Part shown: positions 1 to 42,116 of the stretch, piece after piece | Position numbering within the stretch: the stretch's first letter is position 1 | How the letters are laid out: every line of letters starts with the position of its first letter | NCBI GenBank assembly: GCA_043813445.1 | Contig: JBDRLD010000063.1 | Span: 1-42,116 of the forward strand | Direction of reading: 5' to 3' | Length of the DNA stretch: 42,116 bases | From: Candidatus Uhrbacteria bacterium | Lineage (GTDB): Bacteria; Patescibacteriota; Patescibacteriia; JACPHY01 | Made by a program: the position numbers and the translations under genes | The notes under the pieces: generated by a model | What the model saw: only the letters and a program-made list of their open reading frames with translations | What the model was told of the DNA's origin: nothing | Database searches by the model: none

Positions 1-108
1 AGCGCATGGTTCTTGCGCGTGCACCGCGTGCGGAGCGACTTATCACAGTGAGTCAGGACTCGAGTACCGGCCACGAGGCATTTACCTCCCTGTTTGGCGA
101 GGCGCGCT

Positions 109-840
109 ATGTGTGAGCGCGTACTATCCGCATGTCTCTTCGTGGTAGTGTGTGCATGGCCAACATCTGCCGCTTCGCAGTGGCATCATCCGCTGGACGC
201 TCTTCAGAAGACGCAGCGTCGAGAGAGTGTTGATTCGCTCATGACCTTTATGTGGAACGTCAGGCCGCTGGAAGCATCCACGATCCGCGACCTCATGCAC
301 GCGCGCCTGGCTAATGCGGAGTTTGTTTTTTCTCGCAGAGGAGGCGAGGACTCTTTTGTGAGAACAGGGTTGCTTCTATGGACGTTGTTTGTGATGCGCA
401 TAGGCGAGATGGACCAGGAACAGTCTTGGTCCGTAGCACATCAATGGCTCATGATTCACATTGTGCCCGACACGGACATGCGCGCGTTGATGCGAGCGCG
501 CGACGAATACGCAAGGTATTCGGGAGAGGTGATTCCAGACGAGCGTCTGACGTATCTTGTATCGGGACATGTGCAGCAGGCGAAATTGCGGGAGAATGGC
601 TACCTAAAAGTGCCTTCAAATACATTTCCGCTTTGGCGTACTGTGCTAGATCTGGACCTTGGGGCGCCTCACTTTGGTTGGCTGATTTTTCGGGCGAATG
701 ATCCTTCCTGCTCCATCGGAAAGTCGATTCCCGATTTCACGCGATTGTTCGAGCAGCGCACCGCTGCGTGGATACGGTACTACATGGGCCAGGGAGAGCG
801 TCCAGTGTACCTGCGTGATGGAGCAGTGTGCGGCGAATAG
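109..840 (+). CDS. hypothetical exported protein (signal peptide)
   Basis: ORF track 94..840 is TTG-extended. First ATG at 109 has GAGG 6 nt upstream. N-terminus MCERVLSACLFVVVCAWPTSAAS is signal-peptide-like. A hairpin terminator follows. No family recognised. Confidence 0.5.
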   Translation: MCERVLSACLFVVVCAWPTSAASQWHHPLDALQKTQRRESVDSLMTFMWNVRPLEASTIRDLMHARLANAEFVFSRRGGEDSFVRTGLLLWTLFVMRIGEMDQEQSWSVAHQWLMIHIVPDTDMRALMRARDEYARYSGEVIPDERLTYLVSGHVQQAKLRENGYLKVPSNTFPLWRTVLDLDLGAPHFGWLIFRANDPSCSIGKSIPDFTRLFEQRTAAWIRYYMGQGERPVYLRDGAVCGE

Positions 841-881
841 TATACTGCCGCAACCCGCCCTGCTGTTCGTTGGGGTGGGAT

Positions 882-913
882 AGCTCAGCACATATATGGT
901 GTTGAGCTTTTTG
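882..913 (+). terminator. intrinsic terminator
   Basis: Stem AGCTCAGCAC / GTGTTGAGCT (one G-U pair) followed by TTTTT, about 40 nt after the stop at 840. Confidence 0.6.
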
Positions 914-945
914 GTGTCTGCGCTTGCAAAAAGTGGAATCGCAGG

Positions 946-1113
946 AACCGTGTCAAGTCCACTTTTCTGCAATCAATAAAATCTTCCTTTTTTGGCTTTC
1001 ATTTTCCTCCCCGCAGTCCTTAGCCCTTTCTCTAATTCGCACGAATTAGAGAAATGATTGAGTGTATGGAAACGGTGCCAGGCTTAATTAACTGGAAAAA
1101 CCGTGTCAAGTCC
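946..1113. repeat. duplicated 15-mer AACCGTGTCAAGTCC (946-960 and 1099-1113)
   Basis: Exact 15-nt direct repeat. Each copy lies in or across a hairpin (929-966 and 1096-1120). Confidence 0.8.
1027..1054. promoter_or_regulatory. perfect 13-bp-arm inverted repeat (possible operator or RNA hairpin)
   Basis: TTTCTCTAATTCG-CA-CGAATTAGAGAAA; both arms are exact reverse complements. Confidence 0.4.
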
Positions 1114-1143
1114 GGTTTTTGAGCAGCGTACGTAGCCACACAC

Positions 1144-1172
1144 AAAACACACCCCGATTAGGGGTGTGTTTT
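1144..1172. terminator. bidirectional hairpin terminator downstream of tRNA-Gly
   Basis: AAAACACACCCC-GATT-AGGGGTGTGTTTT, flanked by an A-run and a T-run. Confidence 0.6.
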
Positions 1173-1240
1173 GATATGCGGGTGAGGGGAATCCTCGCCT
1201 GAGGCGAGTGCGCCTATGGCGCAGAACCTTCTGATGTCAG

Positions 1241-1312
1241 TGCGGGTGAGGGGAGTCGAACCCCTGTCGTCTGCTTGGAAGGCAGAAATCATAGCCGTTA
1301 GACCACACCCGC
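1241..1312 (-). tRNA. tRNA-Gly (anticodon TCC)
   Basis: Reverse complement folds as a cloverleaf. Acceptor GCGGGTG/CACCCGC, anticodon arm TCTGC-CTTCCAA-GCAGA, T arm AGGGG-TTCGACT-CCCCT. CCA is not encoded. Confidence 0.9.
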
Positions 1313-1354
1313 ACTGACATCACAAAGATAAATGAGCTTGCCCGCACTGCCCAT

Positions 1355-1684
1355 CTAGTGGAGTCGATCACGAAGCATCTGCTCGATATCCGCCAGCACC
1401 GCGTCACGGTCGTGTGCGAGCTGATTGGCGAGCGCCGGCATTCCCTCCACAATGTCGCGGTAGTTTCCGCTGTGTGCGAGAATCCAACCTTCCGCCGCGT
1501 CGTTGTCGCTCGGATCAACACCCATGCGCTGCATGAGTTCGATCTGAATTTCGTTGTGTGATATCGGAGTGTGCTCCGTCTGAGGCACCGCTCCCGCCCC
1601 ACCTTCTTCGTGAATGTGTTCAGCCATACATTTGATGTGACAACTGTACGGGTTGTACTGGTGTCCTGTCAAGAGCGGTGCCAT
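1355..1684 (-). CDS. hypothetical protein
   Basis: 109-aa ORF whose ATG (1684) directly abuts the corA stop (TAAATG). An alternative ATG lies at 1627 (MAEHIHEE...). No family recognised. Confidence 0.45.
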   Translation of the reverse strand: MAPLLTGHQYNPYSCHIKCMAEHIHEEGGAGAVPQTEHTPISHNEIQIELMQRMGVDPSDNDAAEGWILAHSGNYRDIVEGMPALANQLAHDRDAVLADIEQMLRDRLH

Positions 1685-2602
1685 TTACAGCCATCGATTC
1701 TTCGTGAAAATACCAAAAAGTGCGAGGGTGCTTACGAGGATGCCGATCAGGATACCGAAAAAAGCAAACGAATTATTGGCGTATGGGAGTGGGACGTTCA
1801 TGCCGTACACGCTCGCGATGAGCGTCGGGACCGCGAGGAGGATCGTGAGCGCGGTGAGGAGCTTCATGACGCGGTTGAGCTGGTGAGTAGCAAGTGTCGA
1901 GTAGGCGTCGCGGATGTTCTGAATCGTTTTCAGTGTCGCCTTACAAAACTCAAGGAGCTGCTTGTAGTCCGGAAGGAGGTCTTCAATAATGTCTGCATCC
2001 TCTTCGTAGAGTTTCAGCTCCTTGCCGGTGAGGAGCTTTTCCAGGGTGGCGTGGGTAGGAGCGAGCGCGGAGAGGAAATCGTTAAGCACTTCCTCGTACG
2101 TGACGAATTGTTCAATCTCACGAGCGCCGATGTGTCGAACGCGCACACTCATACCGCGGACGCGCTTGCCGATGTCGTTAAGGTGCCGCTTGTAGATGTA
2201 GTTCGCCTCGTTGATGATCTCGAGAAAGAACTGAGTATGCTTCGTAGTATCGAAGATAAGATCATCGTCCAGAAACCGCGTGAGCACGCCAAATGGTTTC
2301 TTCGCGAATGTGCAGAAGAAATCCTTCCCGATGATGATGAGGAGTGGGAGCGTAAACGTACGGCCATCCTCTTGCGTGTACGGCATGCGGGTGAACACAT
2401 ACCGTGTTCGGTCTTCGACTTCTAGGCGAGGAACTTCGAATGGGTCGAGCGCATCGCGCAGGAGATCTTCCTCTAGGTCGAGCATCTGCACAAGCAATGT
2501 AATTTCCTCGTCGCTCGGCTCTTCGATGTGGATCCATGTTCCGGGTTCGAACGCTTCGAGTTGCTCCATTGGGCCGCTCTTTTTTCGATAAATTGTAATC
2601 AT
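1685..2602 (-). CDS. corA: CorA family magnesium/cobalt transporter
   Basis: ORF 1685..2761 trimmed to the ATG at 2602 (MITIYRKK...). The C-terminus has two TM helices and the YGMNV (GMN) signature. Confidence 0.88.
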   Translation of the reverse strand: MITIYRKKSGPMEQLEAFEPGTWIHIEEPSDEEITLLVQMLDLEEDLLRDALDPFEVPRLEVEDRTRYVFTRMPYTQEDGRTFTLPLLIIIGKDFFCTFAKKPFGVLTRFLDDDLIFDTTKHTQFFLEIINEANYIYKRHLNDIGKRVRGMSVRVRHIGAREIEQFVTYEEVLNDFLSALAPTHATLEKLLTGKELKLYEEDADIIEDLLPDYKQLLEFCKATLKTIQNIRDAYSTLATHQLNRVMKLLTALTILLAVPTLIASVYGMNVPLPYANNSFAFFGILIGILVSTLALFGIFTKNRWL

Positions 2603-2667
2603 AGATGAATACCTATAGTGTAGCGGATTTTCCGGAGCGTCGAGGAGTAATGGTACACTAAAGGTAT

Positions 2668-3138
2668 ATGTTGTTCCACTCGCCCAGCAGCGGAACGCTT
2701 GTCTTCGACCAGGTGCTTGACGCGATGTGCGCGTATCTTGCCGAGGATCGATCTGCCACATACCGGATTACCATTGGTTCGGATTCCGCAGTGTATCCGG
2801 GACGTGTGGATTGTATTTCCGCGATTGTTATTCATCGGGTGGGACGAGGCGGGCGGTACTTCTGGATGCGTACTTCGCGGGAACAATTCCACACACTTCG
2901 CGAACGCATCTGGCATGAGGCGATTTGTTCGACCACGCTCGCGCGGAGCGTCCTTGACGCGCTTATGGAGCGAGCAGCATGGGATGCTGCGATTGAGGTG
3001 CATGTGGATGTGGGTGCGAATGGTCCCACACGAGTGCTTATCCAAGAAATTTGTGGGTACGTTCGCGCGTACGGGTTCGTTGTGCACACGAAGCCAGAGG
3101 CATATGCGGCAGCAGCGGTTGCGGACAAGTATACATAA
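2668..3138 (+). CDS. YkuK / DUF458 RNase-H-like family protein
   Basis: 156 aa. The pattern FHSPSSG...YRITIGSDS...ISAIVIHRVGRGGRYF matches the DUF458 (YkuK) family as I remember it. Confidence 0.65.
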   Translation: MLFHSPSSGTLVFDQVLDAMCAYLAEDRSATYRITIGSDSAVYPGRVDCISAIVIHRVGRGGRYFWMRTSREQFHTLRERIWHEAICSTTLARSVLDALMERAAWDAAIEVHVDVGANGPTRVLIQEICGYVRAYGFVVHTKPEAYAAAAVADKYT

Positions 3139-3187
3139 TACAATATGTGGTATACTGGAAACAGATTCGTTCATCAAATAGTTTAGT

Positions 3188-3403
3188 ATGCCGAACGGAA
3201 AGCGCGCACCGCGCGGCAGCAATCCTCCCCCGACCGATGCTTGCTGCTTCGCTACGAAGCACTCGCACGCGTGGGGTCTCGTCTTTATCCTCATTGGGGC
3301 GTACGCGCTCGCGAGTGAGGTTGGTTGGGTTCCGGATACGATTTCATTCTGGCCGATCGCGGCGATCACGTTTGGCCTCTACCTCCTCCCGGATCACTCG
3401 TAG
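3188..3403 (+). CDS. small membrane protein, unknown function
   Basis: 71-aa ORF with two hydrophobic helices (WGLVFILIGAYALA, FWPIAAITFGLYLL). A terminator follows. Confidence 0.45.
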   Translation: MPNGKRAPRGSNPPPTDACCFATKHSHAWGLVFILIGAYALASEVGWVPDTISFWPIAAITFGLYLLPDHS

Positions 3404-3420
3404 GGTATTGCTGTGTGATA

Positions 3421-3455
3421 GAACGCCTCGCCGATGACGGCGGGGCGTTCTGATT
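3421..3455 (+). terminator. hairpin terminator
   Basis: GAACGCCTCGCC...GGCGGGGCGTTC imperfect stem, then TGATT. Confidence 0.45.
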
Positions 3456-3513
3456 GACATGCGCACTGAATTTTGATTGTCTGAAGGAGGCGATGGTTAT
3501 CGGAGTAGCTTGT

Positions 3514-4326
3514 ATGGCACAACGAAAACGGGTCGGATTAGCACTGAGTGTCGGCGGGCCGCGCGGCGTTGCGCATGTGGGCGCTATTCAGGTGCTGCGC
3601 GAACATGGCATCCCCATCGACTATGTCGCCGGTGCAAGCATCGGCGCGTGGGTTGGTGCGTGCTACGCGCGGAGCGAGGATGTCGATGAACTCGCAGCGA
3701 AGACGCTCGGCTACAAGCGCGAGAAGGTGCGCGCGATTTTCGAGCCGTCGTTGCGCGGCGGCCTGGTGAAGGGGATACGCGTGGAGCGACTGCTTCGCGA
3801 ACTCCTCGATGACGTGACGTTTGAGCAATTACGAATCCCGCTCACAGTTGTTACAACAGACCTCGTGAGTGGTGCCGAGGTCGACATAACGACCGGAGAT
3901 GTTGTACGCGCGGTGCGTGCGAGCATGGCGATCCCATTCATCTTCCGCGCGGTCGAGGATGGCGATCGTCGGCTCGTGGATGGCGGGCTCATCAATCCGC
4001 TTCCGGTTGACATTGTGCGGCGCATGGGTGCTGATATCGTTATCGCTGTGAATCTTGAGGGATCATCACTCTTGAGTGCAGTAACGCATTCGCGATTGAA
4101 TTCGTCCGTGCGTATTGCAAAGCGTTCTTTCGAGATCATGAGCAACAAGATTGCTGCCCAACAGGCAGTGCGAGCAGACATTGTTATCGAGCCAAAGTTC
4201 TCACAGACCGCGCTCGAGTACTGGAAGGCGTATTTCTTCCGTGATGGAGAGCGAGAGCTCTTAGAGGCCGGACGTGCCGCTGCAACGGAGCAGCTCGATG
4301 CGATTCACGCCGCACTCGACTCATAG
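3514..4326 (+). CDS. patatin-like phospholipase
   Basis: GGPRG oxyanion motif, GASIG (GxSxG) nucleophile and DGG motif. ATG 3514 has GGAG 8 nt upstream. Alternative starts are 3493 (ATG) and 3454 (TTG). Confidence 0.85.
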   Translation: MAQRKRVGLALSVGGPRGVAHVGAIQVLREHGIPIDYVAGASIGAWVGACYARSEDVDELAAKTLGYKREKVRAIFEPSLRGGLVKGIRVERLLRELLDDVTFEQLRIPLTVVTTDLVSGAEVDITTGDVVRAVRASMAIPFIFRAVEDGDRRLVDGGLINPLPVDIVRRMGADIVIAVNLEGSSLLSAVTHSRLNSSVRIAKRSFEIMSNKIAAQQAVRADIVIEPKFSQTALEYWKAYFFRDGERELLEAGRAAATEQLDAIHAALDS

Positions 4327-4513
4327 GTCGGCATCACATCGAAGGCGCCGCACCATGCGGTGCCTTTTCGTGTAACAAATCCGGCTGCATGACGTATATG
4401 TTTCATGAAAGGTCGGATAGTATTGCGGCGCCAATTACCGTGCTACGCTGTATGCGAGAATACTGGAAATACTATGGGGATCGCGAGGCGCACCTCGCAA
4501 CCCGTTCACGGTC

Positions 4514-5074
4514 ATGGATGCAGCTCCGCACGACATTAATGCCGCGTTTCATAGTGGCGAGCCACAGGCGGTGGGGGCGGCGTACGATGCGTACGTCAGC
4601 TCGGTGTATGCGTTCATCTACTATCGGACGCACCACCGAGAAACCGCAGAGGACCTCACCGGTGATGTGTTCCGGAAGGCGGTTGAGCACGCGCGATCGT
4701 ACGATCCCGCGAAAGCATCGCTAAAGACCTGGCTACTTCGCATTGCACGAAATACCGTTATCGATCATGTTCGTGCGCATCGATCCGTCGTATCCATTGA
4801 CGATGTCCAGACCATACCGAGCGGTATCGATGTCGAGCGCGTCGCGGAGGCACGTCGGACATTGGAAGAGGTGCGGAAGCATCTCGACGCGCTGCCGGAG
4901 CGGCAGCGGGAGGTCGTGATGATGCGGGTATGGGACGGACTGTCGTATGCGGAGATTGCGACGATTCTTGGGAAGCGCGAGGGTGCCTGCAAGACCACAT
5001 TCTGCCGTGCGATGAAGCAGCTTCGTATACTTGTGCCGCTGCCAGCGTTCATCGCATTGCTACTTGCGAGCTAA
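4514..5074 (+). CDS. ECF-type RNA polymerase sigma-70 family factor
   Basis: Region 2 (AEDLTGDVFRKA, WLLRIARNTVIDHVRA) and region 4 HTH (LSYAEIATILGKREGACKTTFCRAMKQL). Confidence 0.85.
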   Translation: MDAAPHDINAAFHSGEPQAVGAAYDAYVSSVYAFIYYRTHHRETAEDLTGDVFRKAVEHARSYDPAKASLKTWLLRIARNTVIDHVRAHRSVVSIDDVQTIPSGIDVERVAEARRTLEEVRKHLDALPERQREVVMMRVWDGLSYAEIATILGKREGACKTTFCRAMKQLRILVPLPAFIALLLAS

Positions 5075-5076
5075 TT

Positions 5077-6723
5077 ATGGAACATGTCAACGTCAACCAA
5101 CTTATCGAAGAGATTATCGCTTTTGAGCCCTCGCTTGCCGAGCGGCGTGAGGAGGTGCGCGCGCTCGTCATAAAATTGCTCGCGGTGAAGCCCGATGTGC
5201 GCGTCGATGAGCAGTTCGTGCAGCAGCTCCGTTCAACACTCATCATGCGCGCCGCCGACGCCGCGGTGTCGTCATCAATTCAAAATAGCAGTATGCCATT
5301 CTTCAAAAAACCACTTTTCGTCGGCGGGGTTGCACTCGCGTGCATTTTACTCCTCGTCGGCACGTTCTCTATCGTGCAGCGCTATCGCGGATCATCCGTG
5401 TCGTTTGAAGCGAGACAGACTGCAAAGCTCGGCGCACGTGCATTTGGAAGTCTCGGGCTCACAAACGGTGAGACAGACGATTCGACACAGGAAGCACTCA
5501 TGGGCGTGCGGGGAGAGAGTTTCGACGTCGGTTTCGGTACTCAAACAGGACTCTCATCGGAAGGATTCCTCGATCGTGTCGTGAGCAGTATCGCTCCGAC
5601 CGTGGGGTATGGTGGTGGCGGATCGGCTACCACCACGGCCACATCCCCTGCTGCAGATGCGAAAATGATCGGCATGCCAGCACCATGGTACCGGCAGGTT
5701 CGCTACGAATACGCCGGTGACGCGGTGACGATTCCTGAAGGCGAGCTGTCGGTACATCACCGCGTTTCAAGTGCTGATACTGATGTTGGCATTATTGGCC
5801 TCCTCCGCGGGGTCAGCATGGGACTCTTCAATGTCTCCGCGCTTTCCGACGTGCGCGTGCAGTCGCTCGCTTTTGTGGAGGATCGTACTAACGGCTATCA
5901 GGTGAACGTCGATCTCGCGAATGGACGGGTGAACATCTACCCGAATTACGGGCAGTGGCAATTTGATGATACTTGCGCGAATGTGAAAGGCGGCTGTGCT
6001 CAGCGTCAACTCACCATGGCCGACCTACCCGCGGATACGGAGATTCTCCGTATTGCGAGCGACATGTTGGTGAAATTCGGTATCGATCGAAAGGCGTATG
6101 GCGAGCCGGTTATTGATTCGAATTGGAGACAGTGGCTTGGGAGCGGGGAAGCGGAATATGTTCCGGAAGTGATTCAGGTGCTCTACCCGATGACGGTTGA
6201 TGGGCGCCGCGTCGTGATGACGAACGGTTACCCGTACGGGCTTGAAGTCGGCGTGAATATTCGTCTCATGAAGGCACAGCATCTGTCGAACCTCATGACA
6301 TGGACGTACGAATCCTCGTCGTACGATGTGCTACGAGATACGGACGAGCTTGTACGCATTGCAGAGCTCGGCGGCATGACGCCGGTTCCGTACTACGAGA
6401 GGATGGAGCAGCTTGCGGTCGAGACGGTCAGCGCGCAACTGGGAACGCCAGAGCTCGTGTATGTGTTGCACTATCGGTACGGGAAAGACCAACCGGATGA
6501 GTTCCTTGTTCCGGCGCTTGCCTTCCCGGTCACCACTCCGGACGTCGTCGGCGTCTATGGGCCTGCAGTCATTGTTCCGCTCGTAAAGGAGGTATTGAGC
6601 GACTATCAGCAGGGTGACGACGTACGCGACATTCCACTCCCCGAGCCGGTTCCAATGCCAATGATCGAGTCTGGCAGCAATGCAGTGTCAAACGATACTG
6701 CTCCACCACGATCCATAGAATAG
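5077..6723 (+). CDS. putative anti-sigma factor / membrane-anchored protein with large extracytoplasmic domain
   Basis: ATG 5077 lies 3 nt after the sigma stop. It has a short cytoplasmic N-terminus, one TM helix (LFVGGVALACILLLVGTFSIV) and a C-terminal domain of about 430 aa. The ORF-track start 4930 overlaps the sigma gene and is rejected. Confidence 0.6.
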   Translation: MEHVNVNQLIEEIIAFEPSLAERREEVRALVIKLLAVKPDVRVDEQFVQQLRSTLIMRAADAAVSSSIQNSSMPFFKKPLFVGGVALACILLLVGTFSIVQRYRGSSVSFEARQTAKLGARAFGSLGLTNGETDDSTQEALMGVRGESFDVGFGTQTGLSSEGFLDRVVSSIAPTVGYGGGGSATTTATSPAADAKMIGMPAPWYRQVRYEYAGDAVTIPEGELSVHHRVSSADTDVGIIGLLRGVSMGLFNVSALSDVRVQSLAFVEDRTNGYQVNVDLANGRVNIYPNYGQWQFDDTCANVKGGCAQRQLTMADLPADTEILRIASDMLVKFGIDRKAYGEPVIDSNWRQWLGSGEAEYVPEVIQVLYPMTVDGRRVVMTNGYPYGLEVGVNIRLMKAQHLSNLMTWTYESSSYDVLRDTDELVRIAELGGMTPVPYYERMEQLAVETVSAQLGTPELVYVLHYRYGKDQPDEFLVPALAFPVTTPDVVGVYGPAVIVPLVKEVLSDYQQGDDVRDIPLPEPVPMPMIESGSNAVSNDTAPPRSIE

Positions 6724-6744
6724 TACTCACTCCAAGCGAAAACT

Positions 6745-6780
6745 CACCACCGCTGATCATTGGTCAGCGGTGGTGTTTGA
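6745..6780 (+). terminator. intrinsic terminator
   Basis: 12-bp stem CACCACCGCTGA / TCAGCGGTGGTG, then TTTGA. Confidence 0.6.
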
Positions 6781-6797
6781 TGGCCGGAAAATTAGGA

Positions 6798-7067
6798 TTA
6801 TTTTTTCGTACAATGCGTAGTCCACAATTTTCTAAAAAGAGGCAAGGACAACGTGGAGAGAACAAAGCCAGCCGTTGGAACGATTGGGTTGAGGAACGGT
6901 TTTGGCAATTGTGCAACAAGGAAAAATAGGACGATGGTGAGGTAGGTCAAAATAGCGATGACGATTTTTCTTGTCCAGCTCGTCTCCCACGCTTTATCTA
7001 TCTCAACACGATTATTTCTCAGTTCAATCGCGTTAATTCTTGTTTCGGTATCGTTTAGATTTGGCAT
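6798..7067 (-). CDS. small membrane protein, unknown function
   Basis: 89-aa ORF in the low-GC island with two predicted TM helices after a charged N-terminus (RVEIDKAWETSWTRK). Confidence 0.5.
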   Translation of the reverse strand: MPNLNDTETRINAIELRNNRVEIDKAWETSWTRKIVIAILTYLTIVLFFLVAQLPKPFLNPIVPTAGFVLSTLSLPLFRKLWTTHCTKK

Positions 7068-7126
7068 ATTGTTTGCGCGCGGCCCGATGAATAGTGTTCT
7101 GAATAACGAAACGGATTTCTGTAGTT

Positions 7127-7753
7127 CTACCGTTCGGTCAGGGCGATCTTTAATCCCAGGGCGACAAGCAGCCCACCTAGCGTTTTGCTGAATGCGCCTT
7201 GGTACTTTTCAAAGAGTGAACGAACTCGTTCCTGTGAAAGAAAGACAGCAACAAGTGAAAACCAGAGAATGGTATCCATTATCATGACGCAGGCCATTAC
7301 CATCCTAGCCGATAGCGGAGTTTCAGGTGATATTACGACTGTGAAAAGACTCAAGAAGAATAACGAGGCTTTCGGGTTGAGTACGTTTGTGAGAAATCCG
7401 ATTTTCACCGCCGACAAGCGAGAAATGTCTTGCTTCTTCTGTGACTCGCAACATTCAATTTTCGAGGATTTCGAGAAAAATGATTTGAGGCCGATGTATA
7501 TTAAGTAGCCCGCGCCAAGAAATTTGATTGCACTGAACAATAGAATCGATTTGGAAATAATGAGAGCGAGACCGGCCAAGGAGTAGAAAATGTGAACGGT
7601 GATCCCGCAACCAAAACCAACGGCCGTCCATATTCCGGTTTTCCGAGAATAGGTTAACGTGTTTCTGATCACCATGACGAAATCAGGGCCAGGGCTAATG
7701 GCCGCCAGTAGATGAATTATTGCGACCGTTCCTATGAGTGCTAAGTATTCCAT
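7127..7753 (-). CDS. LysE/RhtB family amino-acid exporter
   Basis: 208 aa, about six TM helices. N-terminal AISPGPDF motif and overall layout are typical of the LysE family. Confidence 0.8.
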   Translation of the reverse strand: MEYLALIGTVAIIHLLAAISPGPDFVMVIRNTLTYSRKTGIWTAVGFGCGITVHIFYSLAGLALIISKSILLFSAIKFLGAGYLIYIGLKSFFSKSSKIECCESQKKQDISRLSAVKIGFLTNVLNPKASLFFLSLFTVVISPETPLSARMVMACVMIMDTILWFSLVAVFLSQERVRSLFEKYQGAFSKTLGGLLVALGLKIALTER

Positions 7754-7859
7754 GTATCTTCATTCAGCAATAGAGTTTTGTATCGAATAATGGCGGGTAA
7801 ACAAACCACGAGCTGACCAGTCTTGCTATTTAGTGTTGCGATAAGGGCCGGTAAAATGA

Positions 7860-8141
7860 TTAGAGAATTTCAATTGTTTCGATTTTTTCCACCCTAGAGT
7901 TGGTACCGGTGAAGCCAAAGAGGTATTCTTTTTTGATGATTTGAAAGAATGCTGGGCTATCTCCCACAAATTCAAGAATATAATTATCCCCTAGTTCGTA
8001 TCTTGTAGTATCCTGTCCAAATTCGTCGTTTAGATCCGCGGGGTGGAACGATCGTTCTTGAATGACAAAAGCCTTGCCATTTATTCTCACACGCTCACCT
8101 TCTTGTAATTGTAATAATTTTGTTTTTAGGTTTTTGTCCAT
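7860..8141 (-). CDS. hypothetical protein
   Basis: 93-aa ORF in low-GC DNA. No family recognised. Confidence 0.5.
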   Translation of the reverse strand: MDKNLKTKLLQLQEGERVRINGKAFVIQERSFHPADLNDEFGQDTTRYELGDNYILEFVGDSPAFFQIIKKEYLFGFTGTNSRVEKIETIEIL

Positions 8142-8162
8142 ATTGACAATAGGATGTTCGTG

Positions 8163-8906
8163 CTAGGTTCGATTCTGCGTTTTCTTAAGCTCCTCGACCG
8201 TTAGCGTATCGCTGATTATATACTGTCCCACGCGGGTGCGTTCTAGTGCAGATAGGTAGCCGCCGACGCCGAGCTGCTCACCAATATCACGTGCGAGCGA
8301 GCGGATGTAGGTGCCGGGTCCGCAGACGACGCGGAGTATGAGTTGAGAGTTGAGAGTGGATAGTTGATAGTTGAGGAGCTCAATCTCCTTAATTTCGACC
8401 TCGCGCGGCTCCATCTGTATGTCCTCACCCTTCCGCATGCGGCGGTGTGCCGGCTTGCCTTTGATTTTGATTGCGCTGTACTTTGGAGGGACTTGTTGGA
8501 TGTGGCCGATGAATTGTTGGAGTATAGGTAGTACTTCTTGGAGCGTTGGAGGTAACCACCCCCCCTCGCCCCCCCACCGAGAAGGATTGGGGGAATCTAT
8601 TTTTTTCTCCCCCACCCACCGGGAGGGGGAGTTAGAGGGGGTGGGGGTGACGGTTCCCTCCGCATCATCCGTGTCAGAGGTTGCACCGAGTGTGATGGTG
8701 GCGATGTACTCCTTTTCCTTTGCGACAATACCCGCGAGCTGTTTGGTTGCGTCGCGGCCAATACCAATAACAAGCACGCCGCTTGCCATGGGATCGAGTG
8801 TTCCCGCATGACCAACACGCCGCTCGCCGGTGATGCGGCGCACGGCGTTGACGATATCGTGCGAGGTCGGCCCCTTCGGTTTGTTGATGGCAACGATGTT
8901 GTCCAT
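8163..8906 (-). CDS. truB: tRNA pseudouridine(55) synthase TruB
   Basis: KPKGPTSHDIV and catalytic GHAGTLDPMASGVL motifs, plus C-terminal GTYIRSLARD. Contains two repeat-derived in-frame insertions. Confidence 0.9.
   Translation of the reverse strand: MDNIVAINKPKGPTSHDIVNAVRRITGERRVGHAGTLDPMASGVLVIGIGRDATKQLAGIVAKEKEYIATITLGATSDTDDAEGTVTPTPSNSPSRWVGEKKIDSPNPSRWGGEGGWLPPTLQEVLPILQQFIGHIQQVPPKYSAIKIKGKPAHRRMRKGEDIQMEPREVEIKEIELLNYQLSTLNSQLILRVVCGPGTYIRSLARDIGEQLGVGGYLSALERTRVGQYIISDTLTVEELKKTQNRT
8341..8376. repeat. heptamer array AGTTGAG/AGTTGAT (5 units) inside truB
   Basis: AGTTGAG AGTTGAG AGTGGAT AGTTGAT AGTTGAG. The same family occurs at 17183-17216, 32486-32510 and 33696-33726. Confidence 0.8.
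8555..8648. repeat. GC-rich palindromic element (two inverted units) inside truB
   Basis: ACCCCCCCTCGCCCCCCC...GGGGGAA, a short T-rich spacer, then CTCCCCCACCCACCGGGAGGGGGAGTTAGAGGGGGT. Related units occur at 29821-29882, 33348-33467 and 34157-34195. Confidence 0.75.
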
Positions 8907-8912
8907 ATCGAT

Positions 8913-9938
8913 CTATGCATTCGGCGCTTCCCACGTAAGAATTTCTTGCACGTAGCGGATGTCTATTTCGCGCGCTGAATCGGGGTTCGCACCCTGCGCG
9001 TATCCTTGTATGACGACGAGCGGACGCTCCACGGGGAAGCGTTTGAAGAATGCAAGGAACCCATCACCACCGTACTGCGCGCGCAGTGATGCGAGGTTCG
9101 ATTTGGAAACGACAAGCGTTTCCGCATCGCGTCGCATTAGTGGATTGAACGGACGATGGGTTATGACGGTGCCTGGCTGTTCGTATGGCGCAACGATCTC
9201 GCGAAGCTTCTCGGCCCCACCAAAGACGCTCTCGCCGTCGAATGTAGCACGCTCTCCGCGCGCGAGCAAGACGTTCAATTTGTGCAGTGTTATCGCCTCA
9301 TCTTCGACAAGTGCGATGGAATCTGTTCCTTCAACCAGCACGTCATCAATAGTCTCGATGATGAGGCCCTTCGTATCACGATCGAAGCGGAGGAGCTTTG
9401 TCCCTGCGGAGAGGCGATGCGGATTAACGAGGAGCTCGGCTGCATCGGCGGCACCCATCGTATCGAGTATCGGAATAGTTGCAGATATACGATTTGTAAT
9501 GTCGCCACGCTGTCCGCCCGCAGTGTTTGTGTCGATCGCGTAGCCGGCATACACTGCACTGAGTTGGAAAAGTCGACCGAGATCAACGTCCGATACGTCC
9601 GCGCATGACCGTTGGAGACGGAGGAGCTCATGTCGCAGACCTGCACTGTAATTGACTGGAAGAATACTTGATATCATATCCGCGCCGGCGAGCAAGCGGC
9701 CAACGGATTCGTAGTATGTGTTTTGTCGTTCACGTTCCCAGTCCGGGAGTTCTGCGGGGAGAAATGCTTCTTGAAGATTTCGTGACCACAAAAGCTGATC
9801 CTCGGGGATATTCAGCGAGAAGAAATGGGTGACGTAGTCGTCGATGTTCTGGCGGAAGCGGTCGTTAAATCGCTTTCTATCGTCGAGTATATTGGTGATT
9901 GGTTCGGCTTCTGAGCTATTGCGCCGTTCGATGGACAT
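8913..9938 (-). CDS. hypothetical protein
   Basis: ORF 8913..10007 trimmed to the ATG at 9938 (MSIERRNSS...). The stop is 6 nt before the truB start, so the two are probably co-transcribed. No family recognised. Confidence 0.6.
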   Translation of the reverse strand: MSIERRNSSEAEPITNILDDRKRFNDRFRQNIDDYVTHFFSLNIPEDQLLWSRNLQEAFLPAELPDWERERQNTYYESVGRLLAGADMISSILPVNYSAGLRHELLRLQRSCADVSDVDLGRLFQLSAVYAGYAIDTNTAGGQRGDITNRISATIPILDTMGAADAAELLVNPHRLSAGTKLLRFDRDTKGLIIETIDDVLVEGTDSIALVEDEAITLHKLNVLLARGERATFDGESVFGGAEKLREIVAPYEQPGTVITHRPFNPLMRRDAETLVVSKSNLASLRAQYGGDGFLAFFKRFPVERPLVVIQGYAQGANPDSAREIDIRYVQEILTWEAPNA

Positions 9939-10016
9939 ACTTGATTGTTTTGCGTGCTTGCGGTACGCTCGTGAAGTGGGATGTGTTGGTAGGGGGCCCT
10001 TCCTCAAATATACTCT

Positions 10017-10089
10017 CGGGCCGTAGCTCAGTTGGCAGAGCGCCTGGTTTGGGACCAGGAGGTCGTGAGTTCGAGCCTCGCCGGCCCGA
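10017..10089 (+). tRNA. tRNA-Pro (anticodon TGG)
   Basis: Acceptor CGGGCCG/CGGCCCG, anticodon arm CCTGG-TTTGGGA-CCAGG, T arm GTGAG-TTCGAGC-CTCGC. Confidence 0.9.
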
Positions 10090-10239
10090 GAGTGTACTGA
10101 GAGGATATAGGGAACTATTTCTATTGCAATTATACACTATGGAGGCGCCATTCAGGTGTGTCCGTAGCTCTGTGAGAACGAGAAGAGGCCTCGACTAACT
10201 GTCGAGGCCTCCATCGCTTCTCGGCCGAAGTGGCTGCGG

Positions 10240-10548
10240 TCACGCCGCGAGACGGAGCCGCGCCTGCTGCTGGATCACGCTTCGGATCTTGTGCTGGATG
10301 AACATCGCGGCGAGGGGGAGCTGCGCCACGAGTACGATCCGGTCGTCCATGACGGAGAGCGTTCCGGAGATGGTGTTCCCGAACGCCTTGAAGGAGAACG
10401 TGTTCGCGCACCCCTCCCAGGCCTCGTTGACGTCGGTGACGTTGCCGGAAAAGCGCTCCATGCAGTCGCTGACGAGACCTTGGATCCGTTCGATCGCTCC
10501 GGCCTGCCCGAGGTCGTGATCGACCTCGACCCTGAAGTTTCCTGCCAT
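10240..10548 (-). CDS. small protein resembling the polyhydroxyalkanoic acid system family (TIGR02610-like)
   Basis: ATG 10548 is preceded by GAGGAGGAAAC. The 102-aa layout (V.VDHDLG...W.G....F...G..ISG.L.V....I.L.A.L) resembles that family from memory. Confidence 0.5.
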   Translation of the reverse strand: MAGNFRVEVDHDLGQAGAIERIQGLVSDCMERFSGNVTDVNEAWEGCANTFSFKAFGNTISGTLSVMDDRIVLVAQLPLAAMFIQHKIRSVIQQQARLRLAA

Positions 10549-10602
10549 GTTTCCTCCTCGTGCTTGGCGGGTGAGCACTGTCGCACGACTGTGCAACACT
10601 GC

Positions 10603-10631
10603 ACCGTAGCATGATCGGAGAGTATTGTCAA
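10603..10631 (-). promoter_or_regulatory. sigma-70-type promoter TTGACA-N17-TACGGT
   Basis: Minus-strand TTGACA (10626-10631) and TACGGT (10603-10608) with a 17-nt spacer, upstream of 10548. Confidence 0.5.
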
Positions 10632-10691
10632 GGGGGAGATTATCGAAGGTCTATTTCAAGGTTGAACGCCCCCGAAGTGGCGCTCGTGGAC

Positions 10692-11354
10692 TTACGGGTA
10701 TACGTGGGTGGCTTCTTGTTCGGCAGCCAAGGGAAGCTGTTGCATTGGGAGTAATTTGAGGATGTCAGAGGTGAGTCGTTCAAGCTCCTGCTCGTCCGCA
10801 ACGAAATTTCTCGTGTCGGTCTCCACGCGCATGACCGGGGCAATTGTGGTTGTAGTCGCCCAAGTCTCGTAGTGGTGATTCAGTTCTTCGAGGTACGCAG
10901 TATCAATGTGCTGCTCATACGCATTGCCGCGCTGCTTGATGCGTTCGACGAGTGTTGGCACAGACGCCTGGAGGTAGATGACGAGCGTTGGTGTTGGGAG
11001 GTGCTGGATAAGCACGTGGTAGAGCGCCTCGTACGTATTCCAATCTCGTTGCGACAGGTATCCACGCTCGTACATGATGCGTGCAAAAATCTCGGCGTTT
11101 TCGTAGACGCTGCGGTCCTGGATAGCGGGGGCGTCCGCGGCCACGAGCGCGTGGTGTTCCTCAATGCGGTGCGCGAGGAAGAAAATTTGCGAGTGAAAGC
11201 ACCACCGCGGCATGTCCGCGTAGTAGTCAGAAAGATAGGGGTTGTCGCGTGCCGGTTCGAGGAATGTTTTCCAACCGAGCCGTTTGCCGAGGCGCGCGGT
11301 GAGTTCCGATTTCCCGACCCCCATGTTTCCGGCGACTGCGATAAAGTAGGACAT
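10692..11354 (-). CDS. deoxynucleoside kinase
   Basis: ATG 11354 (MSYFIAVAGNMGVGKS P-loop). FLEP...NPYL..YY and RSVYE motifs are typical of the dNK/dGK family. Confidence 0.85.
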   Translation of the reverse strand: MSYFIAVAGNMGVGKSELTARLGKRLGWKTFLEPARDNPYLSDYYADMPRWCFHSQIFFLAHRIEEHHALVAADAPAIQDRSVYENAEIFARIMYERGYLSQRDWNTYEALYHVLIQHLPTPTLVIYLQASVPTLVERIKQRGNAYEQHIDTAYLEELNHHYETWATTTTIAPVMRVETDTRNFVADEQELERLTSDILKLLPMQQLPLAAEQEATHVYP

Positions 11355-11548
11355 AGAGAATGCGAGACGCTTTCCGCTTGGCGCCAGACGCCGGAGACAG
11401 ACGGTAATGTATGAAATTGGGTACAAGGTAGGGGAGGGGCTTTGTCTGCCCCGTCGGATGACTGGGGTCCCCTCCCTCAAACCGTCCAAGACAATCGTAG
11501 CAAAAAATATTTCGCAACCAAAAACGCTCGTCCTGAGACGAGTGTTTT

Positions 11549-11623
11549 TGGTGCCGAGGGGCGGAATCGAACCGCCGACACGAGGCTCTTCAGGCCCCTG
11601 CTCTACCCCTGAGCTACCTCGGC
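11549..11623 (-). tRNA. tRNA-Phe (anticodon GAA), CCA encoded
   Basis: Acceptor GCCGAGG/CCTCGGC, anticodon loop CTGAAGA, T arm GGCGG-TTCGATT-CCGCC, 3' ACCA. Confidence 0.9.
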
Positions 11624-11745
11624 ACGAGCTGAGAGTCGCATGCGACGAGTGAGGTCAGCAATCGCGACGCAGAGGCGACATCGAGCTCGCTCGAATGGCG
11701 CGTCTGTGGCGTGATTGCGCGAACGTTTCGTTCGCATATGACCGA

Positions 11746-11908
11746 ACGAGGAACCGAGGTATCAAGCGTACTCGCGCAGATACTGAGCGGGGACACCAAG
11801 CTCGCATTCACCCATCCCCTTCGACTCCACTCCGTTTCGCTCAGGGAGTAACGGTGTACGAGGAACCGAGGTATCAAGCGTACTCGCGCAGATACTGAGC
11901 GGGGACAC
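11746..11908. repeat. 51-nt direct repeat pair (11746-11796 and 11858-11908)
   Basis: ACGAGGAACCGAGGTATCAAGCGTACTCGCGCAGATACTGAGCGGGGACAC occurs twice, identical, 112 nt apart, in the tRNA-Ile/tRNA-Phe spacer. Confidence 0.85.
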
Positions 11909-11932
11909 AAAGTCTATCTCATTCACTGCAGG

Positions 11933-12009
11933 TGGTGGGCGCACCAAGATTCGAACTTGGGACCTCTGCCTTATCAGGGCAGCGCTCTAACCAACTGAGC
12001 TATGCGCCC
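11933..12009 (-). tRNA. tRNA-Ile (anticodon GAT), CCA encoded
   Basis: Acceptor GGGCGCA/TGCGCCC, anticodon arm CTGCC-CTGATAA-GGCAG, T arm CCAAG-TTCGAAT-CTTGG. Confidence 0.9.
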
Positions 12010-12070
12010 GTCATCTGGAGTGGATGGATTGTGAACGAACAAGCCTACAGCATCGCTGTAGCTCAGGGAG

Positions 12071-12099
12071 AGCATAACACGGGTGGGTGAGCTGCGCAA
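12071..12099 (-). promoter_or_regulatory. promoter TTGCGC-N17-TATGCT for the tRNA-Ile/tRNA-Phe unit
   Basis: Minus-strand hexamers at 12094-12099 and 12071-12076 with a 17-nt spacer. Confidence 0.45.
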
Positions 12100-12100
12100 G

Positions 12101-12139
12101 AACACCAAACGCCCCGGCAGAGCCAGGGCGTTTGGTGTT
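12101..12139 (-). terminator. hairpin terminator after CDS 12154..13074
   Basis: AACACCAAACGCCC...GGGCGTTTGGTGTT long stem immediately downstream of the stop. Confidence 0.55.
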
Positions 12140-12153
12140 GTGGCCTGTGGTGA

Positions 12154-13074
12154 TTACTCGGTAGATCGAATGGAGAGTTGCGGGTCTTGATCGATGAGGC
12201 GCTCGGCAGTACGCCGTGCGAAATCGGGCGGGAGTGTTTCCTTGCGGTGCTGCCAGATTTCTCTCATGAGGTCCGTAGCGATGCGATTCACAACTCCCCC
12301 AAGTTCTGGGTGTTGCAACTTCCACACACCCTTGGCGTCGAGGACGCCGAGTTCGGTACATCGCTGTGCGAAGGCTTTTTCGTTTTTGGTGCGTACGTAG
12401 AGCTCCTGCTGAATGAATGTTGGAGCATAGTACCCAGGCTCGCTTGGAGTATCGTGCGATTTGGTTACATCGTCTAGGAGGACTTCCGTTGCGTGCTCTG
12501 GATGAATATACGCATTTGCCGCGCGAACGGCCTTGCGCTCCAGCGCTACGCGTTCTTCACGCAATACTTGCTCCGGCTTTCCGGCACGCTCCTGTTCGTA
12601 CGCGAGGATTGCTTCCTTCATCTCCTCCGCGAGGTAGTCCTTCAATTCTTCATCATGCACGTCGATATTCAACACGTGACGATGTGGATTCGACTCCGGA
12701 TCCCAACGACGCCCCTCTTTAACGACTTGCGCATCCTCTAGCATGCTCACAGTGTTGTCGTCGCCCTCATTGTTTGCGCGATCGGCCGCGCGCTGCAGGA
12801 GCGCGACAGTTGCGCGTTCCGTAGCTTCGTGCACGTGTTTCAATTGAAGGTCGCCCAGATCGAGTGATTCGACGTCGAGTGCATTTGCCTGAGTCAGGTC
12901 TCCAAGCGCTCCCTCAAGTGAGATCCGGTCTCGCTTCCAGCGGCGCTCAGAAATGATGTGCGCCGCTTCCCCCTGTGTGCCAGCTTGTTGTTCGATTTCG
13001 TCTGGCGGTAGTGAATCTTCCGGTCCGGATTCCTTCCACCACTGTGATTCTGTGACTGCCATAGATTGCTCCAT
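12154..13074 (-). CDS. hypothetical acidic protein
   Basis: 306-aa ORF with its own promoter and terminator, lying between the 16S rRNA gene and tRNA-Ile. No family recognised. Confidence 0.6.
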   Translation of the reverse strand: MEQSMAVTESQWWKESGPEDSLPPDEIEQQAGTQGEAAHIISERRWKRDRISLEGALGDLTQANALDVESLDLGDLQLKHVHEATERATVALLQRAADRANNEGDDNTVSMLEDAQVVKEGRRWDPESNPHRHVLNIDVHDEELKDYLAEEMKEAILAYEQERAGKPEQVLREERVALERKAVRAANAYIHPEHATEVLLDDVTKSHDTPSEPGYYAPTFIQQELYVRTKNEKAFAQRCTELGVLDAKGVWKLQHPELGGVVNRIATDLMREIWQHRKETLPPDFARRTAERLIDQDPQLSIRSTE

Positions 13075-13096
13075 TTTGATGACGACACTTAGTTTG

Positions 13097-13125
13097 AGTA
13101 TAGATATTCATGGGATCATACGCAA
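13097..13125 (-). promoter_or_regulatory. promoter TTGCGT-N17-TATACT
   Basis: Minus-strand hexamers at 13120-13125 and 13097-13102, upstream of the ATG at 13074. Confidence 0.45.
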
Positions 13126-13131
13126 ACGCAA

Positions 13132-13161
13132 CAGCCCACCCTTCGTATGAAGGGTGGGCTG
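13132..13161 (-). terminator. hairpin terminator downstream of the 16S rRNA
   Basis: 13-bp stem CAGCCCACCCTTC / GAAGGGTGGGCTG with loop GTAT. Confidence 0.55.
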
Positions 13162-13188
13162 GTTGCTTGCAGAAAAAGGTACAACAAC

Positions 13189-13217
13189 CGTTATCTATCT
13201 GAAGAGTGGTAGGTAAG
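13189..13217 (-). other. 16S trailer half of the rRNA processing stem
   Basis: CGTTATCTATCTGAAGAGTGGTAGGTAAG is complementary to leader 14906-14929 (CTTACCACTCTTCAGTTGATAACG). Confidence 0.6.
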
Positions 13218-13306
13218 CCCGACTTCGGCATCCCCGAAGGGTACCGATCGACCTGGAGTGTCTTTACTTCAATCATTTCTGATCTCAGCGCAGAATGAAC
13301 TCCTAG

Positions 13307-14791
<1,485 letters not shown>

Positions 14792-14905
14792 GGAAATGCC
14801 GTAGCATCTCCACGGTGTTGAGTCGATGATGACTCGATATTCAATCTTTGTGTAATTGATTTGCACACCTCATGCTCTGCAATCAGAGATGAGATGGCGG
14901 ACTCA

Positions 14906-14929
14906 CTTACCACTCTTCAGTTGATAACG
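14906..14929 (-). other. 16S leader half of the rRNA processing stem
   Basis: Complementary to 13189-13217. This is the classic RNase III-type stem enclosing the 16S. Confidence 0.6.
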
Positions 14930-15284
14930 TACGTTCCTTATCGGAACCACCGATGACGCACTGATCGGAGACTGATCACGCACTGATTCGTGCGCCACCT
15001 GTTTCTATCGGTGTATCATCCGTCTCTTTGTTCCTCTCCGCAGGTGAGCGCATGCGCGGACACCGTCCGGACGTAGCACCGTAATATATGGTGCGATAGT
15101 GTCCGGGGTCGGCATGGGCTCGCCCGTGGAGACGATGAAGGTACAATGATTTGTGTGTTCAGCGAACAGAAAACCGCGACCCCCAATCAGATCAGGATGG
15201 CCCCGGTTTTGCGTTCCTCCTGACCGTCTGGAGGGAGTGCTTCTGCGAACCTCGAATTTCGAGGCTACCTTTGAACCTATAGCT

Positions 15285-15312
15285 ATCCTACAGGGTACAA
15301 AAACGTTGTCAA
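15285..15312 (-). promoter_or_regulatory. candidate rRNA promoter TTGACA-N16-TAGGAT with AT-rich upstream region
   Basis: Minus-strand TTGACA at 15307-15312 and TAGGAT at 15285-15290. The upstream sequence GAAAAACTATGTATTTTCTTAGGA is UP-element-like. Confidence 0.45.
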
Positions 15313-15360
15313 GTCCTAAGAAAATACATAGTTTTTCCACCCCTCCTCCACAGGAATAGG

Positions 15361-15382
15361 AAAACCCCGCCGAGGCGGGGTT
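15361..15382 (-). terminator. intrinsic terminator
   Basis: CCCCGC-CGAG-GCGGGG, followed on the minus strand by TTTT. Confidence 0.6.
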
Positions 15383-15423
15383 CGGGGCGTCCTGTGTCCT
15401 CAGACGTAGTAGCCCTCCGTCGC

Positions 15424-15861
15424 TCAGCCATACTGCTTGGCGGAGAATCTGCGGAGGTCCCCCAAGTGCACGAGTAGCAATCCGCCGAAGAGTTTCATGG
15501 TGCGCACCTCGGCGTTGTCGATGATGAGTGTCGTATCCACGTCCACCGTAATCGACTCCGAAGCAGGGATCCATTCCGGATCACGGAGATAGCCCTGGCG
15601 AGGAGTCATGTTGAAGATCTCCTGATCTTCAACATCGGGAGTGAGTGCGCTGGCTCCGGCCTCTCCATCCCCTCGAATGGCTCCGACCACAAAGGAGTCC
15701 ATGTGTTCTTCGTGCGCCATGATCGCGTTGAGGACCTCCTCAGGTGAGGCGCCATCCTGCAATTTCGGAATCGCACACTCGCCGAGTTTGCGACACTCCT
15801 CGGGTGCGTCGCTCCGCATGACCAGTGCTCGAATGAAGAACTTGTGTCGCAATCTTCCCAC
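15424..15861 (-). CDS. hypothetical protein, paralogue B of 16023..16397
   Basis: GTG start at 15861 is preceded by AAGGAAGGAG. It shares the I..x.MRSDAPExCRxxGxCxIP motif and a C-terminal EW(I/V)P...LL(L/V) region with the neighbour. It has its own promoter and terminator. Confidence 0.55.
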   Translation of the reverse strand: MGRLRHKFFIRALVMRSDAPEECRKLGECAIPKLQDGASPEEVLNAIMAHEEHMDSFVVGAIRGDGEAGASALTPDVEDQEIFNMTPRQGYLRDPEWIPASESITVDVDTTLIIDNAEVRTMKLFGGLLLVHLGDLRRFSAKQYG

Positions 15862-15915
15862 TTTTAGCTCCTTCCTTTGCCTACTAGAGACATGCTCGCG
15901 CGCGCAACAAACAAT

Positions 15916-15944
15916 AGAATAGCACGGCTGGATTGTACTGTCAA
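15916..15944 (-). promoter_or_regulatory. promoter TTGACA-N17-TATTCT
   Basis: Minus-strand hexamers at 15939-15944 and 15916-15921. Confidence 0.5.
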
Positions 15945-15960
15945 GTACTGTTCGAAAAGG

Positions 15961-16006
15961 AAAACCCCGCCTCGTAGGATGCATTGGATGCCATCCATGG
16001 GCGGGG
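15961..16006 (-). terminator. intrinsic terminator
   Basis: CCCCGCC...GGCGGGG stem, followed on the minus strand by TTTT. The 5' flank AGGAAAACCCCGCC is shared with the terminator at 15361. Confidence 0.5.
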
Positions 16007-16022
16007 TCGTCTGCCTACCATG

Positions 16023-16397
16023 TCAATGTGCCGCGAGATGCGCGTGGAGGTTTTCCCGGAGGACAAGGAGGTGCCCGTGGAGGAGACGTGTTCTGATCGT
16101 GCTGATTTGCAGGAACCGTCCGGACTTGAGTCCGGAGAGATGTAACGCATCCGCGAGCGGAACCCACTCGGATTCGCGCGCGCCATCCGGCTTCGGATGG
16201 TTGATACGAACGCCGCGCCCAGTGATGGTGTAGCAATCGAAGTGTGTCTCATGCGTTCGGACGTGCTCCTCGAGTGCGGCTCCACAGTAGCGCGCCTCTG
16301 TAGGTATGACGCACTGTCCGGCGTGTCGGCATTTTTCCGGAGCGTCGCTGCGCATGATGCTCACGAATCGTATGGCCGCTTGTCGTCGATCGTCCAT
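16023..16397 (-). CDS. hypothetical protein, paralogue A of 15424..15861
   Basis: 124 aa. GAAGGAGG lies 6 nt upstream of the ATG. Contains the MRSDAPEKCRHAGQCVIP motif. Confidence 0.6.
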   Translation of the reverse strand: MDDRRQAAIRFVSIMRSDAPEKCRHAGQCVIPTEARYCGAALEEHVRTHETHFDCYTITGRGVRINHPKPDGARESEWVPLADALHLSGLKSGRFLQISTIRTRLLHGHLLVLRENLHAHLAAH

Positions 16398-16441
16398 TCG
16401 GTACCTCCTTCACTCGCGATGGCGCGTGCTACTGTGCCGCG

Positions 16442-16987
16442 CTAGTGTTCGCCGTGCATCTTTCGAATCAATTCGATCACGCACTTGTCCCGCTCTCGAA
16501 TGAGTGAGTGCCGTTCGACTTCCCACGCGCCATTTTCGTGTTGTCGCTTCACGACATCGGGGAAGATTTCGAGGAGCACCTCGGGATCGACGCCGCCCGC
16601 ACGCTCTCCCGCCTCCTCGAGCGTGATGTACTCGAGCTCCTGTTGCTGTGGTGCTTGCTCGGGGACACGGAATTCGCAAGCACGGACGACCGACTCATGG
16701 GCGATTATCCACGTGCGCCCGACTTGTCGCTTCTCGATGTCGTCGCGGGCCAGCAGCTCCTCGGGTGTGCACTGGAGAAGTGCGCACGCTTCGCCCAACG
16801 AGAGGTACTTGGGACTATGCGCGTCATCACGCTGGTAGTAGTCGCGCACGCGCTGGCGGAGCCCGATGAGATCTTCGAGTGTTGCCTCCGTGATTGCCCG
16901 AAGGGGAACGATGGCCACACCGAGCTCACCTTCGATGGTTATTACGTCTGGAAGGGCTTTGGCGAATGGATCGGGCGACATATCCAT
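16442..16987 (-). CDS. protein with two excisionase/MerR-like helix-turn-helix (HTH_17-like) modules
   Basis: ATG 16987 has AAGGAGG 8 nt upstream (the ORF-track start 17128 overlaps trmD). The two modules are YLSLGEACALLQCTPEELL...VGRTWII and YITLEEAGERAGGVDPEVLL...NGAWEV. Confidence 0.55.
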   Translation of the reverse strand: MDMSPDPFAKALPDVITIEGELGVAIVPLRAITEATLEDLIGLRQRVRDYYQRDDAHSPKYLSLGEACALLQCTPEELLARDDIEKRQVGRTWIIAHESVVRACEFRVPEQAPQQQELEYITLEEAGERAGGVDPEVLLEIFPDVVKRQHENGAWEVERHSLIRERDKCVIELIRKMHGEH

Positions 16988-17052
16988 GGCAAGAACCTCC
17001 TTGATGTTGTTGCAATGTACCGCAATGAGTGTATCCCTTTGCGGAATCGCTG

Positions 17053-17760
17053 TCAAGAGCGTCGGATTTTGCGCCACGCATCGATTTTTTTGTGATCGCC
17101 TTCCAGTAGTATCTTCGGCACGCGCCAATGCACACCGCGCTTAGGTGAAAAATCGGCTGGTCTCGTGTAGGCGGGTACACCGAGTTGATATTTGATATTT
17201 GATAGTTGAGAATGAAGCTCTCCAAAGCTTTCGTCCTCCAGCGATTCCGGATCGCCAAGCACGCCCGGAATCAAGCGGGTCACCGCATCGACGATGGTCA
17301 GTGCGGGAAGCTCGCCGCCGGTGAGGACGTATGGGCCAACACACACCTCCTCATCCGCGAGATGCTTCGCAACGCGTTCATCTACGCCTTCGTACCGGCC
17401 ACAGATGAGCACGAGTCGATTGTACTTCTTCGCGTACCGTTCCGCGTCGCGCTGCGTGAAGGGCTTGCCTTTGGCACTCATCAGCAGCACGCGAGTGCGG
17501 CGACGCGGGACGCTGGATGCTGGACGCTGGACGCAACGTAGCGCGCGCAAGGCACGATAGATCGGTTCCACCATCATCACCATACCCGCTCCACCACCGA
17601 ACGGCTTGTCGTCCACATTTCGGTGTTTCCCGGGGGCCCACTTACGAAGATCGTGCACGTCAAATCGAGCGAGTCGCTTTGTCTGTGCGCGCTTTAGCAT
17701 CGCCGCATTAACATACGGCGTAACGACCTCTGGGAAAATGGTGATGATATCTATTTTCAT
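17053..17760 (-). CDS. trmD: tRNA (guanine37-N1)-methyltransferase TrmD
   Basis: Motifs IITIFPE, VDDKPFGGGAGMVM, ICGRYEGVDERV, YVLTGGELPA and YTRP. Confidence 0.9.
   Translation of the reverse strand: MKIDIITIFPEVVTPYVNAAMLKRAQTKRLARFDVHDLRKWAPGKHRNVDDKPFGGGAGMVMMVEPIYRALRALRCVQRPASSVPRRRTRVLLMSAKGKPFTQRDAERYAKKYNRLVLICGRYEGVDERVAKHLADEEVCVGPYVLTGGELPALTIVDAVTRLIPGVLGDPESLEDESFGELHSQLSNIKYQLGVPAYTRPADFSPKRGVHWRVPKILLEGDHKKIDAWRKIRRS
17183..17216. repeat. heptamer array (AGTTGAT family) inside trmD
   Basis: AGTTGAT ATTTGAT ATTTGAT AGTTGAG AATGAAG, translated HSQLSNIKYQL. Confidence 0.75.
17508..17534. repeat. heptamer array GGACGCT (4 units) inside trmD
   Basis: GGACGCT GGATGCT GGACGCT GGACGC. 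The same array occurs at 22450-22469 in smc. Confidence 0.8.
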
Positions 17761-17844
17761 AAATTGCCAGATGGTAAATTGGCAAATTGTTTACAGCCGT
17801 AATACTATCAGCAATGTAACAGTTTGACAATGAGACAATATACA

Positions 17845-17870
17845 AGAACCGCCAACTCATGGGCGGTTCT
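17845..17870 (-). terminator. hairpin terminator after the KH-domain gene
   Basis: AGAACCGCC...GGCGGTTCT 9-bp stem. Confidence 0.5.
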
Positions 17871-17886
17871 TGTCGTCCCCAAGGGA

Positions 17887-18222
17887 CTAAATGTCGAGAT
17901 TGAGGTCGACGTCGTCATCGCTGCCTGCATCATCCTTCGCAGGTGCGGACGCTGCCGCCTTCGGACCGCGGGTCGAACCTTCTGGCTCCTCGATCTTGAG
18001 GTTGACACGCGCGTTGTTCTTCGCGCCGACAACCTTGAGGAGCGTGCGCACTGCGCGAGCCGTCTGGCCTTGTCGGCCAATGAGGTACCCCATGTCCTCG
18101 GGGTCTACCTTTACCGTGATGAGTACGCCCATCTCGTCGACGGTGCGAACTGTGTTCACGGCATCTGGCTTGTTCACGAGCGCTCGGACCACGTAGTCCA
18201 CGAACTGCTGGTCGGTTTCCAT
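17887..18222 (-). CDS. KH domain RNA-binding protein (YlqC/UPF0109 type)
   Basis: IGRQGQTARAVRTLL contains the KH GxxG motif. Size and position after rpsP are typical. Confidence 0.85.
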   Translation of the reverse strand: METDQQFVDYVVRALVNKPDAVNTVRTVDEMGVLITVKVDPEDMGYLIGRQGQTARAVRTLLKVVGAKNNARVNLKIEEPEGSTRGPKAAASAPAKDDAGSDDDVDLNLDI

Positions 18223-18384
18223 GTTGGATCAATCATTACGTTCGGGCTTTCGTACGGAATAGCGTCTACTGTCGACCTACAGCGCTGGCCTATTCCGAGA
18301 TTTCACTGTAGCGCGAAACTGAAGATTTGTCAATATGTGTCAAGGGAACGAACGAAGCTGAGGCAGGTGCCCCAGCTTCGTGTG

Positions 18385-18879
18385 CTATTCCGTAGGAGTT
18401 GGTTCGACATCTGCAGCTGGTTCCGGTGTTGCTTCTGGCTCCGTTTGCGGTTCCGCCCCGGGTGCAGCTTCCGGCGCTGCTTCGGGTTCGACGGCGGGCG
18501 CGGGCGCTACTTCCGGTTCCGCTTTTGGCGCCGCTTCCTTTTCCTTCTTCTTTTCGATTATCGCCGCGGCTTCTGTCGCCTTCGCATCAAGCTTGATGCG
18601 ACGTTTCTTCGAGATGCTCATGGTGTTGCGCTTCTCACCGGTGACAATGCCGTCGTTGAGGAAGAGATTCCAGACGGTGTCCGATGGCTGCGCACCCTTG
18701 CTAATCCAGTACTGCGCACGCTCCTTCTTCACAACGAGCGTCGACGGATGCGTGAGCGGATTGTAGTGGCCAAGGTTCTCGAGGAAGTTGCTCCAAGGAT
18801 CCTGCGTCTTCTCCTGGACGACGATGCGATAGCTCGGCTGCTTTTTCTTCCCGACACGGGAAAGGCGTATCACCAACAT
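18385..18879 (-). CDS. rpsP: 30S ribosomal protein S16 with Ala/Glu/Pro-rich C-terminal extension
   Basis: The N-terminus MLVIRLSRVGKKKQPSYRIVV...GHYNP is canonical S16. Confidence 0.9.
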   Translation of the reverse strand: MLVIRLSRVGKKKQPSYRIVVQEKTQDPWSNFLENLGHYNPLTHPSTLVVKKERAQYWISKGAQPSDTVWNLFLNDGIVTGEKRNTMSISKKRRIKLDAKATEAAAIIEKKKEKEAAPKAEPEVAPAPAVEPEAAPEAAPGAEPQTEPEATPEPAADVEPTPTE

Positions 18880-18998
18880 AGGTCGTGTGGTGCCGTTCCT
18901 GCCACTTCGCGGGGCGAACGCATCTGTTCGATCGCGTGGTCAGGGGACAGCAGATAAATAATGGGCCAGCGCGTTTGGCGCCAAGTCCTTTAGAAACC

Positions 18999-19027
18999 AG
19001 CATAGATGAGCGCGAGCGCATTGTCAA
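18999..19027 (-). promoter_or_regulatory. promoter TTGACA-N17-TATGCT (rpsP operon)
   Basis: Minus-strand hexamers at 19022-19027 and 18999-19004. A leader of about 115 nt precedes rpsP. Confidence 0.6.
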
Positions 19028-19035
19028 GCACAACG

Positions 19036-19060
19036 AAAAGCCCCGCGTGTGGCGGGGCTT
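19036..19060 (-). terminator. intrinsic terminator
   Basis: AAGCCCCGC-GTGTG-GCGGGGCTT with a T-run on the minus strand. Near-identical to 20187-20212. Confidence 0.65.
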
Positions 19061-19082
19061 CCTTTAGGTCGACTACGGTGGA

Positions 19083-19913
19083 TTACCAGTCGACACGTAT
19101 TCCTTTGTCCAATCCATGGCTCGCACGCGCTTCGGCGATCGTTTGGGCTGCACGGCGGATGCATGACTTCGTCTTCGCGCCGATCTCGCCATCTGGCTCG
19201 ATGTTACACTCGAGTTGGAAGTCGATCAGGTCCAACGCAGTGCGTTTCTCGAGTAGCTCTGTAAGCACGGCTGTGATGGCGTCGGAGGTCGTAATGTCTT
19301 TCGGAATGCTCTTCGTGATGTCGCGATGTACATGATCTCCGTAGTGTGTGTTGTACCACCGTAGTCCTACATCGTGGAAGAGTGGTAGTTCGTTTAGTTG
19401 CACAACGATTTTTTGCAGGTTGGCTTTCTGGATGTAGTGCCACTTACCAAGTGCTGCAAGGCTCCCTTCTCCGATGACTTCACGGTAGAGCTCAAGGTAT
19501 TGCGCGTGAGCGAACTGTTTTTCTTCCGTCGCTTCGACCGTGCTTGTCAATTTCTCAGTGCTGAGCACTTTGAGATATTGTGTGTCCACATCGCGGAGCG
19601 CGAAGCTAAACTCGATGGTACCGTAGTCAGTTATCAACGCATCAGCGACGATGAACGTGAATGGTGCGTTGCGATAGAGGCCGGTACCCCACCCGCGTAT
19701 CGCGCCCGCGCACAACTCCGTTGTGGCACATGCGTTTCGTCGTATGATGAGCGCGTCCAGGACAAATTCCGGCAGGTCTGGCACGACAAGTGCAGAATCG
19801 ATCTGCCCGATCTCCTCATACGGATACTGCTCAAGCTGATCCTGGACCTGTGCCATACTCGGAGTGGCACCAAGTATGATGGCGATGTGCACCACGATTC
19901 CTGAAATTTTCAT
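19083..19913 (-). CDS. hypothetical exported protein, possible C-terminal peptidoglycan-binding-like motif
   Basis: ATG 19913 (MKISGIVVHIAIILGATPSMAQ signal peptide) has GAGGA upstream. The C-terminal EPDGEIGAKTKSCIRRAAQ...HGL is loosely PG_binding_1-like. Confidence 0.55.
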   Translation of the reverse strand: MKISGIVVHIAIILGATPSMAQVQDQLEQYPYEEIGQIDSALVVPDLPEFVLDALIIRRNACATTELCAGAIRGWGTGLYRNAPFTFIVADALITDYGTIEFSFALRDVDTQYLKVLSTEKLTSTVEATEEKQFAHAQYLELYREVIGEGSLAALGKWHYIQKANLQKIVVQLNELPLFHDVGLRWYNTHYGDHVHRDITKSIPKDITTSDAITAVLTELLEKRTALDLIDFQLECNIEPDGEIGAKTKSCIRRAAQTIAEARASHGLDKGIRVDW

Positions 19914-19983
19914 CTGGTAGTTCCTCGTCTGTTTTGACATTTCCCAATGAACGCAATTTGGAACTCGGACGTTCCAACAGGAC

Positions 19984-20012
19984 AACATACCACGACAAAG
20001 GCATTTTGTCAA
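19984..20012 (-). promoter_or_regulatory. promoter TTGACA-N17-TATGTT
   Basis: Minus-strand hexamers at 20007-20012 and 19984-19989. Confidence 0.6.
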
Positions 20013-20186
20013 GAGCACAAGATTTTTCATTCAAGCATGACTTCGAGTCGGCCATGGCACGTTTTTGGATCAGCCAGGATCTGTAGGGGCTACTTTATCT
20101 TGTTTCCCCCCTATTGTACCCAAGGGGAGTGGGATACAGATTGGGATGGGCGGTTATTTCGGGCTACGACCATTTTTTGTGCATGA

Positions 20187-20212
20187 GAAAAGCCCCGCGA
20201 GTGGCGGGGCTT
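20187..20212 (-). terminator. intrinsic terminator
   Basis: AAGCCCCGC-GAGTG-GCGGGGCTT with a T-run on the minus strand. Confidence 0.65.
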
Positions 20213-20245
20213 CGGTGGGTGCGTTCGGTATTCGAGGTGGTCTAC

Positions 20246-21241
20246 CTACTGCAGTGCCTCCTCGTCGTCCGGGGAGAACTCGTCCAGTTCCTCGGCATCG
20301 GCGGCATCATCGCCGCGCAGCTCTGTTGCGTCGAGGCAGTCGGCACCCTCGCAGAACGTGACCGAATCGTCGCGGGCGGCGCGTCGTTCGCTTTCGACCT
20401 GCTGCGCGAGCATGTACAGACACGCGTCGATCGTGAGTCTCGCGCATGCGGAGGAGAGCTCGAACTCCGTGCGCTCGCTGAGGTTGGCGTGCTGCCAGAG
20501 TCCGAGCATGACCTCGTATATCTCGCGCTGAGAGGACAGCGATTCTGGTACCTGTTCCACGAACGCTTCGAGGATGCTCTCGTGGTTCAGCGCAGCGGTG
20601 TTGATCGCGTCGATTCGCGGATCGAGCACACTGGACGGTTCCGGATCATCGGCCGGCTCCTCGTCCGCCACCTCTTCGGCATCAGCGTTCATGAAGGTGG
20701 CGGCGCGTTTGCGGAGGCACTGTTCGATGTGTCCGAGGATGGGAACGATCATCACCTGATCGCACTCCTCATACACCGACCGTAGCTGATCCTCGTTGAG
20801 CTGATCGACGAGTACCATGAGACCGCCGAAGGATTCATCAGCACTGCGGAGGTGGGAGAATCCATCTGCGCGCAGAAGGCGGTCGAGGATTCTGGGGTTG
20901 GCCCCAGTCTCATTCGGCGCTGCCGATGTCACCGGCTGCTCCACAGCATCGATGTCTTCGGCGTCGTTTGAGAGGAGACCTGCGTCTTCTTCGACCTCTT
21001 CCGGATCCGAGGTCATGTGGTGCCACTGCTTCGCGCCCCAGGCCTTCATGTGCTGTGCGTACGGCGTCGCGGTTGCCACGCAGCGATCCGTGTACGGCTT
21101 CACCGCTCCGAGCTGCGAGATTGTGTACGCGCCGAAGCACGCAAGACCGAAGATGAGCAGCTTCCCGGACCATCGGAGCTTCGTGCCCCGTTTCTTCTTC
21201 GGTTGCGGTGTCTTGGTCGGTGCCTTGCCAAATACTGCCAC
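20246..21241 (-). CDS. hypothetical membrane-anchored acidic protein
   Basis: GTG 21241 has AAGGAGG 5 nt upstream and lies downstream of the promoter at 21303-21331. The ORF-track ATG 21361 lies upstream of that promoter. N-terminal KKKRGTKLRW is followed by the TM helix LLIFGLACFGAYTI. Confidence 0.55.
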   Translation of the reverse strand: MAVFGKAPTKTPQPKKKRGTKLRWSGKLLIFGLACFGAYTISQLGAVKPYTDRCVATATPYAQHMKAWGAKQWHHMTSDPEEVEEDAGLLSNDAEDIDAVEQPVTSAAPNETGANPRILDRLLRADGFSHLRSADESFGGLMVLVDQLNEDQLRSVYEECDQVMIVPILGHIEQCLRKRAATFMNADAEEVADEEPADDPEPSSVLDPRIDAINTAALNHESILEAFVEQVPESLSSQREIYEVMLGLWQHANLSERTEFELSSACARLTIDACLYMLAQQVESERRAARDDSVTFCEGADCLDATELRGDDAADAEELDEFSPDDEEALQ

Positions 21242-21302
21242 GTCTTCCTCCTTGCCCACGTCCAGTGAGCGTCCATCATTGAAGGATCTATCGTGCGCCC
21301 GC

Positions 21303-21331
21303 AATGTACCATATGGCATTGACGATGTCAA
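21303..21331 (-). promoter_or_regulatory. promoter TTGACA-N17-TACATT
   Basis: Minus-strand hexamers at 21326-21331 and 21303-21308. Confidence 0.6.
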
Positions 21332-21394
21332 GGAGAGGAATAGACGCGAAGAGGCCCCCATGGTGGGGGCCTCTTAATGTCGACATACTCGTCC

Positions 21395-21892
21395 TTAGTC
21401 GTCCTCTTCGGGCGGCGGCGGGATGTCGTCGCAGTTCTCGCCGTTGGAGCGGCATCCGTCGTCGCGACGCTCGCCACGGTCCTCCTCGTCCCAGAGGCCG
21501 CCGGTGCCGGTGAAGGCGTTGGCGGCGCGGCACCGCATGCGATCCTGCGCGGTCTTCGCGGCTTTGAGGCAATCCTCGGCGGCGTTCCGCTGTTCGGCTT
21601 GCTTCGCGTCCTCGCGCGAGGCCCGCGCGTCGTCGATGTCGTCGCAGTTCTCGCCGTTGCTGCGGCAGCCATCGTCGCGACGCTCGCCACGGTCCTCCTC
21701 GTCCCAGAGACCACCGGTGCCGGTGAAGGCGTTGGCGGAGTGGCACACCATCTTTTCGTACTCATCCTGCGCCAGCGCGAGGCAGCGCTGGAGCGGGTTA
21801 CGAGGCAGCGCCTCGTCGTCGGCGTTGATGTGTTGCTGGGTCGCGGCGCAACCGCCCAGCATCAGAATCATCGCGCAATGGATCACTCTCAC
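21395..21892 (-). CDS. putative lipoprotein with internally duplicated Cys-rich acidic module
   Basis: The GTG start has AAGGGAG upstream. The signal MRVIHCAMILMLGGC ends in a lipobox-like LGGC. The 34-aa module ANAFTGTGGLWDEEDRGERRDDGCRSNGENCDDI is present twice. Confidence 0.6.
   Translation of the reverse strand: MRVIHCAMILMLGGCAATQQHINADDEALPRNPLQRCLALAQDEYEKMVCHSANAFTGTGGLWDEEDRGERRDDGCRSNGENCDDIDDARASREDAKQAEQRNAAEDCLKAAKTAQDRMRCRAANAFTGTGGLWDEEDRGERRDDGCRSNGENCDDIPPPPEEDD
21422..21736. repeat. intragenic 102-nt duplication (21422-21523 and 21635-21736)
   Basis: The two copies differ at 6 of 102 nt, and all differences are synonymous. Confidence 0.85.
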
Positions 21893-21964
21893 GGTGTTCT
21901 CCCTTTCTTTCTTGGGGCCTTGCAGCCCACTCCTCGTCAGACATCTCGCCAGACGGGACTATTC

Positions 21965-21993
21965 ACAATATCACAAAACACCCCATTTGTCAA
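21965..21993 (-). promoter_or_regulatory. promoter TTGACA-N17-TATTGT
   Basis: Minus-strand hexamers at 21988-21993 and 21965-21970. The -35 box sits in the loop of the smc terminator hairpin. Confidence 0.55.
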
Positions 21994-22003
21994 GGGGTGT
22001 TTT
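21975..22003. terminator. hairpin terminator after smc
   Basis: AAAACACCCC-ATTTGTCAA-GGGGTGTTTT. Confidence 0.55.
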
Positions 22004-22089
22004 GTTTGGTTATGTGGCTATTCTTTCCACTTCCTTCAGTTTTGTGCTGAGGAGCTTTAACCACGTCATTCGATGGGGTGCGTACGCCT

Positions 22090-24306
22090 TCACCGTGTAA
22101 CTTGAGCGGCCTCTTCCAATTTCATGGAAAGTAATTTGCTTGCGCCATCGCCTGCCATCGTCACACCGTAGATGGCTGCAGCGCGCTCCATGGAGTAGCG
22201 GTTGTGTGTGACCACGAGGAATTGTGTCTGTTTCGCGAGGTCCTTCAGAATTTCTGCGAAGCGCACCGAGTTTGATTCATCGAGTGCCGCGTCTACCTCA
22301 TCGAGTACGACAAATGGCGACGTGCTTGCAGAGATGATTGCGCAGAGAAGTGCGATGGCGGTAAGCGCACGCTCGCCACCGGAGAGCATGGAGATCGATT
22401 TGATGCGTTTGCCGGGCGGCGTCGCTTGGATGTCGATGCCGGCAACGCCGGACGCTGGACGCTGGACGCCGGGCGCCCGGTCTTCAGGAGGAATATCATG
22501 GATGGTCCCTCCTTCGTTAACATCATCCTCCTGCAGTTTTTCTTCTATTTTGAGGAGGGTGAGCTTTGCGGATCCGCCGCCAAAGAGTTGGCGGAAATAT
22601 CGCTCAAAGTGTTCATTGATTTTCGTGAATGATGTGTGGAATGCACGATCGATTTCCTCCTCGAGTTCGGCGATGATGCGGTTCAGAGAATGGAGAGACG
22701 AGCGGAGGTCAACCGTTTGTTGTTCGAGGAAGGAAACTCGTTCTTTTGTTTCCTCATACTCGCGCACCGTTTCCTCGTCGAGCGTTCCGATCGCTGCCAG
22801 GTCGCGCTGAAGACGCATAATGCGATGCGATGCACCTTCCGGGGCTGCGGTGTCGGGCCGCGAGAGCGACTCCGGTTCACGGGCATCTTCGAAGTCTCGA
22901 AGAATCTCCGCGCGCAGATCTTCGCGGCGTTGCTCCGAGCGAGCGAGCTCGATGCGGAGATCGTTCGCATGCTGTGCTGTGCGGTTCAGCGTGAGCTGCT
23001 CGTCGCGGTATCGGCGTTGCAGGTCGAAAAGCGCACCCTTCTTTTTTCGTTCGTCCGCGTGGTAATCGGCCATCCGTCGCTGTACATCTCGAAGCTTATC
23101 CTCGATTGCTTTCAGTGCGTTCTCGGTATCGTGGAGTTCTTTCGGTGGTGCGTCGTCTTGTTCCGGTGCGGTGCGTAGGCGTATCGCGGCTATGCGTTCG
23201 TGAAGACCGCGTAGACGAGTGAGGGTCGGCTGAAGGTCGTCGAGCGACGTGATGAGACGGAGCGTTTCGAGGAAGGCATCGAAATCCGTGAGCAGTGTAT
23301 CGAGATCGGCGGTAAGTGCAGATGCGGGTAGCTCCTCGTGCTTCTCCGTGCGTTGCCGGATGTCATGCTTCATGGCAAGTACATGCTCGCGCAGCGACTG
23401 GCGTCGATCGACAAGTGTCTCGTACTCGTGCTGGAGCTTCATGAAAATATCGTCCTTCCGTTCCTCGATTTCGATCGTGTTGAGTTGCGCTTGAATGCCA
23501 TCGACAGCTTGCTGGAGACGCTTGCGTTCCGCGTCGGCTTCAGCACATGCGCGCTGCCCCTTCGAAAGCTTATCGCCAAGAGTGTGCCAACGCGCACCAT
23601 GGTACTGCTCGAGGAGTGTGGTTAGCTCGCGCTCCAGTTCTTCTCGTTGCTCGAGCCGTCGAACTTGTCGTGTGAGCGAGCGAAGTCGCGGGGTCAGTTC
23701 CTGGAGAAGTGTCTCACCCTGACGGAGATTCTCCTCGGCGCGCGAGAGTTTTCTAATCGCACCATCGCGTTTCAGCTCGGCAGGACGAATACCTGCCGCC
23801 TCATCGAAGAACGACTTTCGTGCCATGGGAGAAGCGAGGAGAAACTCATCGACCATTCCCTGACCGATGATCGAGTATGTGCGTTGACCGATACGCGATT
23901 CTGCGAGGAGGAGCTGGATGTCTTCGCGTCGCACCCTGGTGCCGTTGAGGAGATATTCGGATTCCCCGGAGCGATAGACGCGTCGGCCAATGACCACCTC
24001 GGTGAAGTCAATGGGTGCAGAATGATCTTCGTTGTTGAGGGTGAGTGTGACTTCGGCGATGCCAAGGCGAGGTCGTTTCGGTGTGCCTGCGAAGATGACG
24101 TCTTCCGCTTTCTTCCCGCGGAGGAGTTTCATGGATTGCTCGCCGAGTACCCAACGAACGGAGTCAACGACACAGGATTTACCTGAGCCGTTCGGGCCGA
24201 CGATCGCGGTGATGCCGCGTGAGTCACTTGTCGGTGGAAGGAATTCGAGCGTTACCGCGTTTGCGAACGACTTGAATCCGTTGATTTCGATTTTTTGTAA
24301 CCACAT
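22090..24306 (-). CDS. smc: SMC-family chromosome segregation ATPase, unusually short (738 aa)
   Basis: N-terminal head (FKSF, GPNGSGKS Walker A, VIFAGT) and C-terminal head (LSGGERALTAIALL signature, VLDEVDAALD Walker B, VVTHN). Only about 365 aa of coiled coil lie between them. Confidence 0.85.
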   Translation of the reverse strand: MWLQKIEINGFKSFANAVTLEFLPPTSDSRGITAIVGPNGSGKSCVVDSVRWVLGEQSMKLLRGKKAEDVIFAGTPKRPRLGIAEVTLTLNNEDHSAPIDFTEVVIGRRVYRSGESEYLLNGTRVRREDIQLLLAESRIGQRTYSIIGQGMVDEFLLASPMARKSFFDEAAGIRPAELKRDGAIRKLSRAEENLRQGETLLQELTPRLRSLTRQVRRLEQREELERELTTLLEQYHGARWHTLGDKLSKGQRACAEADAERKRLQQAVDGIQAQLNTIEIEERKDDIFMKLQHEYETLVDRRQSLREHVLAMKHDIRQRTEKHEELPASALTADLDTLLTDFDAFLETLRLITSLDDLQPTLTRLRGLHERIAAIRLRTAPEQDDAPPKELHDTENALKAIEDKLRDVQRRMADYHADERKKKGALFDLQRRYRDEQLTLNRTAQHANDLRIELARSEQRREDLRAEILRDFEDAREPESLSRPDTAAPEGASHRIMRLQRDLAAIGTLDEETVREYEETKERVSFLEQQTVDLRSSLHSLNRIIAELEEEIDRAFHTSFTKINEHFERYFRQLFGGGSAKLTLLKIEEKLQEDDVNEGGTIHDIPPEDRAPGVQRPASGVAGIDIQATPPGKRIKSISMLSGGERALTAIALLCAIISASTSPFVVLDEVDAALDESNSVRFAEILKDLAKQTQFLVVTHNRYSMERAAAIYGVTMAGDGASKLLSMKLEEAAQVTR
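22450..22469. repeat. heptamer array GGACGCT (3 units) inside smc
   Basis: GGACGCT GGACGCT GGACGC, translated VQRPAS as in trmD. Confidence 0.8.
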
Positions 24307-24312
24307 AGTGGC

Positions 24313-24402
24313 GACTACGGTCTAGAGTCTACGGACTACAGCAAGTCAAATTCCGACTACAGAAATTTCCCGACTGTAGTCGGTGGTCCGTAGACCGTAG
24401 TC
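24313..24402. repeat. inverted arrays of GACTACG-type heptamers (long imperfect palindrome)
   Basis: Left arm GACTACG GTCTAGA GTCTACG GACTACAG. Right arm GACTGTA GTCGGTG GTCCGTA GACCGTA GTC. Inner 9-bp hairpin CGACTACAG/CTGTAGTCG. Confidence 0.75.
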
Positions 24403-24452
24403 TGTCTCCAGTGTACCAAGGTGTGCGTAATTATGGCATGGGGACGACGCTC

Positions 24453-24481
24453 TTGACGGGTTCTTCCGATGGCGGTATGCT
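24453..24481 (+). promoter_or_regulatory. promoter TTGACG-N17-TATGCT
   Basis: Hexamers at 24453-24458 and 24476-24481. The predicted TSS is about 2 nt before the ATG at 24490. Confidence 0.5.
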
Positions 24482-24489
24482 GCTCGGCT

Positions 24490-25482
24490 ATGGAAACAAT
24501 GCTTACACACGAAACCGCACGGGGCGTTTATCGCCATGTTTGGGATCGCCTGCTTAAAGCAGAGCGTGTTCTTCTCGTTTCTCCGTGTAAGCCGGACGGT
24601 GATTCTGTTGGGTCAATCTGTGGCCTCTTCCATGCGCTGCGATCAATGCAGCGGCACGAAGTGGTGATGTACTGTGCTGATCCAATGCCCGCGCAATTTG
24701 ATCGCATTCCTGGCGTACATGATATTCGCATTGGATCGGAGTCATTACACAGAGAAACATTTGACGTGATTGTCGTCGTCGATTCAGGGGATCTCGCCTT
24801 CGCGGGTATTGTCGATGATCTCCCAAAGTGGCGTCGGCACGGGAGTACGCTCATCGTCATCGATCACCATGCAACAAATACGTTTTATGGTGATGTGAAC
24901 TGCGTTGTGCGTTCGGCATCGACAACAGAGGCCATCACGCAGCTCCTCACTGAAAATGGCGTACCGATGACCCCGTCGATCGCAAGCGCGCTCTTCTACG
25001 GTCTCGTGTACGACACGGACAATTTTTCGAATCCAGCGACGAGTGCGTCTGCGTGCGCAACGGCGGCAATGCTTGTTGTTGCTGGCGCGCAATCGTGGCC
25101 AGTCTTTCGTGCGCTCTATCAGAATAAGACAATTGGTGCGATGAAGCTTTGGGGGCGTGCGTTTTCGTGTATTCGTATCCATCCGACGTGGGGGATCGCA
25201 ACATGCGTACTTACGACAGAGGACTTCGCGACGCTTGGTGAGGACGCAAGCCACGCGGAGGGGTTGTCGAATTTTTTGCAGACGGTACTTCCGGTCAAGG
25301 CGGTGCTCGTGCTGAAGGATCGCGGTACCGGTATGGTGCGTGGCAGCCTTCGAACAGTTCGCGACGATGTCGACCTTGGTAAACTCGCGGAAGCATTGGG
25401 AGGTGGTGGCCACCAGAAGGCGTCCGGGTTTGGCGTACGAGGGCGATTGGTGAAGCGCGGTGATCGTTGGAATGTTGTGTAA
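24490..25482 (+). CDS. nrnA: DHH/DHHA1 phosphoesterase (NrnA-like oligoribonuclease / pAp phosphatase)
   Basis: PDGDSVGS, VVVDSGD, VIDHH (DHH) and GGGGHQKASGF (DHHA1) motifs. The start was moved from 24469 to 24490 because of the promoter position. Confidence 0.75.
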   Translation: METMLTHETARGVYRHVWDRLLKAERVLLVSPCKPDGDSVGSICGLFHALRSMQRHEVVMYCADPMPAQFDRIPGVHDIRIGSESLHRETFDVIVVVDSGDLAFAGIVDDLPKWRRHGSTLIVIDHHATNTFYGDVNCVVRSASTTEAITQLLTENGVPMTPSIASALFYGLVYDTDNFSNPATSASACATAAMLVVAGAQSWPVFRALYQNKTIGAMKLWGRAFSCIRIHPTWGIATCVLTTEDFATLGEDASHAEGLSNFLQTVLPVKAVLVLKDRGTGMVRGSLRTVRDDVDLGKLAEALGGGGHQKASGFGVRGRLVKRGDRWNVV

Positions 25483-25558
25483 CAAGTTGAATGTTGGCGA
25501 CTGATAGGTGATAATAGAATAAGTACTTCGTACACGTTTTTCTACTCCACCCATCGCT

Positions 25559-26161
25559 ATGCATAATACCCTCGTCCCGATCGTCGTTGAAAAGTCGCAG
25601 TACGGTGAGCGGTCCTACGACATCTACTCGCGACTCCTGAAGGATCGCATCATTTTTCTCGGTGAGCCGGTTGATGATGCAATGGCGAATACGATTATCG
25701 CCCAGTTTCTCTTCCTTGAATCTGAGGATGCGAAGAAAGACATCAAGCTCTACGTGAACTCCCCTGGCGGATCGGTGACTGCGGGACTCGCAATTTACGA
25801 CACGATGCAGTACATCAAGCCGGATGTCGCAACGATCTGTGTTGGCCTTGCTGCATCCATGGGAGCGGTGCTTCTTGCGGCGGGGACGGCCGGCAAGCGG
25901 TATGCATTGCCGAATTCGGAGATTATGATCCATCAGGTGCTCGGTGGCGTGGAGGGGCAGGCGTCGGATATTAAGATTCGATCCGAGCGTATCCTCAAGG
26001 TGAAGGATCGTTTGAATCAAATTCTCGCGGCGCACACTGGACAACCGTTCGAGAAGATTGAGAAAGATACAGATCGCGACTACTTTATGGGTGCAGAAGA
26101 GGCGGTAAAGTATGGCCTTGTCGATAAGTTGATTGAGCCGAAGTCGGCAGGGAAGGAGTAG
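25559..26161 (+). CDS. clpP: ATP-dependent Clp protease proteolytic subunit
   Basis: [44 protein letters not shown] (catalytic Ser) and MIHQ (His) motifs. Confidence 0.95.
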
Positions 26162-26212
26162 TGCTGGAAAATCGGTTGGTCTGACCAGTCGATGATTTTA
26201 TCGAAAGAAGGA

Positions 26213-26245
26213 AAGAGCGGGGGATTTTCCCCCGTTCTTTGTTTT
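26213..26245 (+). terminator. intrinsic terminator after clpP
   Basis: GAGCGGGGGA-TTT-TCCCCCGTTC followed by TTTGTTTT. Confidence 0.6.
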
Positions 26246-26298
26246 GGCTCAGATAAGCGCTTATTTGTTGATCTACAACAGAAATAGTGTGGGTGCCC

Positions 26299-26327
26299 TT
26301 GACAAGAATGCGAATATCTGGTACATT
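26299..26327 (+). promoter_or_regulatory. orphan consensus promoter TTGACA-N17-TACATT
   Basis: Hexamers at 26299-26304 and 26322-26327. No protein-coding gene lies downstream on this strand. Confidence 0.6.
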
Positions 26328-26333
26328 GGAGTG

Positions 26334-26713
26334 TTCCCCACACCGACGTTCTCAGACTTTGATCGAGCGAATGGGAGGGAATATGACGAGTGGAACTCTC
26401 GGCTGCTAGTTGCCGTGTAGGGAGTTCAGACCCGGAATGAGGATTGATAGTGACGATGACCTTCGTTTCGCCGAGAACCACATCGCTTTCAAATTGAGAT
26501 AGAGAAGACTAACCGCCGCCTTTAGGGAGCTGTGCTCGAGGAATCACTTCGACAGAGTCGAAGAAGGAAGTGATGCTCGAGAGAGCAGGGCCCTGCGCTC
26601 ACGACAAGCATGGGGTTCATTGGCTGGTCGAACCTGGTTCCGCACCTCGGTGCACGGACTCGGTCGGGCCAATCACTGAATCCCTTGAGCGCAGCTCCAT
26701 GAAGGCGGTTTTT
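26334..26713 (+). ncRNA. candidate structured ncRNA of about 380 nt, class not identified
   Basis: Bounded by the promoter above and a T-run. CCGCCTT (26516-26522) and GGAGCTGTGCTC (26526-26537) pair with GAGCGCAGCTCC (26687-26698) and AAGGCGG (26702-26708), giving 19 bp in total. Several internal hairpins are present. The longest ORF is about 22 codons. Confidence 0.35.
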
Positions 26714-26729
26714 GATTTGGTGGGACACT

Positions 26730-26793
26730 GATGGCGCACAGATTGGGAACAGATGGCTCACAGATAGGAACATATGGCGCACGGATGGGGGTC
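26730..26793. repeat. three tandem 21-22-nt repeats
   Basis: GATGGCGCACAGATTGGGAACA / GATGGCTCACAGATAGGAACA / TATGGCGCACGGATGGGGGTC. Confidence 0.75.
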
Positions 26794-26812
26794 CGCCAAT
26801 GATGCTAAATTG

Positions 26813-26838
26813 AAACCCACCCCTTCTGGGGTGGGTTT
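26813..26838. terminator. bidirectional hairpin terminator
   Basis: AAACCCACCCC-TTCT-GGGGTGGGTTT, 15 nt from the VanW-family stop. Confidence 0.6.
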
Positions 26839-26852
26839 CGTGTTGTCTGTTG

Positions 26853-28835
26853 TTATTCCGGCAATGTGGGAGGGAGGGTGCTCATTAGGGGTGGGGTGTT
26901 TGTTGCGGGCGGGGATGTGGAATCGGTGGTGGACTCTGCATCCGCGCTCTCGGCTGCTTCCGCCGCGTCCACGTCCTCGCTTAGCTTTTCTACACCTACG
27001 AGGCACACCGCCTGCCACGGCCGATAATGTGATTTGAATTCCGTCTTCGTTATCTGACCGTCCGCTTGCGTAATTGTGCGTGTGAATTTTGCATCCGCGC
27101 CGGTGTGCGCGCGTTCCACACACTTTGTTTCGCCGGGCGGGATGTCAAGCGTTTCAACATACTTCGTCTCTGCCGGTTCGACGTAGTTGTACACCTCGGG
27201 CTCGGTGAGCGTCGTGGAGCGACCATCGCTCGTTCCCCAGATTTCGTACACCGGCTCCGTTCCATCAACGCGCGTCACGAGGAGGAGGTGGTGATTGGTA
27301 TCGTTCAAGAAGCGAAGGTCCGGCTGTGGGTTGTAGATTGTCGCGTCCATGCCAACCGGCGGCTCATAGTAGCCGACTCGGTACGCATGCGGCGATCGTT
27401 CGGTGATTGGGAGTCCGGCATAGAGTGCCGCGCGGAACAACGTGGAAGACACCTGGCAGAGACCACCACCGAATTCCGGAATGGTTCGATTTCCCTTGAT
27501 GACAAGCTCAGCCTTGTATCCGTTCGTTTCATCGAATGGGGTGAGCGTATTGATCGTCGAGAATTCCTCGCCCGGAGGAATGAGTACACCATTGAGGAGC
27601 TTCGAACCGGTTTTGATGTTGTGGATTCGATTGGCGGGGCTCGCACCGTAATTCGTACGGCCGGTTCCAAGGAGCTCACTGATTCCGAGATCATTCGTAT
27701 CGCGGAGCGCAATATCTGGTGGCGTTCGTTCAACCGGTAGTTCGATGAGCGGTGGGAGCGATCCGAATACCGTCGCGTTTATTTGCGAGAATAGGAGGTC
27801 GCGATTCACCGCAATACCTTCGCGAGATGGCGTAAACGAGGTGACGCGCTTCGTAGTTGGGTGAAAAGAAAGCTGTGCATTGCGCGCTGGCGTCTCTATG
27901 GATGTCGAAATGGTGGTGTCGACCCATGCTGTAAGGAGGTCGCGGTCCAGAATCGGCTGCGCAGCATCGTCAATCGCCAACCAGATCGCGAGGTGCTCCG
28001 GTTCGATGGTCCACCGATGATTATTGTGTGTGATGGTGATTGGTGCGCGGTCGCGTGCGCGTTCGAGGAGGGGGATCGCGGCGGCAGCGGTCGCATCGTC
28101 AAATGGCGGAGGAATCGTCGTGGCAGCGATCGCGATCGGAGCTGGGTCGAGTGTCGCGACGCGATAGCGAATAAGCTCCTCGAGCGTGCGATTCTCAACG
28201 CCGTGTCCGGCTATGCCGGGTTCAATGGTCCAGCTTGTCGGGTCGTCATCACTGACGCGTACGCGCGGCGGGCTCATGGTTGTGAACGCGTCCGGATAGT
28301 TTTCTTCGAGCGCGGTAGCGATAAGTTCGGTGTGTACGGTCGCCTGAATTGGAACCCGTGCACCGCTTCGAAGCGCGCCACGGAGACGCTCGGACCATTG
28401 GCTGGAGATCGAGTCGGAGCGGCCCATAGAGAAGGCGGCCTCAATGTGTGATGGGACATCCACGCTCACGAGCGGGTACCAGAGGTCCGGGTCGGATGGT
28501 GCCATGACAATCGCATCGATGGTCACCGTTCTCCCATCAAGCGCAAACGAAAATCCTTGGCCGAGGTATGCATCAAGCACCTTCTGTACGCGCTCGGTCG
28601 CCTCCTGTTTCGTGAAGCCGCCAACATCAATAGTGCCCACGGACGTCCCTGGGAAGATGCGATCGGTGTACGCGTGGTCGTATGTAATTGCTCCGACGCC
28701 GATAGCGCCAAGCAGAAGGATTGCCAGACCGCCGGCAAGTGACCATGCGAGTGTGTGGGAGAGATGATGCGTGAGCTTGCTTGGTTGTTCACGCGTTGTC
28801 GGTTCCTGTTCCATGTGGAGTGTCGTCAGTTCCAA
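26853..28835 (-). CDS. VanW family protein (membrane-anchored)
   Basis: N-terminal TM helix. The VanW core is FGGGLCQVSSTLFRAALYAGLPITERSPHAYRVGYY. The C-terminal tail is low-complexity. Confidence 0.85.
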   Translation of the reverse strand: MELTTLHMEQEPTTREQPSKLTHHLSHTLAWSLAGGLAILLLGAIGVGAITYDHAYTDRIFPGTSVGTIDVGGFTKQEATERVQKVLDAYLGQGFSFALDGRTVTIDAIVMAPSDPDLWYPLVSVDVPSHIEAAFSMGRSDSISSQWSERLRGALRSGARVPIQATVHTELIATALEENYPDAFTTMSPPRVRVSDDDPTSWTIEPGIAGHGVENRTLEELIRYRVATLDPAPIAIAATTIPPPFDDATAAAAIPLLERARDRAPITITHNNHRWTIEPEHLAIWLAIDDAAQPILDRDLLTAWVDTTISTSIETPARNAQLSFHPTTKRVTSFTPSREGIAVNRDLLFSQINATVFGSLPPLIELPVERTPPDIALRDTNDLGISELLGTGRTNYGASPANRIHNIKTGSKLLNGVLIPPGEEFSTINTLTPFDETNGYKAELVIKGNRTIPEFGGGLCQVSSTLFRAALYAGLPITERSPHAYRVGYYEPPVGMDATIYNPQPDLRFLNDTNHHLLLVTRVDGTEPVYEIWGTSDGRSTTLTEPEVYNYVEPAETKYVETLDIPPGETKCVERAHTGADAKFTRTITQADGQITKTEFKSHYRPWQAVCLVGVEKLSEDVDAAEAAESADAESTTDSTSPPATNTPPLMSTLPPTLPE

Positions 28836-29031
28836 GAATCTCGTTCAAAATCGCTTTCGCGTTCGCGGTGCGGTCGTCCGTTTCGGTGTCGTTAATACCA
28901 AAGCTCAGCGCGATGACATCGCCCTCCGTCGCTTCGTCCGGGAGCTCGGCGCGCGGCACGATAACGCTGTCGCCGCTCTCAAGGATGAGCACGGCGCGGT
29001 CATCTTCAAAACGATCGATAGTAACATCCAT
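28789..29031 (-). CDS. DUF3006 domain protein
   Basis: MDVTIDRFEDDRAVLILESGDSVIVPRAELPDEATEGDVI matches the DUF3006 pattern. The 3' end overlaps the VanW-family start by 26-47 nt, depending on which start is used. Confidence 0.6.
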   Translation of the reverse strand: MDVTIDRFEDDRAVLILESGDSVIVPRAELPDEATEGDVIALSFGINDTETDDRTANAKAILNEILGTDDTPHGTGTDNA

Positions 29032-29100
29032 ACGATGGACTACGGTCGATAGACTACGATCTACAGTCAAACGGTAGTTGGTAGCCGGTGGCCGGTAGTC
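29031..29100. repeat. run of about 10 heptamer units (TACGGTC / GGTAGTT types)
   Basis: GATGGAC TACGGTC GATAGAC TACGATC TACAGTC AAACGGT AGTTGGT AGCCGGT GGCCGGT AGTCGAT. Confidence 0.7.
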
Positions 29101-29102
29101 GA

Positions 29103-29543
29103 TTACTCAGTCATCTCCTCGATGCCGATGATTGTCTGTGATGCTAGCTTCGGCAGGGTGATTGTGAGGACGCCAGCGCGGAGTGTTGAGTTTGCACGCG
29201 ACACGTCGATAGGTTCCGGGAGGAGGATAGAGCGAGAGAAACGCCCCCAGAAACACTCCTCGACGAGGTACGTTCGTTCCTCATTGTGCGGCTCCGGTGT
29301 ACGGACGCCGCGGATCGTGAGGAGGTCGCTATGGACGGACAGCGATAGTTCGTCCGGTCGGACGCCGGAAACGGTCGTCTGCACGACGAACGCATTTGCG
29401 GTTTCGTATACGTCTACGGTCAGTTCGCCCTCGGATGCTTCCTCGATCCACTTATCCGGTTGGAGGAGGGGAATAGCGTGTTCGTCCTGGGCGGTTACGG
29501 TCGCGGGGAATTCCTTCGTGGCTGTTTTGAAAAACGCTGCCAT
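29103..29543 (-). CDS. Hsp20/alpha-crystallin family small heat-shock protein
   Basis: Alpha-crystallin domain LTVDVYETANAFVV...LLTIRG...GRFSRSILLP...GVLTITLPK. Confidence 0.9.
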   Translation of the reverse strand: MAAFFKTATKEFPATVTAQDEHAIPLLQPDKWIEEASEGELTVDVYETANAFVVQTTVSGVRPDELSLSVHSDLLTIRGVRTPEPHNEERTYLVEECFWGRFSRSILLPEPIDVSRANSTLRAGVLTITLPKLASQTIIGIEEMTE

Positions 29544-29596
29544 AGGGGTAGTGAAATGGGGAGAAAATCATGCGTGACATTTCCAGTGTACCCTGA

Positions 29597-29618
29597 ATTT
29601 CTAGCATATGCGAGAAAT
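29597..29618. promoter_or_regulatory. 22-bp near-perfect palindrome upstream of hsp20 (candidate operator)
   Basis: ATTTCTAGCAT|ATGCGAGAAAT with 10 of 11 positions symmetric, 54-75 nt upstream of the hsp20 ATG. Confidence 0.35.
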
Positions 29619-29640
29619 ACGCTCCATTGAGCGGCAGACC

Positions 29641-29669
29641 TTGACAATTCGGCGGATTTGTGGTATATT
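29641..29669 (+). promoter_or_regulatory. promoter TTGACA-N17-TATATT
   Basis: Hexamers at 29641-29646 and 29664-29669. It is followed by a leader of about 310 nt before the ATG at 29989. Confidence 0.6.
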
Positions 29670-29739
29670 TTGTCGTTATGGAATCAGCCGTACAATGGCT
29701 GTATTCCCGTACGTTTCCAATTCGTATGAGTTATTCAGT

Positions 29740-29909
29740 GTCATTGCGAGTAAGGCGAAGCCGAGCGCGGCAATCCCGTTGTAAGTGAACCGGATCGCCA
29801 CCCGCCACAAGCTTCGCACGCCACCCCCTCGTACTCCCCCTCCCGCACTGCGGCGGACTCGGAAGCTAGAAGAGGGGGAGGCCAGCGCGAGGATGCGACT
29901 CGCGATGAC
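29740..29909. mobile_element. MITE-like 170-bp element with 12-bp terminal inverted repeats
   Basis: The TIRs are GTCATTGCGAGT (29740-29751) and ACTCGCGATGAC (29898-29909), matching at 11 of 12 positions. The core 29821-29882 carries the GC-rich unit ACCCCCTCGTACTCCCCC...GGGGGAG, also found inside truB, tsaD and tsaE. Confidence 0.4.
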
Positions 29910-29988
29910 ATAAGACATGGCATGAGATGATCTCCAACCCTTGAACGTAGGGGCGGGGCATAGTCCCCGCCCGCGAAGGAGAAGAACG

Positions 29989-31596
29989 ATGAGTCGAATC
30001 GAAGAGCTTCAGCGTGAGATCGAATCGCTGGAGCCGCCTGCGGACTTCGGCGATCTCGTACGGCGCGCGCTTGCAACGCGCAAGGACGTGGCACCTGAGG
30101 AGGTGTGTACGGATCATGCAGCACCATGCGCGGAGTGCGAAGCGTATTCGTTGACCGCGATCAGGTCGAGTACAGACAAAGATTGGGGTGTGATGCGCGA
30201 TTCGGCGTGGCTGTCCTGCGCCAAGAACATCCTTCTAACGTACGCCGGTGTTGGCGTGTGTGCGGCGACGGCGTTGTTTGGAAGCGGTTTATCCCCGCTG
30301 CTCTACACCCTCGGCATGGTCGTCGGTGGTGTGTCCGCACTCGTCGGCGGATGGAGAAGGAATCGCGACCACAATCGTGTAAACGGAGTAAAAGGATCAC
30401 CTGTCCAAGCGGGGTTCTTTTGCGGGGGATTCACGATCGTGAATCTCCTCGCGCCGATCTGGTTCTGGTACCGGCCGATCTGTCTCGGGCTGCACAAGCT
30501 CGGGCATGGCTGGCAGCGGGTGAAGGCGTGGTTCAAGCGGCGGTTCGTGGACGACTGCGACGAGTGCCGGAAGTGGCGCATGCAGGCGGGCGGGAAGGAA
30601 CAATTCGGTCTGAAGCTGCTCACTGGCCTGCTCGTGAATGGCGGTGTGATGATGATGTTGACATGTCTGGCTACAGGTCTGATTTTGGGGATGAGCGAGA
30701 ATAGCGTCGATGTTTACTCCTTGATCTTTTCGCTCGGAACCTTGACAGCATTCATCGGGATTTTCATCGGAATAAAATGTGGTGTCGATTGCACGATGGC
30801 CATGATGGCGCCGTGGCGAGCATTGCGCCACCTCATCCGTTCCTGCTTCGGCCTGCGATACGTGTTCCATCGACACCTGCACGAGCGATCGGCTGCGAAA
30901 GAGATCGACACCATCGCGGCGCGACTGCAGAGCGAGGTGAGCGATGAGGATCTCCGGGTGCTCATTCGGCAGTACCTCAGCGATGAGCTGATCTGCGCCA
31001 CGCGCGATCGCCTAATCGGCGACGACAGCACGTACGCGCGGCTGGCCGCGGCTACCGCGCAGTACATCGCGCGCGCCAAGATGCGGCTCGAGCAGTACGC
31101 GGCATTCGAAGCGAGCGAGGACCCGGTGATCCGCGAGCAGAGTGCGCAGCTCAGCAGCAGCGTCGAGCAGTTCCTTGGCGAGAACGAAGCGTGTCGGCAG
31201 GTGCTCGAGGAGTACCGCGCAATGGTCGCCGCGAAGTTTGCCGAGCTCGAAGCGCAGATCGGAAACGTGGACGAGCGCATGCAGTTCCTCGCGATCGCTC
31301 GCGATACGGACGCGTTGCTCGCCGACGGCAAGGATCACGCGCGACTCGTGCGCGAGGCCGTCGTCTCGCTGACGTGCGAGCTTTTCCGGGCCACCGCGGC
31401 CATCCGAGCGGCCATCGACGCCGCGCTCGCGCGTGCGAAGAGCGAGACCGAAGTGGAAGTCGCAGCGGCTTCGAACGAAGTGCTCGCGTTCGCCGTGCTA
31501 CGCAACACAGCGCAGCACCTGCGCGGCAGCATGGACAATGCCCCAGCCGAGGCCGAGCAGCGCCCCGCGCCCCAGGCCCAGCCCGTGGCGCAGTAG
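29989..31596 (+). CDS. hypothetical polytopic membrane protein with Cys motifs and C-terminal coiled-coil domain
   Basis: ATG 29989 has GAAGGAG upstream. There are about six TM helices between aa 75 and 300, the motifs CTDHAAPCAECE and DDCDECRKW, and an alpha-helical Ala/Glu/Arg-rich C-terminal half. Confidence 0.6.
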   Translation: MSRIEELQREIESLEPPADFGDLVRRALATRKDVAPEEVCTDHAAPCAECEAYSLTAIRSSTDKDWGVMRDSAWLSCAKNILLTYAGVGVCAATALFGSGLSPLLYTLGMVVGGVSALVGGWRRNRDHNRVNGVKGSPVQAGFFCGGFTIVNLLAPIWFWYRPICLGLHKLGHGWQRVKAWFKRRFVDDCDECRKWRMQAGGKEQFGLKLLTGLLVNGGVMMMLTCLATGLILGMSENSVDVYSLIFSLGTLTAFIGIFIGIKCGVDCTMAMMAPWRALRHLIRSCFGLRYVFHRHLHERSAAKEIDTIAARLQSEVSDEDLRVLIRQYLSDELICATRDRLIGDDSTYARLAAATAQYIARAKMRLEQYAAFEASEDPVIREQSAQLSSSVEQFLGENEACRQVLEEYRAMVAAKFAELEAQIGNVDERMQFLAIARDTDALLADGKDHARLVREAVVSLTCELFRATAAIRAAIDAALARAKSETEVEVAAASNEVLAFAVLRNTAQHLRGSMDNAPAEAEQRPAPQAQPVAQ

Positions 31597-31637
31597 GCAC
31601 CTCGACGACCAAGCGCAACACCGACCATGGAGAGGAC

Positions 31638-31982
31638 ATGACCAAAACAGTATACCTCCTCGCACGACTGAACATCACCGGTCCCGTGCCGGTGGTGAGC
31701 GAGGTATTGATTTCGTGGAATCACCCGGCGGAGATGATCGAGGTAAGTCGTGGTTCTTTCTACGTAATCGTCTGGTCGATTGACAGCAAGGATGCGCCGG
31801 ATGCATTCGATCGCCTACGCCGTATCGTGTTCGAACGTAATGATCTCGCGTGGGCGCGGCCGTACCTCGAGGAAGAGGGTGAAGTACCGGAAGTAGTGGC
31901 GTTGCGCCATCGGTGCCTCAGCTCCACGGCCAAGCACCTCGTTGCGGTGGCGCGCTCGTTCCTTGAGTGTGTAAATCTGTAG
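31638..31982 (+). CDS. hypothetical protein
   Basis: ATG 31638 has GGAGAGG upstream. 114 aa. The upstream Arg-rich part of ORF 31191..31982 overlaps the previous gene and is rejected. Confidence 0.55.
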   Translation: MTKTVYLLARLNITGPVPVVSEVLISWNHPAEMIEVSRGSFYVIVWSIDSKDAPDAFDRLRRIVFERNDLAWARPYLEEEGEVPEVVALRHRCLSSTAKHLVAVARSFLECVNL

Positions 31983-32012
31983 CGCAAGCGCAGCGCGATC
32001 AGACAAATCAGG

Positions 32013-32047
32013 ACGACCCCTACTCACATGGGGGTCGTTTCATTTTT
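32013..32047 (+). terminator. intrinsic terminator
   Basis: ACGACCCC...GGGGTCGT followed by TTCATTTTT. Confidence 0.6.
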
Positions 32048-32050
32048 CAC

Positions 32051-32095
32051 CAATAGCAAAAGCTCCCCATGCGAGATGGGGAGCTTTTGCTATTG
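32051..32095. terminator. perfect 20-bp-stem palindrome abutting the tRNA-Glu 3' end
   Basis: CAATAGCAAAAGCTCCCCAT-GCGAG-ATGGGGAGCTTTTGCTATTG. Confidence 0.5.
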
Positions 32096-32165
32096 ACCCC
32101 ACCGGGAATCGAACCCGGATTTCAAGGATGAAAACCTTGCGTCCTGACCACTAGACGATGGGGCC
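32094..32165 (-). tRNA. tRNA-Glu (anticodon TTC)
   Basis: Acceptor GGCCCCA/TGGGGTC (one G-U pair), D arm TCGTCTAGTGGTCAGGAC, anticodon arm CAAGG-TTTTCAT-CCTTG, T arm CCGGG-TTCGATT-CCCGG. Confidence 0.85.
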
Positions 32166-32475
32166 GGAGTACGTACCCTCCTTTAAAGCCTTTCGAAGCA
32201 TTCCAGAGTTTTTAATAAGACGTTCTCGTTGCAGCGCTTCCTTTTTTGTGTCGTGTTCTTCCTGGTAGATGAGCGTATATGGGCGATGTGGTTTTGTCGA
32301 TTGAACTTTTCCTGCATTGTGTTCTCGAAGACGACGGGCGACATCATTTGTTTCCCCGATGTAAAGTGTTTTATTGGAGACGCTCTGTAGTACGTACACG
32401 AAATTCAACATAGGTGCGTCTCAGGCGTAGCCTGACCCGGCTACGCCGGGCTGACCACTAGACGATGGGGCCGGA
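32144..32475 (-). mobile_element. GIY-YIG gene cassette flanked by a 25-bp direct repeat of the tRNA-Glu 5' end
   Basis: CTGACCACTAGACGATGGGGCCGGA occurs at 32144-32168 and 32451-32475 (identical). It corresponds to tRNA positions -3 to +22. GC content between the repeats is lower than in the flanks. Confidence 0.5.
32151..32411 (-). CDS. GIY-YIG nuclease family protein
   Basis: 86 aa. FVYVLQS...LYIGETNDVARRLREHN is the GIY-YIG core, and a conserved E occurs in ALQRERLIK. The last 5 codons and the TAG stop lie inside tRNA-Glu. Confidence 0.8.
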   Translation of the reverse strand: MLNFVYVLQSVSNKTLYIGETNDVARRLREHNAGKVQSTKPHRPYTLIYQEEHDTKKEALQRERLIKNSGMLRKALKEGTYSGPIV

Positions 32476-32560
32476 AGAGTTGACAAGTTGAGAATGGATA
32501 GTTGATAGTTGCAGGACAGGCACAGGAACAGCAAACCACATACAATACACTACGTCAATC

Positions 32561-33841
32561 ATGGTAGCATGGTCGTACATGGGAGAGAAACAGACCATTC
32601 GCGTTCTCGGAATTGAGTCGTCATGCGATGAAACCGCGGCGGCCATTGTTCATGTTGCACGAACAAGGGATCGCGGGCGTTGGCGGTATGCGTTTGACGT
32701 GCGGTCGAATGTTGTTGCATCGCAGGTGAAGACGCACGCGAAGTACGGAGGCGTCGTTCCGGAAATCGCGGCACGCGCACATGTGGAGGCCATTATTCCG
32801 GTCATCGATGAGGCGGTTGGGCTACGGAAGTTCGACGCGGTTGCGGTGACGTCCGGGCCTGGTCTCGTCACATCGCTTGCGGTGGGCGTGGAGACTGCAC
32901 GGACCATCGCGTTCGCGCGTCAGCTCCCGGTCATCGGGGTGAATCATATTGAGGGTCATATCCTCTCTGCCCTACTCAAGCCAGGCAGAGAGGAACAAGG
33001 AACAGGAAATAGAAGACAAGAAACTCAGCACGTTCCCATGTCCCATGTCTCTTATCCCATGTTCCCTACAGTTTGTCTCGTCGTCTCAGGCGGTCATACC
33101 GAGCTGCTGCTGATGCGGGGATGGGGGAAGTACGAGCTGATTGGCGCGACACGGGATGATGCGGTTGGTGAAGCGTTCGATAAGGTGGCAAAGCTGCTCG
33201 GCCTCGGGTATCCGGGCGGGCCAATCGTATCGCAGCGTGCGGCGCAGGGCGATGCAGCGGCGTTTGATCTTCCGCGACCGATGATGGATTCGGATGACTT
33301 TGATTTTTCGTTCTCTGGGTTGAAGACTGCGGTGCGTTACATGATTTCTCCACCTCCTGCGAGGAGGGGGAGAGTAAGAGGGGGTCGTGCGCGAGCAGTC
33401 ATCTCTGAGCGTAATCGAATCGTCAACAATACCACCCCCTCTCACTCCCCCTGCGGGGCAAGGGGAGAACCGTCCGAGGCGGAAGGGGGGGAACAAGTTG
33501 GGACGCCCAAACGCCGGAAAGAGGTCTCCGATATCTGCGCGAGCTTCCAGCAAGCGGCTGTCGATGTGCTCGTGGCGAAGACGGTGCGCGCGGCGCGGGA
33601 GTTTGGCGCGAAGGCCGTGCTGCTTGGTGGGGGCGTGGCGGCGAATACGCAACTCCGTCATCAACTCGGCAATGCGCTGCAGCAAGAGATACCAGCTATC
33701 ACCTATCACCTATCAACTATCAATTACTGCGGTGATAACGCGGCCATGATCGCCGCGGCAGGTGGTGTGCGGCTCCTCTCGGGACAGCAGACGCCATGGA
33801 AACGACTTGATGTAAATCCGAATTGGGAGTTAGGGAGGTAA
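32561..33841 (+). CDS. tsaD: tRNA N6-adenosine threonylcarbamoyltransferase TsaD
   Basis: Motifs VLGIESSCDETAAA, YGGVVPEIAARAH, NHIEGH, VSGGHTEL, FSFSGLKT and GDNAAMIA. An alternative start lies at 32579. Three repeat-derived insertions are present. Confidence 0.9.
   Translation: MVAWSYMGEKQTIRVLGIESSCDETAAAIVHVARTRDRGRWRYAFDVRSNVVASQVKTHAKYGGVVPEIAARAHVEAIIPVIDEAVGLRKFDAVAVTSGPGLVTSLAVGVETARTIAFARQLPVIGVNHIEGHILSALLKPGREEQGTGNRRQETQHVPMSHVSYPMFPTVCLVVSGGHTELLLMRGWGKYELIGATRDDAVGEAFDKVAKLLGLGYPGGPIVSQRAAQGDAAAFDLPRPMMDSDDFDFSFSGLKTAVRYMISPPPARRGRVRGGRARAVISERNRIVNNTTPSHSPCGARGEPSEAEGGEQVGTPKRRKEVSDICASFQQAAVDVLVAKTVRAAREFGAKAVLLGGGVAANTQLRHQLGNALQQEIPAITYHLSTINYCGDNAAMIAAAGGVRLLSGQQTPWKRLDVNPNWELGR
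32982..33067. repeat. inverted heptamer arrays (GGAACAN / ATGTCCC) inside tsaD
   Basis: AGAGGAA CAAGGAA CAGGAAA TAGAAGA CAAGAAA ... CGTTCCC ATGTCCC ATGTCTC TTATCCC ATGTTCC. Confidence 0.75.
33348..33467. repeat. two inverted GC-rich units inside tsaD
   Basis: CTCCACCTCCTGCGAGGAGGGGGAGAGTAAGAGGGGGT (33348-33385) and its approximate reverse complement ACCCCCTCTCACTCCCCCTGCGGGGCAAGGGGAG (33434-33467). Confidence 0.75.
33696..33726. repeat. heptamer array (AGTTGAT family, reverse orientation) inside tsaD
   Basis: GCTATCA CCTATCA CCTATCA ACTATCA ATT is the reverse complement of the AGTTGAT/AGGTGAT units. Confidence 0.75.
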
Positions 33842-33903
33842 CCATGTGCTGATCGTGGATTGAGTTCCTCCGAAATGCGATCAGTACGGCAAAACTATTC
33901 CAC

Positions 33904-34455
33904 ATGAAAGAGAAATACACGAGCCACAGCGAAGAGGAGACTATGCGGATCGCGGCAACGCTTGCGGCCGAGCTTCATGGTGGCGAGGTGGTGCTGCTCG
34001 AGGGGGAGCTTGGTGCGGGGAAGTCTGTGTTTGTTCGTGGGCTCGCGCACGCGCTCGGTGTCACGCACCGCATGCCAAGCCCCACCTTTGTGCTTATGCG
34101 CGTGTACGGAATGAAACAGACGGAGAATAGAGAACAGAGAACAAAGAATCGGATCCCCACCCCCTCTCACTCCCCCTCCCGGCGGGAGGAGGAGAAAAGA
34201 AAGTGTTCCATGTCCACCAGCCATTCCTTCGCTCAGTCGCTTCGTTATTTCATCCACGTCGACGCGTACCGTGTGAACGACGCGCAGGAGCTTGATGCAA
34301 TCGGCCTACGCGAGTGGCTTGGCCGTGAAGATGCGATTGTCGCCATCGAGTGGGGCGAGCGTGTAGCACCGACATTACGCGACATACGTATTATCCAAGT
34401 CCTCCTGTCCATTGGACGCACGGCGGAAATGCGGAGCATTCACATCGTGCGGTAA
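33904..34455 (+). CDS. tsaE: tRNA threonylcarbamoyladenosine biosynthesis ATPase TsaE
   Basis: P-loop LEGELGAGKSVFVRG, SPTFVL and HVDAYR motifs. Carries an insertion of about 40 aa made of repeat DNA. Confidence 0.85.
   Translation: MKEKYTSHSEEETMRIAATLAAELHGGEVVLLEGELGAGKSVFVRGLAHALGVTHRMPSPTFVLMRVYGMKQTENREQRTKNRIPTPSHSPSRREEEKRKCSMSTSHSFAQSLRYFIHVDAYRVNDAQELDAIGLREWLGREDAIVAIEWGERVAPTLRDIRIIQVLLSIGRTAEMRSIHIVR
34117..34230. repeat. composite repeat element inside tsaE (heptamer arms flanking a GC-rich unit)
   Basis: CAGACGG AGAATAG AGAACAG AGAACAA AGAATCG, then ACCCCCTCTCACTCCCCCTCCCGGCGGGAGGAGGAG, then GTGTTCC ATGTCCA CCAGCCA. Confidence 0.75.
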
Positions 34456-34625
34456 TTGTGGTAGCGTACAAACGAGCCGTTCAGTAGATTACGGCGATGC
34501 ACGAGGAGATGTTGACGGACAAAGAGCTCGATGATGAGCATATTGGGTTTATTTGGCGCGCGTTTGTACTACCGAGAGCACACACTGCCGCGAGCGGGTG
34601 AGTAGGAGGGTCAGCAAAGAGGAAT

Positions 34626-34657
34626 GGAAAGCGGCCCCCGAATATGTCGGGGGCCGC
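34626..34657 (-). terminator. intrinsic terminator of the TraR-type operon
   Basis: GCGGCCCCCGA-ATATG-TCGGGGGCCGC. Confidence 0.6.
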
Positions 34658-34674
34658 TTCAGCACACGTGTGCA

Positions 34675-34971
34675 CTAGGACGTGCGTGGGTTTCTTCGCT
34701 GGAGTTCAGCGAGTGCCTTGCGGATTGTGCGGCAGAATTCTTCGTAGCTCCTGTTGCCGTCTTGAAATATCGTGCGGAGCTGATCCGTTGAGAGCTGTTC
34801 CAGAGTGCGCTCCTCCTCGTCATCGAAGTCCGATTCGAGTCGGAAGGTGTCGCGGATGGTTTCACGCCAGATGGGCAGGAGCACCTCCTCGAGTGTCGTG
34901 CTCGTCCCGGAAGCCAGCAGCACTGTTGCTGCGCGCTTCAAGCCATACTGCCAAACACCGCGTGCGTTCAT
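34675..34971 (-). CDS. hypothetical small protein, paralogue of 34989..35270
   Basis: 98 aa. Shares W..GL..AA..L......E..L.PIWR and F.DEE...IF.....FC..R.A...L.RR with the upstream gene. Confidence 0.55.
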   Translation of the reverse strand: MNARGVWQYGLKRAATVLLASGTSTTLEEVLLPIWRETIRDTFRLESDFDDEEERTLEQLSTDQLRTIFQDGNRSYEEFCRTIRKALAELQRRNPRTS

Positions 34972-34988
34972 CGCTCCCCCTGTTATCC

Positions 34989-35270
34989 TTAGCCGCGATG
35001 GCGGCGTGCAAGTATCTCGAATGCATCCCGGGCGACTCCGCAGAATGCATCGAAGCTGTAGGTTCCGGTGAATATGGCCAGCACATCAACGTCGGGCATC
35101 GCGGAGAATGCACCCCCCTCTTCATCGGTGAATCCTGGCCCTGCCTGGAGCATTGTCAGGATCATCGCGCGCCAGATCGGAAAGAGCGTTTCCTCGATCG
35201 GTGCGGAGGATACCGCGAGCGTGCGAGCAGCGGTTCGAAGGCCGTCCTTCCAGGTGGTACGCAGGGTCAT
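34989..35270 (-). CDS. hypothetical small protein, paralogue of 34675..34971
   Basis: The ATG at 35270 overlaps the TraR/DksA stop as ATGA. 93 aa (MTLRTTWKDGLRTAARTL...). Confidence 0.55.
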   Translation of the reverse strand: MTLRTTWKDGLRTAARTLAVSSAPIEETLFPIWRAMILTMLQAGPGFTDEEGGAFSAMPDVDVLAIFTGTYSFDAFCGVARDAFEILARRHRG

Positions 35271-35548
35271 GTTTCCCTCCGCTCGTATCGCTCCTGGCAC
35301 ACAACGCATCGCGTTGCGGATGGTCGTGCGAACATTCGGTCGTCGCCAATGGGCTCCTCGCAGTCCTCGCAGATGCAATGGCGCTCTTCGTCGATTCGGG
35401 CGAGCGCGCGGCGAACTTGTGGGAGTGCGATGTTGATCTTGTGTGCGAGGCGGATCGGAGCGAGATACTCGCGTGCGATTTCGGCGGTGATGGCTCGCTC
35501 TCGTTCGAGAAGGAACGAGCGCGGTTCGCCACGTTGTGATGCGGCCAC
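35267..35548 (-). CDS. TraR/DksA family C4-type zinc-finger protein
   Basis: CEDC-x17-CVVC zinc finger at the C-terminus. GTG 35548 has GGGAGGA upstream and lies downstream of the promoter, whereas the ORF-track ATG 35611 lies upstream of the predicted TSS. Confidence 0.7.
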   Translation of the reverse strand: MAASQRGEPRSFLLERERAITAEIAREYLAPIRLAHKINIALPQVRRALARIDEERHCICEDCEEPIGDDRMFARPSATRCVVCQERYERRET

Positions 35549-35598
35549 GACTCCTCCCTTTGTGAAAGATCTATTCGCTGACAGTGAGCTATCTGGGC

Positions 35599-35627
35599 AG
35601 CATAGCAGCACCCTTCCGGGATGTCAA
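35599..35627 (-). promoter_or_regulatory. promoter TTGACA-N17-TATGCT
   Basis: Minus-strand hexamers at 35622-35627 and 35599-35604. Confidence 0.6.
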
Positions 35628-35656
35628 GGTCCGTACAGTTAACACTAAACATGGTG

Positions 35657-35685
35657 TTGACAGCATTTTTGGCTTGTGGTACGGT
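35657..35685 (+). promoter_or_regulatory. promoter TTGACA-N17-TACGGT
   Basis: Hexamers at 35657-35662 and 35680-35685, back to back with the minus-strand promoter 30 nt away. Confidence 0.55.
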
Positions 35686-35730
35686 GCATCTGCTCAGTCC
35701 GTGAGCATGTAATGGAGAGAGGAGACAATC

Positions 35731-36036
35731 ATGGCACAGCACGGTGCTCGCAACGCAATCGTCGATTTCGGAGAGGTCCGCGAGTGTGTGCAGGGCGCTG
35801 GCGACATCATCCGAACTGCAATTCAGGCGGCTGGGGGTACCACCGAAGAGGTGCGCCCAGGACGCCTAATCATCGATCTTCCAGGAGAGACAAGACGTGT
35901 TGAGGTGTCGATCACGGAGGACGACTACCTTCCACGCGTACTCGAGTGCTTTCAGAGAGAGGGGAGGACAATTCCCCCCACTCTCCGGCAGGTCTTCATC
36001 GAACGAGGCCTCCTCGATCCCGAGGAAGCCCCGTAG
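35731..36036 (+). CDS. hypothetical protein
   Basis: 101 aa. GAGAGGAG lies upstream of the ATG. No family recognised. Confidence 0.5.
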   Translation: MAQHGARNAIVDFGEVRECVQGAGDIIRTAIQAAGGTTEEVRPGRLIIDLPGETRRVEVSITEDDYLPRVLECFQREGRTIPPTLRQVFIERGLLDPEEAP

Positions 36037-36057
36037 TATGTGTGCGAAGATGACAGG

Positions 36058-37341
36058 TCATGATCCCATGACCTGCTTTATTTTTTGGACTAGTTCCTGG
36101 GAGGGGGAATTAAGTTCTTCTACGGAAGTGATAATATCCGCGGCTACGTCGAGGAAGCGATTTTGTACTTTTAAGTACTTACCAACATCGTTTACATCCT
36201 GCTCGTTGAGCACTTCAAAACCAAGCAGCACCCTTGCATTCACATGCGGCATGAGCTGCTTTCGCGTTAGTGGACGTTTTCTCTCTGTGCCGGTTACGCA
36301 GCGCCTCTTCGGATCAATAATTTCGCGAATAGATATTACGTCCGCACCTGTCGTGAGTGCTCCGTCAAGTTGATCGAGGAGATTACGCTTCGCCTTATTC
36401 AACCTACGCCCCTCAGTGGCATCGAGCGATTTTTGAGTAGTGAGCTGCCAGACCATTCTGAGCACGTCAGAGTCCAGTGCTACGAAACACGAACCGGAAG
36501 TTTGCGATTTTGCGCGCCCCTCTGCAATGATTTTATCGTTATATTCTTCCCTGCTAGAATCCCGAAGCTTGAGCGTCTTTTGGTTGAGACGGAAGCGTCG
36601 ACTCCCAATCATAAGCACGAGATCCTCGCCGTGCGCGTAGTCATCTCTCGGTAGGCTGTGTGTGATAACCACGCGGTGTTCGACGCCCTTCTCTCGTGCC
36701 CATCGACGAATGAGCAACGTGATTTGGTGCTCCGATCGAATTCCAAAGTCCTCCTCATTGAGAATGTGGCCCATGAGACGTTTCTCGATTACCTCGAGCA
36801 CCTTCGTGCGGTCCGCGGGATCTTGAATGCGGATCGCTTGGAGGTATTTGAGATCTCCACTGAGCGTTTCCGCATCACCCCGCCTAATCGATCTAGTCGA
36901 CCAGTCTAGTTGTGACTTCGCAGAGGTGTAAAGCTGCTGCGCATCCTCCTCGAGCGTAGAGAGTTTCTGTTGTCCATGTTTTATGTCCTCACTGTCGGCG
37001 TCGTACTGCGCAAATGCCTCAGCATACTGCGCCTGGCTGACGTTTTCTAGTGTCGGGTCGCCATGTGTTTTTTCGAGTTCTGTGAAAAAACCAAGATGTA
37101 GGTTTGTCGCGACTTCGTGTAGAGCGGTTGCTTGGAAGACATCGAGGAATCGTGCATCAAAACCGTGTCGTACAGCTTCCTGGCGTAGCGAATCAAGATG
37201 CTGTTCGAGTTCCTGGCTGGACATTGCTTTCTCAAACAGGAAACGACGCTCGAGTTTATCGACGTCGTGCTCCCACTCCCTCCGTACTTGTTCAGGAGGG
37301 CGCTCCTTTGGCATTTCAGTGCGTCGCTGTCCTATATGCAT
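36058..37341 (-). CDS. hypothetical protein (427 aa)
   Basis: ATG 37341 lies 1 nt after the pilB stop (the ORF-track start 37371 overlaps pilB). GC content is lower than in the neighbours. No family recognised. Confidence 0.6.
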   Translation of the reverse strand: MHIGQRRTEMPKERPPEQVRREWEHDVDKLERRFLFEKAMSSQELEQHLDSLRQEAVRHGFDARFLDVFQATALHEVATNLHLGFFTELEKTHGDPTLENVSQAQYAEAFAQYDADSEDIKHGQQKLSTLEEDAQQLYTSAKSQLDWSTRSIRRGDAETLSGDLKYLQAIRIQDPADRTKVLEVIEKRLMGHILNEEDFGIRSEHQITLLIRRWAREKGVEHRVVITHSLPRDDYAHGEDLVLMIGSRRFRLNQKTLKLRDSSREEYNDKIIAEGRAKSQTSGSCFVALDSDVLRMVWQLTTQKSLDATEGRRLNKAKRNLLDQLDGALTTGADVISIREIIDPKRRCVTGTERKRPLTRKQLMPHVNARVLLGFEVLNEQDVNDVGKYLKVQNRFLDVAADIITSVEELNSPSQELVQKIKQVMGS

Positions 37342-37342
37342 A

Positions 37343-39067
37343 TTACTCGGACACCCTAAATACCTCCTCAATGCTCGTCACGCCGTCGAGTGCTTTCAAG
37401 ATGCCGTCTTGAACCATGGTCACCATGCCCGCCTTTTGCGCGAGCTCTGCCATCTGATATTCAGAAACCTTTCCGGACAGCACAACATCCTCGATCTCTT
37501 TGGACATGATGAGGATTTCGTAGATGCCGACGCGGCCCTTGTATCCGGTTTGCGTGCACTCGTCGCAGCCTTTGCCGCGGAAGAACGAGAGTTCCTTTGT
37601 CTCGGCTTCCGCACGCTCCGCCTCGGGTATTTGTGCGATGATTTCCTGAACACGAGTCCGCTCTTCATCGGTAAGCGGTGCGGGTTCTCGACATGCCTCG
37701 CAGACTTTGCGGACGAGCCGTTGTCCAATGATTGCGTTCAATGCCGGCGCGAGAAGGAATGGTTTTACCCCCATGGATAGGAAGCGGGGGATTGCACCAG
37801 CGGCGGAGTTCGTGTGGATGGTCGAGAGCATGAGGTGGCCGGTCAGTGCTGCCTGAATGGCGACCTCGGAAGTTTCGAGGTCACGAATTTCTCCAACCAT
37901 TACGATATCTGGATCCTGACGGAGGATAGCGCGCAGCCCCTTTGCAAAGGTGTATTCGCGTGACGGGTCGATCTGGCTCTGGTTGATGCCCTTCAGCTTA
38001 TACTCGATCGGATCTTCGAGTGTAATGATTTTTGTCTTCTCCGTGTTCAGCTTCAAGAGAACGGAGTAGAGCGTCGTCGTCTTTCCGCTGCCGGTTGGGC
38101 CAGTGGTGACAATCATGCCGTTCGGACGCCCCACTTCGCGCGTGAGCTGCTCAAAGGCGCGTCCGCGAATCCCGAGATCGGCGAATTCCAGTCCGGTTTT
38201 CGACGACATGAGGAGGCGCATGACGACGCTTTCTCCCCACGAGGTTGGGAGCGTCGAGACGCGGACATCGATGGAATCCTCGGCGAGTGCGATGGTGATA
38301 CGGCCGTCCTGCGGGACACGATCCACGTTCATCTTGAGTCCGGCGAGCAGCTTCAATCGGCTGATCAGTTGCGACCAGCGCTGTTTTGGAATTATCGCAA
38401 CATTCTTGAGTACGCCGTCAATCCGGTAACGAAGTGCGACGCCTTCCTCTTCCGCCTCAATGTGGATGTCCGACGATCGTACGCGGATCGCACCGACGAG
38501 CACAAGTGTGACGAGATCGGATGTGTCGACGCGCTCGAAAAGCTGCTCCAGGGCAGTAAGGTCTTTGAGTTGTTCGGTGACGCGTGTGAAATCATCAGCA
38601 CTGATCGTCACTTGTTTCTCCACCGGATGAATAGTCGGCACCGCGTCGTAGAGTTTCATCGCGTGCGCGAAGCTCTCTTCGGAAATTGCATAGCGCTGCG
38701 CGTTCGCCGAGTGGCGTTCGCCGAGCTGGAAGACGAGTTCTCGCACCGCTTCCGCCTCTGGATCAATCGCTCCGACGCGAATTTCCGATCCCGAGTGCAG
38801 GAAGCAGATCACGCGGAGCTCCTCCGCTTGTTCACGCGGGATGCTGAGCAGTGTTTCCGGACTAATGACAAACCCCTTGAGGTTGACGGATCCGACACCG
38901 AGACGTTGTGCAAGCTCCTCAACTTCGCGCTCGCGCGCGGAGAGAGTGAGTTCGTGCATCTTTGCGGTGAACTGCTCTGCGATGTTCTCATTGGTGATTT
39001 TCGCGTGCTGCGACGGTGTAGGCATACGGTTGAGGCCACGGTTCATGATCGTGATCGGGCGAGCCAT
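37343..39067 (-). CDS. pilB: type II/IV secretion ATPase (PilB/GspE family)
   Basis: Walker A GPTGSGKTTT, ILRQDPDIVMVGEIRD (Walker B/Asp box), a His box and a C-terminal CxxC...CxxC cluster (CEACR...CDEC). Alternative starts lie at 39046 and 39025. Confidence 0.9.
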   Translation of the reverse strand: MARPITIMNRGLNRMPTPSQHAKITNENIAEQFTAKMHELTLSAREREVEELAQRLGVGSVNLKGFVISPETLLSIPREQAEELRVICFLHSGSEIRVGAIDPEAEAVRELVFQLGERHSANAQRYAISEESFAHAMKLYDAVPTIHPVEKQVTISADDFTRVTEQLKDLTALEQLFERVDTSDLVTLVLVGAIRVRSSDIHIEAEEEGVALRYRIDGVLKNVAIIPKQRWSQLISRLKLLAGLKMNVDRVPQDGRITIALAEDSIDVRVSTLPTSWGESVVMRLLMSSKTGLEFADLGIRGRAFEQLTREVGRPNGMIVTTGPTGSGKTTTLYSVLLKLNTEKTKIITLEDPIEYKLKGINQSQIDPSREYTFAKGLRAILRQDPDIVMVGEIRDLETSEVAIQAALTGHLMLSTIHTNSAAGAIPRFLSMGVKPFLLAPALNAIIGQRLVRKVCEACREPAPLTDEERTRVQEIIAQIPEAERAEAETKELSFFRGKGCDECTQTGYKGRVGIYEILIMSKEIEDVVLSGKVSEYQMAELAQKAGMVTMVQDGILKALDGVTSIEEVFRVSE

Positions 39068-40011
39068 GTTTCATGCGTGGCTCCGGGTGTCGTGAGATGG
39101 AGATAGAGCTGCGCCCATGTGCCACCGATGCATGCGGTCGTGAGCGCGGCAATTGTGAGTGTTGCGGTGAAGCTCGCGATAATACCAAGGATGATCGCGA
39201 TGAAGTAGAGGAATTGCACGTGGACGGCAATGCTGATCAAAGCGAGCAGGAAGAACGGTGCTATGGCGAGGGACATTCCAACAATCCACGCGAGTATGCC
39301 GAGCAGTTGGACGATGGAGAGGAGAAGCGATGTCTCAACAACGATGATCGTGCGCGTGCGAAGAAGCGACCACGCCTCTCGGAGCGCGGCTCCAATTGGT
39401 TGGTTGTCAATAGTGGTCGTACAAAGCGCGATCATCGCAATGCAGTGCACCACGGTGAGTGCGAGGAAGCAGATGAGGAATACGCTAACTCCGAGAATCG
39501 TACTTCGCATTGTCGTAGAAAGTGCCACGGTAGTAATGGCCACGCTCCAGGCGACAAGGACGAGCATGGCGAGTAGTTTATCTATTGCCGCAATGCTGAG
39601 CGACGGCCAAAATCTAGCAGCTGCACATTTGGAGAGTGCCTCTGTGCGGCCGGGTGATGTCGCGGCGAGTAGGAGCGCGTTCGTGCTCACAACCATATAC
39701 CACAACATGACACACGTAATAGCCAGAGTGATGAGGCCGATGATGATGAGGGTGATGCTTGCGCCGACGCCGGTTTCCTGTGCTTGCGCCCAGAGCGTTC
39801 CTGCTTGTCCGAAGACGCCGGTCTCCGTATCGAAGAGTCGATGCGCAATTCCTTGCGACGGGTCGACGCCGAAAAGTTGCATCAACGCGGTGCTCATTCC
39901 GGTGCTTATGATAGCTCCGGAGAACAGAGCGTACACCCAAAGTTTTCGTTCATGGAGCGCGAAACGAAACGCGCGTTTGAGGATGGAGAACTGGAGCAGC
40001 ATAGTGCGCAT
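39043..40011 (-). CDS. hypothetical polytopic membrane protein
   Basis: 322 aa with about 7-8 TM helices. The start is 3 nt after the ftsH stop. It is not GspF/PilC-like by eye. Confidence 0.6.
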   Translation of the reverse strand: MRTMLLQFSILKRAFRFALHERKLWVYALFSGAIISTGMSTALMQLFGVDPSQGIAHRLFDTETGVFGQAGTLWAQAQETGVGASITLIIIGLITLAITCVMLWYMVVSTNALLLAATSPGRTEALSKCAAARFWPSLSIAAIDKLLAMLVLVAWSVAITTVALSTTMRSTILGVSVFLICFLALTVVHCIAMIALCTTTIDNQPIGAALREAWSLLRTRTIIVVETSLLLSIVQLLGILAWIVGMSLAIAPFFLLALISIAVHVQFLYFIAIILGIIASFTATLTIAALTTACIGGTWAQLYLHLTTPGATHETWLARSRS

Positions 40012-40014
40012 GGA

Positions 40015-41940
40015 TCACGTTTCGGAGGTTTCGTCGTCCGTATCCTCTTGGTCTTTTTCCGCTATTTCTGGTGTGCCGATTACTTCGGTTGGTTCAGGAG
40101 TATTGGTGGGAGCTTCTCCAGCGAAGATCGACTCAAACTCCGCTTGCTCAATAGTCTCATTCTTCAGGAGCAGTGCTGCGATGCGATCGAGGTAATCGCG
40201 CTGCTCATTAATAATTGCTTGAGCACGCTCGAGTGCGGTGTTGATGATCGCATGCATCTCTGAATCAATCTGTTCGGCGACGTGCTCGGAATAATCTCGT
40301 TGTGCTGTGATATCTTTACCGAGGAAAACAAGCTCCTCGCGCTGGCCAAATGTGCGCGGGCCGAGGACATCGCTCATACCGAATTCGGTGATCATGCGGC
40401 GGGCGAGATGTGTTGCCTGCCGGAGGTCACTCGATGGGCCGGTCGAGAGCTCGCCATCTCCGAAAATGGTGCGCTCTGCGGCATAGCCACCAAGCATCAC
40501 TGCAAGGTCGTCGAGGAATTCCGCGCGGGTGCGGTAGTGTTTGTCTTCGGTGGGGAGCTTCAGCGTATAGCCGCCAGCCATCCCGCGGGAGATGATCGAG
40601 ACCTTGCGCACCGGATCTGCATTCGGGAGCACCTGCGCAATGAGTGCATGTCCGGCCTCATGGTATGCGGTGAGCTCACGCTCGTGCTTCGAGAAGACAC
40701 GACTCTTCCGCGCCGGCCCGAGCATCACCTTTTCAATCGCCTCCACAAACTCAGCCATGCTAATGCGGTGCTTGTTCCGCCGAGCGGTAAGGAGTGCCGC
40801 CTCGTTCATCAGGTTTGCAAGATCGGCACCGGAGAAGCCAGGTGTTCGTTCGGCGATTTTTCGTATGGAAACGTTTTTGATGATCGGTTTCCCTACCGAG
40901 TGCACTTTGAGAATCTCTTCTCGGTCCTTTATGTCCGGCATGTCGAGGACGATGCGACGATCAAAGCGTCCCGGGCGGAGCAGTGCGGGATCAAGCACAT
41001 CAGGACGGTTCGTCGCTGCAACAACAATGACCCCGTTGTTTGTCGAAAAGCCATCCATTTCAACGAGAATTTGGTTCAGCGTTTGTTCGCGCTCATCATG
41101 TCCGCCGCCGAGTCCGGTGCCACGCTGTCGTCCAACCGCGTCGATCTCGTCGATGAACACGATACATGGCGCGATCTTTTTTGCGCGCTGGAAAAGCGAT
41201 CGGACGCGTGACGCGCCGACACCAACAAACATCTCGACAAATTCAGACGCACTTATGTGGAGAAATGGAACATTCGCCTCTCCTGCGATTGCGCGCGCGA
41301 GGAGTGTTTTTCCTGTTCCTGGCTGTCCCATAAGCAGCACCCCTCTCGGAATTTTTGCGCCGAGCGCGGCGAACTTTTTGGGGAGTTTGAGAAATTCTAT
41401 AATTTCCTCAAGTTCTTCCTTCGCCTCACGAACACCAGCAACATCACGGAATGTCGTCTTTGTTCGTTCGTCATCCTTCGCGTCGCGTACGCGTGCCTGT
41501 CCAAACATCATGGCTCGCGAGTTTGCCCCTTGCACTTGGCGCATCATGAAGAAGACAAGCCCGCCGATAATGAGGAGCGGAAGAAGAAAGGGAAGGATCG
41601 TAGCGGCCCAGTACGCCGCACCGCTTTCATCGCGCACCTCGAGCGCAATATTTGCATATACTTCGGGTGCGAGGCCGTAGCTTTCGAGCAGCTCGGGCAC
41701 TGAGACGTTTGGCTCCTTCTGTACGATCGCCTTTGCGTCGCCCGTCATGGTGAGCGTGAGCTTCGACCCCTGAATTTCAATTCGCTGCACCGACCCCTCT
41801 CGCACGCGCTGCACAAACTCATTAATGCCGACGCGCTCGGGGCGTTCCATCGGCACATTATACAAACTGAAGAGTCCCGCAATGACAATAAAGACGACTA
41901 TGAGTGTAATGGAGTGCTTTTTGGGTGATCGTATAGCCAT
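40015..41940 (-). CDS. ftsH: ATP-dependent zinc metalloprotease FtsH
   Basis: N-terminal TM helices, Walker A GQPGTGKT, Walker [13 protein letters not shown] region and HEAGHAL zinc motif. Confidence 0.95.
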
Positions 41941-42044
41941 ACCGTGCTGCAGATTCGAGGGATAATTGATTATTCAATGACGCGGCAAGTGCCGTATTCC
42001 CATCGTACCCGTTTGGTGCGACGTTTTCCAGCCCGCTAGCAGCA

Positions 42045-42073
42045 ATCCGACCCCGATGATTTCGGGGTCGGAT
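42045..42073 (-). terminator. hairpin terminator of the upstream gene
   Basis: ATCCGACCCCGA-TGATT-TCGGGGTCGGAT. Confidence 0.55.
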
Positions 42074-42086
42074 GCTCCTGCGCTAC

Positions 42087-42116
42087 CTACTCGTCGTTCT
42101 TGTCCTGCTCTTCACC
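42087..42116 (-). CDS. 3' end of an unidentified gene (partial, frame uncertain)
   Basis: The minus strand reads ...GEEQDKNDE-TAG just upstream of the terminator hairpin. Too short to identify. Confidence 0.25.
   Translation of the reverse strand, partial: GEEQDKNDE

Follow-up and report, generated by a model that had tools for sequence, protein, structure and literature searches.

The truB gene of this ultra-small Candidatus Uhrbacteria bacterium (CPR) contains two segments which, with a probability that we place at roughly 75%, are what is left of short repetitive DNA inserted into truB, one being a pair of hairpin units and the other a heptanucleotide array. This interpretation is supported by the repetition of the sequences, their excess over chance, their lineage specificity, the integrity of the reading frames that carry them, their location in loops, their distribution across genomes and their turnover in sister lineages. 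Conservation of the segments among orthologues and a lack of over-representation of the motifs both failed to appear, in support of the original prediction that the segments derive from repeat insertion.

Repeat-derived segments in truB and in other genes of the window

The window, i.e. the entire stretch of DNA analysed here, is one whole 42-kb contig, in which truB is unbroken as had been claimed, and for which the positions and translations put forward for the truB repeat segments were all reproduced (Table 1). The encoded protein matched the Pfam families TruB_N (2e-43, with the match split into two stretches) and TruB_C_2, as well as TruB structures in a PDB search, and its AlphaFold model has a pLDDT of 90 and a TM score of 0.81 to 1K8W. 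An exact protein look-up with the window TruB returned no match, the nearest TruB relatives displaying 50-62% identity by BLASTP and up to 69% in a multiple alignment. The original prediction had further described the affected genes as essential; repeats are indeed present in the genes, but the label is loose wording because truB is dispensable in E. coli.

Table 1. Positions of truB and of the repeat-derived features of the window.
Feature	Position	Strand	Description
truB CDS	8163-8906	minus	247 aa, intact; hosts two repeat-derived segments
Hairpin unit 1, truB site 1	8600-8646	minus	coding strand CCCCACCCCCTCTAACTCCCCCTCCCGGTGGGTGGGGGAGAAAAAAA, translated PTPSNSPSRWVGEKK
Hairpin unit 2, truB site 1	8556-8597	plus	degenerate, inverted relative to unit 1; minus-strand reading DSPNPSRWGGEGGW
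Heptanucleotide array GAGTTGA, truB site 2	8340-8375	minus	TRF period 7, 5.1 copies; translated (L)NYQLSTLNSQL
AGTTGAT-family array, trmD (17053-17760)	17185-17209	minus	translated SQLSNIKYQL
Second trmD array, GACGCTG family	17502-17534	minus	translated CVQRPASSVP; +9 aa insert
GACGCTG-family array, SMC-like gene (22090-24306)	22445-22477	minus	GVQRPASGV, reading frame as in the trmD copy
Non-coding long palindrome GTCATTGCGAG...CTCGCGATGAC	29741-29912	plus	predicted fold -74 kcal/mol
AGTTGAT-family array, non-coding	32486-32511	plus	25/26 identical to the truB copy
TCCCATG array, tsaD	33034-33062	plus	translated VPMSHVSYPMF
tsaD hairpin units, inverted, spacer between	33348-33387; 33432-33470	reverse; forward	within tsaD 32561-33841 (+)
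AGTTGAT-family array, tsaD, reverse orientation	33696-33722	plus	translated AITYHLSTIN; net +2 aa
tsaE (33904-34455), array and hairpin unit	34123-34201	plus	GAGAACA array 34123-34148, then directly hairpin unit 34155-34201 (PTPSHSPSRREEEKR)

The C5/G5 hairpin unit of approximately 40 nt consists of a 5' box, CCACCCCCTCyaAC, followed by a stem-loop, TCCCCCT-loop-AGGGGGAG, with stems TCCCCCTCCCGG/GGGTGGGGGAG. As claimed, site 1 of truB (8556-8646) comprises two inverted GC-rich copies of this unit, and relatives of it were found in tsaD, tsaE and non-coding DNA at 29821-29882. The truB pair is 91 nt long and encodes 29 residues, translated TPSNSPSRWVGEKKIDSPNPSRWGGEGGW; its termini are inverted, with the 5' box at one end and the reverse complement of this box at the other, and together the two units represent a 99-nt imperfect palindrome, for which a fold of -60 kcal/mol was predicted (8552-8650). 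Over 47 nt unit 1 matches its counterpart in tsaE at 89%, and it includes an exact match to the hairpin pattern at 8624-8644, while the degenerate unit 2 retains 77% over 26 nt. The units in tsaD likewise form an inverted pair, which is part of an insert of approximately 50 residues (aa 259-322), and in tsaE the array and the hairpin unit are together contained within an insert of approximately 42 residues. The non-coding unit is nested inside the long palindrome, over which the only ORF had no Pfam match, no credible gene being present there. With up to three mismatches allowed, CCACCCCCTCNNACTCCCCCT was matched five times in the window as compared to 0.00 expected matches.

The claimed relatives of the truB heptanucleotide array in trmD, tsaD and the intergenic DNA at 32486 were found by TRF and by comparison of the repeats. 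The window contains nine period-7 arrays, where 100 dinucleotide shuffles gave 0.78 on average and never more than four, and seven of these nine are in frame inside truB, trmD, tsaD, tsaE and the SMC-like gene. Similarly, GATAGTTGATAGTTGA had 12 matches at three mismatches or fewer where 0.24 were expected. Arrays in addition to those listed earlier were observed in trmD (17502-17534), the SMC-like gene (22445-22477), tsaD (33034-33062) and tsaE (34123-34148). In the AlphaFold model the truB array encodes the tip of the beta-hairpin formed by residues 168-195; it is built of repeats, as proposed, but it is not a clean 36-nt insertion, its net gain relative to the modal orthologue being approximately four residues. 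As compared to solved structures, the trmD array at 17185-17209 corresponds to an insert of nine residues, and the tsaD array at 33034-33062 forms the downstream edge of approximately 17 extra residues (aa 142-158). The two GACGCTG arrays are 92% alike, and the truB and 32486 arrays have one irregular unit in common. The heptanucleotide arrays represent a class distinct from the hairpin units, with many unit sequences, and may in part have arisen in situ.

Orthologues of TruB and distribution of the repeats in other genomes

Solved structures of TruB, TsaD, TsaE and TrmD are without inserts at exactly the positions occupied by the repeats in the window. The G84..F132 segment of TruB, which corresponds to site 1, is 47 residues long here as compared to a modal length of 22 residues, observed in 67 of the 120 nearest relatives, and the Y180..G196 segment, corresponding to site 2, measures 15 residues as compared to a mode of 11 (108/120). 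In agreement with the original prediction, comparison with orthologues thus showed the truB segments to be lineage-specific, as the solved structures and most of the 120 relatives do not possess them. The anticipated location in a surface loop is also consistent with the predicted model, where residues 91-120 are coil with block-mean pLDDT values of 48-67, as opposed to >90 for the core, and where the fold is kept, with TM scores of 0.79-0.81 across solved TruB structures. In this model the site-1 pair appears to lengthen a predicted disordered surface loop by approximately 25 residues.

At the DNA level, the hairpin family of the window was identified at site 1 in TruB relatives P0005, P0009 and P0010, and at site 2 as well in P0005 and P0010, while two other palindromes occupy sites 1 and 2 in P0004. 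P0010 carries an extra 42-nt hairpin nested in a unit also present in P0009, and P0009 has lost its site-2 unit along with the near-invariant YxWP residues. Assemblies obtained independently from other samples contain the family at matching TruB sites, and even in orthologues classed as 'uninserted' the 12-residue linker of site 1 looks repetitive, examples being ESVRQESVRQ and EISDSKIQISD. Comparison of filled and unfilled TruB sites revealed no evident target-site duplication, and no site was found to be filled in some and empty in other members of one species. The insert-bearing TruBs were not monophyletic in a weak NJ tree; a single ancestral insertion as the sole cause of the site-1 insert was rejected, the carriers in this tree being scattered and their sisters having different families or none.

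The loci matched by a 21-nt hairpin pattern numbered more than 115 and came from Cyanobacteria, CPR, Planctomycetes and further groups, with an architecture common to all; the unit is also carried by the isolate genomes of Cyanothece sp. BG0011, Aquisphaera insulae and Alcanivorax hongdengensis. The 'Gammaproteobacteria' labels of some binchicken MAGs were treated as unreliable because one of these carries an Uhrbacteria-like truB locus. Hairpin copies were situated deep in long ORFs in 15 of 24 CPR cases as compared to 0 of 33 in cyanobacteria (Fisher p = 6e-8), copy number and coding bias being based on the 42-kb contig plus loci selected for carrying a copy. Ten CPR host ORFs were confirmed, encoding ValRS, DnaG, LigA, a GatA-type amidase, UvrC, a P-type ATPase, KsgA, PGI, PGM and a class II aaRS. 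Coding copies occur in either orientation, and those deep in CPR genes, 15 in number, fell into four frame classes, with the peptides showing a fifth; all coding copies (window and 15 CPR genes) are in frame and none contains a stop codon. CPR copies outside long ORFs reside in intergenic gaps, where they break no genes. In the window, as in 119 copies from elsewhere, the stem is flanked by CTAAC, CTCAC or CCAAC at one end and by GAGAA at the opposite end. The CPR loci furthermore contained 53 heptanucleotide arrays in 258 kb, seven being the commonest period, and the lengths of these arrays were sharply peaked at 31 nt (13/52). Within the window, the nucleotide motifs were confirmed to be far over-represented and to be shared by unrelated genes and non-coding DNA.

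The truB segments would persist because the frame is kept, stop codons are absent and the locations are structurally permissive. Site 1 holds an inverted pair of a hairpin element belonging to a family dispersed over many bacterial phyla, extending the predicted disordered loop, and site 2 a tandem array that would have rebuilt the tip of the beta-hairpin. In gene-dense CPR genomes such an element would land in housekeeping genes, where selection would spare only in-frame, stop-free insertions into loops, which would then be translated as filler peptide, and related lineages may have undergone recurrent insertion, replacement and partial loss at the two TruB loops. That the inserts are translated is suggested by the integrity of the ORFs.

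Relationship to known bacterial repeat systems

The closest precedents are the Rickettsia palindromic elements (RPE) and intragenic REPs, the element family described here being different and much smaller than RPE. According to a review of the work of Ogata et al. (2000, 2002; PMC10969869), RPEs are palindromic repeats of a reduced genome that occupy its non-coding DNA and, with the frame kept, housekeeping genes unrelated to one another; the RPE peptide is tolerated outside the fold core, the elements being read as selfish DNA filtered by selection, and classic RPE-1-type elements are approximately 100-150 bp and restricted to Rickettsia (PMC10969869). The RPE analogy drawn in the original prediction is apt with regard to in-frame repeats in unrelated genes plus non-coding DNA, as observed for truB, tsaD, tsaE and 29821-29882 and for the ten CPR housekeeping genes, and the truB insert is situated in a region predicted to be compatible with the fold. 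In contrast to RPE families 1-10 of Rickettsia, the unit is only about 40 nt (91 nt for the pair) and the host belongs to the CPR, a separation based on size and host; the family here further differs in its apparently unrelated sequence, its presence in many phyla, the accompanying heptanucleotide arrays and the loops re-hit by several families.

In size and in its inverted pairs the hairpin unit is REP-like and not RPE-like. REPs and REPINs are 20-40-bp GC-rich hairpins, often arranged as inverted pairs which fold into a larger hairpin (PMC3733652; Bertels and Rainey 2011, PMC3116915). Intragenic REPs are GTAG- or CGTC-tagged palindromes present in frame in genes of some species and mostly intergenic, their intragenic dimers encoding 20-30 residues and genes for replication and repair being frequent hosts (Di Nocera et al. 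2013, PMC3733652). The truB pair, with 29 residues, falls within this range. However, no GTAG or CGTC tag was present beside the stem in the window or the 119 further copies, and the unit has an extra conserved 5' box. A RAYT or IS200-type gene was not detected by Pfam among approximately 40 long ORFs of the window, and neither RAYT nor transposase families were among the 25 Pfam families most often matched by 150 ORFs around CPR copies. Unlike REPs, the sampled CPR copies are for the most part intragenic, whereas the cyanobacterial copies are, as REPs, mainly extragenic.

Cyanobacterial short tandemly repeated repetitive (STRR) heptamers and small dispersed repeats reportedly combine a genome-wide excess of 7-nt arrays with genome-specific units. 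The arrays of the window are similar in their number of 7-nt tandem loci far above chance and in array density (26 per 100 kb vs 21 per 100 kb), and Cyanothece sp. BG0011 has its hairpin unit set within heptanucleotide arrays, as in tsaE. They differ in their CPR host and in their units (AGTTGAT, GACGCTG, TCCCATG and GAGAACA), which are not known to be among the published STRR units, and while just 1 of 31 arrays and none of the 33 hairpin units in Cyanothece were deep in ORFs, about half are inside genes in CPR. Resemblance to MITEs is seen in the short, non-autonomous nature of the element, its palindromic ends, the nesting of copies at 29741-29912 and sporadic fusions in frame; in contrast to usual MITEs the unit is shorter, with no evident target-site duplication at the TruB sites and no parent insertion sequence identified.

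Alternative explanations, mobility and significance

The heptanucleotide arrays, that of truB included, may instead have been made in place through replication slippage, or some other local multiplication of a 7-nt sequence to about 4-5 copies, with similar arrays being convergent. This explanation, which covers the arrays only and is compatible with insertion of the hairpin units, is possible though rather unlikely. As the arrays of the window and of other CPR loci are built from widely differing unit sequences, local generation fits as well as transposition; the small net length changes at truB site 2 and at tsaD 33696 indicate that each of these arrays partly coincides with ancestral codons, and the repeat-like linkers of 'uninserted' orthologues agree with it too. 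It is at odds, however, with the near-identity of the truB and 32486 arrays, irregular unit included, with the similarity of the two GACGCTG copies, with identical units at several loci per genome (AATTTCT in L015; TTTCGGA in L081 and L113) and with the direct adjacency of arrays and hairpin unit in Cyanothece and tsaE, while the 31-nt length peak is not predicted by simple slippage. A useful role, whereby DNA or mRNA structure tunes transcription, mRNA stability or translation speed, or whereby the peptides serve as flexible linkers, we consider improbable: most orthologues work without the inserts, unrelated families occupy one site in sister lineages, the unit is read either way round and yields unrelated peptides in no fewer than four reading-frame classes, no Rfam family was matched at threshold and the encoded segment is modelled as disordered, despite the strongly conserved hairpin architecture across phyla, the very stable predicted fold of the truB pair and the repeated use of two TruB loops.

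Strong GC-rich hairpins are a feature of known bypassing and intervening elements, and the segments could conceivably be absent from the mature protein, being cut out of the mRNA or passed over during translation like the GC-rich 'byp' elements of some yeast mitochondria. None of the results points to this, and it is very improbable: an excised or bypassed element needs neither a preserved frame nor a stop-free reading, so the frame-preserving, stop-free state of every coding copy counts against it, as do the CPR copies that occupy intergenic gaps and leave genes unsplit, and intron or intein signatures were not detected in the window by Pfam and Rfam. Short repeats can mislead assemblers and the contig stems from a metagenome, yet an assembly artefact, or ordinary ancestral protein that merely looks repetitive, has barely any probability, given frame retention in five separate genes, the independent assemblies with the family at matching TruB sites, the unit in three isolates and the lack of the segments in most orthologues.

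Under the preferred reading, insertion of small repeated DNA, the hairpin element would be mobile and a mobilising enzyme is implied. Of 117 ORFs around Cyanothece copies, Pfam matches revealed no enriched transposase; two IS605 tnpB genes were seen in Cyanothece, one of which ends approximately 95 nt from a hairpin copy, a single case that we regard as a lead only. One might speculate that a single-stranded hairpin spreads in a REP-like manner by a putative enzyme acting in trans. A known structured RNA as the identity of the unit was ruled out, as Rfam gave nothing at the gathering threshold and permissive E-values produced generic sub-threshold hairpin matches, mainly to microRNA precursor families. 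Literature searches returned no description in CPR of in-frame palindromic, MITE- or REP-type repeats of this kind, and primers alone for the motif as a text string.

We tentatively advance, at less than even odds, a broader reading in which a cross-phylum family of ~40-nt hairpins and its companion heptanucleotide arrays are actively turning over in essential genes throughout CPR/Patescibacteria, moved by putative machinery, no RAYT gene having been detected in the ORFs scanned. With next to no room between genes in CPR, the elements would be forced into protein loops; if this is true, selfish DNA and not adaptation would account for a measurable part both of the length variation of CPR proteins and of their recurrent 'insertion hot spots'.

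Translated in-frame selfish repeats are famous from Rickettsia, and REPs in a few species were added later. The present family would constitute a second in-frame selfish-repeat system and would extend such systems to a large section of the bacterial tree about which little is understood; new are a hairpin family common to CPR, cyanobacteria and planctomycetes, its link to heptanucleotide arrays and the re-use of protein loops. Unusual insertions in the housekeeping proteins of CPR would be accounted for by it, with a caution against reading these as functional or phylogenetic characters, while the inserts would mark out, in nature, which loops tolerate insertion. The family also raises the question of what moves 40-nt hairpins in genomes seemingly without the usual transposases.

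Repeat elements in the window

The best BLASTP relatives of the window's truB product are named Candidatus Uhrbacteria or Parcubacteria (50-62% identity, at most 69% in a multiple alignment), so the source organism belongs to the Candidate Phyla Radiation (CPR) and has no close sequenced relative. The whole 42,116-base contig carries one 16S rRNA gene and five tRNA genes; no 23S gene follows the 16S gene within the window. The original prediction, that the uninterrupted truB ORF harbours two kinds of repeat which recur in other genes and in non-coding DNA, proved correct in all coordinates and translations when examined with TRF, a repeat finder and pattern matches, and the Pfam TruB_N match is broken into two stretches.

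The GC-rich segment of truB comprises two inverted hairpin units and folds as a 99-nt imperfect palindrome (-60 kcal/mol). The unit consists of a 5′ box, CCACCCCCTC-y-a-AC, and the stem-loop TCCCCCT(CCCG)-loop-(CGGG)AGGGGGAG, beyond which lies a purine-rich tail. Its pattern CCACCCCCTCNNACTCCCCCT, with up to three mismatches, has five matches in the window as compared to 0.00 expected, in truB, tsaD (two), tsaE and non-coding DNA at 29821, the inverted-pair arrangement being found in truB and tsaD. The non-coding copy is nested within a longer, different palindrome, GTCATTGCGAG...CTCGCGATGAC (-74 kcal/mol), and members of this second family form an in-frame TruB insert (SLRGAxxDEAIP), at the position of the window's hairpin pair (site 1), in the orthologues P0004, P0011 and P0014.

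Nine period-7 heptamer arrays were observed in the window, where 100 dinucleotide shuffles gave 0.78 on average and never more than 4, and seven of the nine are intragenic and in frame (truB, trmD twice, an SMC-like gene, tsaD twice, tsaE). The truB array was grouped with three related arrays by the repeat finder, a 16-nt pattern of this family giving 12 matches against 0.24 expected, and is identical to the array at 32486 at 25 of 26 positions, with an irregular unit common to both. A second family, GACGCTG, is common to trmD and the SMC-like gene in an identical reading frame. In tsaE the array leads directly into a hairpin unit. An inverted array pair (GACTACG/GTCTACG type) lying between the SMC-like gene and a DHH-family gene forms a hairpin of -45 kcal/mol. 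Elsewhere, an 86-aa GIY-YIG nuclease ORF (Pfam 1e-17) has tRNA-Glu(ttc) on one side and, on the other, 25 nt that perfectly repeat the 5′ end of this tRNA. The arrangement resembles the insertion of a cassette of some 307 bp into the tRNA gene, with the 5′ end of the gene restored; a heptamer array begins 11 nt past this putative cassette.

Features of the window, with extra residues from alignment to solved structures
Feature	Position	Strand	Detail
truB	8163-8906	minus	247 residues
truB heptamer array (site 2)	8340-8375		TRF, 5.1 copies
Related arrays	17185-17209; 32486-32511; 33696-33722		TRF
truB hairpin pair (site 1)	8556-8646		between residues 88 and 121, about 25 extra
tsaD heptamer array	residues 142-158		about 17 extra, array at downstream edge
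tsaD hairpin units (two)	residues 259-322		about 50 extra
tsaE array; hairpin unit	34123-34148; 34155-34201		residues 70-112, about 42 extra
trmD heptamer arrays	at each array		9 extra each
Longer palindrome	29741-29912		non-coding
Inverted array pair	24313-24402
GIY-YIG ORF	32151-32411	minus	within 32094-32511
tRNA-Glu(ttc)	32094-32165
tRNA 5′-end copies	32144-32168; 32451-32475		25 nt
16S rRNA gene	13307-14790	minus
306-aa ORF	12154-13074		no Pfam match; between 16S gene and tRNA-Ile
55-nt direct repeat	11746-11800; 11858-11912		98% identical; between tRNA-Phe and tRNA-Ile
117-nt direct repeat	21422-21538; 21635-21751		91% identical, 213 nt apart; in ORF 21377-22060, no Pfam match

Repeat-built segments at two TruB sites

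In alignments to solved structures the gaps coincide exactly with the repeats in truB, tsaD, tsaE and trmD. Between the invariant TruB residues G84 and F132 the modal length is 22 residues (67 of the 120 closest proteins) as against 47 in the window, and together with the structure-alignment gaps these lengths identify the hairpin pair as a clear lineage-specific insertion. From Y180 to G196 the mode is 11 residues (108/120) versus 15 in the window; the truB array gains only about 4 residues and overlies ancestral codons, as does the tsaD array at 33696 (2 residues gained), and neither array is, on the same alignments, a clean insertion. The original view of both truB segments as lineage-specific insertions held for the hairpin pair and only in part for the heptamer array.

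An AlphaFold model of the window TruB, built with a 29-sequence alignment, had a mean pLDDT of 90 and matched E. coli and T. maritima TruB with TM scores of 0.79-0.81. Residues 91-120 are predicted to lack secondary structure (pLDDT block means 48-67, residues 93-100 below 50), consistent with the surface-loop location anticipated for site 1. The residues encoded by the heptamer array lie at the tip of a confidently modelled beta-hairpin (strands 168-181 and 187-195).

In the TruB alignment, 20 of 120 sequences are longer by at least six residues at site 1 and 10 of 120 at site 2, and DNA was compared at four orthologous loci (P0004, P0005, P0009 and P0010). Site 1 of P0005, P0009 and P0010 carries the window's hairpin family in one shared frame (TPSxSPSxRE), and site 2 of P0005 and P0010 the same family in another frame (PPTPPLQEGEG). 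In P0004, site 1 is occupied by a palindrome of the GTCATTGCGAG type (SLRGAESDEAIP) and site 2 by a third palindrome. P0009 and P0010, sister proteins with 74% identity, differ at both sites: the site-1 unit of P0010 contains a complete additional, nested 42-nt hairpin, and P0009 lacks both the site-2 unit of P0010 and the near-invariant YxWP residues, a state suggestive of imprecise deletion. Sequences with inserts do not group together in a weak neighbour-joining tree, and sister lineages in it differ in the family they carry or have none, a pattern that speaks for recurrent gain, replacement and loss at two permissive loops. Orthologues of modal length carry repeat-like 12-residue linkers at site 1 (ESVRQESVRQ, SVNQESVNQ, EISDSKIQISD, SPITNHQLPITKQ) that resemble the heptamer-array peptides found in other genes of CPR bacteria, which may mean that even the 'uninserted' state is repeat-derived.

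Distribution beyond the window

Scanning one genome per species with a 21-nt pattern identified at least 115 loci. The matches listed include Cyanobacteria (Cyanothece sp. BG0011 and a Leptolyngbyaceae MAG, many copies each), MAGs labelled as many CPR lineages (Uhr-, Andersen-, Buchanan-, Peri-, Berkel-, Lipton-, Falkow- and Saccharibacteria), Planctomycetes (Aquisphaera insulae), Alcanivorax, Bacteroidota, Chloroflexi and others, and nearly all show the complete architecture of box plus hairpin, the loops being variable. Some 'Gammaproteobacteria' labels among them are unreliable. The truB locus of the MAG CAZPCZ01 (L006/L116), so labelled, is Uhrbacteria-like and syntenic with other CPR contigs, its public label probably being wrong, and similar binchicken labels in the scan warrant caution.

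Among the matches listed, 15 of 24 CPR copies but none of 33 cyanobacterial copies lie deep in an ORF (at least 150 aa, with at least 30 aa on either side; Fisher p = 6e-8). Ten unit-bearing CPR ORFs were confirmed as housekeeping genes (ValRS, DnaG, LigA, a GatA-type amidase, UvrC, a P-type ATPase, KsgA, PGI, PGM and a class II aaRS), and CPR copies not in long ORFs occupy intergenic gaps, splitting no gene. The unit is read both ways round, in at least four reading-frame classes, yielding unrelated peptides. Period 7 was the commonest tandem period in 258 kb of CPR loci (53 arrays, lengths peaking at 31 nt), with a density of 20.5 per 100 kb, equal to that of the window, and 25.9 in Cyanothece; 24 of 52 CPR arrays lie deep in long ORFs versus 1 of 31 in Cyanothece. 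Array units recur inside one genome and differ between loci. Hairpin units are embedded in heptamer arrays in Cyanothece, as in tsaE of the window, so the two are associated, though their origins may differ.

Known systems and possible mobilisation

Cyanobacterial STRR heptamers are the closest analogue of the heptamer arrays. For the window elements, the Rickettsia palindromic elements (RPEs) invoked originally are the closest functional analogue (PMC10969869), but the unit is no member of that group, being neither RPE-sized nor rickettsial. Intragenic REPs and REP dimers encode 20-30 residues, often in replication or repair genes (Di Nocera et al., PMC3733652); the unit is not a REP, having no GTAG/CGTC tag and being mostly intragenic in CPR, nor did the tested window ORFs include a RAYT gene. 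Full-text literature searches yielded no account of such in-frame repeats in CPR.

The overall reading of in-frame repeat elements is supported, with refinements: the elements are repeated, over-represented, lineage-specific, frame-preserving and placed in loops, and are common to several genomes yet differ between sister sequences. They would spread as mobile or templated DNA, selection purging every copy except in-frame, stop-free ones in loops, and surviving copies would be largely intragenic in CPR genomes, where intergenic space is scarce. The inserts are presumably translated, as judged from ORF integrity. By analogy with REPs, the favoured reading is mobilisation of a single-stranded hairpin in trans. 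The window ORFs that were tested yielded no transposase, and none was enriched near CPR copies of the hairpin unit. At a Cyanothece sp. BG0011 locus (L016:3498-4871), the end of an IS605-family tnpB gene (3633-4871, minus strand) lies about 95 nt away from a hairpin unit that a heptamer array adjoins, a single case that is only a lead to a possible mobilising system. The finding is notable for its CPR-wide scope, an element that crosses phyla, and the reuse of the same loops.

Follow-up and report, generated by a model that had tools for sequence, protein, structure and literature searches.

A double hairpin and a minimal GIY-YIG nuclease gene inserted in a bacterial tRNA-Glu gene: a probable selfish cassette that preserves its target

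The window (by which we mean the whole stretch of DNA that was analysed, 42,116 nucleotides from a Candidatus Uhrbacteria bacterium) contains an intact gene for tRNA-Glu(UUC) on the minus strand at 32094-32165 (ARAGORN; Rfam RF00005, 65.5 bits, full length), and upstream of it lies a second copy of the first part of that same gene. The repeated segment, the 25-mer CTGACCACTAGACGATGGGGCCGGA, corresponds to tRNA positions -3 to +22 and occurs exactly twice in the window, both times on the minus strand: at 32144-32168, where it belongs to the functional tRNA, and at 32451-32475, where it stands as a fragment. No further copy appears in the window even at 3 mismatches, and shuffled sequences lead one to expect 0. 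A sequence-only reading of this DNA had described the pair, and exact search, ARAGORN, and Rfam all agree with it. The 282 nucleotides that separate the copies have as their sole contents a palindromic double hairpin, which we call DH, and an open reading frame (ORF) for a GIY-YIG nuclease. The insert is thus bounded by a 25-nt perfect direct repeat, and because the upstream copy runs on past the hairpin, its exact boundaries are ambiguous.

On the far side of the fragment begins tsaD (32561-33841, plus strand; Pfam TsaD, E=2e-82), a divergent neighbour that serves below as an anchor of synteny. On the other side, immediately past the 3' end of the tRNA, a repeat search finds a 20-bp perfect inverted repeat (32051-32095, assigned to neither strand), which is probably a terminator or processing hairpin common to the convergent gene. 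A promoter scan upstream of the tRNA-Glu fragment gave one on the tsaD side only and nothing convincing on the tRNA strand. No integrase or recombinase lies inside or beside the 307-bp insert, no transposase family is matched, and no inverted repeats pair the insert's two ends; nor does Rfam place any ribozyme, intron, or other family besides the tRNA in 32000-32600, or assign the hairpin or the leader to a family at gathering or permissive thresholds.

The ORF (32151-32411, minus strand) is the only sizeable one between the repeat copies, and it encodes 86 amino acids. Four codons ahead of the ATG stands a TGA in the same frame, which fixes the start at 32411 and rules out one farther upstream. 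Its other end lies inside the tRNA: the final codons, TCC GGC CCC ATC GTC TAG (SGPIV and stop), fall within the repeat, and the TAG (32151-32153) is tRNA positions 13-15, just as the sequence-only reading had it. In other words, the downstream copy of the 25-mer is at once the C-terminal tail and stop of a nuclease and positions -3 to +22 of a functional tRNA. The protein matches Pfam PF01541 over residues 4-68 (E=1.3e-17; 64.2 bits, where the cut-off is 22.6), and since the sole other Pfam match, T5orf172, covers the same residues, there is no second domain; by its Pfam and PDB matches, the protein is the catalytic core alone, with auxiliary and DNA-binding modules absent. The closest solved structures are 1zg2 (BH0048, 1.4e-5) and 1ywl (EF2693, 1.1e-4), both UPF0213 proteins of the type classed as a bacterial Slx1 family (PMC1564403), which makes this a minimal GIY-YIG protein of the UPF0213, or prokaryotic Slx1-like, kind. 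The catalytic motif residues (GIY Tyr, YIG Tyr/Gly, Arg, and Glu) are in place: Y17, G19, R27, E30, H31, N32, and E63 are invariant in our alignment of the clade (A1), and Y6 is present in the window's protein (FVYVL). The body of the ORF has 43.6% GC (tsaD has 58.5%, and the region 31000-32000 has 64%), so the lower GC noted earlier holds as well. The gene is autonomous, outside any intron or intein, and other GIY-YIG ORFs in the window number 0. We also considered whether it might be a plain phage gene and rejected the idea, since phage and PHROG searches return only weak GIY-YIG matches (phrog_5123, E=5.5e-5).

What, then, is the hairpin? On the tRNA strand DH reads CCCGGCgtaGCCGGG TCAGGCtacGCCTGA (32421-32450, minus strand); it is inserted between positions 22 and 23 of the fragment's tRNA sequence and is followed by GACGCA (32415-32420, minus strand), which, when the upstream region is aligned with gaps against the tRNA, proves to be tRNA-Glu positions 23-28. 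The sequence-only reading had reported a 9-bp stem followed by GACGCA. The palindrome and the six nucleotides are there, but the best DNA fold is a pair of 6-bp hairpins (-11.9 kcal/mol, z=-3.5), and the 9-bp stem is an alternative that is also the RNA centroid. Perfect double 6-3-6 hairpins occur twice in the 42 kb, DH being one of them, and shuffled sequences contain 0.16 on average. The further suggestion that the hairpin crept in as the old gene decayed is contradicted by relatives, in which it is a conserved 30-nt element, the leading end of the cassette, and a widespread solo repeat besides. DH is better conserved than the ORF. It differs from its counterpart at locus L002 in 4 nucleotides, all of which form 2 compensatory pairs, and it occupies the identical site in L002, L131, L137, L152, L159, and L172 (L087 has another insert there, GC-rich and 61 nt long). 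Between L007 and L008, DHs are identical at 30/30 positions, and ORFs are 70% identical.

In metagenomes the 30-nt DH is found at no fewer than 120 loci (that is, at least 120). Among the matches listed, about 70% of 128 copies are solo, and 26 of the 128 have a GIY-YIG ORF at most 100 nt away, which is far above chance; 39 of the 118 distinct copies among these matches lie in long open frames, nearly all of them in the frame that reads PGGAGSGSAG or SGGAGPGSAG. Solo and cassette copies coexist on one 976-kb contig. Removing DH in silico restored a full tRNA in 0 of the 128 cases (ARAGORN), so the hairpin-bearing copies are truly partial and are not genes interrupted in the manner of an intron. 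The window itself has a second element of this type, without a nuclease ORF: a 3' pseudo-copy of tRNA-Gly (1177-1230, minus strand), just downstream of the intact tRNA-Gly (1241-1312), in which a 30-nt double hairpin with 12/12 pairs (1194-1223) interrupts the T-loop and the last 14 nt of the tRNA are copied exactly (1177-1190). DH-interrupted tRNA copies beside intact tRNAs, likewise lacking the ORF, occur at L089, L150, L155, L124, and L121. Two matches to CCGGCNNNGCCGG, at 22439 and 28207, were considered as DHs and rejected as single matches in GC-rich coding DNA.

The neighbourhood of tsaD allows one to ask what the site looked like before. Three syntenic loci (L208, L209, and L210) have an uninterrupted tRNA-Glu(UUC) divergent from tsaD, at 88, 73, and 84 nt, respectively, and show neither ORF nor repeat at that tRNA. 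In the window it is the upstream fragment whose +1 (32472) lies 89 nt from the start of tsaD. The fragment is, therefore, the displaced native 5' part of the gene (-3 to +22), and the comparison implies that about 307 bp have been inserted. These are distant relatives only, with TsaD (homologues P0021, P0025, and P0028) about 55% identical; when metagenome contigs were searched for a close filled or empty allele, through exact identity to the opening 61 nt of the tRNA-Glu, there were 0 matches. The view that the upstream copy is what remains of the original gene's 5' part has, thus, stood up, and the search for empty tRNA-Glu sites that was proposed with it was fruitful.

So was the proposal to look beside other tRNAs in related genomes. 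A tRNA gene is found no more than 300 nt away from 67 of the 96 related minimal GIY-YIG ORFs, in every case (67/67) on the strand of the ORF, and the tRNAs are of 15 isotypes; nearest-neighbour proteins have their isotype in common in 26 of 48 cases (5.9 expected). Of 31 cassettes in which the ORF precedes the intact tRNA, 30 also have a partial copy of a tRNA, broken within a loop by a palindromic, GC-rich hairpin (one such palindrome, CCTGCCTGCCGGCAGGCAGG, turns up again in different phyla), and 30 of 31 related cassettes carry the equivalent of GACGCA after the hairpin. L009 keeps the overlap of ORF into tRNA and has no fragment and no hairpin. The closest homologues, at 53-66% identity, have the same architecture amid unrelated flanks, in genes for both tRNA-Glu(UUC) and tRNA-Glu(CUC); the loci that share it are L001-L003, L005-L008, L087, and 26 metagenomic ones. 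Insertion points within the clade vary: 15/16 (L007), 21/22 (L123 and L157), 22/23, and 35/36 (L005 and L008). Versions on the 5' side and on the 3' side are both common across phyla, which contradicts the earlier impression that duplication of the 5' end is a rarity.

Two comparisons bear on how the cassette travels. Loci L050 and L086, in two genomes, carry it after a tRNA-Ser and a tRNA-Asp, respectively; their hairpins are 96% identical and their ORFs 78%, and their flanks, at 36-53%, are not homologous. Hairpin and ORF pass from one tRNA gene to another as a single unit. The second comparison concerns the repeat. In most lineages, the two copies are identical also for 2-8 nt upstream of the tRNA's +1, and independent lineages tend to have the left edge of the duplication between -1 and -8, which fits duplication of a host segment better than import of a 5' part and makes it doubtful that the cassette, as had been supposed, restored the tRNA with a 5' segment of its own.

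We think it probable that the locus is a selfish cassette of about 307 bp, composed of hairpin and nuclease, that entered the tRNA-Glu(UUC) gene and preserved it through target duplication. The cassette is an insertion relative to its syntenic relatives; its orientation is always that of the tRNA; and the host's own tRNA segment, from about 3 nt before +1 to a tRNA loop, is duplicated in the way of a target-site duplication, so the tRNA is kept functional. Read on the tRNA strand, the order is the 5' fragment (-3 to +22), DH, six tRNA nucleotides, the ORF, and the second copy of -3 to +22, the last fused to the rest of the tRNA in such a way that an intact tRNA-Glu survives downstream. Recombination between the repeats would give back the empty site without a scar. 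The ORF may be expressed from the tRNA's own promoter, within the pre-tRNA leader, in which case cleavage by RNase P at +1 would cut the stop codon off the ORF and limit how much nuclease is made. With no DNA-binding domain, the nuclease probably recognises DNA structure rather than sequence; candidate substrates are the cloverleaf or hairpin folds of tRNA genes and the cruciform of DH. The predicted enzyme might cut at stem-loop junctions (of the D-loop, the anticodon loop, or the T-loop), and the break could then be repaired by copying of the hairpin-ORF unit, with tRNA sequence as the homology. Several things count against a selfish cassette: the regenerated tRNA would retain any target internal to the tRNA, so that the occupied allele may lack immunity although DH disrupts its fragment copy, L009 departs from the pattern, no promoter convinces, the relatives with empty sites are all distant, and the partial tRNA copies that have a hairpin and no ORF suggest that the hairpin may be the primary actor.

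Could this be homing of the classical kind, in which the nuclease recognises tRNA-Glu sequence and cuts cassette-free alleles, and repair then copies in a cassette that brings its own 5' segment? The clade closest to the window resides wholly in tRNA-Glu genes, at least 8 independent contexts have the insertion at 22/23, nearest-neighbour proteins tend to have an isotype in common, and the phage homing enzyme SegB, also a GIY-YIG protein, has a link with tRNA genes (PMC13096335). We nevertheless consider it unlikely, for the 86-aa protein has no DNA-binding module, insertion regenerates an intact target, insertion sites vary within one clade, the repeats take in 2-8 nt of host leader, and close proteins sit at different tRNAs (tRNA-Ser and tRNA-Asp, for instance, at 82% identity). 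The sequence-only reading had proposed a mobile, homing-like cassette: mobility, with one nuclease clade in tRNA-Glu genes in many contexts, holds, and sequence-specific homing is a poor fit, given the bare domain, the regeneration of the presumed target, and the shifting insertion points.

A different order of importance can be imagined, with the palindromic hairpin as the primary mobile element and the GIY-YIG gene either as a passenger or, on the model of REP/RAYT, as the gene of a mobilising enzyme that acts in trans from a master copy. Hairpins would invade tRNA loops and other sites, and the viable insertions in essential tRNAs would be those with a partial duplication. The many solo copies, those in open frames, the interrupted tRNA copies that lack an ORF (the window's tRNA-Gly included), the 976-kb contig with both kinds of DH, and L119, where a second DH, a compensatory variant, has hit the same tRNA position, are all what one would hope to see. 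That hairpin and ORF move en bloc, and that the ORF adjoins DH far more often than chance allows, makes this order improbable to us.

It is very unlikely that the small GIY-YIG protein instead serves the host, as a housekeeping or defence factor that is linked to tRNAs, is transcribed together with them, and acts, for example, on tRNA or other RNA, with the fragments as by-products. UPF0213 proteins are widespread, the ORF is strictly co-oriented with the tRNAs, and a prokaryotic Slx1-like domain fused to a TrmH-like tRNA Gm18 methyltransferase has been reported (PMC1564403); against this, the ORF is missing from syntenic relatives, is multi-copy and tandem in some genomes, has 15 tRNA partners, is low in GC, and is invariably accompanied by fragments of genes and by palindromes. 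Attachment sites often lie in tRNA genes, and repeats can mislead an assembler, but the chance that the locus is what is left of an integrase island, an intron of group I, or an artefact of assembly is negligible: there is no integrase or recombinase and the duplicated part is the 5' end (-3 to +22), Rfam finds no ribozyme and a contiguous intact tRNA is present, and the layout occurs in more than 30 independent assemblies.

The selfish cassette can be set beside several known systems. As in the tRNA elements of tyrosine integrases, the insert lies between direct repeats taken from a tRNA gene and the tRNA is left intact, but the window's insert has no integrase, measures 0.3 kb and not kilobases, duplicates the 5' rather than the 3' part, and has a palindrome at the junction. 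The palindromic elements of Rickettsia, about 100-150 bp long and confined to one lineage, are tolerated in frame in protein-coding genes, as solo DHs are; no nuclease is known to be associated with them. Paquin, Laforest and Lang are said to have described in 1994 a free-standing mitochondrial GIY-YIG ORF in atp6 of the fungus Allomyces that duplicates part of the gene it invades. There too a nuclease ORF stands at an essential gene's end and part of the gene is duplicated into a functional copy and a dead fragment, but the target is organellar and protein coding and its 3' part is duplicated, whereas here it is a bacterial tRNA gene and its 5' part, with the ORF fused to the tRNA's start.

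The cassette is a further form of free-standing GIY-YIG elements such as SegB, a protein of phages that is about 220 aa long and includes a DNA-binding region. Both have an intron-less GIY-YIG gene adjoining tRNA genes of many isotypes. The window's protein differs in being a chromosomal catalytic domain of 86 aa from the UPF0213/Slx1-like branch, and for SegB (a free-standing homing endonuclease of the tRNA gene cluster of phages T4 and T6, as outlined in PMC13096335, which cites Brok-Volchanskaya 2008) no palindromic hairpin partner and no stably split and regenerated tRNA are described. Mitochondrial GC clusters, double-hairpin elements, and repetitive hairpin-forming elements (PMC4478555; PMC2800124; Paquin 2000 via PMC3787672) are short, mobile, GC-rich palindromes with one or two hairpins in genomes that also hold GIY-YIG ORFs; they are organellar, and no unit of hairpin and nuclease ORF that targets tRNA genes is described for them, whereas here the two are conserved together. 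REP elements with their RAYT transposases (PMC3733652) likewise consist of many short palindromic copies, a few of them beside a small nuclease-type gene, but RAYTs belong to the HUH/Y1 enzymes and have inverted REPs on either side, and here we have a GIY-YIG enzyme, usually a single upstream hairpin, and a tRNA-gene site. We found no published description of such bacterial cassettes in the literature searched, which leaves out most subscription journals, so an earlier description is possible.

These likenesses invite a bolder thought, which is possible and, on balance, doubtful: that minimal GIY-YIG proteins and their cognate hairpins constitute an unrecognised, structure-guided mobile system of bacteria. 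The nuclease would cut branched or hairpin DNA (the cloverleaves of tRNA genes and the cruciform of its own double hairpin), master units would insert into tRNA genes, and solo hairpins of 30 nt would spread genome-wide and also enter proteins in frame as linkers of Gly, Ser, Ala, and Pro. Such a system would be a bacterial counterpart, by analogy, of mitochondrial GC clusters with GIY-YIG ORFs and could be seen as a functional analogue of REP/RAYT with a different enzyme.

Stand-alone Slx1-like (UPF0213) GIY-YIG proteins form a large family with solved structures. If the selfish cassette is what we take it to be, they gain a concrete role, at least this branch being the engine of a compact selfish element of tRNA genes; a class of incomplete tRNA genes that misleads annotation of tRNAs, GC-rich palindromes beside tRNAs, and 10-residue Gly/Ser-rich inserts in Patescibacteria proteins would be explained; and the recently shown link of phage SegB to tRNAs would extend to bacterial chromosomes in many phyla. 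With the cassette one can test whether a target is chosen by the structure of the DNA and not by its sequence, and it illustrates a strategy by which an essential single-copy gene is invaded without an intron and rebuilt through target duplication.

Finally, cassettes and fragments also accumulate in series: tandem cassettes or arrays of tRNA fragments occur at L024, L041, L071, L013, L027, L067, L075, and L119. Arrays of DH with a 67-nt period (L109, L142, and L147) resemble CRISPRs at first sight, an identity that we rejected because their "spacers" are near-identical; they are tandem repeats.

What had first drawn attention here was a small nuclease gene nested in a duplicated 5′ segment of a tRNA gene, and the factual statements of that sequence-only reading about the locus (the repeat, the ORF, the stop codon within the tRNA, the hairpin and the GACGCA) are all correct on re-examination. 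The window has two copies of the 25-mer CTGACCACTAGACGATGGGGCCGGA, at 32144-32168 and 32451-32475, and no other at three or fewer mismatches (expected by chance, 0). Both ARAGORN and Rfam (65.5 bits, full length) recognize an intact minus-strand tRNA-Glu(UUC) at 32094-32165, so that the 25-mer spans tRNA positions -3 to +22, as had been claimed. The sole credible ORF between the copies (32151-32411, minus strand) encodes an 86-aa GIY-YIG protein (Pfam E=1.3e-17); its start is set at 32411 by an in-frame TGA four codons upstream, and its body, said to be of lower GC, has 43.6% GC, below both tsaD (58.5%) and the flank on the other side (64%). The downstream 25-mer encodes its final codons and its TAG (SGPIV*), the TAG being tRNA-Glu positions 13-15. 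On the tRNA strand, a GC-rich palindrome of 30 nt (32421-32450), here called DH for double hairpin, comes after the upstream 25-mer; then come GACGCA (tRNA positions 23-28), CCT and the ATG.

What does this site look like when it is empty? The closest database relatives of TsaD, whose gene (32561-33841, plus strand) is the divergent neighbour of tRNA-Glu, are about 55% identical, and three of them on long contigs (L208, L209 and L210) retain the local gene order. In these three, tRNA-Glu(UUC) is divergent from tsaD, with 88, 73 and 84 nt from its 5′ end to the tsaD start, and neither a GIY-YIG ORF nor a repeat is present at the tRNA in any of them. The corresponding distance in the window, from +1 of the upstream fragment (32472) to the tsaD ATG (32561), is 89 nt, and so what remains in place as the upstream 25-mer is the tRNA's native 5′ part, with the remainder of the gene now ~307 bp away. 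Measured against these relatives, ~307 bp are inserted into the tRNA-Glu gene of the window, and recombination between the two 25-mers would result in the exact empty-site sequence. The proposal of a mobile nuclease cassette inserted in a tRNA gene that was rescued by a 5′ duplication is thus upheld, both by these empty sites and by the layout in relatives.

That layout recurs in the best homologues of the ORF (53-66% identity, Patescibacteria metagenomes): a partial 5′ copy of tRNA-Glu, one or more GC hairpins, a few tRNA nucleotides, the ORF and an intact tRNA-Glu holding the ORF stop. It is found in L001-L003 (tRNA-Glu CUC, 26-nt repeat), L005/L006 and L008 (UUC, 35-nt repeat), L007 (CUC) and L087 (UUC, 22-nt repeat, with a different 61-nt GC-rich insert at site 22/23), all with unrelated flanks. 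The ORFs end within the tRNA in two different reading frames (…GPIV* and …APSSIG*), which makes the C-terminal tail a by-product of tight packing and not a conserved peptide. Another homologue locus, L009, keeps the overlap of ORF into tRNA, with neither fragment nor hairpin upstream. In L001 (1361-4267), a phage-type integrase, an HTH protein and a Prim-Pol gene lie directly downstream of the cassette-bearing tRNA-Glu(CUC), so a conventional integrative element appears to occupy the 3′ side and the GIY-YIG cassette the 5′ side of the same tRNA. At 2421-2976 of L008, the intact tRNA-Glu lies between a 5′ pseudo-copy (1-35/DH/36-40, then the ORF) and a 3′ pseudo-copy (28-35/DH/36-76 plus trailer); the annotated 107-aa protein here (P0003) begins within the hairpin, and its true start is probably the internal MFYVYV. 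At 3372-3818 of L119 (FLOH01000012.1, 976 kb), tRNA-Glu copies interrupted by the hairpin (1-35/DH/36-42) stand on both sides of the ORF, followed by intact tRNA-Glu; a single compensatory pair distinguishes the two DHs, suggesting that this tRNA position was hit independently a second time, and the contig also carries a solo DH (L103).

Scanning GTDB species representatives with a clade alignment gave 487 relatives, and the best 80 loci of the 487 were examined; they come from Patescibacteria, Bacteroidota, Ignavibacteriota, Omnitrophota, Planctomycetota, Marinimicrobia and others. Among these 80 loci, a tRNA lies within 300 nt of 67 of 96 GIY-YIG ORFs, on the same strand in 67/67, with the ORF upstream in 37 and downstream in 30, and with 15 isotypes represented; the pattern is confined neither to tRNA-Glu nor to Patescibacteria. 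Nearest-neighbour proteins in this set have the isotype in common in 26 of 48 pairs, versus 5.9 expected (maximum 15 in 2000 permutations), and switches of isotype are also clear, as with Ser and Asp at 82% identity. In 30 of the 31 ORF-before-tRNA loci, what precedes the ORF is part of the downstream tRNA in a second copy, split within a loop by a short GC-rich palindrome that gives way to more tRNA nucleotides; most splits fall in the D-arm region (8-24), some in the anticodon loop (35) or T-loop (55). Across these phyla, the supposed rarity of 5′-end duplication by such a gene does not hold. One 20-nt palindrome, CCTGCCTGCCGGCAGGCAGG, is found again at different tRNAs in different phyla, and tandem cassettes or tRNA-fragment arrays occur at eight loci (L024, L041, L071, L013, L027, L067, L075 and L119).

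The DH of the window, CCCGGCgtaGCCGGG TCAGGCtacGCCTGA, adopts as DNA a fold of two 6-bp hairpins (-11.9 kcal/mol, z=-3.5), and its two loops are mutually complementary, so that an alternative 9-bp stem is possible. At the same tRNA position, L002 has CCCGGCGGAGCCGGGTCCGGCTCCGCCGGA, whose four differences from the window's DH form two compensatory pairs (positions 8/23 and 18/28). The elements of L007 and L008 are the reverse complement of that in L002 with one mismatch; they are identical to each other (30/30), although ORF identity between the two loci is only 70% (DNA) and the tRNA is entered at 15/16 in L007 and at 35/36 in L008. A metagenome scan with the pattern CCCGGCNNNGCCGGGTCNGGCNNNGCCNGA found at least 120 loci and 128 copies. 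Among the 128 listed, 26 have a GIY-YIG ORF within 100 nt, 36 have a tRNA less than 500 nt away and ~70% are solo; most ORF-linked matches listed have tRNA-Glu ~250 nt off, wherever the contig reaches far enough. Pair 18/28 in the matches listed is C-G in 103, A-T in 6 and T-A in 1. Inside stop-free frames of at least 600 nt lie 39 of the 118 distinct copies listed, nearly all reading PGGAGSGSAG or, in the opposite orientation, SGGAGPGSAG; with almost always one frame used, proteins apparently tolerate DH as a linker inserted in frame. Rfam has no family matching it. The sequence-only reading was right about the presence of the hairpin and, as an alternative fold, about its 9-bp stem; it must be corrected in that this is no product of decay but a double-hairpin element, conserved and mobile, that belongs to the cassette unit. 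The flank consensus is (T)G/DH/AA (metagenome loci L088-L207, e.g., L102, L127 and L129). Tandem arrays of DH with a 67-nt period occur at contig ends (L109, 3351-3514; L142, 8-104; L147, 13446-13542); they are not CRISPRs, their 37-nt intervals being near-identical, as in tandem repeats.

Two loci, L050 (directly after tRNA-Ser GGA) and L086 (directly after tRNA-Asp), have in common a block from the tRNA 3′ end to the ORF stop, in which the double-hairpin region is 96% (73/76) and the ORF 78% identical; outside it, the tRNAs (53%) and downstream flanks (36%) are not homologous. Judged by this block, hairpin plus ORF is a single mobile unit. Placed after a tRNA, the unit needs no duplication; placed within one, as in the window, it leaves the gene to be restored by a duplicated segment. 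Whose segment is that? In independent lineages, the left edge of the identical stretch lies upstream of +1 (at -3, -4, -3, -2, -6, -3, -5, -8 and so on), such extension being far commoner than chance would give, and the right edge lies in a tRNA loop. With host leader nucleotides inside the segment, a copy of the host's own segment made at insertion, much like a target-site duplication, fits better than an imported 5′ part; of the idea that the cassette brought its own copy, the rescue survives and the foreign source becomes doubtful. One might alternatively describe the event as recombination of the chromosomal tRNA with a unit that bears a tRNA piece split by a hairpin, the crossover falling on the gene-preserving side; this gives the 5′-side layout and also the 3′-side layout of L008, L071 and L089.

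A less probable rival view makes the hairpin the primary invader, with the nuclease acting in trans, and the window itself has something to say about it. There are exactly two perfect double 6-3-6 hairpins in its 42 kb (shuffle mean 0.16), the cassette DH and one at 1194-1223, and both are located in tRNA fragments. The second splits a 3′ pseudo-copy of tRNA-Gly(UCC) (1177-1230, minus strand) in its T-loop, the minus strand reading …AAGGTTC / TGCGCCATAGGCGCA CTCGCCTCAGGCGAG / GATTCCCCTCACCCGCA, with a 14-nt exact copy of the tRNA-Gly 3′ end at 1177-1190; the intact tRNA-Gly (1241-1312) is just upstream of it, and there is no nuclease ORF. Other ORF-less cases come from metagenomes: L089 (Ser), L150 (Val), L155/L183 (Arg), L124 (Lys) and L121 (Ala). 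These cases would also fit that rival view.

If hairpin and ORF do move as one unit, what might the nuclease recognize? The protein is a bare catalytic core with the GIY-YIG motif residues conserved, and the solved structures closest to it are those of UPF0213 proteins, 1zg2 and 1ywl, of the stand-alone prokaryotic Slx1-like branch, a minimal GIY-YIG variant without auxiliary domains (Dunin-Horkawicz et al., PMC1564403); eukaryotic Slx1 is a structure-specific nuclease (summarized in PMC1564403). The lack of a DNA-binding module, the insertions at stem–loop boundaries of many tRNAs and the constant palindromic partner suggest that it may recognize DNA structure, not sequence. Classical sequence-specific homing is less likely for a protein with no DNA-binding module. 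The ORF could be expressed from the tRNA promoter, and RNase P cleavage at +1 would then remove its stop codon; a promoter search at the locus identified none for tRNA/ORF transcription.

Mobile GIY-YIG ORFs of fungal mitochondria, reportedly described by Paquin et al., duplicate part of the gene that they invade, as the window's cassette does. Among characterized systems, the closest is the free-standing GIY-YIG homing endonuclease SegB of phages, which co-localizes with tRNA genes of many isotypes; microhomology between the 3′ end of its gene and the tRNA 5′ region permits recombination and amplification (PMC13096335). Mitochondrial GC clusters and double-hairpin elements (PMC4478555, PMC2800124 and PMC3787672) resemble DH, and REP/RAYT offers an analogy of many palindromes with few enzyme-linked copies (PMC3733652). 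Unlike all four, the window's element sits in a bacterial chromosome with a minimal Slx1-like enzyme, joins hairpin and ORF in one unit and has a tRNA gene split and then rebuilt; nor does its protein have the DNA-binding module of the free-standing homing endonuclease gene class. As for disruption of the target, DH breaks up the fragment copy, yet a complete tRNA is regenerated downstream. No description of these bacterial cassettes appeared in the literature searched, whose coverage was incomplete, so that an earlier one may exist. The element may be a distinct nuclease-plus-hairpin mobile system, a claim that we hold tentatively and with less than even confidence.

The window has other repeats and insertions. 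A dispersed repeat unlike DH, CCCCCTCTCACTCCCCC, has five copies at two or fewer mismatches (expected 0): an inverted pair 42 nt apart within tsaD (33368-33388 and 33432-33457), one in a TsaE-like ORF (34157-34182) and two at 8625-8641 and 29824-29840. The copies in tsaD and the TsaE-like ORF encode TPSHSP, and so this looks like another in-frame insertion element. TsaD itself has 426 aa, versus ~340 in many homologues, with lineage-specific inserts, and several of its best relatives are extended likewise. At 11549-14790, the 16S rRNA gene (13307-14790, minus strand) is followed by a 306-aa ORF (12154-13074), tRNA-Ile, two ~50-nt direct repeats (about 11750-11910) and tRNA-Phe; no 23S rRNA gene adjoins the 16S, which makes this an unlinked or interrupted rRNA locus.

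Follow-up and report, generated by a model that had tools for sequence, protein, structure and literature searches.

That selfish repeats can colonize housekeeping genes in frame is a textbook peculiarity of Rickettsia. Another kind of short repeat, the cyanobacterial STRR, is reported from within the gene for RNase P RNA in heterocystous cyanobacteria, an observation attributed to Vioque in 1997. The Rickettsia elements, known as RPEs (Ogata et al. 2000 Science; 2002 Genome Res), are presented in the review PMC10969869 as short palindromes lying in frame in housekeeping genes, and the title of the 2002 paper, cited there, calls them 'a unique but recurrent feature'. Prokaryotic MITEs and REPs are short, non-autonomous, palindromic multi-copy elements that have on occasion been documented as in-frame fusions with host ORFs (PMC10969869). 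The STRR are 7-bp tandem repeats of promoter and intergenic DNA, and a 2009 paper gives their function as unknown and the origin of the heptamer repeats as unresolved (PMC2670836). In Borgs, tandem repeats inside ORFs have unit lengths that are all divisible by three and create disordered regions (PMC9879509). Our full-text literature search found no account of heptamer arrays, or of repeats inserted in frame, in CPR/Patescibacteria.

TsaD/Kae1/Qri7 proteins are t6A threonylcarbamoyltransferases, and tsaD is an essential tRNA-modification gene. We analysed a tsaD gene carrying repeats at three sites, together with the window around it (the whole stretch of DNA under analysis, 42,116 nucleotides). 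The gene and its repeat-bearing segments are as follows.

32561..33841, + strand: tsaD coding sequence, 426 aa, intact
32978..33061, + strand: loop (i), aa 140-167, 7-nt tandem arrays, net gain of ~22 aa
33344..33481, + strand: insert (ii), aa 262-307, GC-rich inverted-repeat element, net gain of ~46-50 aa
33690..33726, + strand: site (iii), CTATCAC x2 and CTATCAA x2, AGTTGAT family in reverse orientation

The product matches PF00814 at 2.2e-82 (Pfam), with the match split into stretches by the inserts, and PDB TsaD entries at 4e-72. Its MVAW start is kept in relatives and all invariant TsaD columns are found in it (H129, H133, S176-T180 and D199/D200, and further G219-P221, G357/G358 and D392/N393), bearing out an earlier note on this DNA, which had described the catalytic motifs as intact around the inserts. 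An AlphaFold model (mean pLDDT 88.2, pTM 0.87) matched the E. coli/Salmonella TsaD structures 3zet_B and 4wq5_A in Foldseek with a TMt of 0.90-0.92. The protein combines the whole-domain profile, the HxxxH and Asp metal-binding residues, the SGGHT motif and the ASKHA-type TsaD fold of the TsaD/Kae1/Qri7 family; judged by its sequence, the gene is a functional tsaD of a Patescibacteria (CPR) bacterium. Low pLDDT in the model is restricted to (i) and (ii), and site (iii) is predicted to belong to the confident core, so that the model shows both length-adding inserts as low-confidence loops in an otherwise canonical TsaD fold. Within tsaD, Rfam detected neither an intron nor any other RNA family; its matches in the window were 16S rRNA and tRNAs only.

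Loop (i) has 28 aa, whereas the loop of E. coli TsaD and of minimal CPR TsaDs has 6, a gain of about 22 aa. Positions 32984-33060 are filled by 11 consecutive in-register 7-nt units, of which units 1-6 read GGAACAA, GGAACAG, GAAATAG, AAGACAA, GAAACTC and AGCACGT, and units 7-11 TCCCATG, TCCCATG, TCTCTTA, TCCCATG and TTCCCTA. Both TRF and a period-7 scan flagged a GGAACAN array (32991-33012) and a TCCCATG array (33033-33056), and native FP codons in the loop continue the TCCCATG register. Residues 152-159 have a pLDDT below 50 in the AlphaFold model. No significant hairpin was found in the RNA fold of the loop (-17.5 kcal/mol, z = -0.43), and a hairpin formed by 'inverted heptamer arrays' was dropped as a candidate because the fold was no better than those of shuffled sequences. 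The in-frame gain of about 21 aa put forward in the earlier note agrees with our ~22, but the inverted relation of the arrays is weak at that z-score. Loose relatives of the GGAACAN unit, and these only, were seen at 32513-32530 and in a GAGAACA array in tsaE.

Insert (ii) holds two GC-rich 18-nt units in opposite orientations, one at 33368-33385 (-) and the other at 33434-33451 (+), separated by 48 nt as previously described; the ~48 aa then ascribed to it falls within our range of about 46-50 aa. Positions 33346-33469 fold into a hairpin of -57.7 kcal/mol (z = -2.96 against shuffles), and the three frames contain 0, 1 and 2 stops, with the gene frame alone open. In the model, the insert appears as a low-pLDDT segment between confident helices, falling below 50 at residues 290-308. 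Its left end and a GGGCAAGGG motif are common to the relative L085. No clear target-site duplication was found at its boundaries, which are fuzzy; inverted arms are present. Predicted peptides that span the tsaD inserts include IVNNTTPSHSPCGAR and one across QETQHVPMSHVSYPMFPTV.

At site (iii), the array encodes AITYHLSTIN of the folded core at unchanged length: 0 aa are added relative to CPR orthologues and 2 aa relative to E. coli TsaD, where about 5 aa had been claimed. This is the native PxxxYxxPxxxY[TC]GDN segment, with LPxxxYxLPxxxY as its consensus, in which a nearly invariant Pro is replaced by Ser385, and its modelled block means of pLDDT are 94-98, with a strand at 381-384. The repeat units differ at equal length between genomes (CTATCAA in the window, CTTCCAA in L085 and CCGAATA in L087), and the segment's length and residue pattern, not its sequence, are common to all orthologues. 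Site (iii) is no insertion; it is a native core segment encoded by a heptamer array. The coordinates and sequences given in the earlier note for the three features were correct, and the reverse AGTTGAT-family array is real, its family having five loci in the window. Of the three in-frame insertions it proposed, (i) and (ii) hold up as repeat-derived loop expansions and (iii) does not: the note itself had taken protein-level sharing with distant orthologues as a counter-argument, and length and residue pattern are shared with all of them. Its assignment of each to a different repeat family stands for (ii) and (iii), both of which recur elsewhere in the window; for (i), the TCCCATG unit has no clear second copy there.

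Repeats of the same kinds lie elsewhere in the window, including in-frame copies in tsaE, truB, trmD and smc that the note had overlooked.

8336..8376, - strand: truB AGTTGA(G/T) heptamer array, encoding NYQLSTLNSQL
8556..8646, - strand: truB (CDS 8163-8906, -) GC-rich inverted pair, in-frame insert of ~25 aa
17181..17213, - strand: trmD (CDS 17053-17760, -) AGTTGAT/ATTTGAT array, SQLSNIKYQL, variable loop
17500..17536, - strand: trmD GACGCTG array, encoding VQRPASSVPRR; family D18
22443..22480, - strand: smc (CDS 22090-24306, -) GACGCTG-family array, encoding APGVQRPASGVAG
24313..24402, no strand given: inverted pair of GACTACG-type heptamer arrays, intergenic, between smc and a DHH gene
29823..29840, + strand: GC-rich unit, sole intergenic copy in the window, within a composite palindromic region at 29741-29915
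32476..32540, + strand: AGTTGAT array followed by a CAGGACA/GGAACAG-like array, intergenic, directly upstream of tsaD
34114..34215, + strand: tsaE (CDS 33904-34455) insert, in frame, ~41 aa extra versus T. maritima TsaE

Period-7 arrays predominate among the tandem repeats of the window, numbering 12 versus 0.9 expected, and a period scan found no tandem arrays there at periods 8-12. Heptamer arrays comprise 3-6 units, or ~25-40 nt, with units that include AGTTGAT, GACGCTG, GGAACAG/GAGAACA, TCCCATG and GACTACG. Most lie inside ORFs, where they are read in all three phases as predicted 7-aa-periodic peptides. The AGTTGAT array, ~35 nt long, occurs with its variant units in identical internal order at five unrelated window loci and in L002; the copies align across the array and their flanks are unalignable, which argues for dispersal of a discrete sequence. 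The GACGCTG arrays of trmD and smc are 92% identical. The GC-rich 18-nt unit has six copies in the window versus 0.01 expected, five of them intragenic (tsaD, tsaE and truB) and one intergenic. In tsaE, the insert consists of a GAGAACA heptamer array (34120-34150) and a GC-rich unit (34159-34176) with its short palindrome. The GC-rich truB element (-60.1 kcal/mol, z = -2.39), open in the used frame alone, corresponds to a gap in M. tuberculosis TruB (1sgv); the truB heptamer array aligns without gaps to a hairpin of 1sgv and is in place, with no insertion, and the smc array leaves length unchanged versus the L004 SMC. The intergenic pair at 24313..24402 forms a strong hairpin (-45.2 kcal/mol, z = -5.09). 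Every intragenic repeat copy preserves the reading frame and brings no stop into it: each coding AGTTGAT copy sits in a stop-free orientation, and the GC-rich inserts are open in the used frame with stops in the others. Pfam searches of ~40 window ORFs detected no transposase, RAYT or reverse transcriptase, only a GIY-YIG protein. Together, these data show that the genome holds two classes of short dispersed repeat, heptamer arrays and a GC-rich palindromic REP/MITE-like element, and that essential genes contain members of both.

We then compared tsaD relatives, found in contig scans at 35-45% identity, in a census of 167 loci among the matches listed. Inside tsaD, 57 arrays had period 7, versus one each at periods 6 and 8 and none at period 9, with periods 6, 9 and 12 essentially absent among the matches listed, and array density was 0.33/kb within the gene versus 0.069/kb in the flanks of the same 167 loci. 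All but four of the 57 arrays (53/57, among the matches listed) fell at residues 139-165, 230-237, 292-320 or 380-385, suggesting that tandem repeats inside tsaD of CPR-like contigs are chiefly of period 7 and concentrated at four loops, a wider pattern that the note had also missed. Seven clade members carry a different element per genome, or none, at loops A, i and ii, with no element at loop ii in L004 and L086; the same TsaD loops are thereby shown to carry unrelated repeat elements in related genomes. In L097, nearly the same 34-nt array sits in two different loops of tsaD, which points to recent copying within one gene. The GC-rich unit recurs in T2SSE of L001 and in tsaD of L086 and L088, and a TTTCAAA/TTTCAGA heptamer array lies directly upstream of tsaD in L001 and L087. 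The Saganbacteria locus L016 also has heptamer arrays. L001 and L002 are rich in arrays, like the window, and the relative L004 is free of them. Arrays and inserts were identical across independent samples (L002 versus L003, L117 versus L118, and an Uhrbacteria cluster). Clusters at >=90% identity contained no insert length variants, the differences being start-codon calls or fragments, and the presence/absence polymorphism raised in the earlier note as a check was not seen within them. A phase-variable contingency locus was rejected, as the arrays are imperfect, identical across independent samples and free of length variants in >=90% clusters. No relative above 57% identity was found in the searched databases, and hence no pair of empty and filled sites was seen.

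Of the known systems, RPEs come closest to insert (ii) and its counterparts in truB and tsaE: the GC-rich element is a dispersed palindromic family, forming a long-hairpin inverted repeat in insert (ii), multi-copy and in frame in unrelated housekeeping genes, with presumably translated inserts that may be compatible with the fold, and with copies also in non-coding DNA. Its host belongs to Patescibacteria rather than Rickettsia, its GC-rich 18-nt core unit occurs singly or in inverted pairs whereas RPEs are ~150 bp and each encode a conserved peptide, and it coexists with heptamer arrays, which RPEs lack. Insert (ii) may therefore be likened to an RPE in how it works, by organization alone, and homology is unlikely given the phylum and GC content. 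Short, palindromic and multi-copy, the element also resembles MITEs and REPs, but five of its six copies are intragenic, not extragenic; the 42-kb window showed no clear target-site duplication and neither a parent IS nor a RAYT. The heptamer arrays share with STRR their dispersed 7-nt tandem units, the presence of several unit families per genome, the occasional formation of hairpins by inverted arrays and the occupation of a functional gene without destroying it. Unlike STRR, which PMC2670836 and the RNase P report place in promoter or intergenic DNA or an RNA gene, most arrays here lie inside protein-coding genes, and the lineage is CPR, as judged from the best TsaD relatives and synteny with CPR-like contigs, not cyanobacterial. 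As in Borgs, tandem nucleotide repeats leave the ORFs around them undisrupted and give conserved proteins extra disordered segments in variable places, but Borg repeats are near-perfect and virtually unique per locus (PMC9879509), whereas short imperfect arrays of one family occur here at several loci. Amino-acid tandem repeats of the Borg type were rejected, the 7-nt unit not being divisible by three.

We propose, with a probability of roughly 70%, that short dispersed repeats are tolerated in these genes where they are in frame and stop-free, and are translated. Repeat copies would get into genes through insertion, or else through repair or gene conversion that is ectopic and uses a repeat as template; copies that shift the frame, bring a stop or strike a structured region would be purged by purifying selection, and survivors would pile up in a few permissive loops. 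The mRNA would be translated straight through, turning repeats into disordered surface peptides, 7-residue-periodic in the case of heptamer arrays (for example, YQLSTIN). Where 7-residue periodicity is tolerated, arrays may overwrite a native segment at constant length, as at site (iii) of tsaD (the native PxxxYxxPxxxY) and the truB hairpin. Functionally, this would be the RPE situation of selfish or neutral DNA in coding genes, translated rather than removed. For such in-place arrays, an insertion would have to be matched by a deletion of the same length, or the segment replaced in a conversion-type event, either of which is less parsimonious than simple insertion.

Several other origins were weighed against tolerated dispersal. 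Arrays could arise in situ, by period-7-specific slippage or duplication of local sequence with units homogenized by concerted evolution, so that nothing is inserted and shared units reflect convergence or local conversion. The variety of units (96 different canonical ones among 138 arrays, among the matches listed), the differing units at equal length at orthologous site (iii), the TCCCATG register carried on by native FP codons and a conservation confined to the period could all fit such generation. We nevertheless consider it unlikely, given the identical variant order of the ~35-nt AGTTGAT array at five window loci and L002, the near-identity of the trmD and smc arrays, the single array at two loops of L097 tsaD, and the frameshifts that individual 7-nt steps would cause in essential genes. 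That the loops are adaptive, their disordered repeat-derived segments being selected for a function (regulation, for instance, or CPR-specific binding of partners), strikes us as improbable; a comparable proposal exists for Borg repeats. Different repeats do recur at four TsaD loops in many lineages (among the matches listed), the inserts are stable across samples, and Borgs offer a precedent for disordered regions made by repeats (PMC9879509). Tolerance explains the hot spots equally well, however, and sequences at one loop are unrelated between genomes, with L004 and L086 lacking an element at site ii; the same DNA families are also intergenic, and coding repeat units of Borgs are divisible by three (PMC9879509) whereas units here have 7 nt.

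We give very little credence to removal of the inserts before the protein is made, whether through an RNA element resembling an intron, through ribosomes bypassing the GC-rich hairpin or through protein splicing. The hairpins of insert (ii) and the truB element are very stable, at about -58 to -60 kcal/mol, and structures of this kind are seen at bypass sites (byp elements, T4 gene 60). Against this, each insert in seven clade genomes, and likewise in four other genes of the window, has a length divisible by three and no stop in the gene's frame, while stops occur in the alternative frames of the GC-rich inserts. Inserts that are removed would be under no constraint of this sort. The intact-ORF argument has some ascertainment bias, in that relatives were found as full-length proteins. 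The absence of an Rfam intron match in tsaD, insert sizes of 22-50 aa, too small for an intein, and the required core segments encoded by site (iii) and the truB array point the same way, and the intron, intein and bypass class was rejected, with all inserts in frame and the GC-rich ones open in the gene frame alone. An assembly artefact or decaying pseudogene is the least probable origin: although the sequence comes from one metagenomic contig, has a single entry in the protein database and contains repeats, which can cause misassembly, the ORF is intact with every invariant residue, adjacent essential genes show the same behaviour, and so do independent JGI, ENA, NCBI and Logan assemblies.

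A further possibility, which we regard as less likely than not, is that a dedicated mechanism, specific for period and not for sequence and common to CPR and to cyanobacteria and their relatives (STRR), continually writes 7-nt arrays into genomes, essential genes included, as a general engine of loop evolution. A fixed, telomerase-like template was ruled out, because canonical units are too many (96 among 138 arrays, among the matches listed). If true, such period-7 writing would place 7-aa-periodic peptides in permissive loops and overwrite even core segments that tolerate a 7-residue period.

Tolerated dispersal of translated repeats would mean that an unrelated, genome-reduced lineage has reached the same outcome as Rickettsia, with five or more essential genes affected in a stretch of 42 kb, and has done so with an additional type of repeat, one whose 7-nt unit does not fit the codon period. 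If general, it would explain part of the length variation and the 'low-complexity' loops of CPR proteins and would alert those who annotate genes or predict structures to segments derived from repeats. With many independent events at known sites, these genes would also offer a tractable system for the origin of heptamer repeats.

The window tsaD is an intact, canonical gene, as judged from its Pfam and structure matches, its conserved columns and the superposition of its model. The gene, its downstream neighbour and the repeats placed within genes of the window are:

32561-33841, + strand: tsaD, 426 aa (Pfam TsaD, 2.2e-82; solved bacterial TsaDs, ~4e-72)
32984-33060, + strand: loop i of tsaD, 11 heptamers in register (GGAACAN array, a single spacer unit, TCCCATG array)
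33368-33385 (inverted) and 33434-33451 (direct): insert ii of tsaD, two copies of the 18-nt GC-rich unit ACCCCCTCTCACTCCCCC with a 48-nt spacer
33690-33726: site iii of tsaD, CTATCAC CTATCAC CTATCAA CTATCAA, the reverse complement of the AGTTGAT family
33904-34455, + strand: tsaE, next after tsaD
34120-34150: heptamer array in tsaE
8336-8376: heptamer array in truB
17181-17213 and 17500-17536: heptamer arrays in trmD
22443-22480: heptamer array in smc

The closest TsaD relatives in the protein database, from metagenome-assembled genomes, were only 55-57% identical, and lower-ranked matches with names were Patescibacteria, such as Candidatus Uhrbacteria. Every invariant column of 22- and 75-sequence alignments was kept (including H129/H133, SGGHT 176-180, D199/D200, GGP 219-221 and D392/N393), in agreement with an earlier note that conserved motifs remain intact around the repeats. 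An AlphaFold2 model made from the 75-sequence alignment (mean pLDDT 88.2, pTM 0.87) superposed on E. coli and Salmonella TsaD with target-normalised TM-scores of 0.90-0.92. The order trmD, KH, S16, smc, DHH, clpP, vanW, DUF3006, hsp20, tsaD ... tsaE, T2SSE, ftsH is common to L004, L086 and L001, contigs carrying tsaD relatives; in L001 and L004 the interval from tsaD to tsaE contains alr, which the window lacks.

The earlier note had proposed three in-frame insertions in tsaD, two of which held. E. coli and minimal CPR orthologues have a loop of 6 aa between HIEGH and VSGGHT and the window protein one of 28, a gain of ~22 aa close to the ~21 aa estimated; this loop is where confidence in the model first drops (pLDDT <50 at residues 152-159). 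Its heptamer arrays are real, but their proposed inverted pairing is loose: GGAACAN and TCCCATG are only loosely complementary, and the RNA fold was no better than that of shuffled sequence (z = -0.43). The inverted units of insert ii and the length of their spacer matched the description, and 33346-33469 folds into a single hairpin (-57.7 kcal/mol, z = -2.96). The linker following FSFSGLKTAVRY spans 61 aa versus 12-14 in L086, L004 and E. coli, a gain of 46-50 aa that brackets the proposed ~48; it is the second low-confidence stretch (residues 290-308, pLDDT <50), and its three frames contain 0, 1 and 2 stops, the tsaD frame alone being stop-free. Because its left end (GATTTCTCCnCCT...GGGGGAGA) and the GGGCAAGGG motif recur at the same codon in L085, a clade member whose insert lacks both 18-nt units, part of insert ii may on sequence grounds predate the window/L085 split, with later additions on top.

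Site iii is a core segment spelled in heptamer repeats rather than an insertion. The reverse AGTTGAT-family array is present, but the ~5 aa attributed to it fell to 0 against any CPR orthologue and 2 against E. coli. It codes AITYHLSTIN where the consensus is xxxYxxPxxx, ahead of Y[TC]GDNAAM, with Ser385 at a nearly invariant Pro position, and the model is confident there (pLDDT block means 94-98, strand 381-384 included). The 23-aa segment has equal length in six of seven clade loci (L086 is three residues shorter), and its heptamers differ: CTATCAA in the window, five CTTCCAA units (LPTSNFLLPTSNY) in L085 and five CCGAATA units (VPNTEYRIPNTDY) in L087. Each successive unit is read in another phase, so protein-level selection cannot explain the nucleotide periodicity. 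The array is probably tolerated because the native PxxxYxxPxxxY motif itself has a 7-residue period.

The repeats are a property of the genome, not of tsaD. A simple autocorrelation scan found 12 period-7 arrays in the window versus 0.9 expected under a first-order Markov model, and none at periods 8-12; most sit within Pfam-identified genes, three of them in tsaD. The GC-rich unit occurs six times (0.01 expected), with five copies within tsaD, tsaE and truB. Alignment with solved structures shows a ~25-aa insertion at the GC-rich pair of truB, whereas the truB heptamer array aligns gap-free as a second in-place case, and ~41 extra residues of TsaE correspond to a heptamer array plus a GC-rich unit. 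AGTTGAT copies are alike over the ~35-nt array only, including the order of variant units, and their flanks lack similarity. Copies in genes all have the single stop-free orientation, which is forced because arrays of at least three units are read in all three phases. Of the repeats tested, two inverted GACTACG-type arrays between the divergent smc and DHH genes (24313-24402) give the strongest structure, a hairpin of -45.2 kcal/mol (z = -5.1). An intergenic composite palindromic region (29741-29915; GC-rich copy at 29823-29840) has outer arms GTCATTGCGAG...CTCGCGATGAC resembling the GTCATTTCGAGCG...CTCGAAATGAC elements in frame in tsaD of L001, L086 and L087.

Codon-by-codon comparison of seven clade members (window, L001, L002, L004, L085, L086, L087) revealed that loops i, ii and a further tsaD loop, A, carry differing elements from genome to genome. 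Loop i holds GCAGAAC heptamer arrays in L002 and L087, a GC-rich palindrome in L001 and a GTCATTTCGAGCG...CTCGAAATGAC-type palindrome in L086. Loop ii holds a GC-rich palindrome in the window and L085, a GTCATTTCGAGCG...CTCGAAATGAC-type palindrome in L001 and L087, an AGTTGAT array in L002 and no element in L004 or L086; loop A holds a GC-rich palindrome in L086. At site ii of L001 (1102-1284), a CCAGATT heptamer array surrounds a palindromic element, GGGACCTCTGCAAAACC...GGTTTTGCAGAGGTC, which in turn encloses a palindrome of GTCGTTTCGAGCG type, all in frame. L004 has no arrays in its 17.6 kb, and array load therefore differs among lineages.

A wider census covered 167 loci (1.25 Mb) among the matches listed in two collection scans plus look-ups. 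Arrays within tsaD numbered 57 at period 7 and 1, 1 and 0 at periods 6, 8 and 9, and period-7 density was 0.33/kb in tsaD versus 0.069/kb in flanks. Four places held 53 of the 57, a count that includes a few duplicate contigs (L002/L003, L117/L118): residues 139-165 (22), 230-237 (17), 292-320 (6) and 380-385 (8). Named genome records with tsaD arrays were CPR (Magasanikbacteria, Wildermuthbacteria, Moraniibacteriota) plus one Saganbacteria locus; the Firmicutes, Proteobacteria and Chloroflexi loci listed had none. The 138 arrays comprised 96 different canonical heptamers, a very wide range of units. In L097, another tsaD locus, nearly the same 34-nt CGACACT array occupies two loops (4406-4440, site i; 4677-4710, ~residue 232), a sequence pattern suggesting that a whole array was copied recently. 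The hot spot at residues ~230-237, directly before the conserved LPRP motif, draws its 17 arrays from CPR-like loci other than the window, which carries no repeat there (33249-33272), and Uhrbacteria P0046 has a GC-rich palindrome-type insert. About 1.5 kb downstream of tsaD, L002 encodes a diversity-generating-retroelement-like pair (5058-6449), bAvd and a reverse transcriptase split over two ORFs.

Other features of the window were recorded. The ~3 kb between hsp20 and tsaD (29568-32560; GC up to 0.64) is missing from the syntenic relatives L004 and L086, and its 551-aa ORF (29941-31596) had no Pfam match. A GIY-YIG ORF (32151-32411, - strand) lies between a complete tRNA-Glu (32094-32165, - strand) and 25 nt that duplicate the tRNA's 5' end perfectly (32451-32475 = 32144-32168; region 32094-32475); its last codons (..SGPIV) and stop read out of the tRNA 5' end, and it looks like a small cassette integrated at tRNA-Glu. 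Two direct repeats were also present: one of 117 nt (91% identical, 21422-21538 and 21635-21751, copies 213 nt apart) in a region where unannotated ORFs overlap one another, and one of 55 nt with 98% identity, whose copies at 11746-11800 and 11858-11912 lie in the interval from tRNA-Phe to tRNA-Ile. The latter is downstream of the 16S rRNA gene (13307-14790, - strand), which no 23S rRNA gene adjoins in the window.

Insert ii, like its relatives in truB and tsaE, appears to behave as Rickettsia palindromic elements do; homology to them is unlikely. A review (PMC10969869) describes the Rickettsia elements as inserted in frame into unrelated metabolic genes in a way compatible with the protein fold. 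In kind, the heptamer arrays match cyanobacterial STRRs, which PMC2670836 presents as 7-bp tandem repeats of unknown function and which also occur inside the gene for RNase P RNA (Vioque 1997, as reported in a citing paper), but the window arrays lie mostly within protein-coding genes. Borg tandem repeats are different again: within ORFs their unit length is always a multiple of three (PMC9879509). The literature searched contained no description of such repeats in CPR bacteria, an absence that is not proof of novelty.

The repeats are multi-copy and in frame in several essential genes; those that add length fall where the model, otherwise a canonical fold, has low-confidence loops, and in other genomes the same loops are reused by unrelated repeats. 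For GC-rich inserts the used frame is the only open one, and arrays are identical between independent samples. We favour, with a probability of roughly 0.7, a reading in which repeat copies would arrive through insertion or repeat-templated repair or conversion, selection would retain only in-frame, stop-free copies at permissive places, and the ribosome would read through them. The main rival for the arrays, in which a period-7 process would build them in situ with concerted evolution afterwards, accounts for the diversity of units and for differing units at orthologous sites but leaves identical arrays at unrelated loci unexplained; we consider it unlikely, and in-situ generation and copy arrival may both be at work.

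An adaptive role for the loops seems slightly less likely still; nothing requires one. Removal of the inserts at the RNA or translation level is highly improbable: frame and stop constraints are universal, tsaD has no Rfam match, and site iii and the truB array code needed structure. An artefact or pseudogene, contradicted by independent assemblies, is the least credible of all. The tsaD repeat feature is real and more general than the earlier note supposed.

Follow-up and report, generated by a model that had tools for sequence, protein, structure and literature searches.

The extra sequence within tsaE is best explained, at a probability of about 0.7, as a nested pile-up of two independent classes of dispersed repeat in a permissive turn of the TsaE protein, both of which appear to be translated as a disordered loop, and not as one composite palindromic element. 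TsaE, the ATPase subunit for t6A, is the product of an essential tRNA-modification gene. In the window, that is, the whole stretch of 42,116 nt that was analysed, the gene and the parts of its insert are placed as follows.

33904 to 34455, plus strand: intact tsaE coding sequence, 183 aa, with the Walker A motif GELGAGKS and the SPTF and HVDAYR motifs.
34111 to 34239, plus strand: additional segment (aa 70-112), in frame, within the turn that joins strands E65-69 and E115-120, placed by the split alignment to 6n9a_E.
34117 to 34151, plus strand: left arm, five purine-rich heptamers (CAGACGG AGAATAG AGAACAG AGAACAA AGAATCG), located by TRF and autocorrelation.
34155 to 34198, plus strand: GC-rich core unit of 44 nt, CCCCACCCCCTCTCACTCCCCCTCCCGGCGGGAGGAGGAGAAAA, translated (I)PTPSHSPSRREEEK, its ends set by metagenome contigs.
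34156 to 34166, plus strand: mirror segment CCCACCCCCTC, which reverses the 5' stem arm without complementing it and has A in place of one T.
34170 to 34194, plus strand: core hairpin from the MFE structures, with 5' arm CTCCCCCTCCC (34170-34180), loop GGC (34181-34183) and 3' arm GGGAGGAGGAG (34184-34194).
34199 to 34230, plus strand: right arm, a decayed pyrimidine-rich segment GAAAGTGTTCCATGTCCACCAGCCATTCC, partly complementary to the left arm.

The open reading frame (33904-34455, plus strand), the translation of which includes the peptide KQTENREQRTKNRIPTPSHSPSRREEEKRKCSMSTSH, encodes a TsaE. Its product matches Pfam TsaE (PF02367) at 1.4e-30 and 106.3 bits (cut-off 26.6), in two stretches, and TsaE entries in the PDB at 1.4e-17. 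It carries the P-loop GELGAGKS, of the form GxxGxGK[ST], and shares all of the invariant columns (24/24) of the homologue alignment A1. The AF2 model has a mean pLDDT of 85.6, exceeding 90 outside of the insert, and its best Foldseek match is T. maritima TsaE (6n9a_E, probability 1.00, TMt 0.75), placing it in the TsaE/YjeE fold. The alignment to this chain is split, with residues 6-69 matching chain positions 8-72 and residues 113-153 matching 74-113, which leaves residues of about 70-112 (nt about 34111-34239) as extra sequence. In the model, residues 70-114 are a coil between two adjacent strands with a block-mean pLDDT of 48-62. The spacing between SPTF and HxDxYR is 55 aa, compared to 17-19 aa in 72/109 homologues, and the loop is expanded (spacing of at least 21 aa) in 37/109 close homologues. 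The net insertion is 37 aa over a baseline of 18 aa, and 43 aa are unaligned relative to T. maritima. The sequence-only reading, which had placed an in-frame insert of about 40 aa, made of a heptamer array and a GC-rich repeat, between SPTF and HVDAYR, thus gave a fair figure, and its location is borne out by the reading frame, Pfam and the 6n9a_E alignment; orthologue alignment and structure mapping put the insert into the turn between E65-69 and E115-120, as a low-confidence coil. This turn, after the SPTF strand and before the HVDAYR strand, tolerates extra sequence. As SPTF and HVDAYR flank the ATP site, the turn would, by topology, sit at the far end of the two strands. Judged from the open frame, the insert is probably translated, and the model predicts that it forms a floppy, disordered surface loop.

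The insert might instead be kept outside of the protein, cut from the transcript or bypassed by the ribosome, or it might be an assembly artefact. Nothing points directly to this, even if the core hairpin could in principle be a bypass or processing signal, and it can hardly be right: the frame is open and continuous through the 129 extra nt, and relatives in every case keep the frame through their own, different inserts. Furthermore, the core is present in contigs that extend across tsaE in four metagenomes (three studies, 2016-2024), these independent assemblies crossing the insert junctions with 0-2 differences.

The left arm is a true array with period 7, as had been claimed. TRF reports it at 34123-34148 (3.7 copies, 89% matches), and an autocorrelation scan gives a range of 34119-34151 at an autocorrelation of 0.81. 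Its pattern is unique to the tsaE site within the window, and its class of units (GAACAG/GAACAA) recurs in a tsaD insert (32985-33062) and in the TsaE loop of a relative, L124, that carries arms only. The right arm had likewise been read as heptamers (GTGTTCC ATGTCCA CCAGCCA), yet neither TRF nor autocorrelation yields a period-7 signal there, and the right half scores best at period 3 (0.67). In the MFE structures this arm pairs with the left arm over about 8-10 bp, and at 34199-34230 it resembles the right arms of L124 (GTCCTGT GTCCCAT) and the array of a further relative, L116 (GTTCTACA). The proposal that arms and core together form one long imperfect hairpin fails, because the whole insert folds no better than shuffled sequence, with RNA z-scores of +0.44 (34100-34250), −0.14 (34111-34239) and +0.43 (a further run). 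Fold prediction for the insert in the mRNA leaves the 25-nt core hairpin (CTCCCCCTCCC-GGC-GGGAGGAGGAG) as the sole folding part; its stem has 11 positions, including a single C.A mismatch. Taken as a whole, the 44-nt unit folds at −17.7 kcal/mol (z −1.5).

The GC-rich core, by comparison, is a genuine repeat family, as the sequence-only reading had it: the family pattern CCACCCCCTCNNACTCCCCCT has 5 matches in the window, with 0.00 expected. The tsaE copy starts CCCCACC, finishes GGAGAAAA and is 89% complementary to the truB copy at 8600-8646. Repeat sites elsewhere in the window include the following.

8556 to 8646, minus strand: truB family members, a full core at 8600-8646 (forward in the gene, TPTPSNSPSRWVGEKK) and an inverted half-copy at 8556-8581.
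29815 to 29885, plus strand: non-coding core copy in a leader region, found by the family pattern.
32985 to 33062, plus strand: tsaD heptamer palindrome with the unit class of the tsaE arms, without a core.
33345 to 33470, plus strand: inverted core pair in tsaD, found by the family pattern, reverse at 33345-33391 and forward from 33432 to about 33470.

The truB core region and the tsaD core pair fold at z −3.0 and −3.6, respectively. The Pfam TruB_N match is split into two stretches, as are the profile matches of TsaE and TsaD. Rfam at a permissive threshold returned tRNA only for 28000-36000, plus chance miRNA-like matches on the tsaD core pair. Near-identical heptamer patches occur in unrelated genes, at 8348, 17183 and 32486 (85-96% identity), and a second heptamer family is found at 17498 and 22440 (86% identity). 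Altogether, the window holds about 10 heptamer sites and 5-6 core sites. Both components of the insert belong to families dispersed in this genome.

The two classes of site are adjacent in the window only in tsaE, contrary to the claim that arms and core are a single element type. A composite mobile element, with heptamer terminal arrays around a GC core and inserted as a unit, would agree with the position of the tsaE core, which has a purine-rich array on one side and, on the other, a pyrimidine-rich segment that partly complements it, with the pairing of arrays and small hairpins in the TsaE loops of three CPR relatives (L120-L122), and with the few Cyanothece cores that lie within heptamer tracts, but its parts occur apart. 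Arms without the core occupy the same loop in L124 and L116-L119, and the core lacks arms at the other sites in the window. Other metagenome contigs match solely 34154/5-34197/9, with unrelated flanks, giving the core sharp ends, and the metagenome copies have in common a unit of only 44 nt that excludes the arms. With loosened periodicity thresholds, a period-7 flank was scored at 4/228 flanks of 119 cross-phylum core copies (control 9/2380), all four in one Cyanothece genome in which a few cores are embedded in heptamer tracts; at the remaining 224/228 the core has no arms. GAACA-type heptamers located 4-30 nt upstream of the core had no match in 241 million metagenome records. The test for co-occurrence elsewhere, on which the single-element claim had been staked, has therefore gone essentially against it. 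The entire insert also does not fold as a hairpin, and the composite element, already largely refuted, is highly improbable. Nor does the insert resemble a MITE, with terminal inverted repeats and a target-site duplication: the arms lie outside of the shared core unit, and no direct repeat or target-site duplication is visible bracketing 34155-34198 or the truB and tsaD copies.

The same TsaE loop in relatives indicates how such a pile-up could arise. Across syntenic loci, which share tsaD, tsaE, a TraR/DksA gene and a T2SSE gene, the loop occurs in three states. It is empty in L125, holds nothing but arms of GAAC-type units in L124 (+15 aa) and holds both arms and core in the window (+37 aa). 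Alignment A2 shows the central block of the window insert as extra relative to the relatives. Eight other CPR TsaE genes (L116-L119 and L120-L123) carry repeat or palindromic inserts at this loop, without the window core; their assignment to CPR/Patescibacteria derives from partial organism names and the taxa of the loci. The host of the window is itself an uncultivated, CPR-like groundwater bacterium. The TsaE tree, built from 137 columns with the insert masked, does not resolve the branching order, and the arms may have been either inherited or gained repeatedly at this loop. In the CPR relatives, the loop DNA is usually a tandem array of 7- or 8-nt units followed, after a short spacer, by an inverted array. 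Units differ from lineage to lineage while the arms remain complementary (GAAC/GTTC in L116, GAGC/GCTC in L117), and these inserts fold at z-scores of −1.5 to −8.2, compared to +0.43 for the window. In L120, L121 and L122, the loops contain tandem arrays alongside small hairpin modules of other kinds. An association of arrays with small hairpins thus exists at the level of the class, in a weaker form, and accumulation in a permissive loop explains these three loci as well as targeting does.

The persistence of complementary arms while their sequence shifts between relatives is what selection on pairing would produce, and it raises the possibility that selection maintains a function of the insert or of the structure its nucleic acid forms. 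In favour, the insert peptide is rich in K, R and E, and a third of CPR homologues have an expanded loop. The function could be that of a basic charged loop touching tRNA or TsaB/TsaD, or that of a structure in mRNA or DNA that stalls translation or transcription or labels a site for processing. Such selection is unlikely for the window insert. Its own arms no longer pair (z about 0), the segment is modelled as disordered, a close syntenic relative (L125) has no insert at all, and the sequence, length and peptide of the inserts are not conserved between lineages. The same repeats are also found in unrelated genes and in intergenic DNA.

A further alternative is that nothing mobile was involved, with the arrays being born by polymerase slippage in place and the core arriving through gene conversion, recombination between copies or structure-driven repair. 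Heptamer SSRs are over-represented in many bacteria, which has been attributed to slippage (PMC4692102), and the array units do change in concert, as between L116 and L117. This account would also be at ease with the missing target-site duplication at the core ends and with a window in which no transposase was found. Nevertheless, it is improbable: the patches at 8348/17183/32486 (85-96%) and 17498/22440 (86%) are near-identical copies in unrelated genes, indicating dispersal rather than local birth, and the core, present at many loci in many phyla, has such sharp ends and unrelated flanks that some copy-and-insert step is needed. One candidate for a mobilising nuclease, the GIY-YIG cassette at 32151-32411, showed no link to the core, to which its hairpins are unrelated.

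Under the nested pile-up, the permissive turn between the SPTF-side and HVDAYR-side strands would have taken up extra sequence in two steps, the arms first and the core later, near the centre of the arms. The series of empty (L125), arms-only (L124) and arms-plus-core (window) loops is observed and suggests this order, with no empty-site orthologue being close enough to fix the point of insertion. The core would be a non-autonomous mobile or copy-pasted micro-element, which may have entered an extruded array palindrome at its single-stranded apex. The core would have survived because its length kept the frame, no stop fell in frame and the site was a floppy loop. The enlarged apex may then have ended the homogenisation of the arms and led to their decay, which would explain why the window insert alone has stopped folding.

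Elements of 34-35 nt, each a mirror segment followed by a hairpin, make up the cross-phylum family of which the core is a member. A 21-nt core signature is found in more than 115 stretches of genome_contigs, from Cyanobacteria, several CPR lineages, Planctomycetota, Bacteroidota, Chloroflexota and Gammaproteobacteria, including isolates. The hairpin partner is present in 96/118 copies, the loop spanning 5-6 nt. Of the copies sampled, about a third (33/91) lie in stop-free stretches with at least 50 codons on each side, and the flanks of in-frame copies read like DnaG, LigA, UvrC, aminoacyl-tRNA synthetase, PGM, PGI and P-type ATPase; across genomes, the core is read in five of the six frames. 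The variant specific to the window had no match in the metagenome scan. There is no sign of a phage vector, as the core has two matches in viral_contigs, both of which are probably due to chance because the hairpin arm is missing. Literature searches with the core-arm strings returned nothing relevant, and no paper was found that ties CPR to in-frame palindromic repeats. Ordinary coevolution of a repeat with its transposase is lineage-specific and does not easily account for a 35-nt sequence that is nearly identical across phyla.

The C-rich hairpins of the core class carry, upstream, a mirror copy of one stem arm. In tsaE, the order is CCCACCCCCTC, TCA, CTCCCCCTCCC, GGC, GGGAGGAGGAG, mirrored at 10/11 positions, with T changed to A at the eleventh. 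The rule, by which a stem C is mirrored by C and a stem T by T or A, is obeyed by 168/399 strand-instances across loci, compared to 1 in the control. H-DNA is an intramolecular triplex formed by mirror repeats under the pairing rules of triple helices. In its sequence, the tsaE core has the corresponding arrangement, a homopyrimidine mirror repeat next to the purine complement of one of its halves. The covariation of mirror and hairpin fits a triple-helix pairing code, in which the G-rich strand would give G.G-C, A.A-T and T.A-T triples. A G-quadruplex or i-motif is possible for the core (four G-tracts on the G strand) but leaves the mirrored T/A positions unexplained. To our knowledge, no dispersed bacterial repeat family is defined by a mirror and hairpin architecture. 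A tentative extension, with the odds against it, is that the core may represent a cross-phylum class of micro-elements of about 35 nt that self-fold into intramolecular triplexes and are copied in a structure-specific manner, without a classical transposase, into new sites, among them the apices of heptamer palindromes and loops within essential genes. In that case, heptamer arrays in CPR and cyanobacteria would be a preferred landing substrate.

By analogy with known systems, the tsaE insert is best read as resembling the cyanobacterial STRRs with embedded SDR hairpins in anatomy and the Rickettsia palindromic elements (RPEs) in behaviour. STRRs are reportedly tandem heptanucleotide repeats, in which SDR hairpin modules of about 21-27 nt are said to be embedded. 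Like them, the tsaE left arm is, by TRF, a tandem 7-nt array, of a kind that occurs with many different units. The 25-nt hairpin within its 44-nt unit sits between the tsaE arms and, compared by description, recalls the SDRs as a very small module that nests in other repeats and has no known transposase. Cyanothece carries the very same core inside heptamer tracts. STRR and SDR repeats, cited in PMC5861425, PMC4390886 and PMC4692102, are described as intergenic, and PMC5861425 reports SDR or SDR-like repeats solely within the Nostocaceae lineage. By contrast, the arrays and hairpin of tsaE and other CPR genes lie in frame in essential genes and outside of Nostocaceae, the CPR arrays form inverted pairs, and the hairpin unit has an extra mirror segment. 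The likeness to RPEs (Ogata et al. 2000) lies in short dispersed repeats, also present in intergenic DNA, that enter unrelated housekeeping genes in frame, at sites where the structure tolerates them, and add a fold-compatible peptide. According to PMC10969869, RPEs are about 150 bp, confined to Rickettsia and each encode a conserved peptide. The tsaE insert, likened by description, differs in being a nest of two families, with a core of 44 nt that is found in many phyla and read in five of six frames, and a 129-nt insert without excess fold in place of a palindromic unit of about 100-150 bp. RAYT transposases mobilise REP/REPIN elements (PMC3116915, PMC3733652), which are similarly short imperfect palindromes, rich in GC, with a 5' flank that is single-stranded and conserved; they occur in many dispersed copies, often as inverted doublets (tsaD and truB here), but the core has no GTAG or CGTC tag and is neither extragenic nor lineage-specific. 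In Xanthomonas and Nostoc, heptameric SSRs lie between genes, have G-rich units (GGGAATC, GGGGAYT) and include inverted arrays (PMC4692102). They share with the CPR arrays an over-represented 7-nt period, some inverted arrays and a rapid turnover of length and sequence between close relatives, whereas the CPR units are diverse and located inside coding loops.

The series of empty, arms-only and arms-plus-core loops demonstrates how essential genes of streamlined CPR bacteria gain loop sequence, the source being tiny dispersed repeats and neither duplication nor the gain of a domain. In addition, it tells apart two classes of repeat that could easily be taken for one element. Such inserts inflate and split profile matches and can be misread as novel domains. 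The covariation of mirror and hairpin leads to a concrete hypothesis of an intramolecular triplex, and the retention of a 34-35-nt core almost letter for letter across phyla, with many copies in frame within housekeeping genes, implies either a copying mechanism with a very broad host range or a strong structural constraint.

The segment separating the SPTF and HVDAYR motifs of TsaE is a real, somewhat unusual feature, composed of the following parts.

33904-34455 (+), tsaE open reading frame
34117-34151, left arm, heptamer patch
34155-34198, core, GC-rich unit
34199-34230, right arm

The sequence-only reading described heptamer arms and core as one palindromic element folding into one long hairpin. 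Of this anatomy the left array and the core repeat stand, whereas the right-arm periodicity and the whole-insert hairpin do not. The left arm is a true period-7 array (TRF 34123-34148, 3.7 copies, 89% matches; a second periodicity scan agrees), and the core is a true repeat, CCACCCCCTCNNACTCCCCCT having five matches in the window when 3 mismatches at most are allowed, where 0.00 are expected by chance. The tsaE core is 89% complementary to the truB copy across 47 nt. A period-7 signal is absent from the right arm, and the whole insert folds no better than shuffles (z +0.44, -0.14 and +0.43), the sole clear helix being a 25-nt core hairpin at 34170-34194.

The rival view that arms and core are a single composite element draws on their adjacency in tsaE, and it is judged wrong, as the core unit excludes the arms, and tsaE is the only place where one of the window's ten heptamer-array sites adjoins one of its five or six core sites. 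Contigs from four metagenomes of groundwater and biofilm, published in three studies between 2016 and 2024, were compared with 33700-34600; in each metagenome a contig crosses the whole insert and includes the core, with 0-2 differences, every one outside the insert; no core-less tsaE insert was found among these spanning contigs. In six more metagenome contigs, one of them the truB copy, the match is confined to 34154/5-34189/34199, mostly ending at 34197-34199 and giving way to unrelated sequence. These partial matches delimit a common unit of about 34155-34198 (44 nt), with the arms outside. A composite of GAACA-heptamers and core was found in none of 241 million metagenome records.

Heptamer patches are dispersed repeats too, located in truB, trmD, smc and tsaD.

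8348-8373, 17183-17208 and 32486-32511 (+), and 33697-33722 (inverted), AGTTGAT-type patches, 85-96% alike
17498-17534 and 22440-22476, GACGCTG-type patches, 86% alike

The first three AGTTGAT-type patches are located within truB, within trmD and ahead of tsaD, translating as NYQLSTLNSQL, HSQLSNIKYQL and ITYHLSTINY, and the inverted copy lies within the 3' part of tsaD, so that inverted copies bracket most of this gene. The GACGCTG-type patches are in frame in trmD (VQRPASSVPRR) and smc (GVQRPASGVAG). The intergenic DNA that separates smc from a divergent DHH-family gene holds a strongly folding palindrome (24313-24402; -45.2 kcal/mol, z -5.1) built of GACTACGG-type tandem units, and a related array occupies 29038-29101. 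The window's three forward-oriented in-gene cores (tsaE 34155-34198, tsaD 33432-33470, truB 8600-8646(-)) are read in one frame, TPxPS[HN]SPS... The motif GAAYCGK stands 3-10 nt ahead of three in-gene cores (AGAATCGG, CGAATCGAATCGT and GGAACCGT; 34146-34152, 33408-33419 and 8647-8656(-)), which could reflect a target preference or chance; other core copies, on metagenome contigs, lack it.

The tsaE frame encodes 183 aa, including the peptide quoted in the sequence-only reading, and the product is TsaE (Pfam PF02367, 1.4e-30, the match being split over two stretches). Residues 6-69 and 113-153 align with residues 8-72 and 74-113 of T. maritima TsaE (6n9a_E), leaving about 43 residues (nt about 34111-34239) without a counterpart there. 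In an AlphaFold model (alignment of 29 homologues, mean pLDDT 85.6), for which 6n9a_E is the closest structural match (TMt 0.75), residues 70-114 are predicted as coil between strands E65-69 and E115-120, with 10-residue block means of pLDDT 48-62. SPTF and HVDAYR flank the nucleotide site, so that from the topology the turn connecting these strands probably lies at the end remote from it.

The same loop is variable in relatives. A total of 684 homologues were retrieved, the best non-self match being only 51% identical, and their partial names point to Candidatus/Patescibacteria sources. Among the best 120, 109 carry both motifs; of these, 72 have an SPTF-HxDxYR spacing of 17-19 aa and 37 one of at least 21 aa (maximum 59), against 55 in the window. 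Loop DNA was compared in ten relatives (L116-L125), eight of which carry the following.

L116, inverted octamer arrays ACCATAGA / GTTCTACA
L117, inverted octamer arrays AGAGCAGC / AGCTCTAC
L118, inverted heptamer arrays AGCTGCA / CAGCTTG
L119, inverted heptamer arrays TAGCCGA / ATCGGCT
L120, octamer array and a different C-rich hairpin, CTTCCCCCTT-ccag-AAGGGGGGAG
L121, AGCTGCA palindrome with two additional hairpins nested
L122, ATCAACA array broken by a hairpin
L123, palindrome, weakly periodic (about 8 nt)

Unlike the window's insert, these eight fold better than shuffles (z -1.5 to -8.2). Between L116 and L117 the same T/C change is found in every right-arm unit copy and the complementary A/G change in the left arm, indicating that the arms evolve in concert, with complementarity kept. 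Recursive nesting is illustrated by the TsaE at L121 45-599, whose loop folds at -86 kcal/mol and has two small extra hairpins relative to L118, one per arm.

In the remaining two relatives tsaE lies among the same genes as in the window, namely tsaD, a TraR/DksA-type gene and a T2SSE/pilB gene. The L125 loop is empty (VYAVSEHLTIRHFVHVDAYR, 18-aa spacing); that of L124 holds arms only (+15 aa; GAGCAAG GAACGAG GAACGGG ... GTCCTGT GTCCCAT), whose units fall into one class with GAGAACA/AGAACAA and GTGTTCC/ATGTCC of the window; and the window's own loop carries both arms and core (+37 aa). In DNA alignment the window's surplus over L116 and L117 is one central block coinciding with the core. That the arms came first and the core later is inferred, since poor resolution of the TsaE tree leaves the three states without a phylogenetic order. 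A diverged core-like hairpin, CCATCCCATCTCGCTCCCCCT-cctagcagga-AGGGGAGAAA, lies just downstream of the L124 tsaE stop (3228-3270). An alanine racemase gene immediately precedes tsaE in L117, L118, L119 and L124 (compare window 33842-33903), standing between tsaD and tsaE in L118 and L124, where tsaD is visible on the contig; tsaD and tsaE are adjacent in the window.

The core has a wide distribution. Its pattern (19 specified bases) occurs in more than 115 stretches among the matches listed from a species-representative genome collection: in cyanobacteria (Cyanothece sp. BG0011, Leptolyngbyaceae, Pseudanabaena, Coleofasciculus), CPR bacteria (Uhr-, Andersen-, Buchanan-, Sacchari-, Peri-, Berkel- and Liptonbacteria), Planctomycetota (including the isolate Aquisphaera insulae), Bacteroidota, Chloroflexota and Gammaproteobacteria (including the isolate Alcanivorax hongdengensis). 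The hairpin partner AGGGGGAG is present in 96 of 118 listed copies, of which 61 have a 5-nt loop and 25 a 6-nt loop, giving a 34-35-nt unit; the other 22 look like chance matches in GC-rich DNA. Stop-free stretches of at least 50 codons on either side surround 33/91 testable copies versus 306/455 control positions. Flanks of in-ORF cores resemble DnaG, LigA, UvrC, class-I aminoacyl-tRNA synthetase, phosphoglucomutase, glucose-6-phosphate isomerase, P-type ATPase and MeaB, and across phyla all five open frames are in use, the sixth containing a stop. Just 4 of 228 core flanks are period-7, every one in Cyanothece. No core copy with its hairpin was found in viral contigs, and no Rfam family matches the core.

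Perfect C/T-rich hairpins in all loci compared (L001-L125) share a further property, in that a mirror image of the 5' stem arm lies upstream of that arm, across a 2-3-nt linker (TAA, TAG, CAA). With each hairpin counted on both strands, 168 of 399 strand-instances mirror every C as C, versus 1 for the 3' side as control; opposite a stem T the mirror has A in 181 cases, T in 167, C in 62 and G in 4. By a related 8-nt mirror score, the segment is present in 68 of about 81 non-core hairpins (about 84%). At least 11 distinct arm sequences follow the rule, so the three segments co-vary, as in these examples.

CCCTCCCC with CCCCACCC
CCCCTCTC with CTCACCCC
CCTCCCCT with ACCCCACC

The tsaE core (34156-34194) follows it over 11 nt, as CCCACCCCCTC-TCA-CTCCCCCTCCC-GGC-GGGAGGAGGAG. 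Intramolecular triple helices are designed around a mirror repeat adjoining its purine complement, and on the G-rich strand the mirror pattern corresponds to G.G-C and T.A-T or A.A-T triples, in keeping with the pairing rules of triplexes. As a structural hypothesis drawn from sequence, mirror and hairpin could thus form an intramolecular triplex.

The tsaE insert is a variant of a known phenomenon, in-frame dispersed repeats, and is new as a variant; a literature search found no publication on such inserts in CPR genes. Elhai reportedly described, in 2008, intergenic heptamer repeats of cyanobacteria in which small dispersed repeats are nested. These, together with over-represented heptameric SSRs (PMC4692102), are nearest in anatomy, but both are intergenic, unlike the in-gene tsaE insert. 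In behaviour the insert resembles the palindromic elements of Rickettsia, which likewise insert in frame and are tolerated (PMC10969869), yet it differs from them in size and lineage. Neither the GTAG/CGTC tag typical of REPs nor the TIR/TSD typical of MITEs is present in the core.

The best account, at a probability of about 0.7, is that a permissive TsaE turn would first have gained a palindromic tandem-array insert, of a kind common at this loop in CPR bacteria, and that a 44-nt micro-element, belonging to a hairpin family that spans several phyla, would later have landed near the array centre. Four rivals were weighed against this account and rated unlikely: one composite element, selection for a function, local genesis with no mobility, and an insert that goes untranslated. 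On the favoured account, the core may have been retained because the frame was preserved, no stop was introduced and the loop is disordered, with the arms decaying after its arrival. The interest of the tsaE insert lies mainly in the cross-phylum core and in the covariation of mirror and hairpin.
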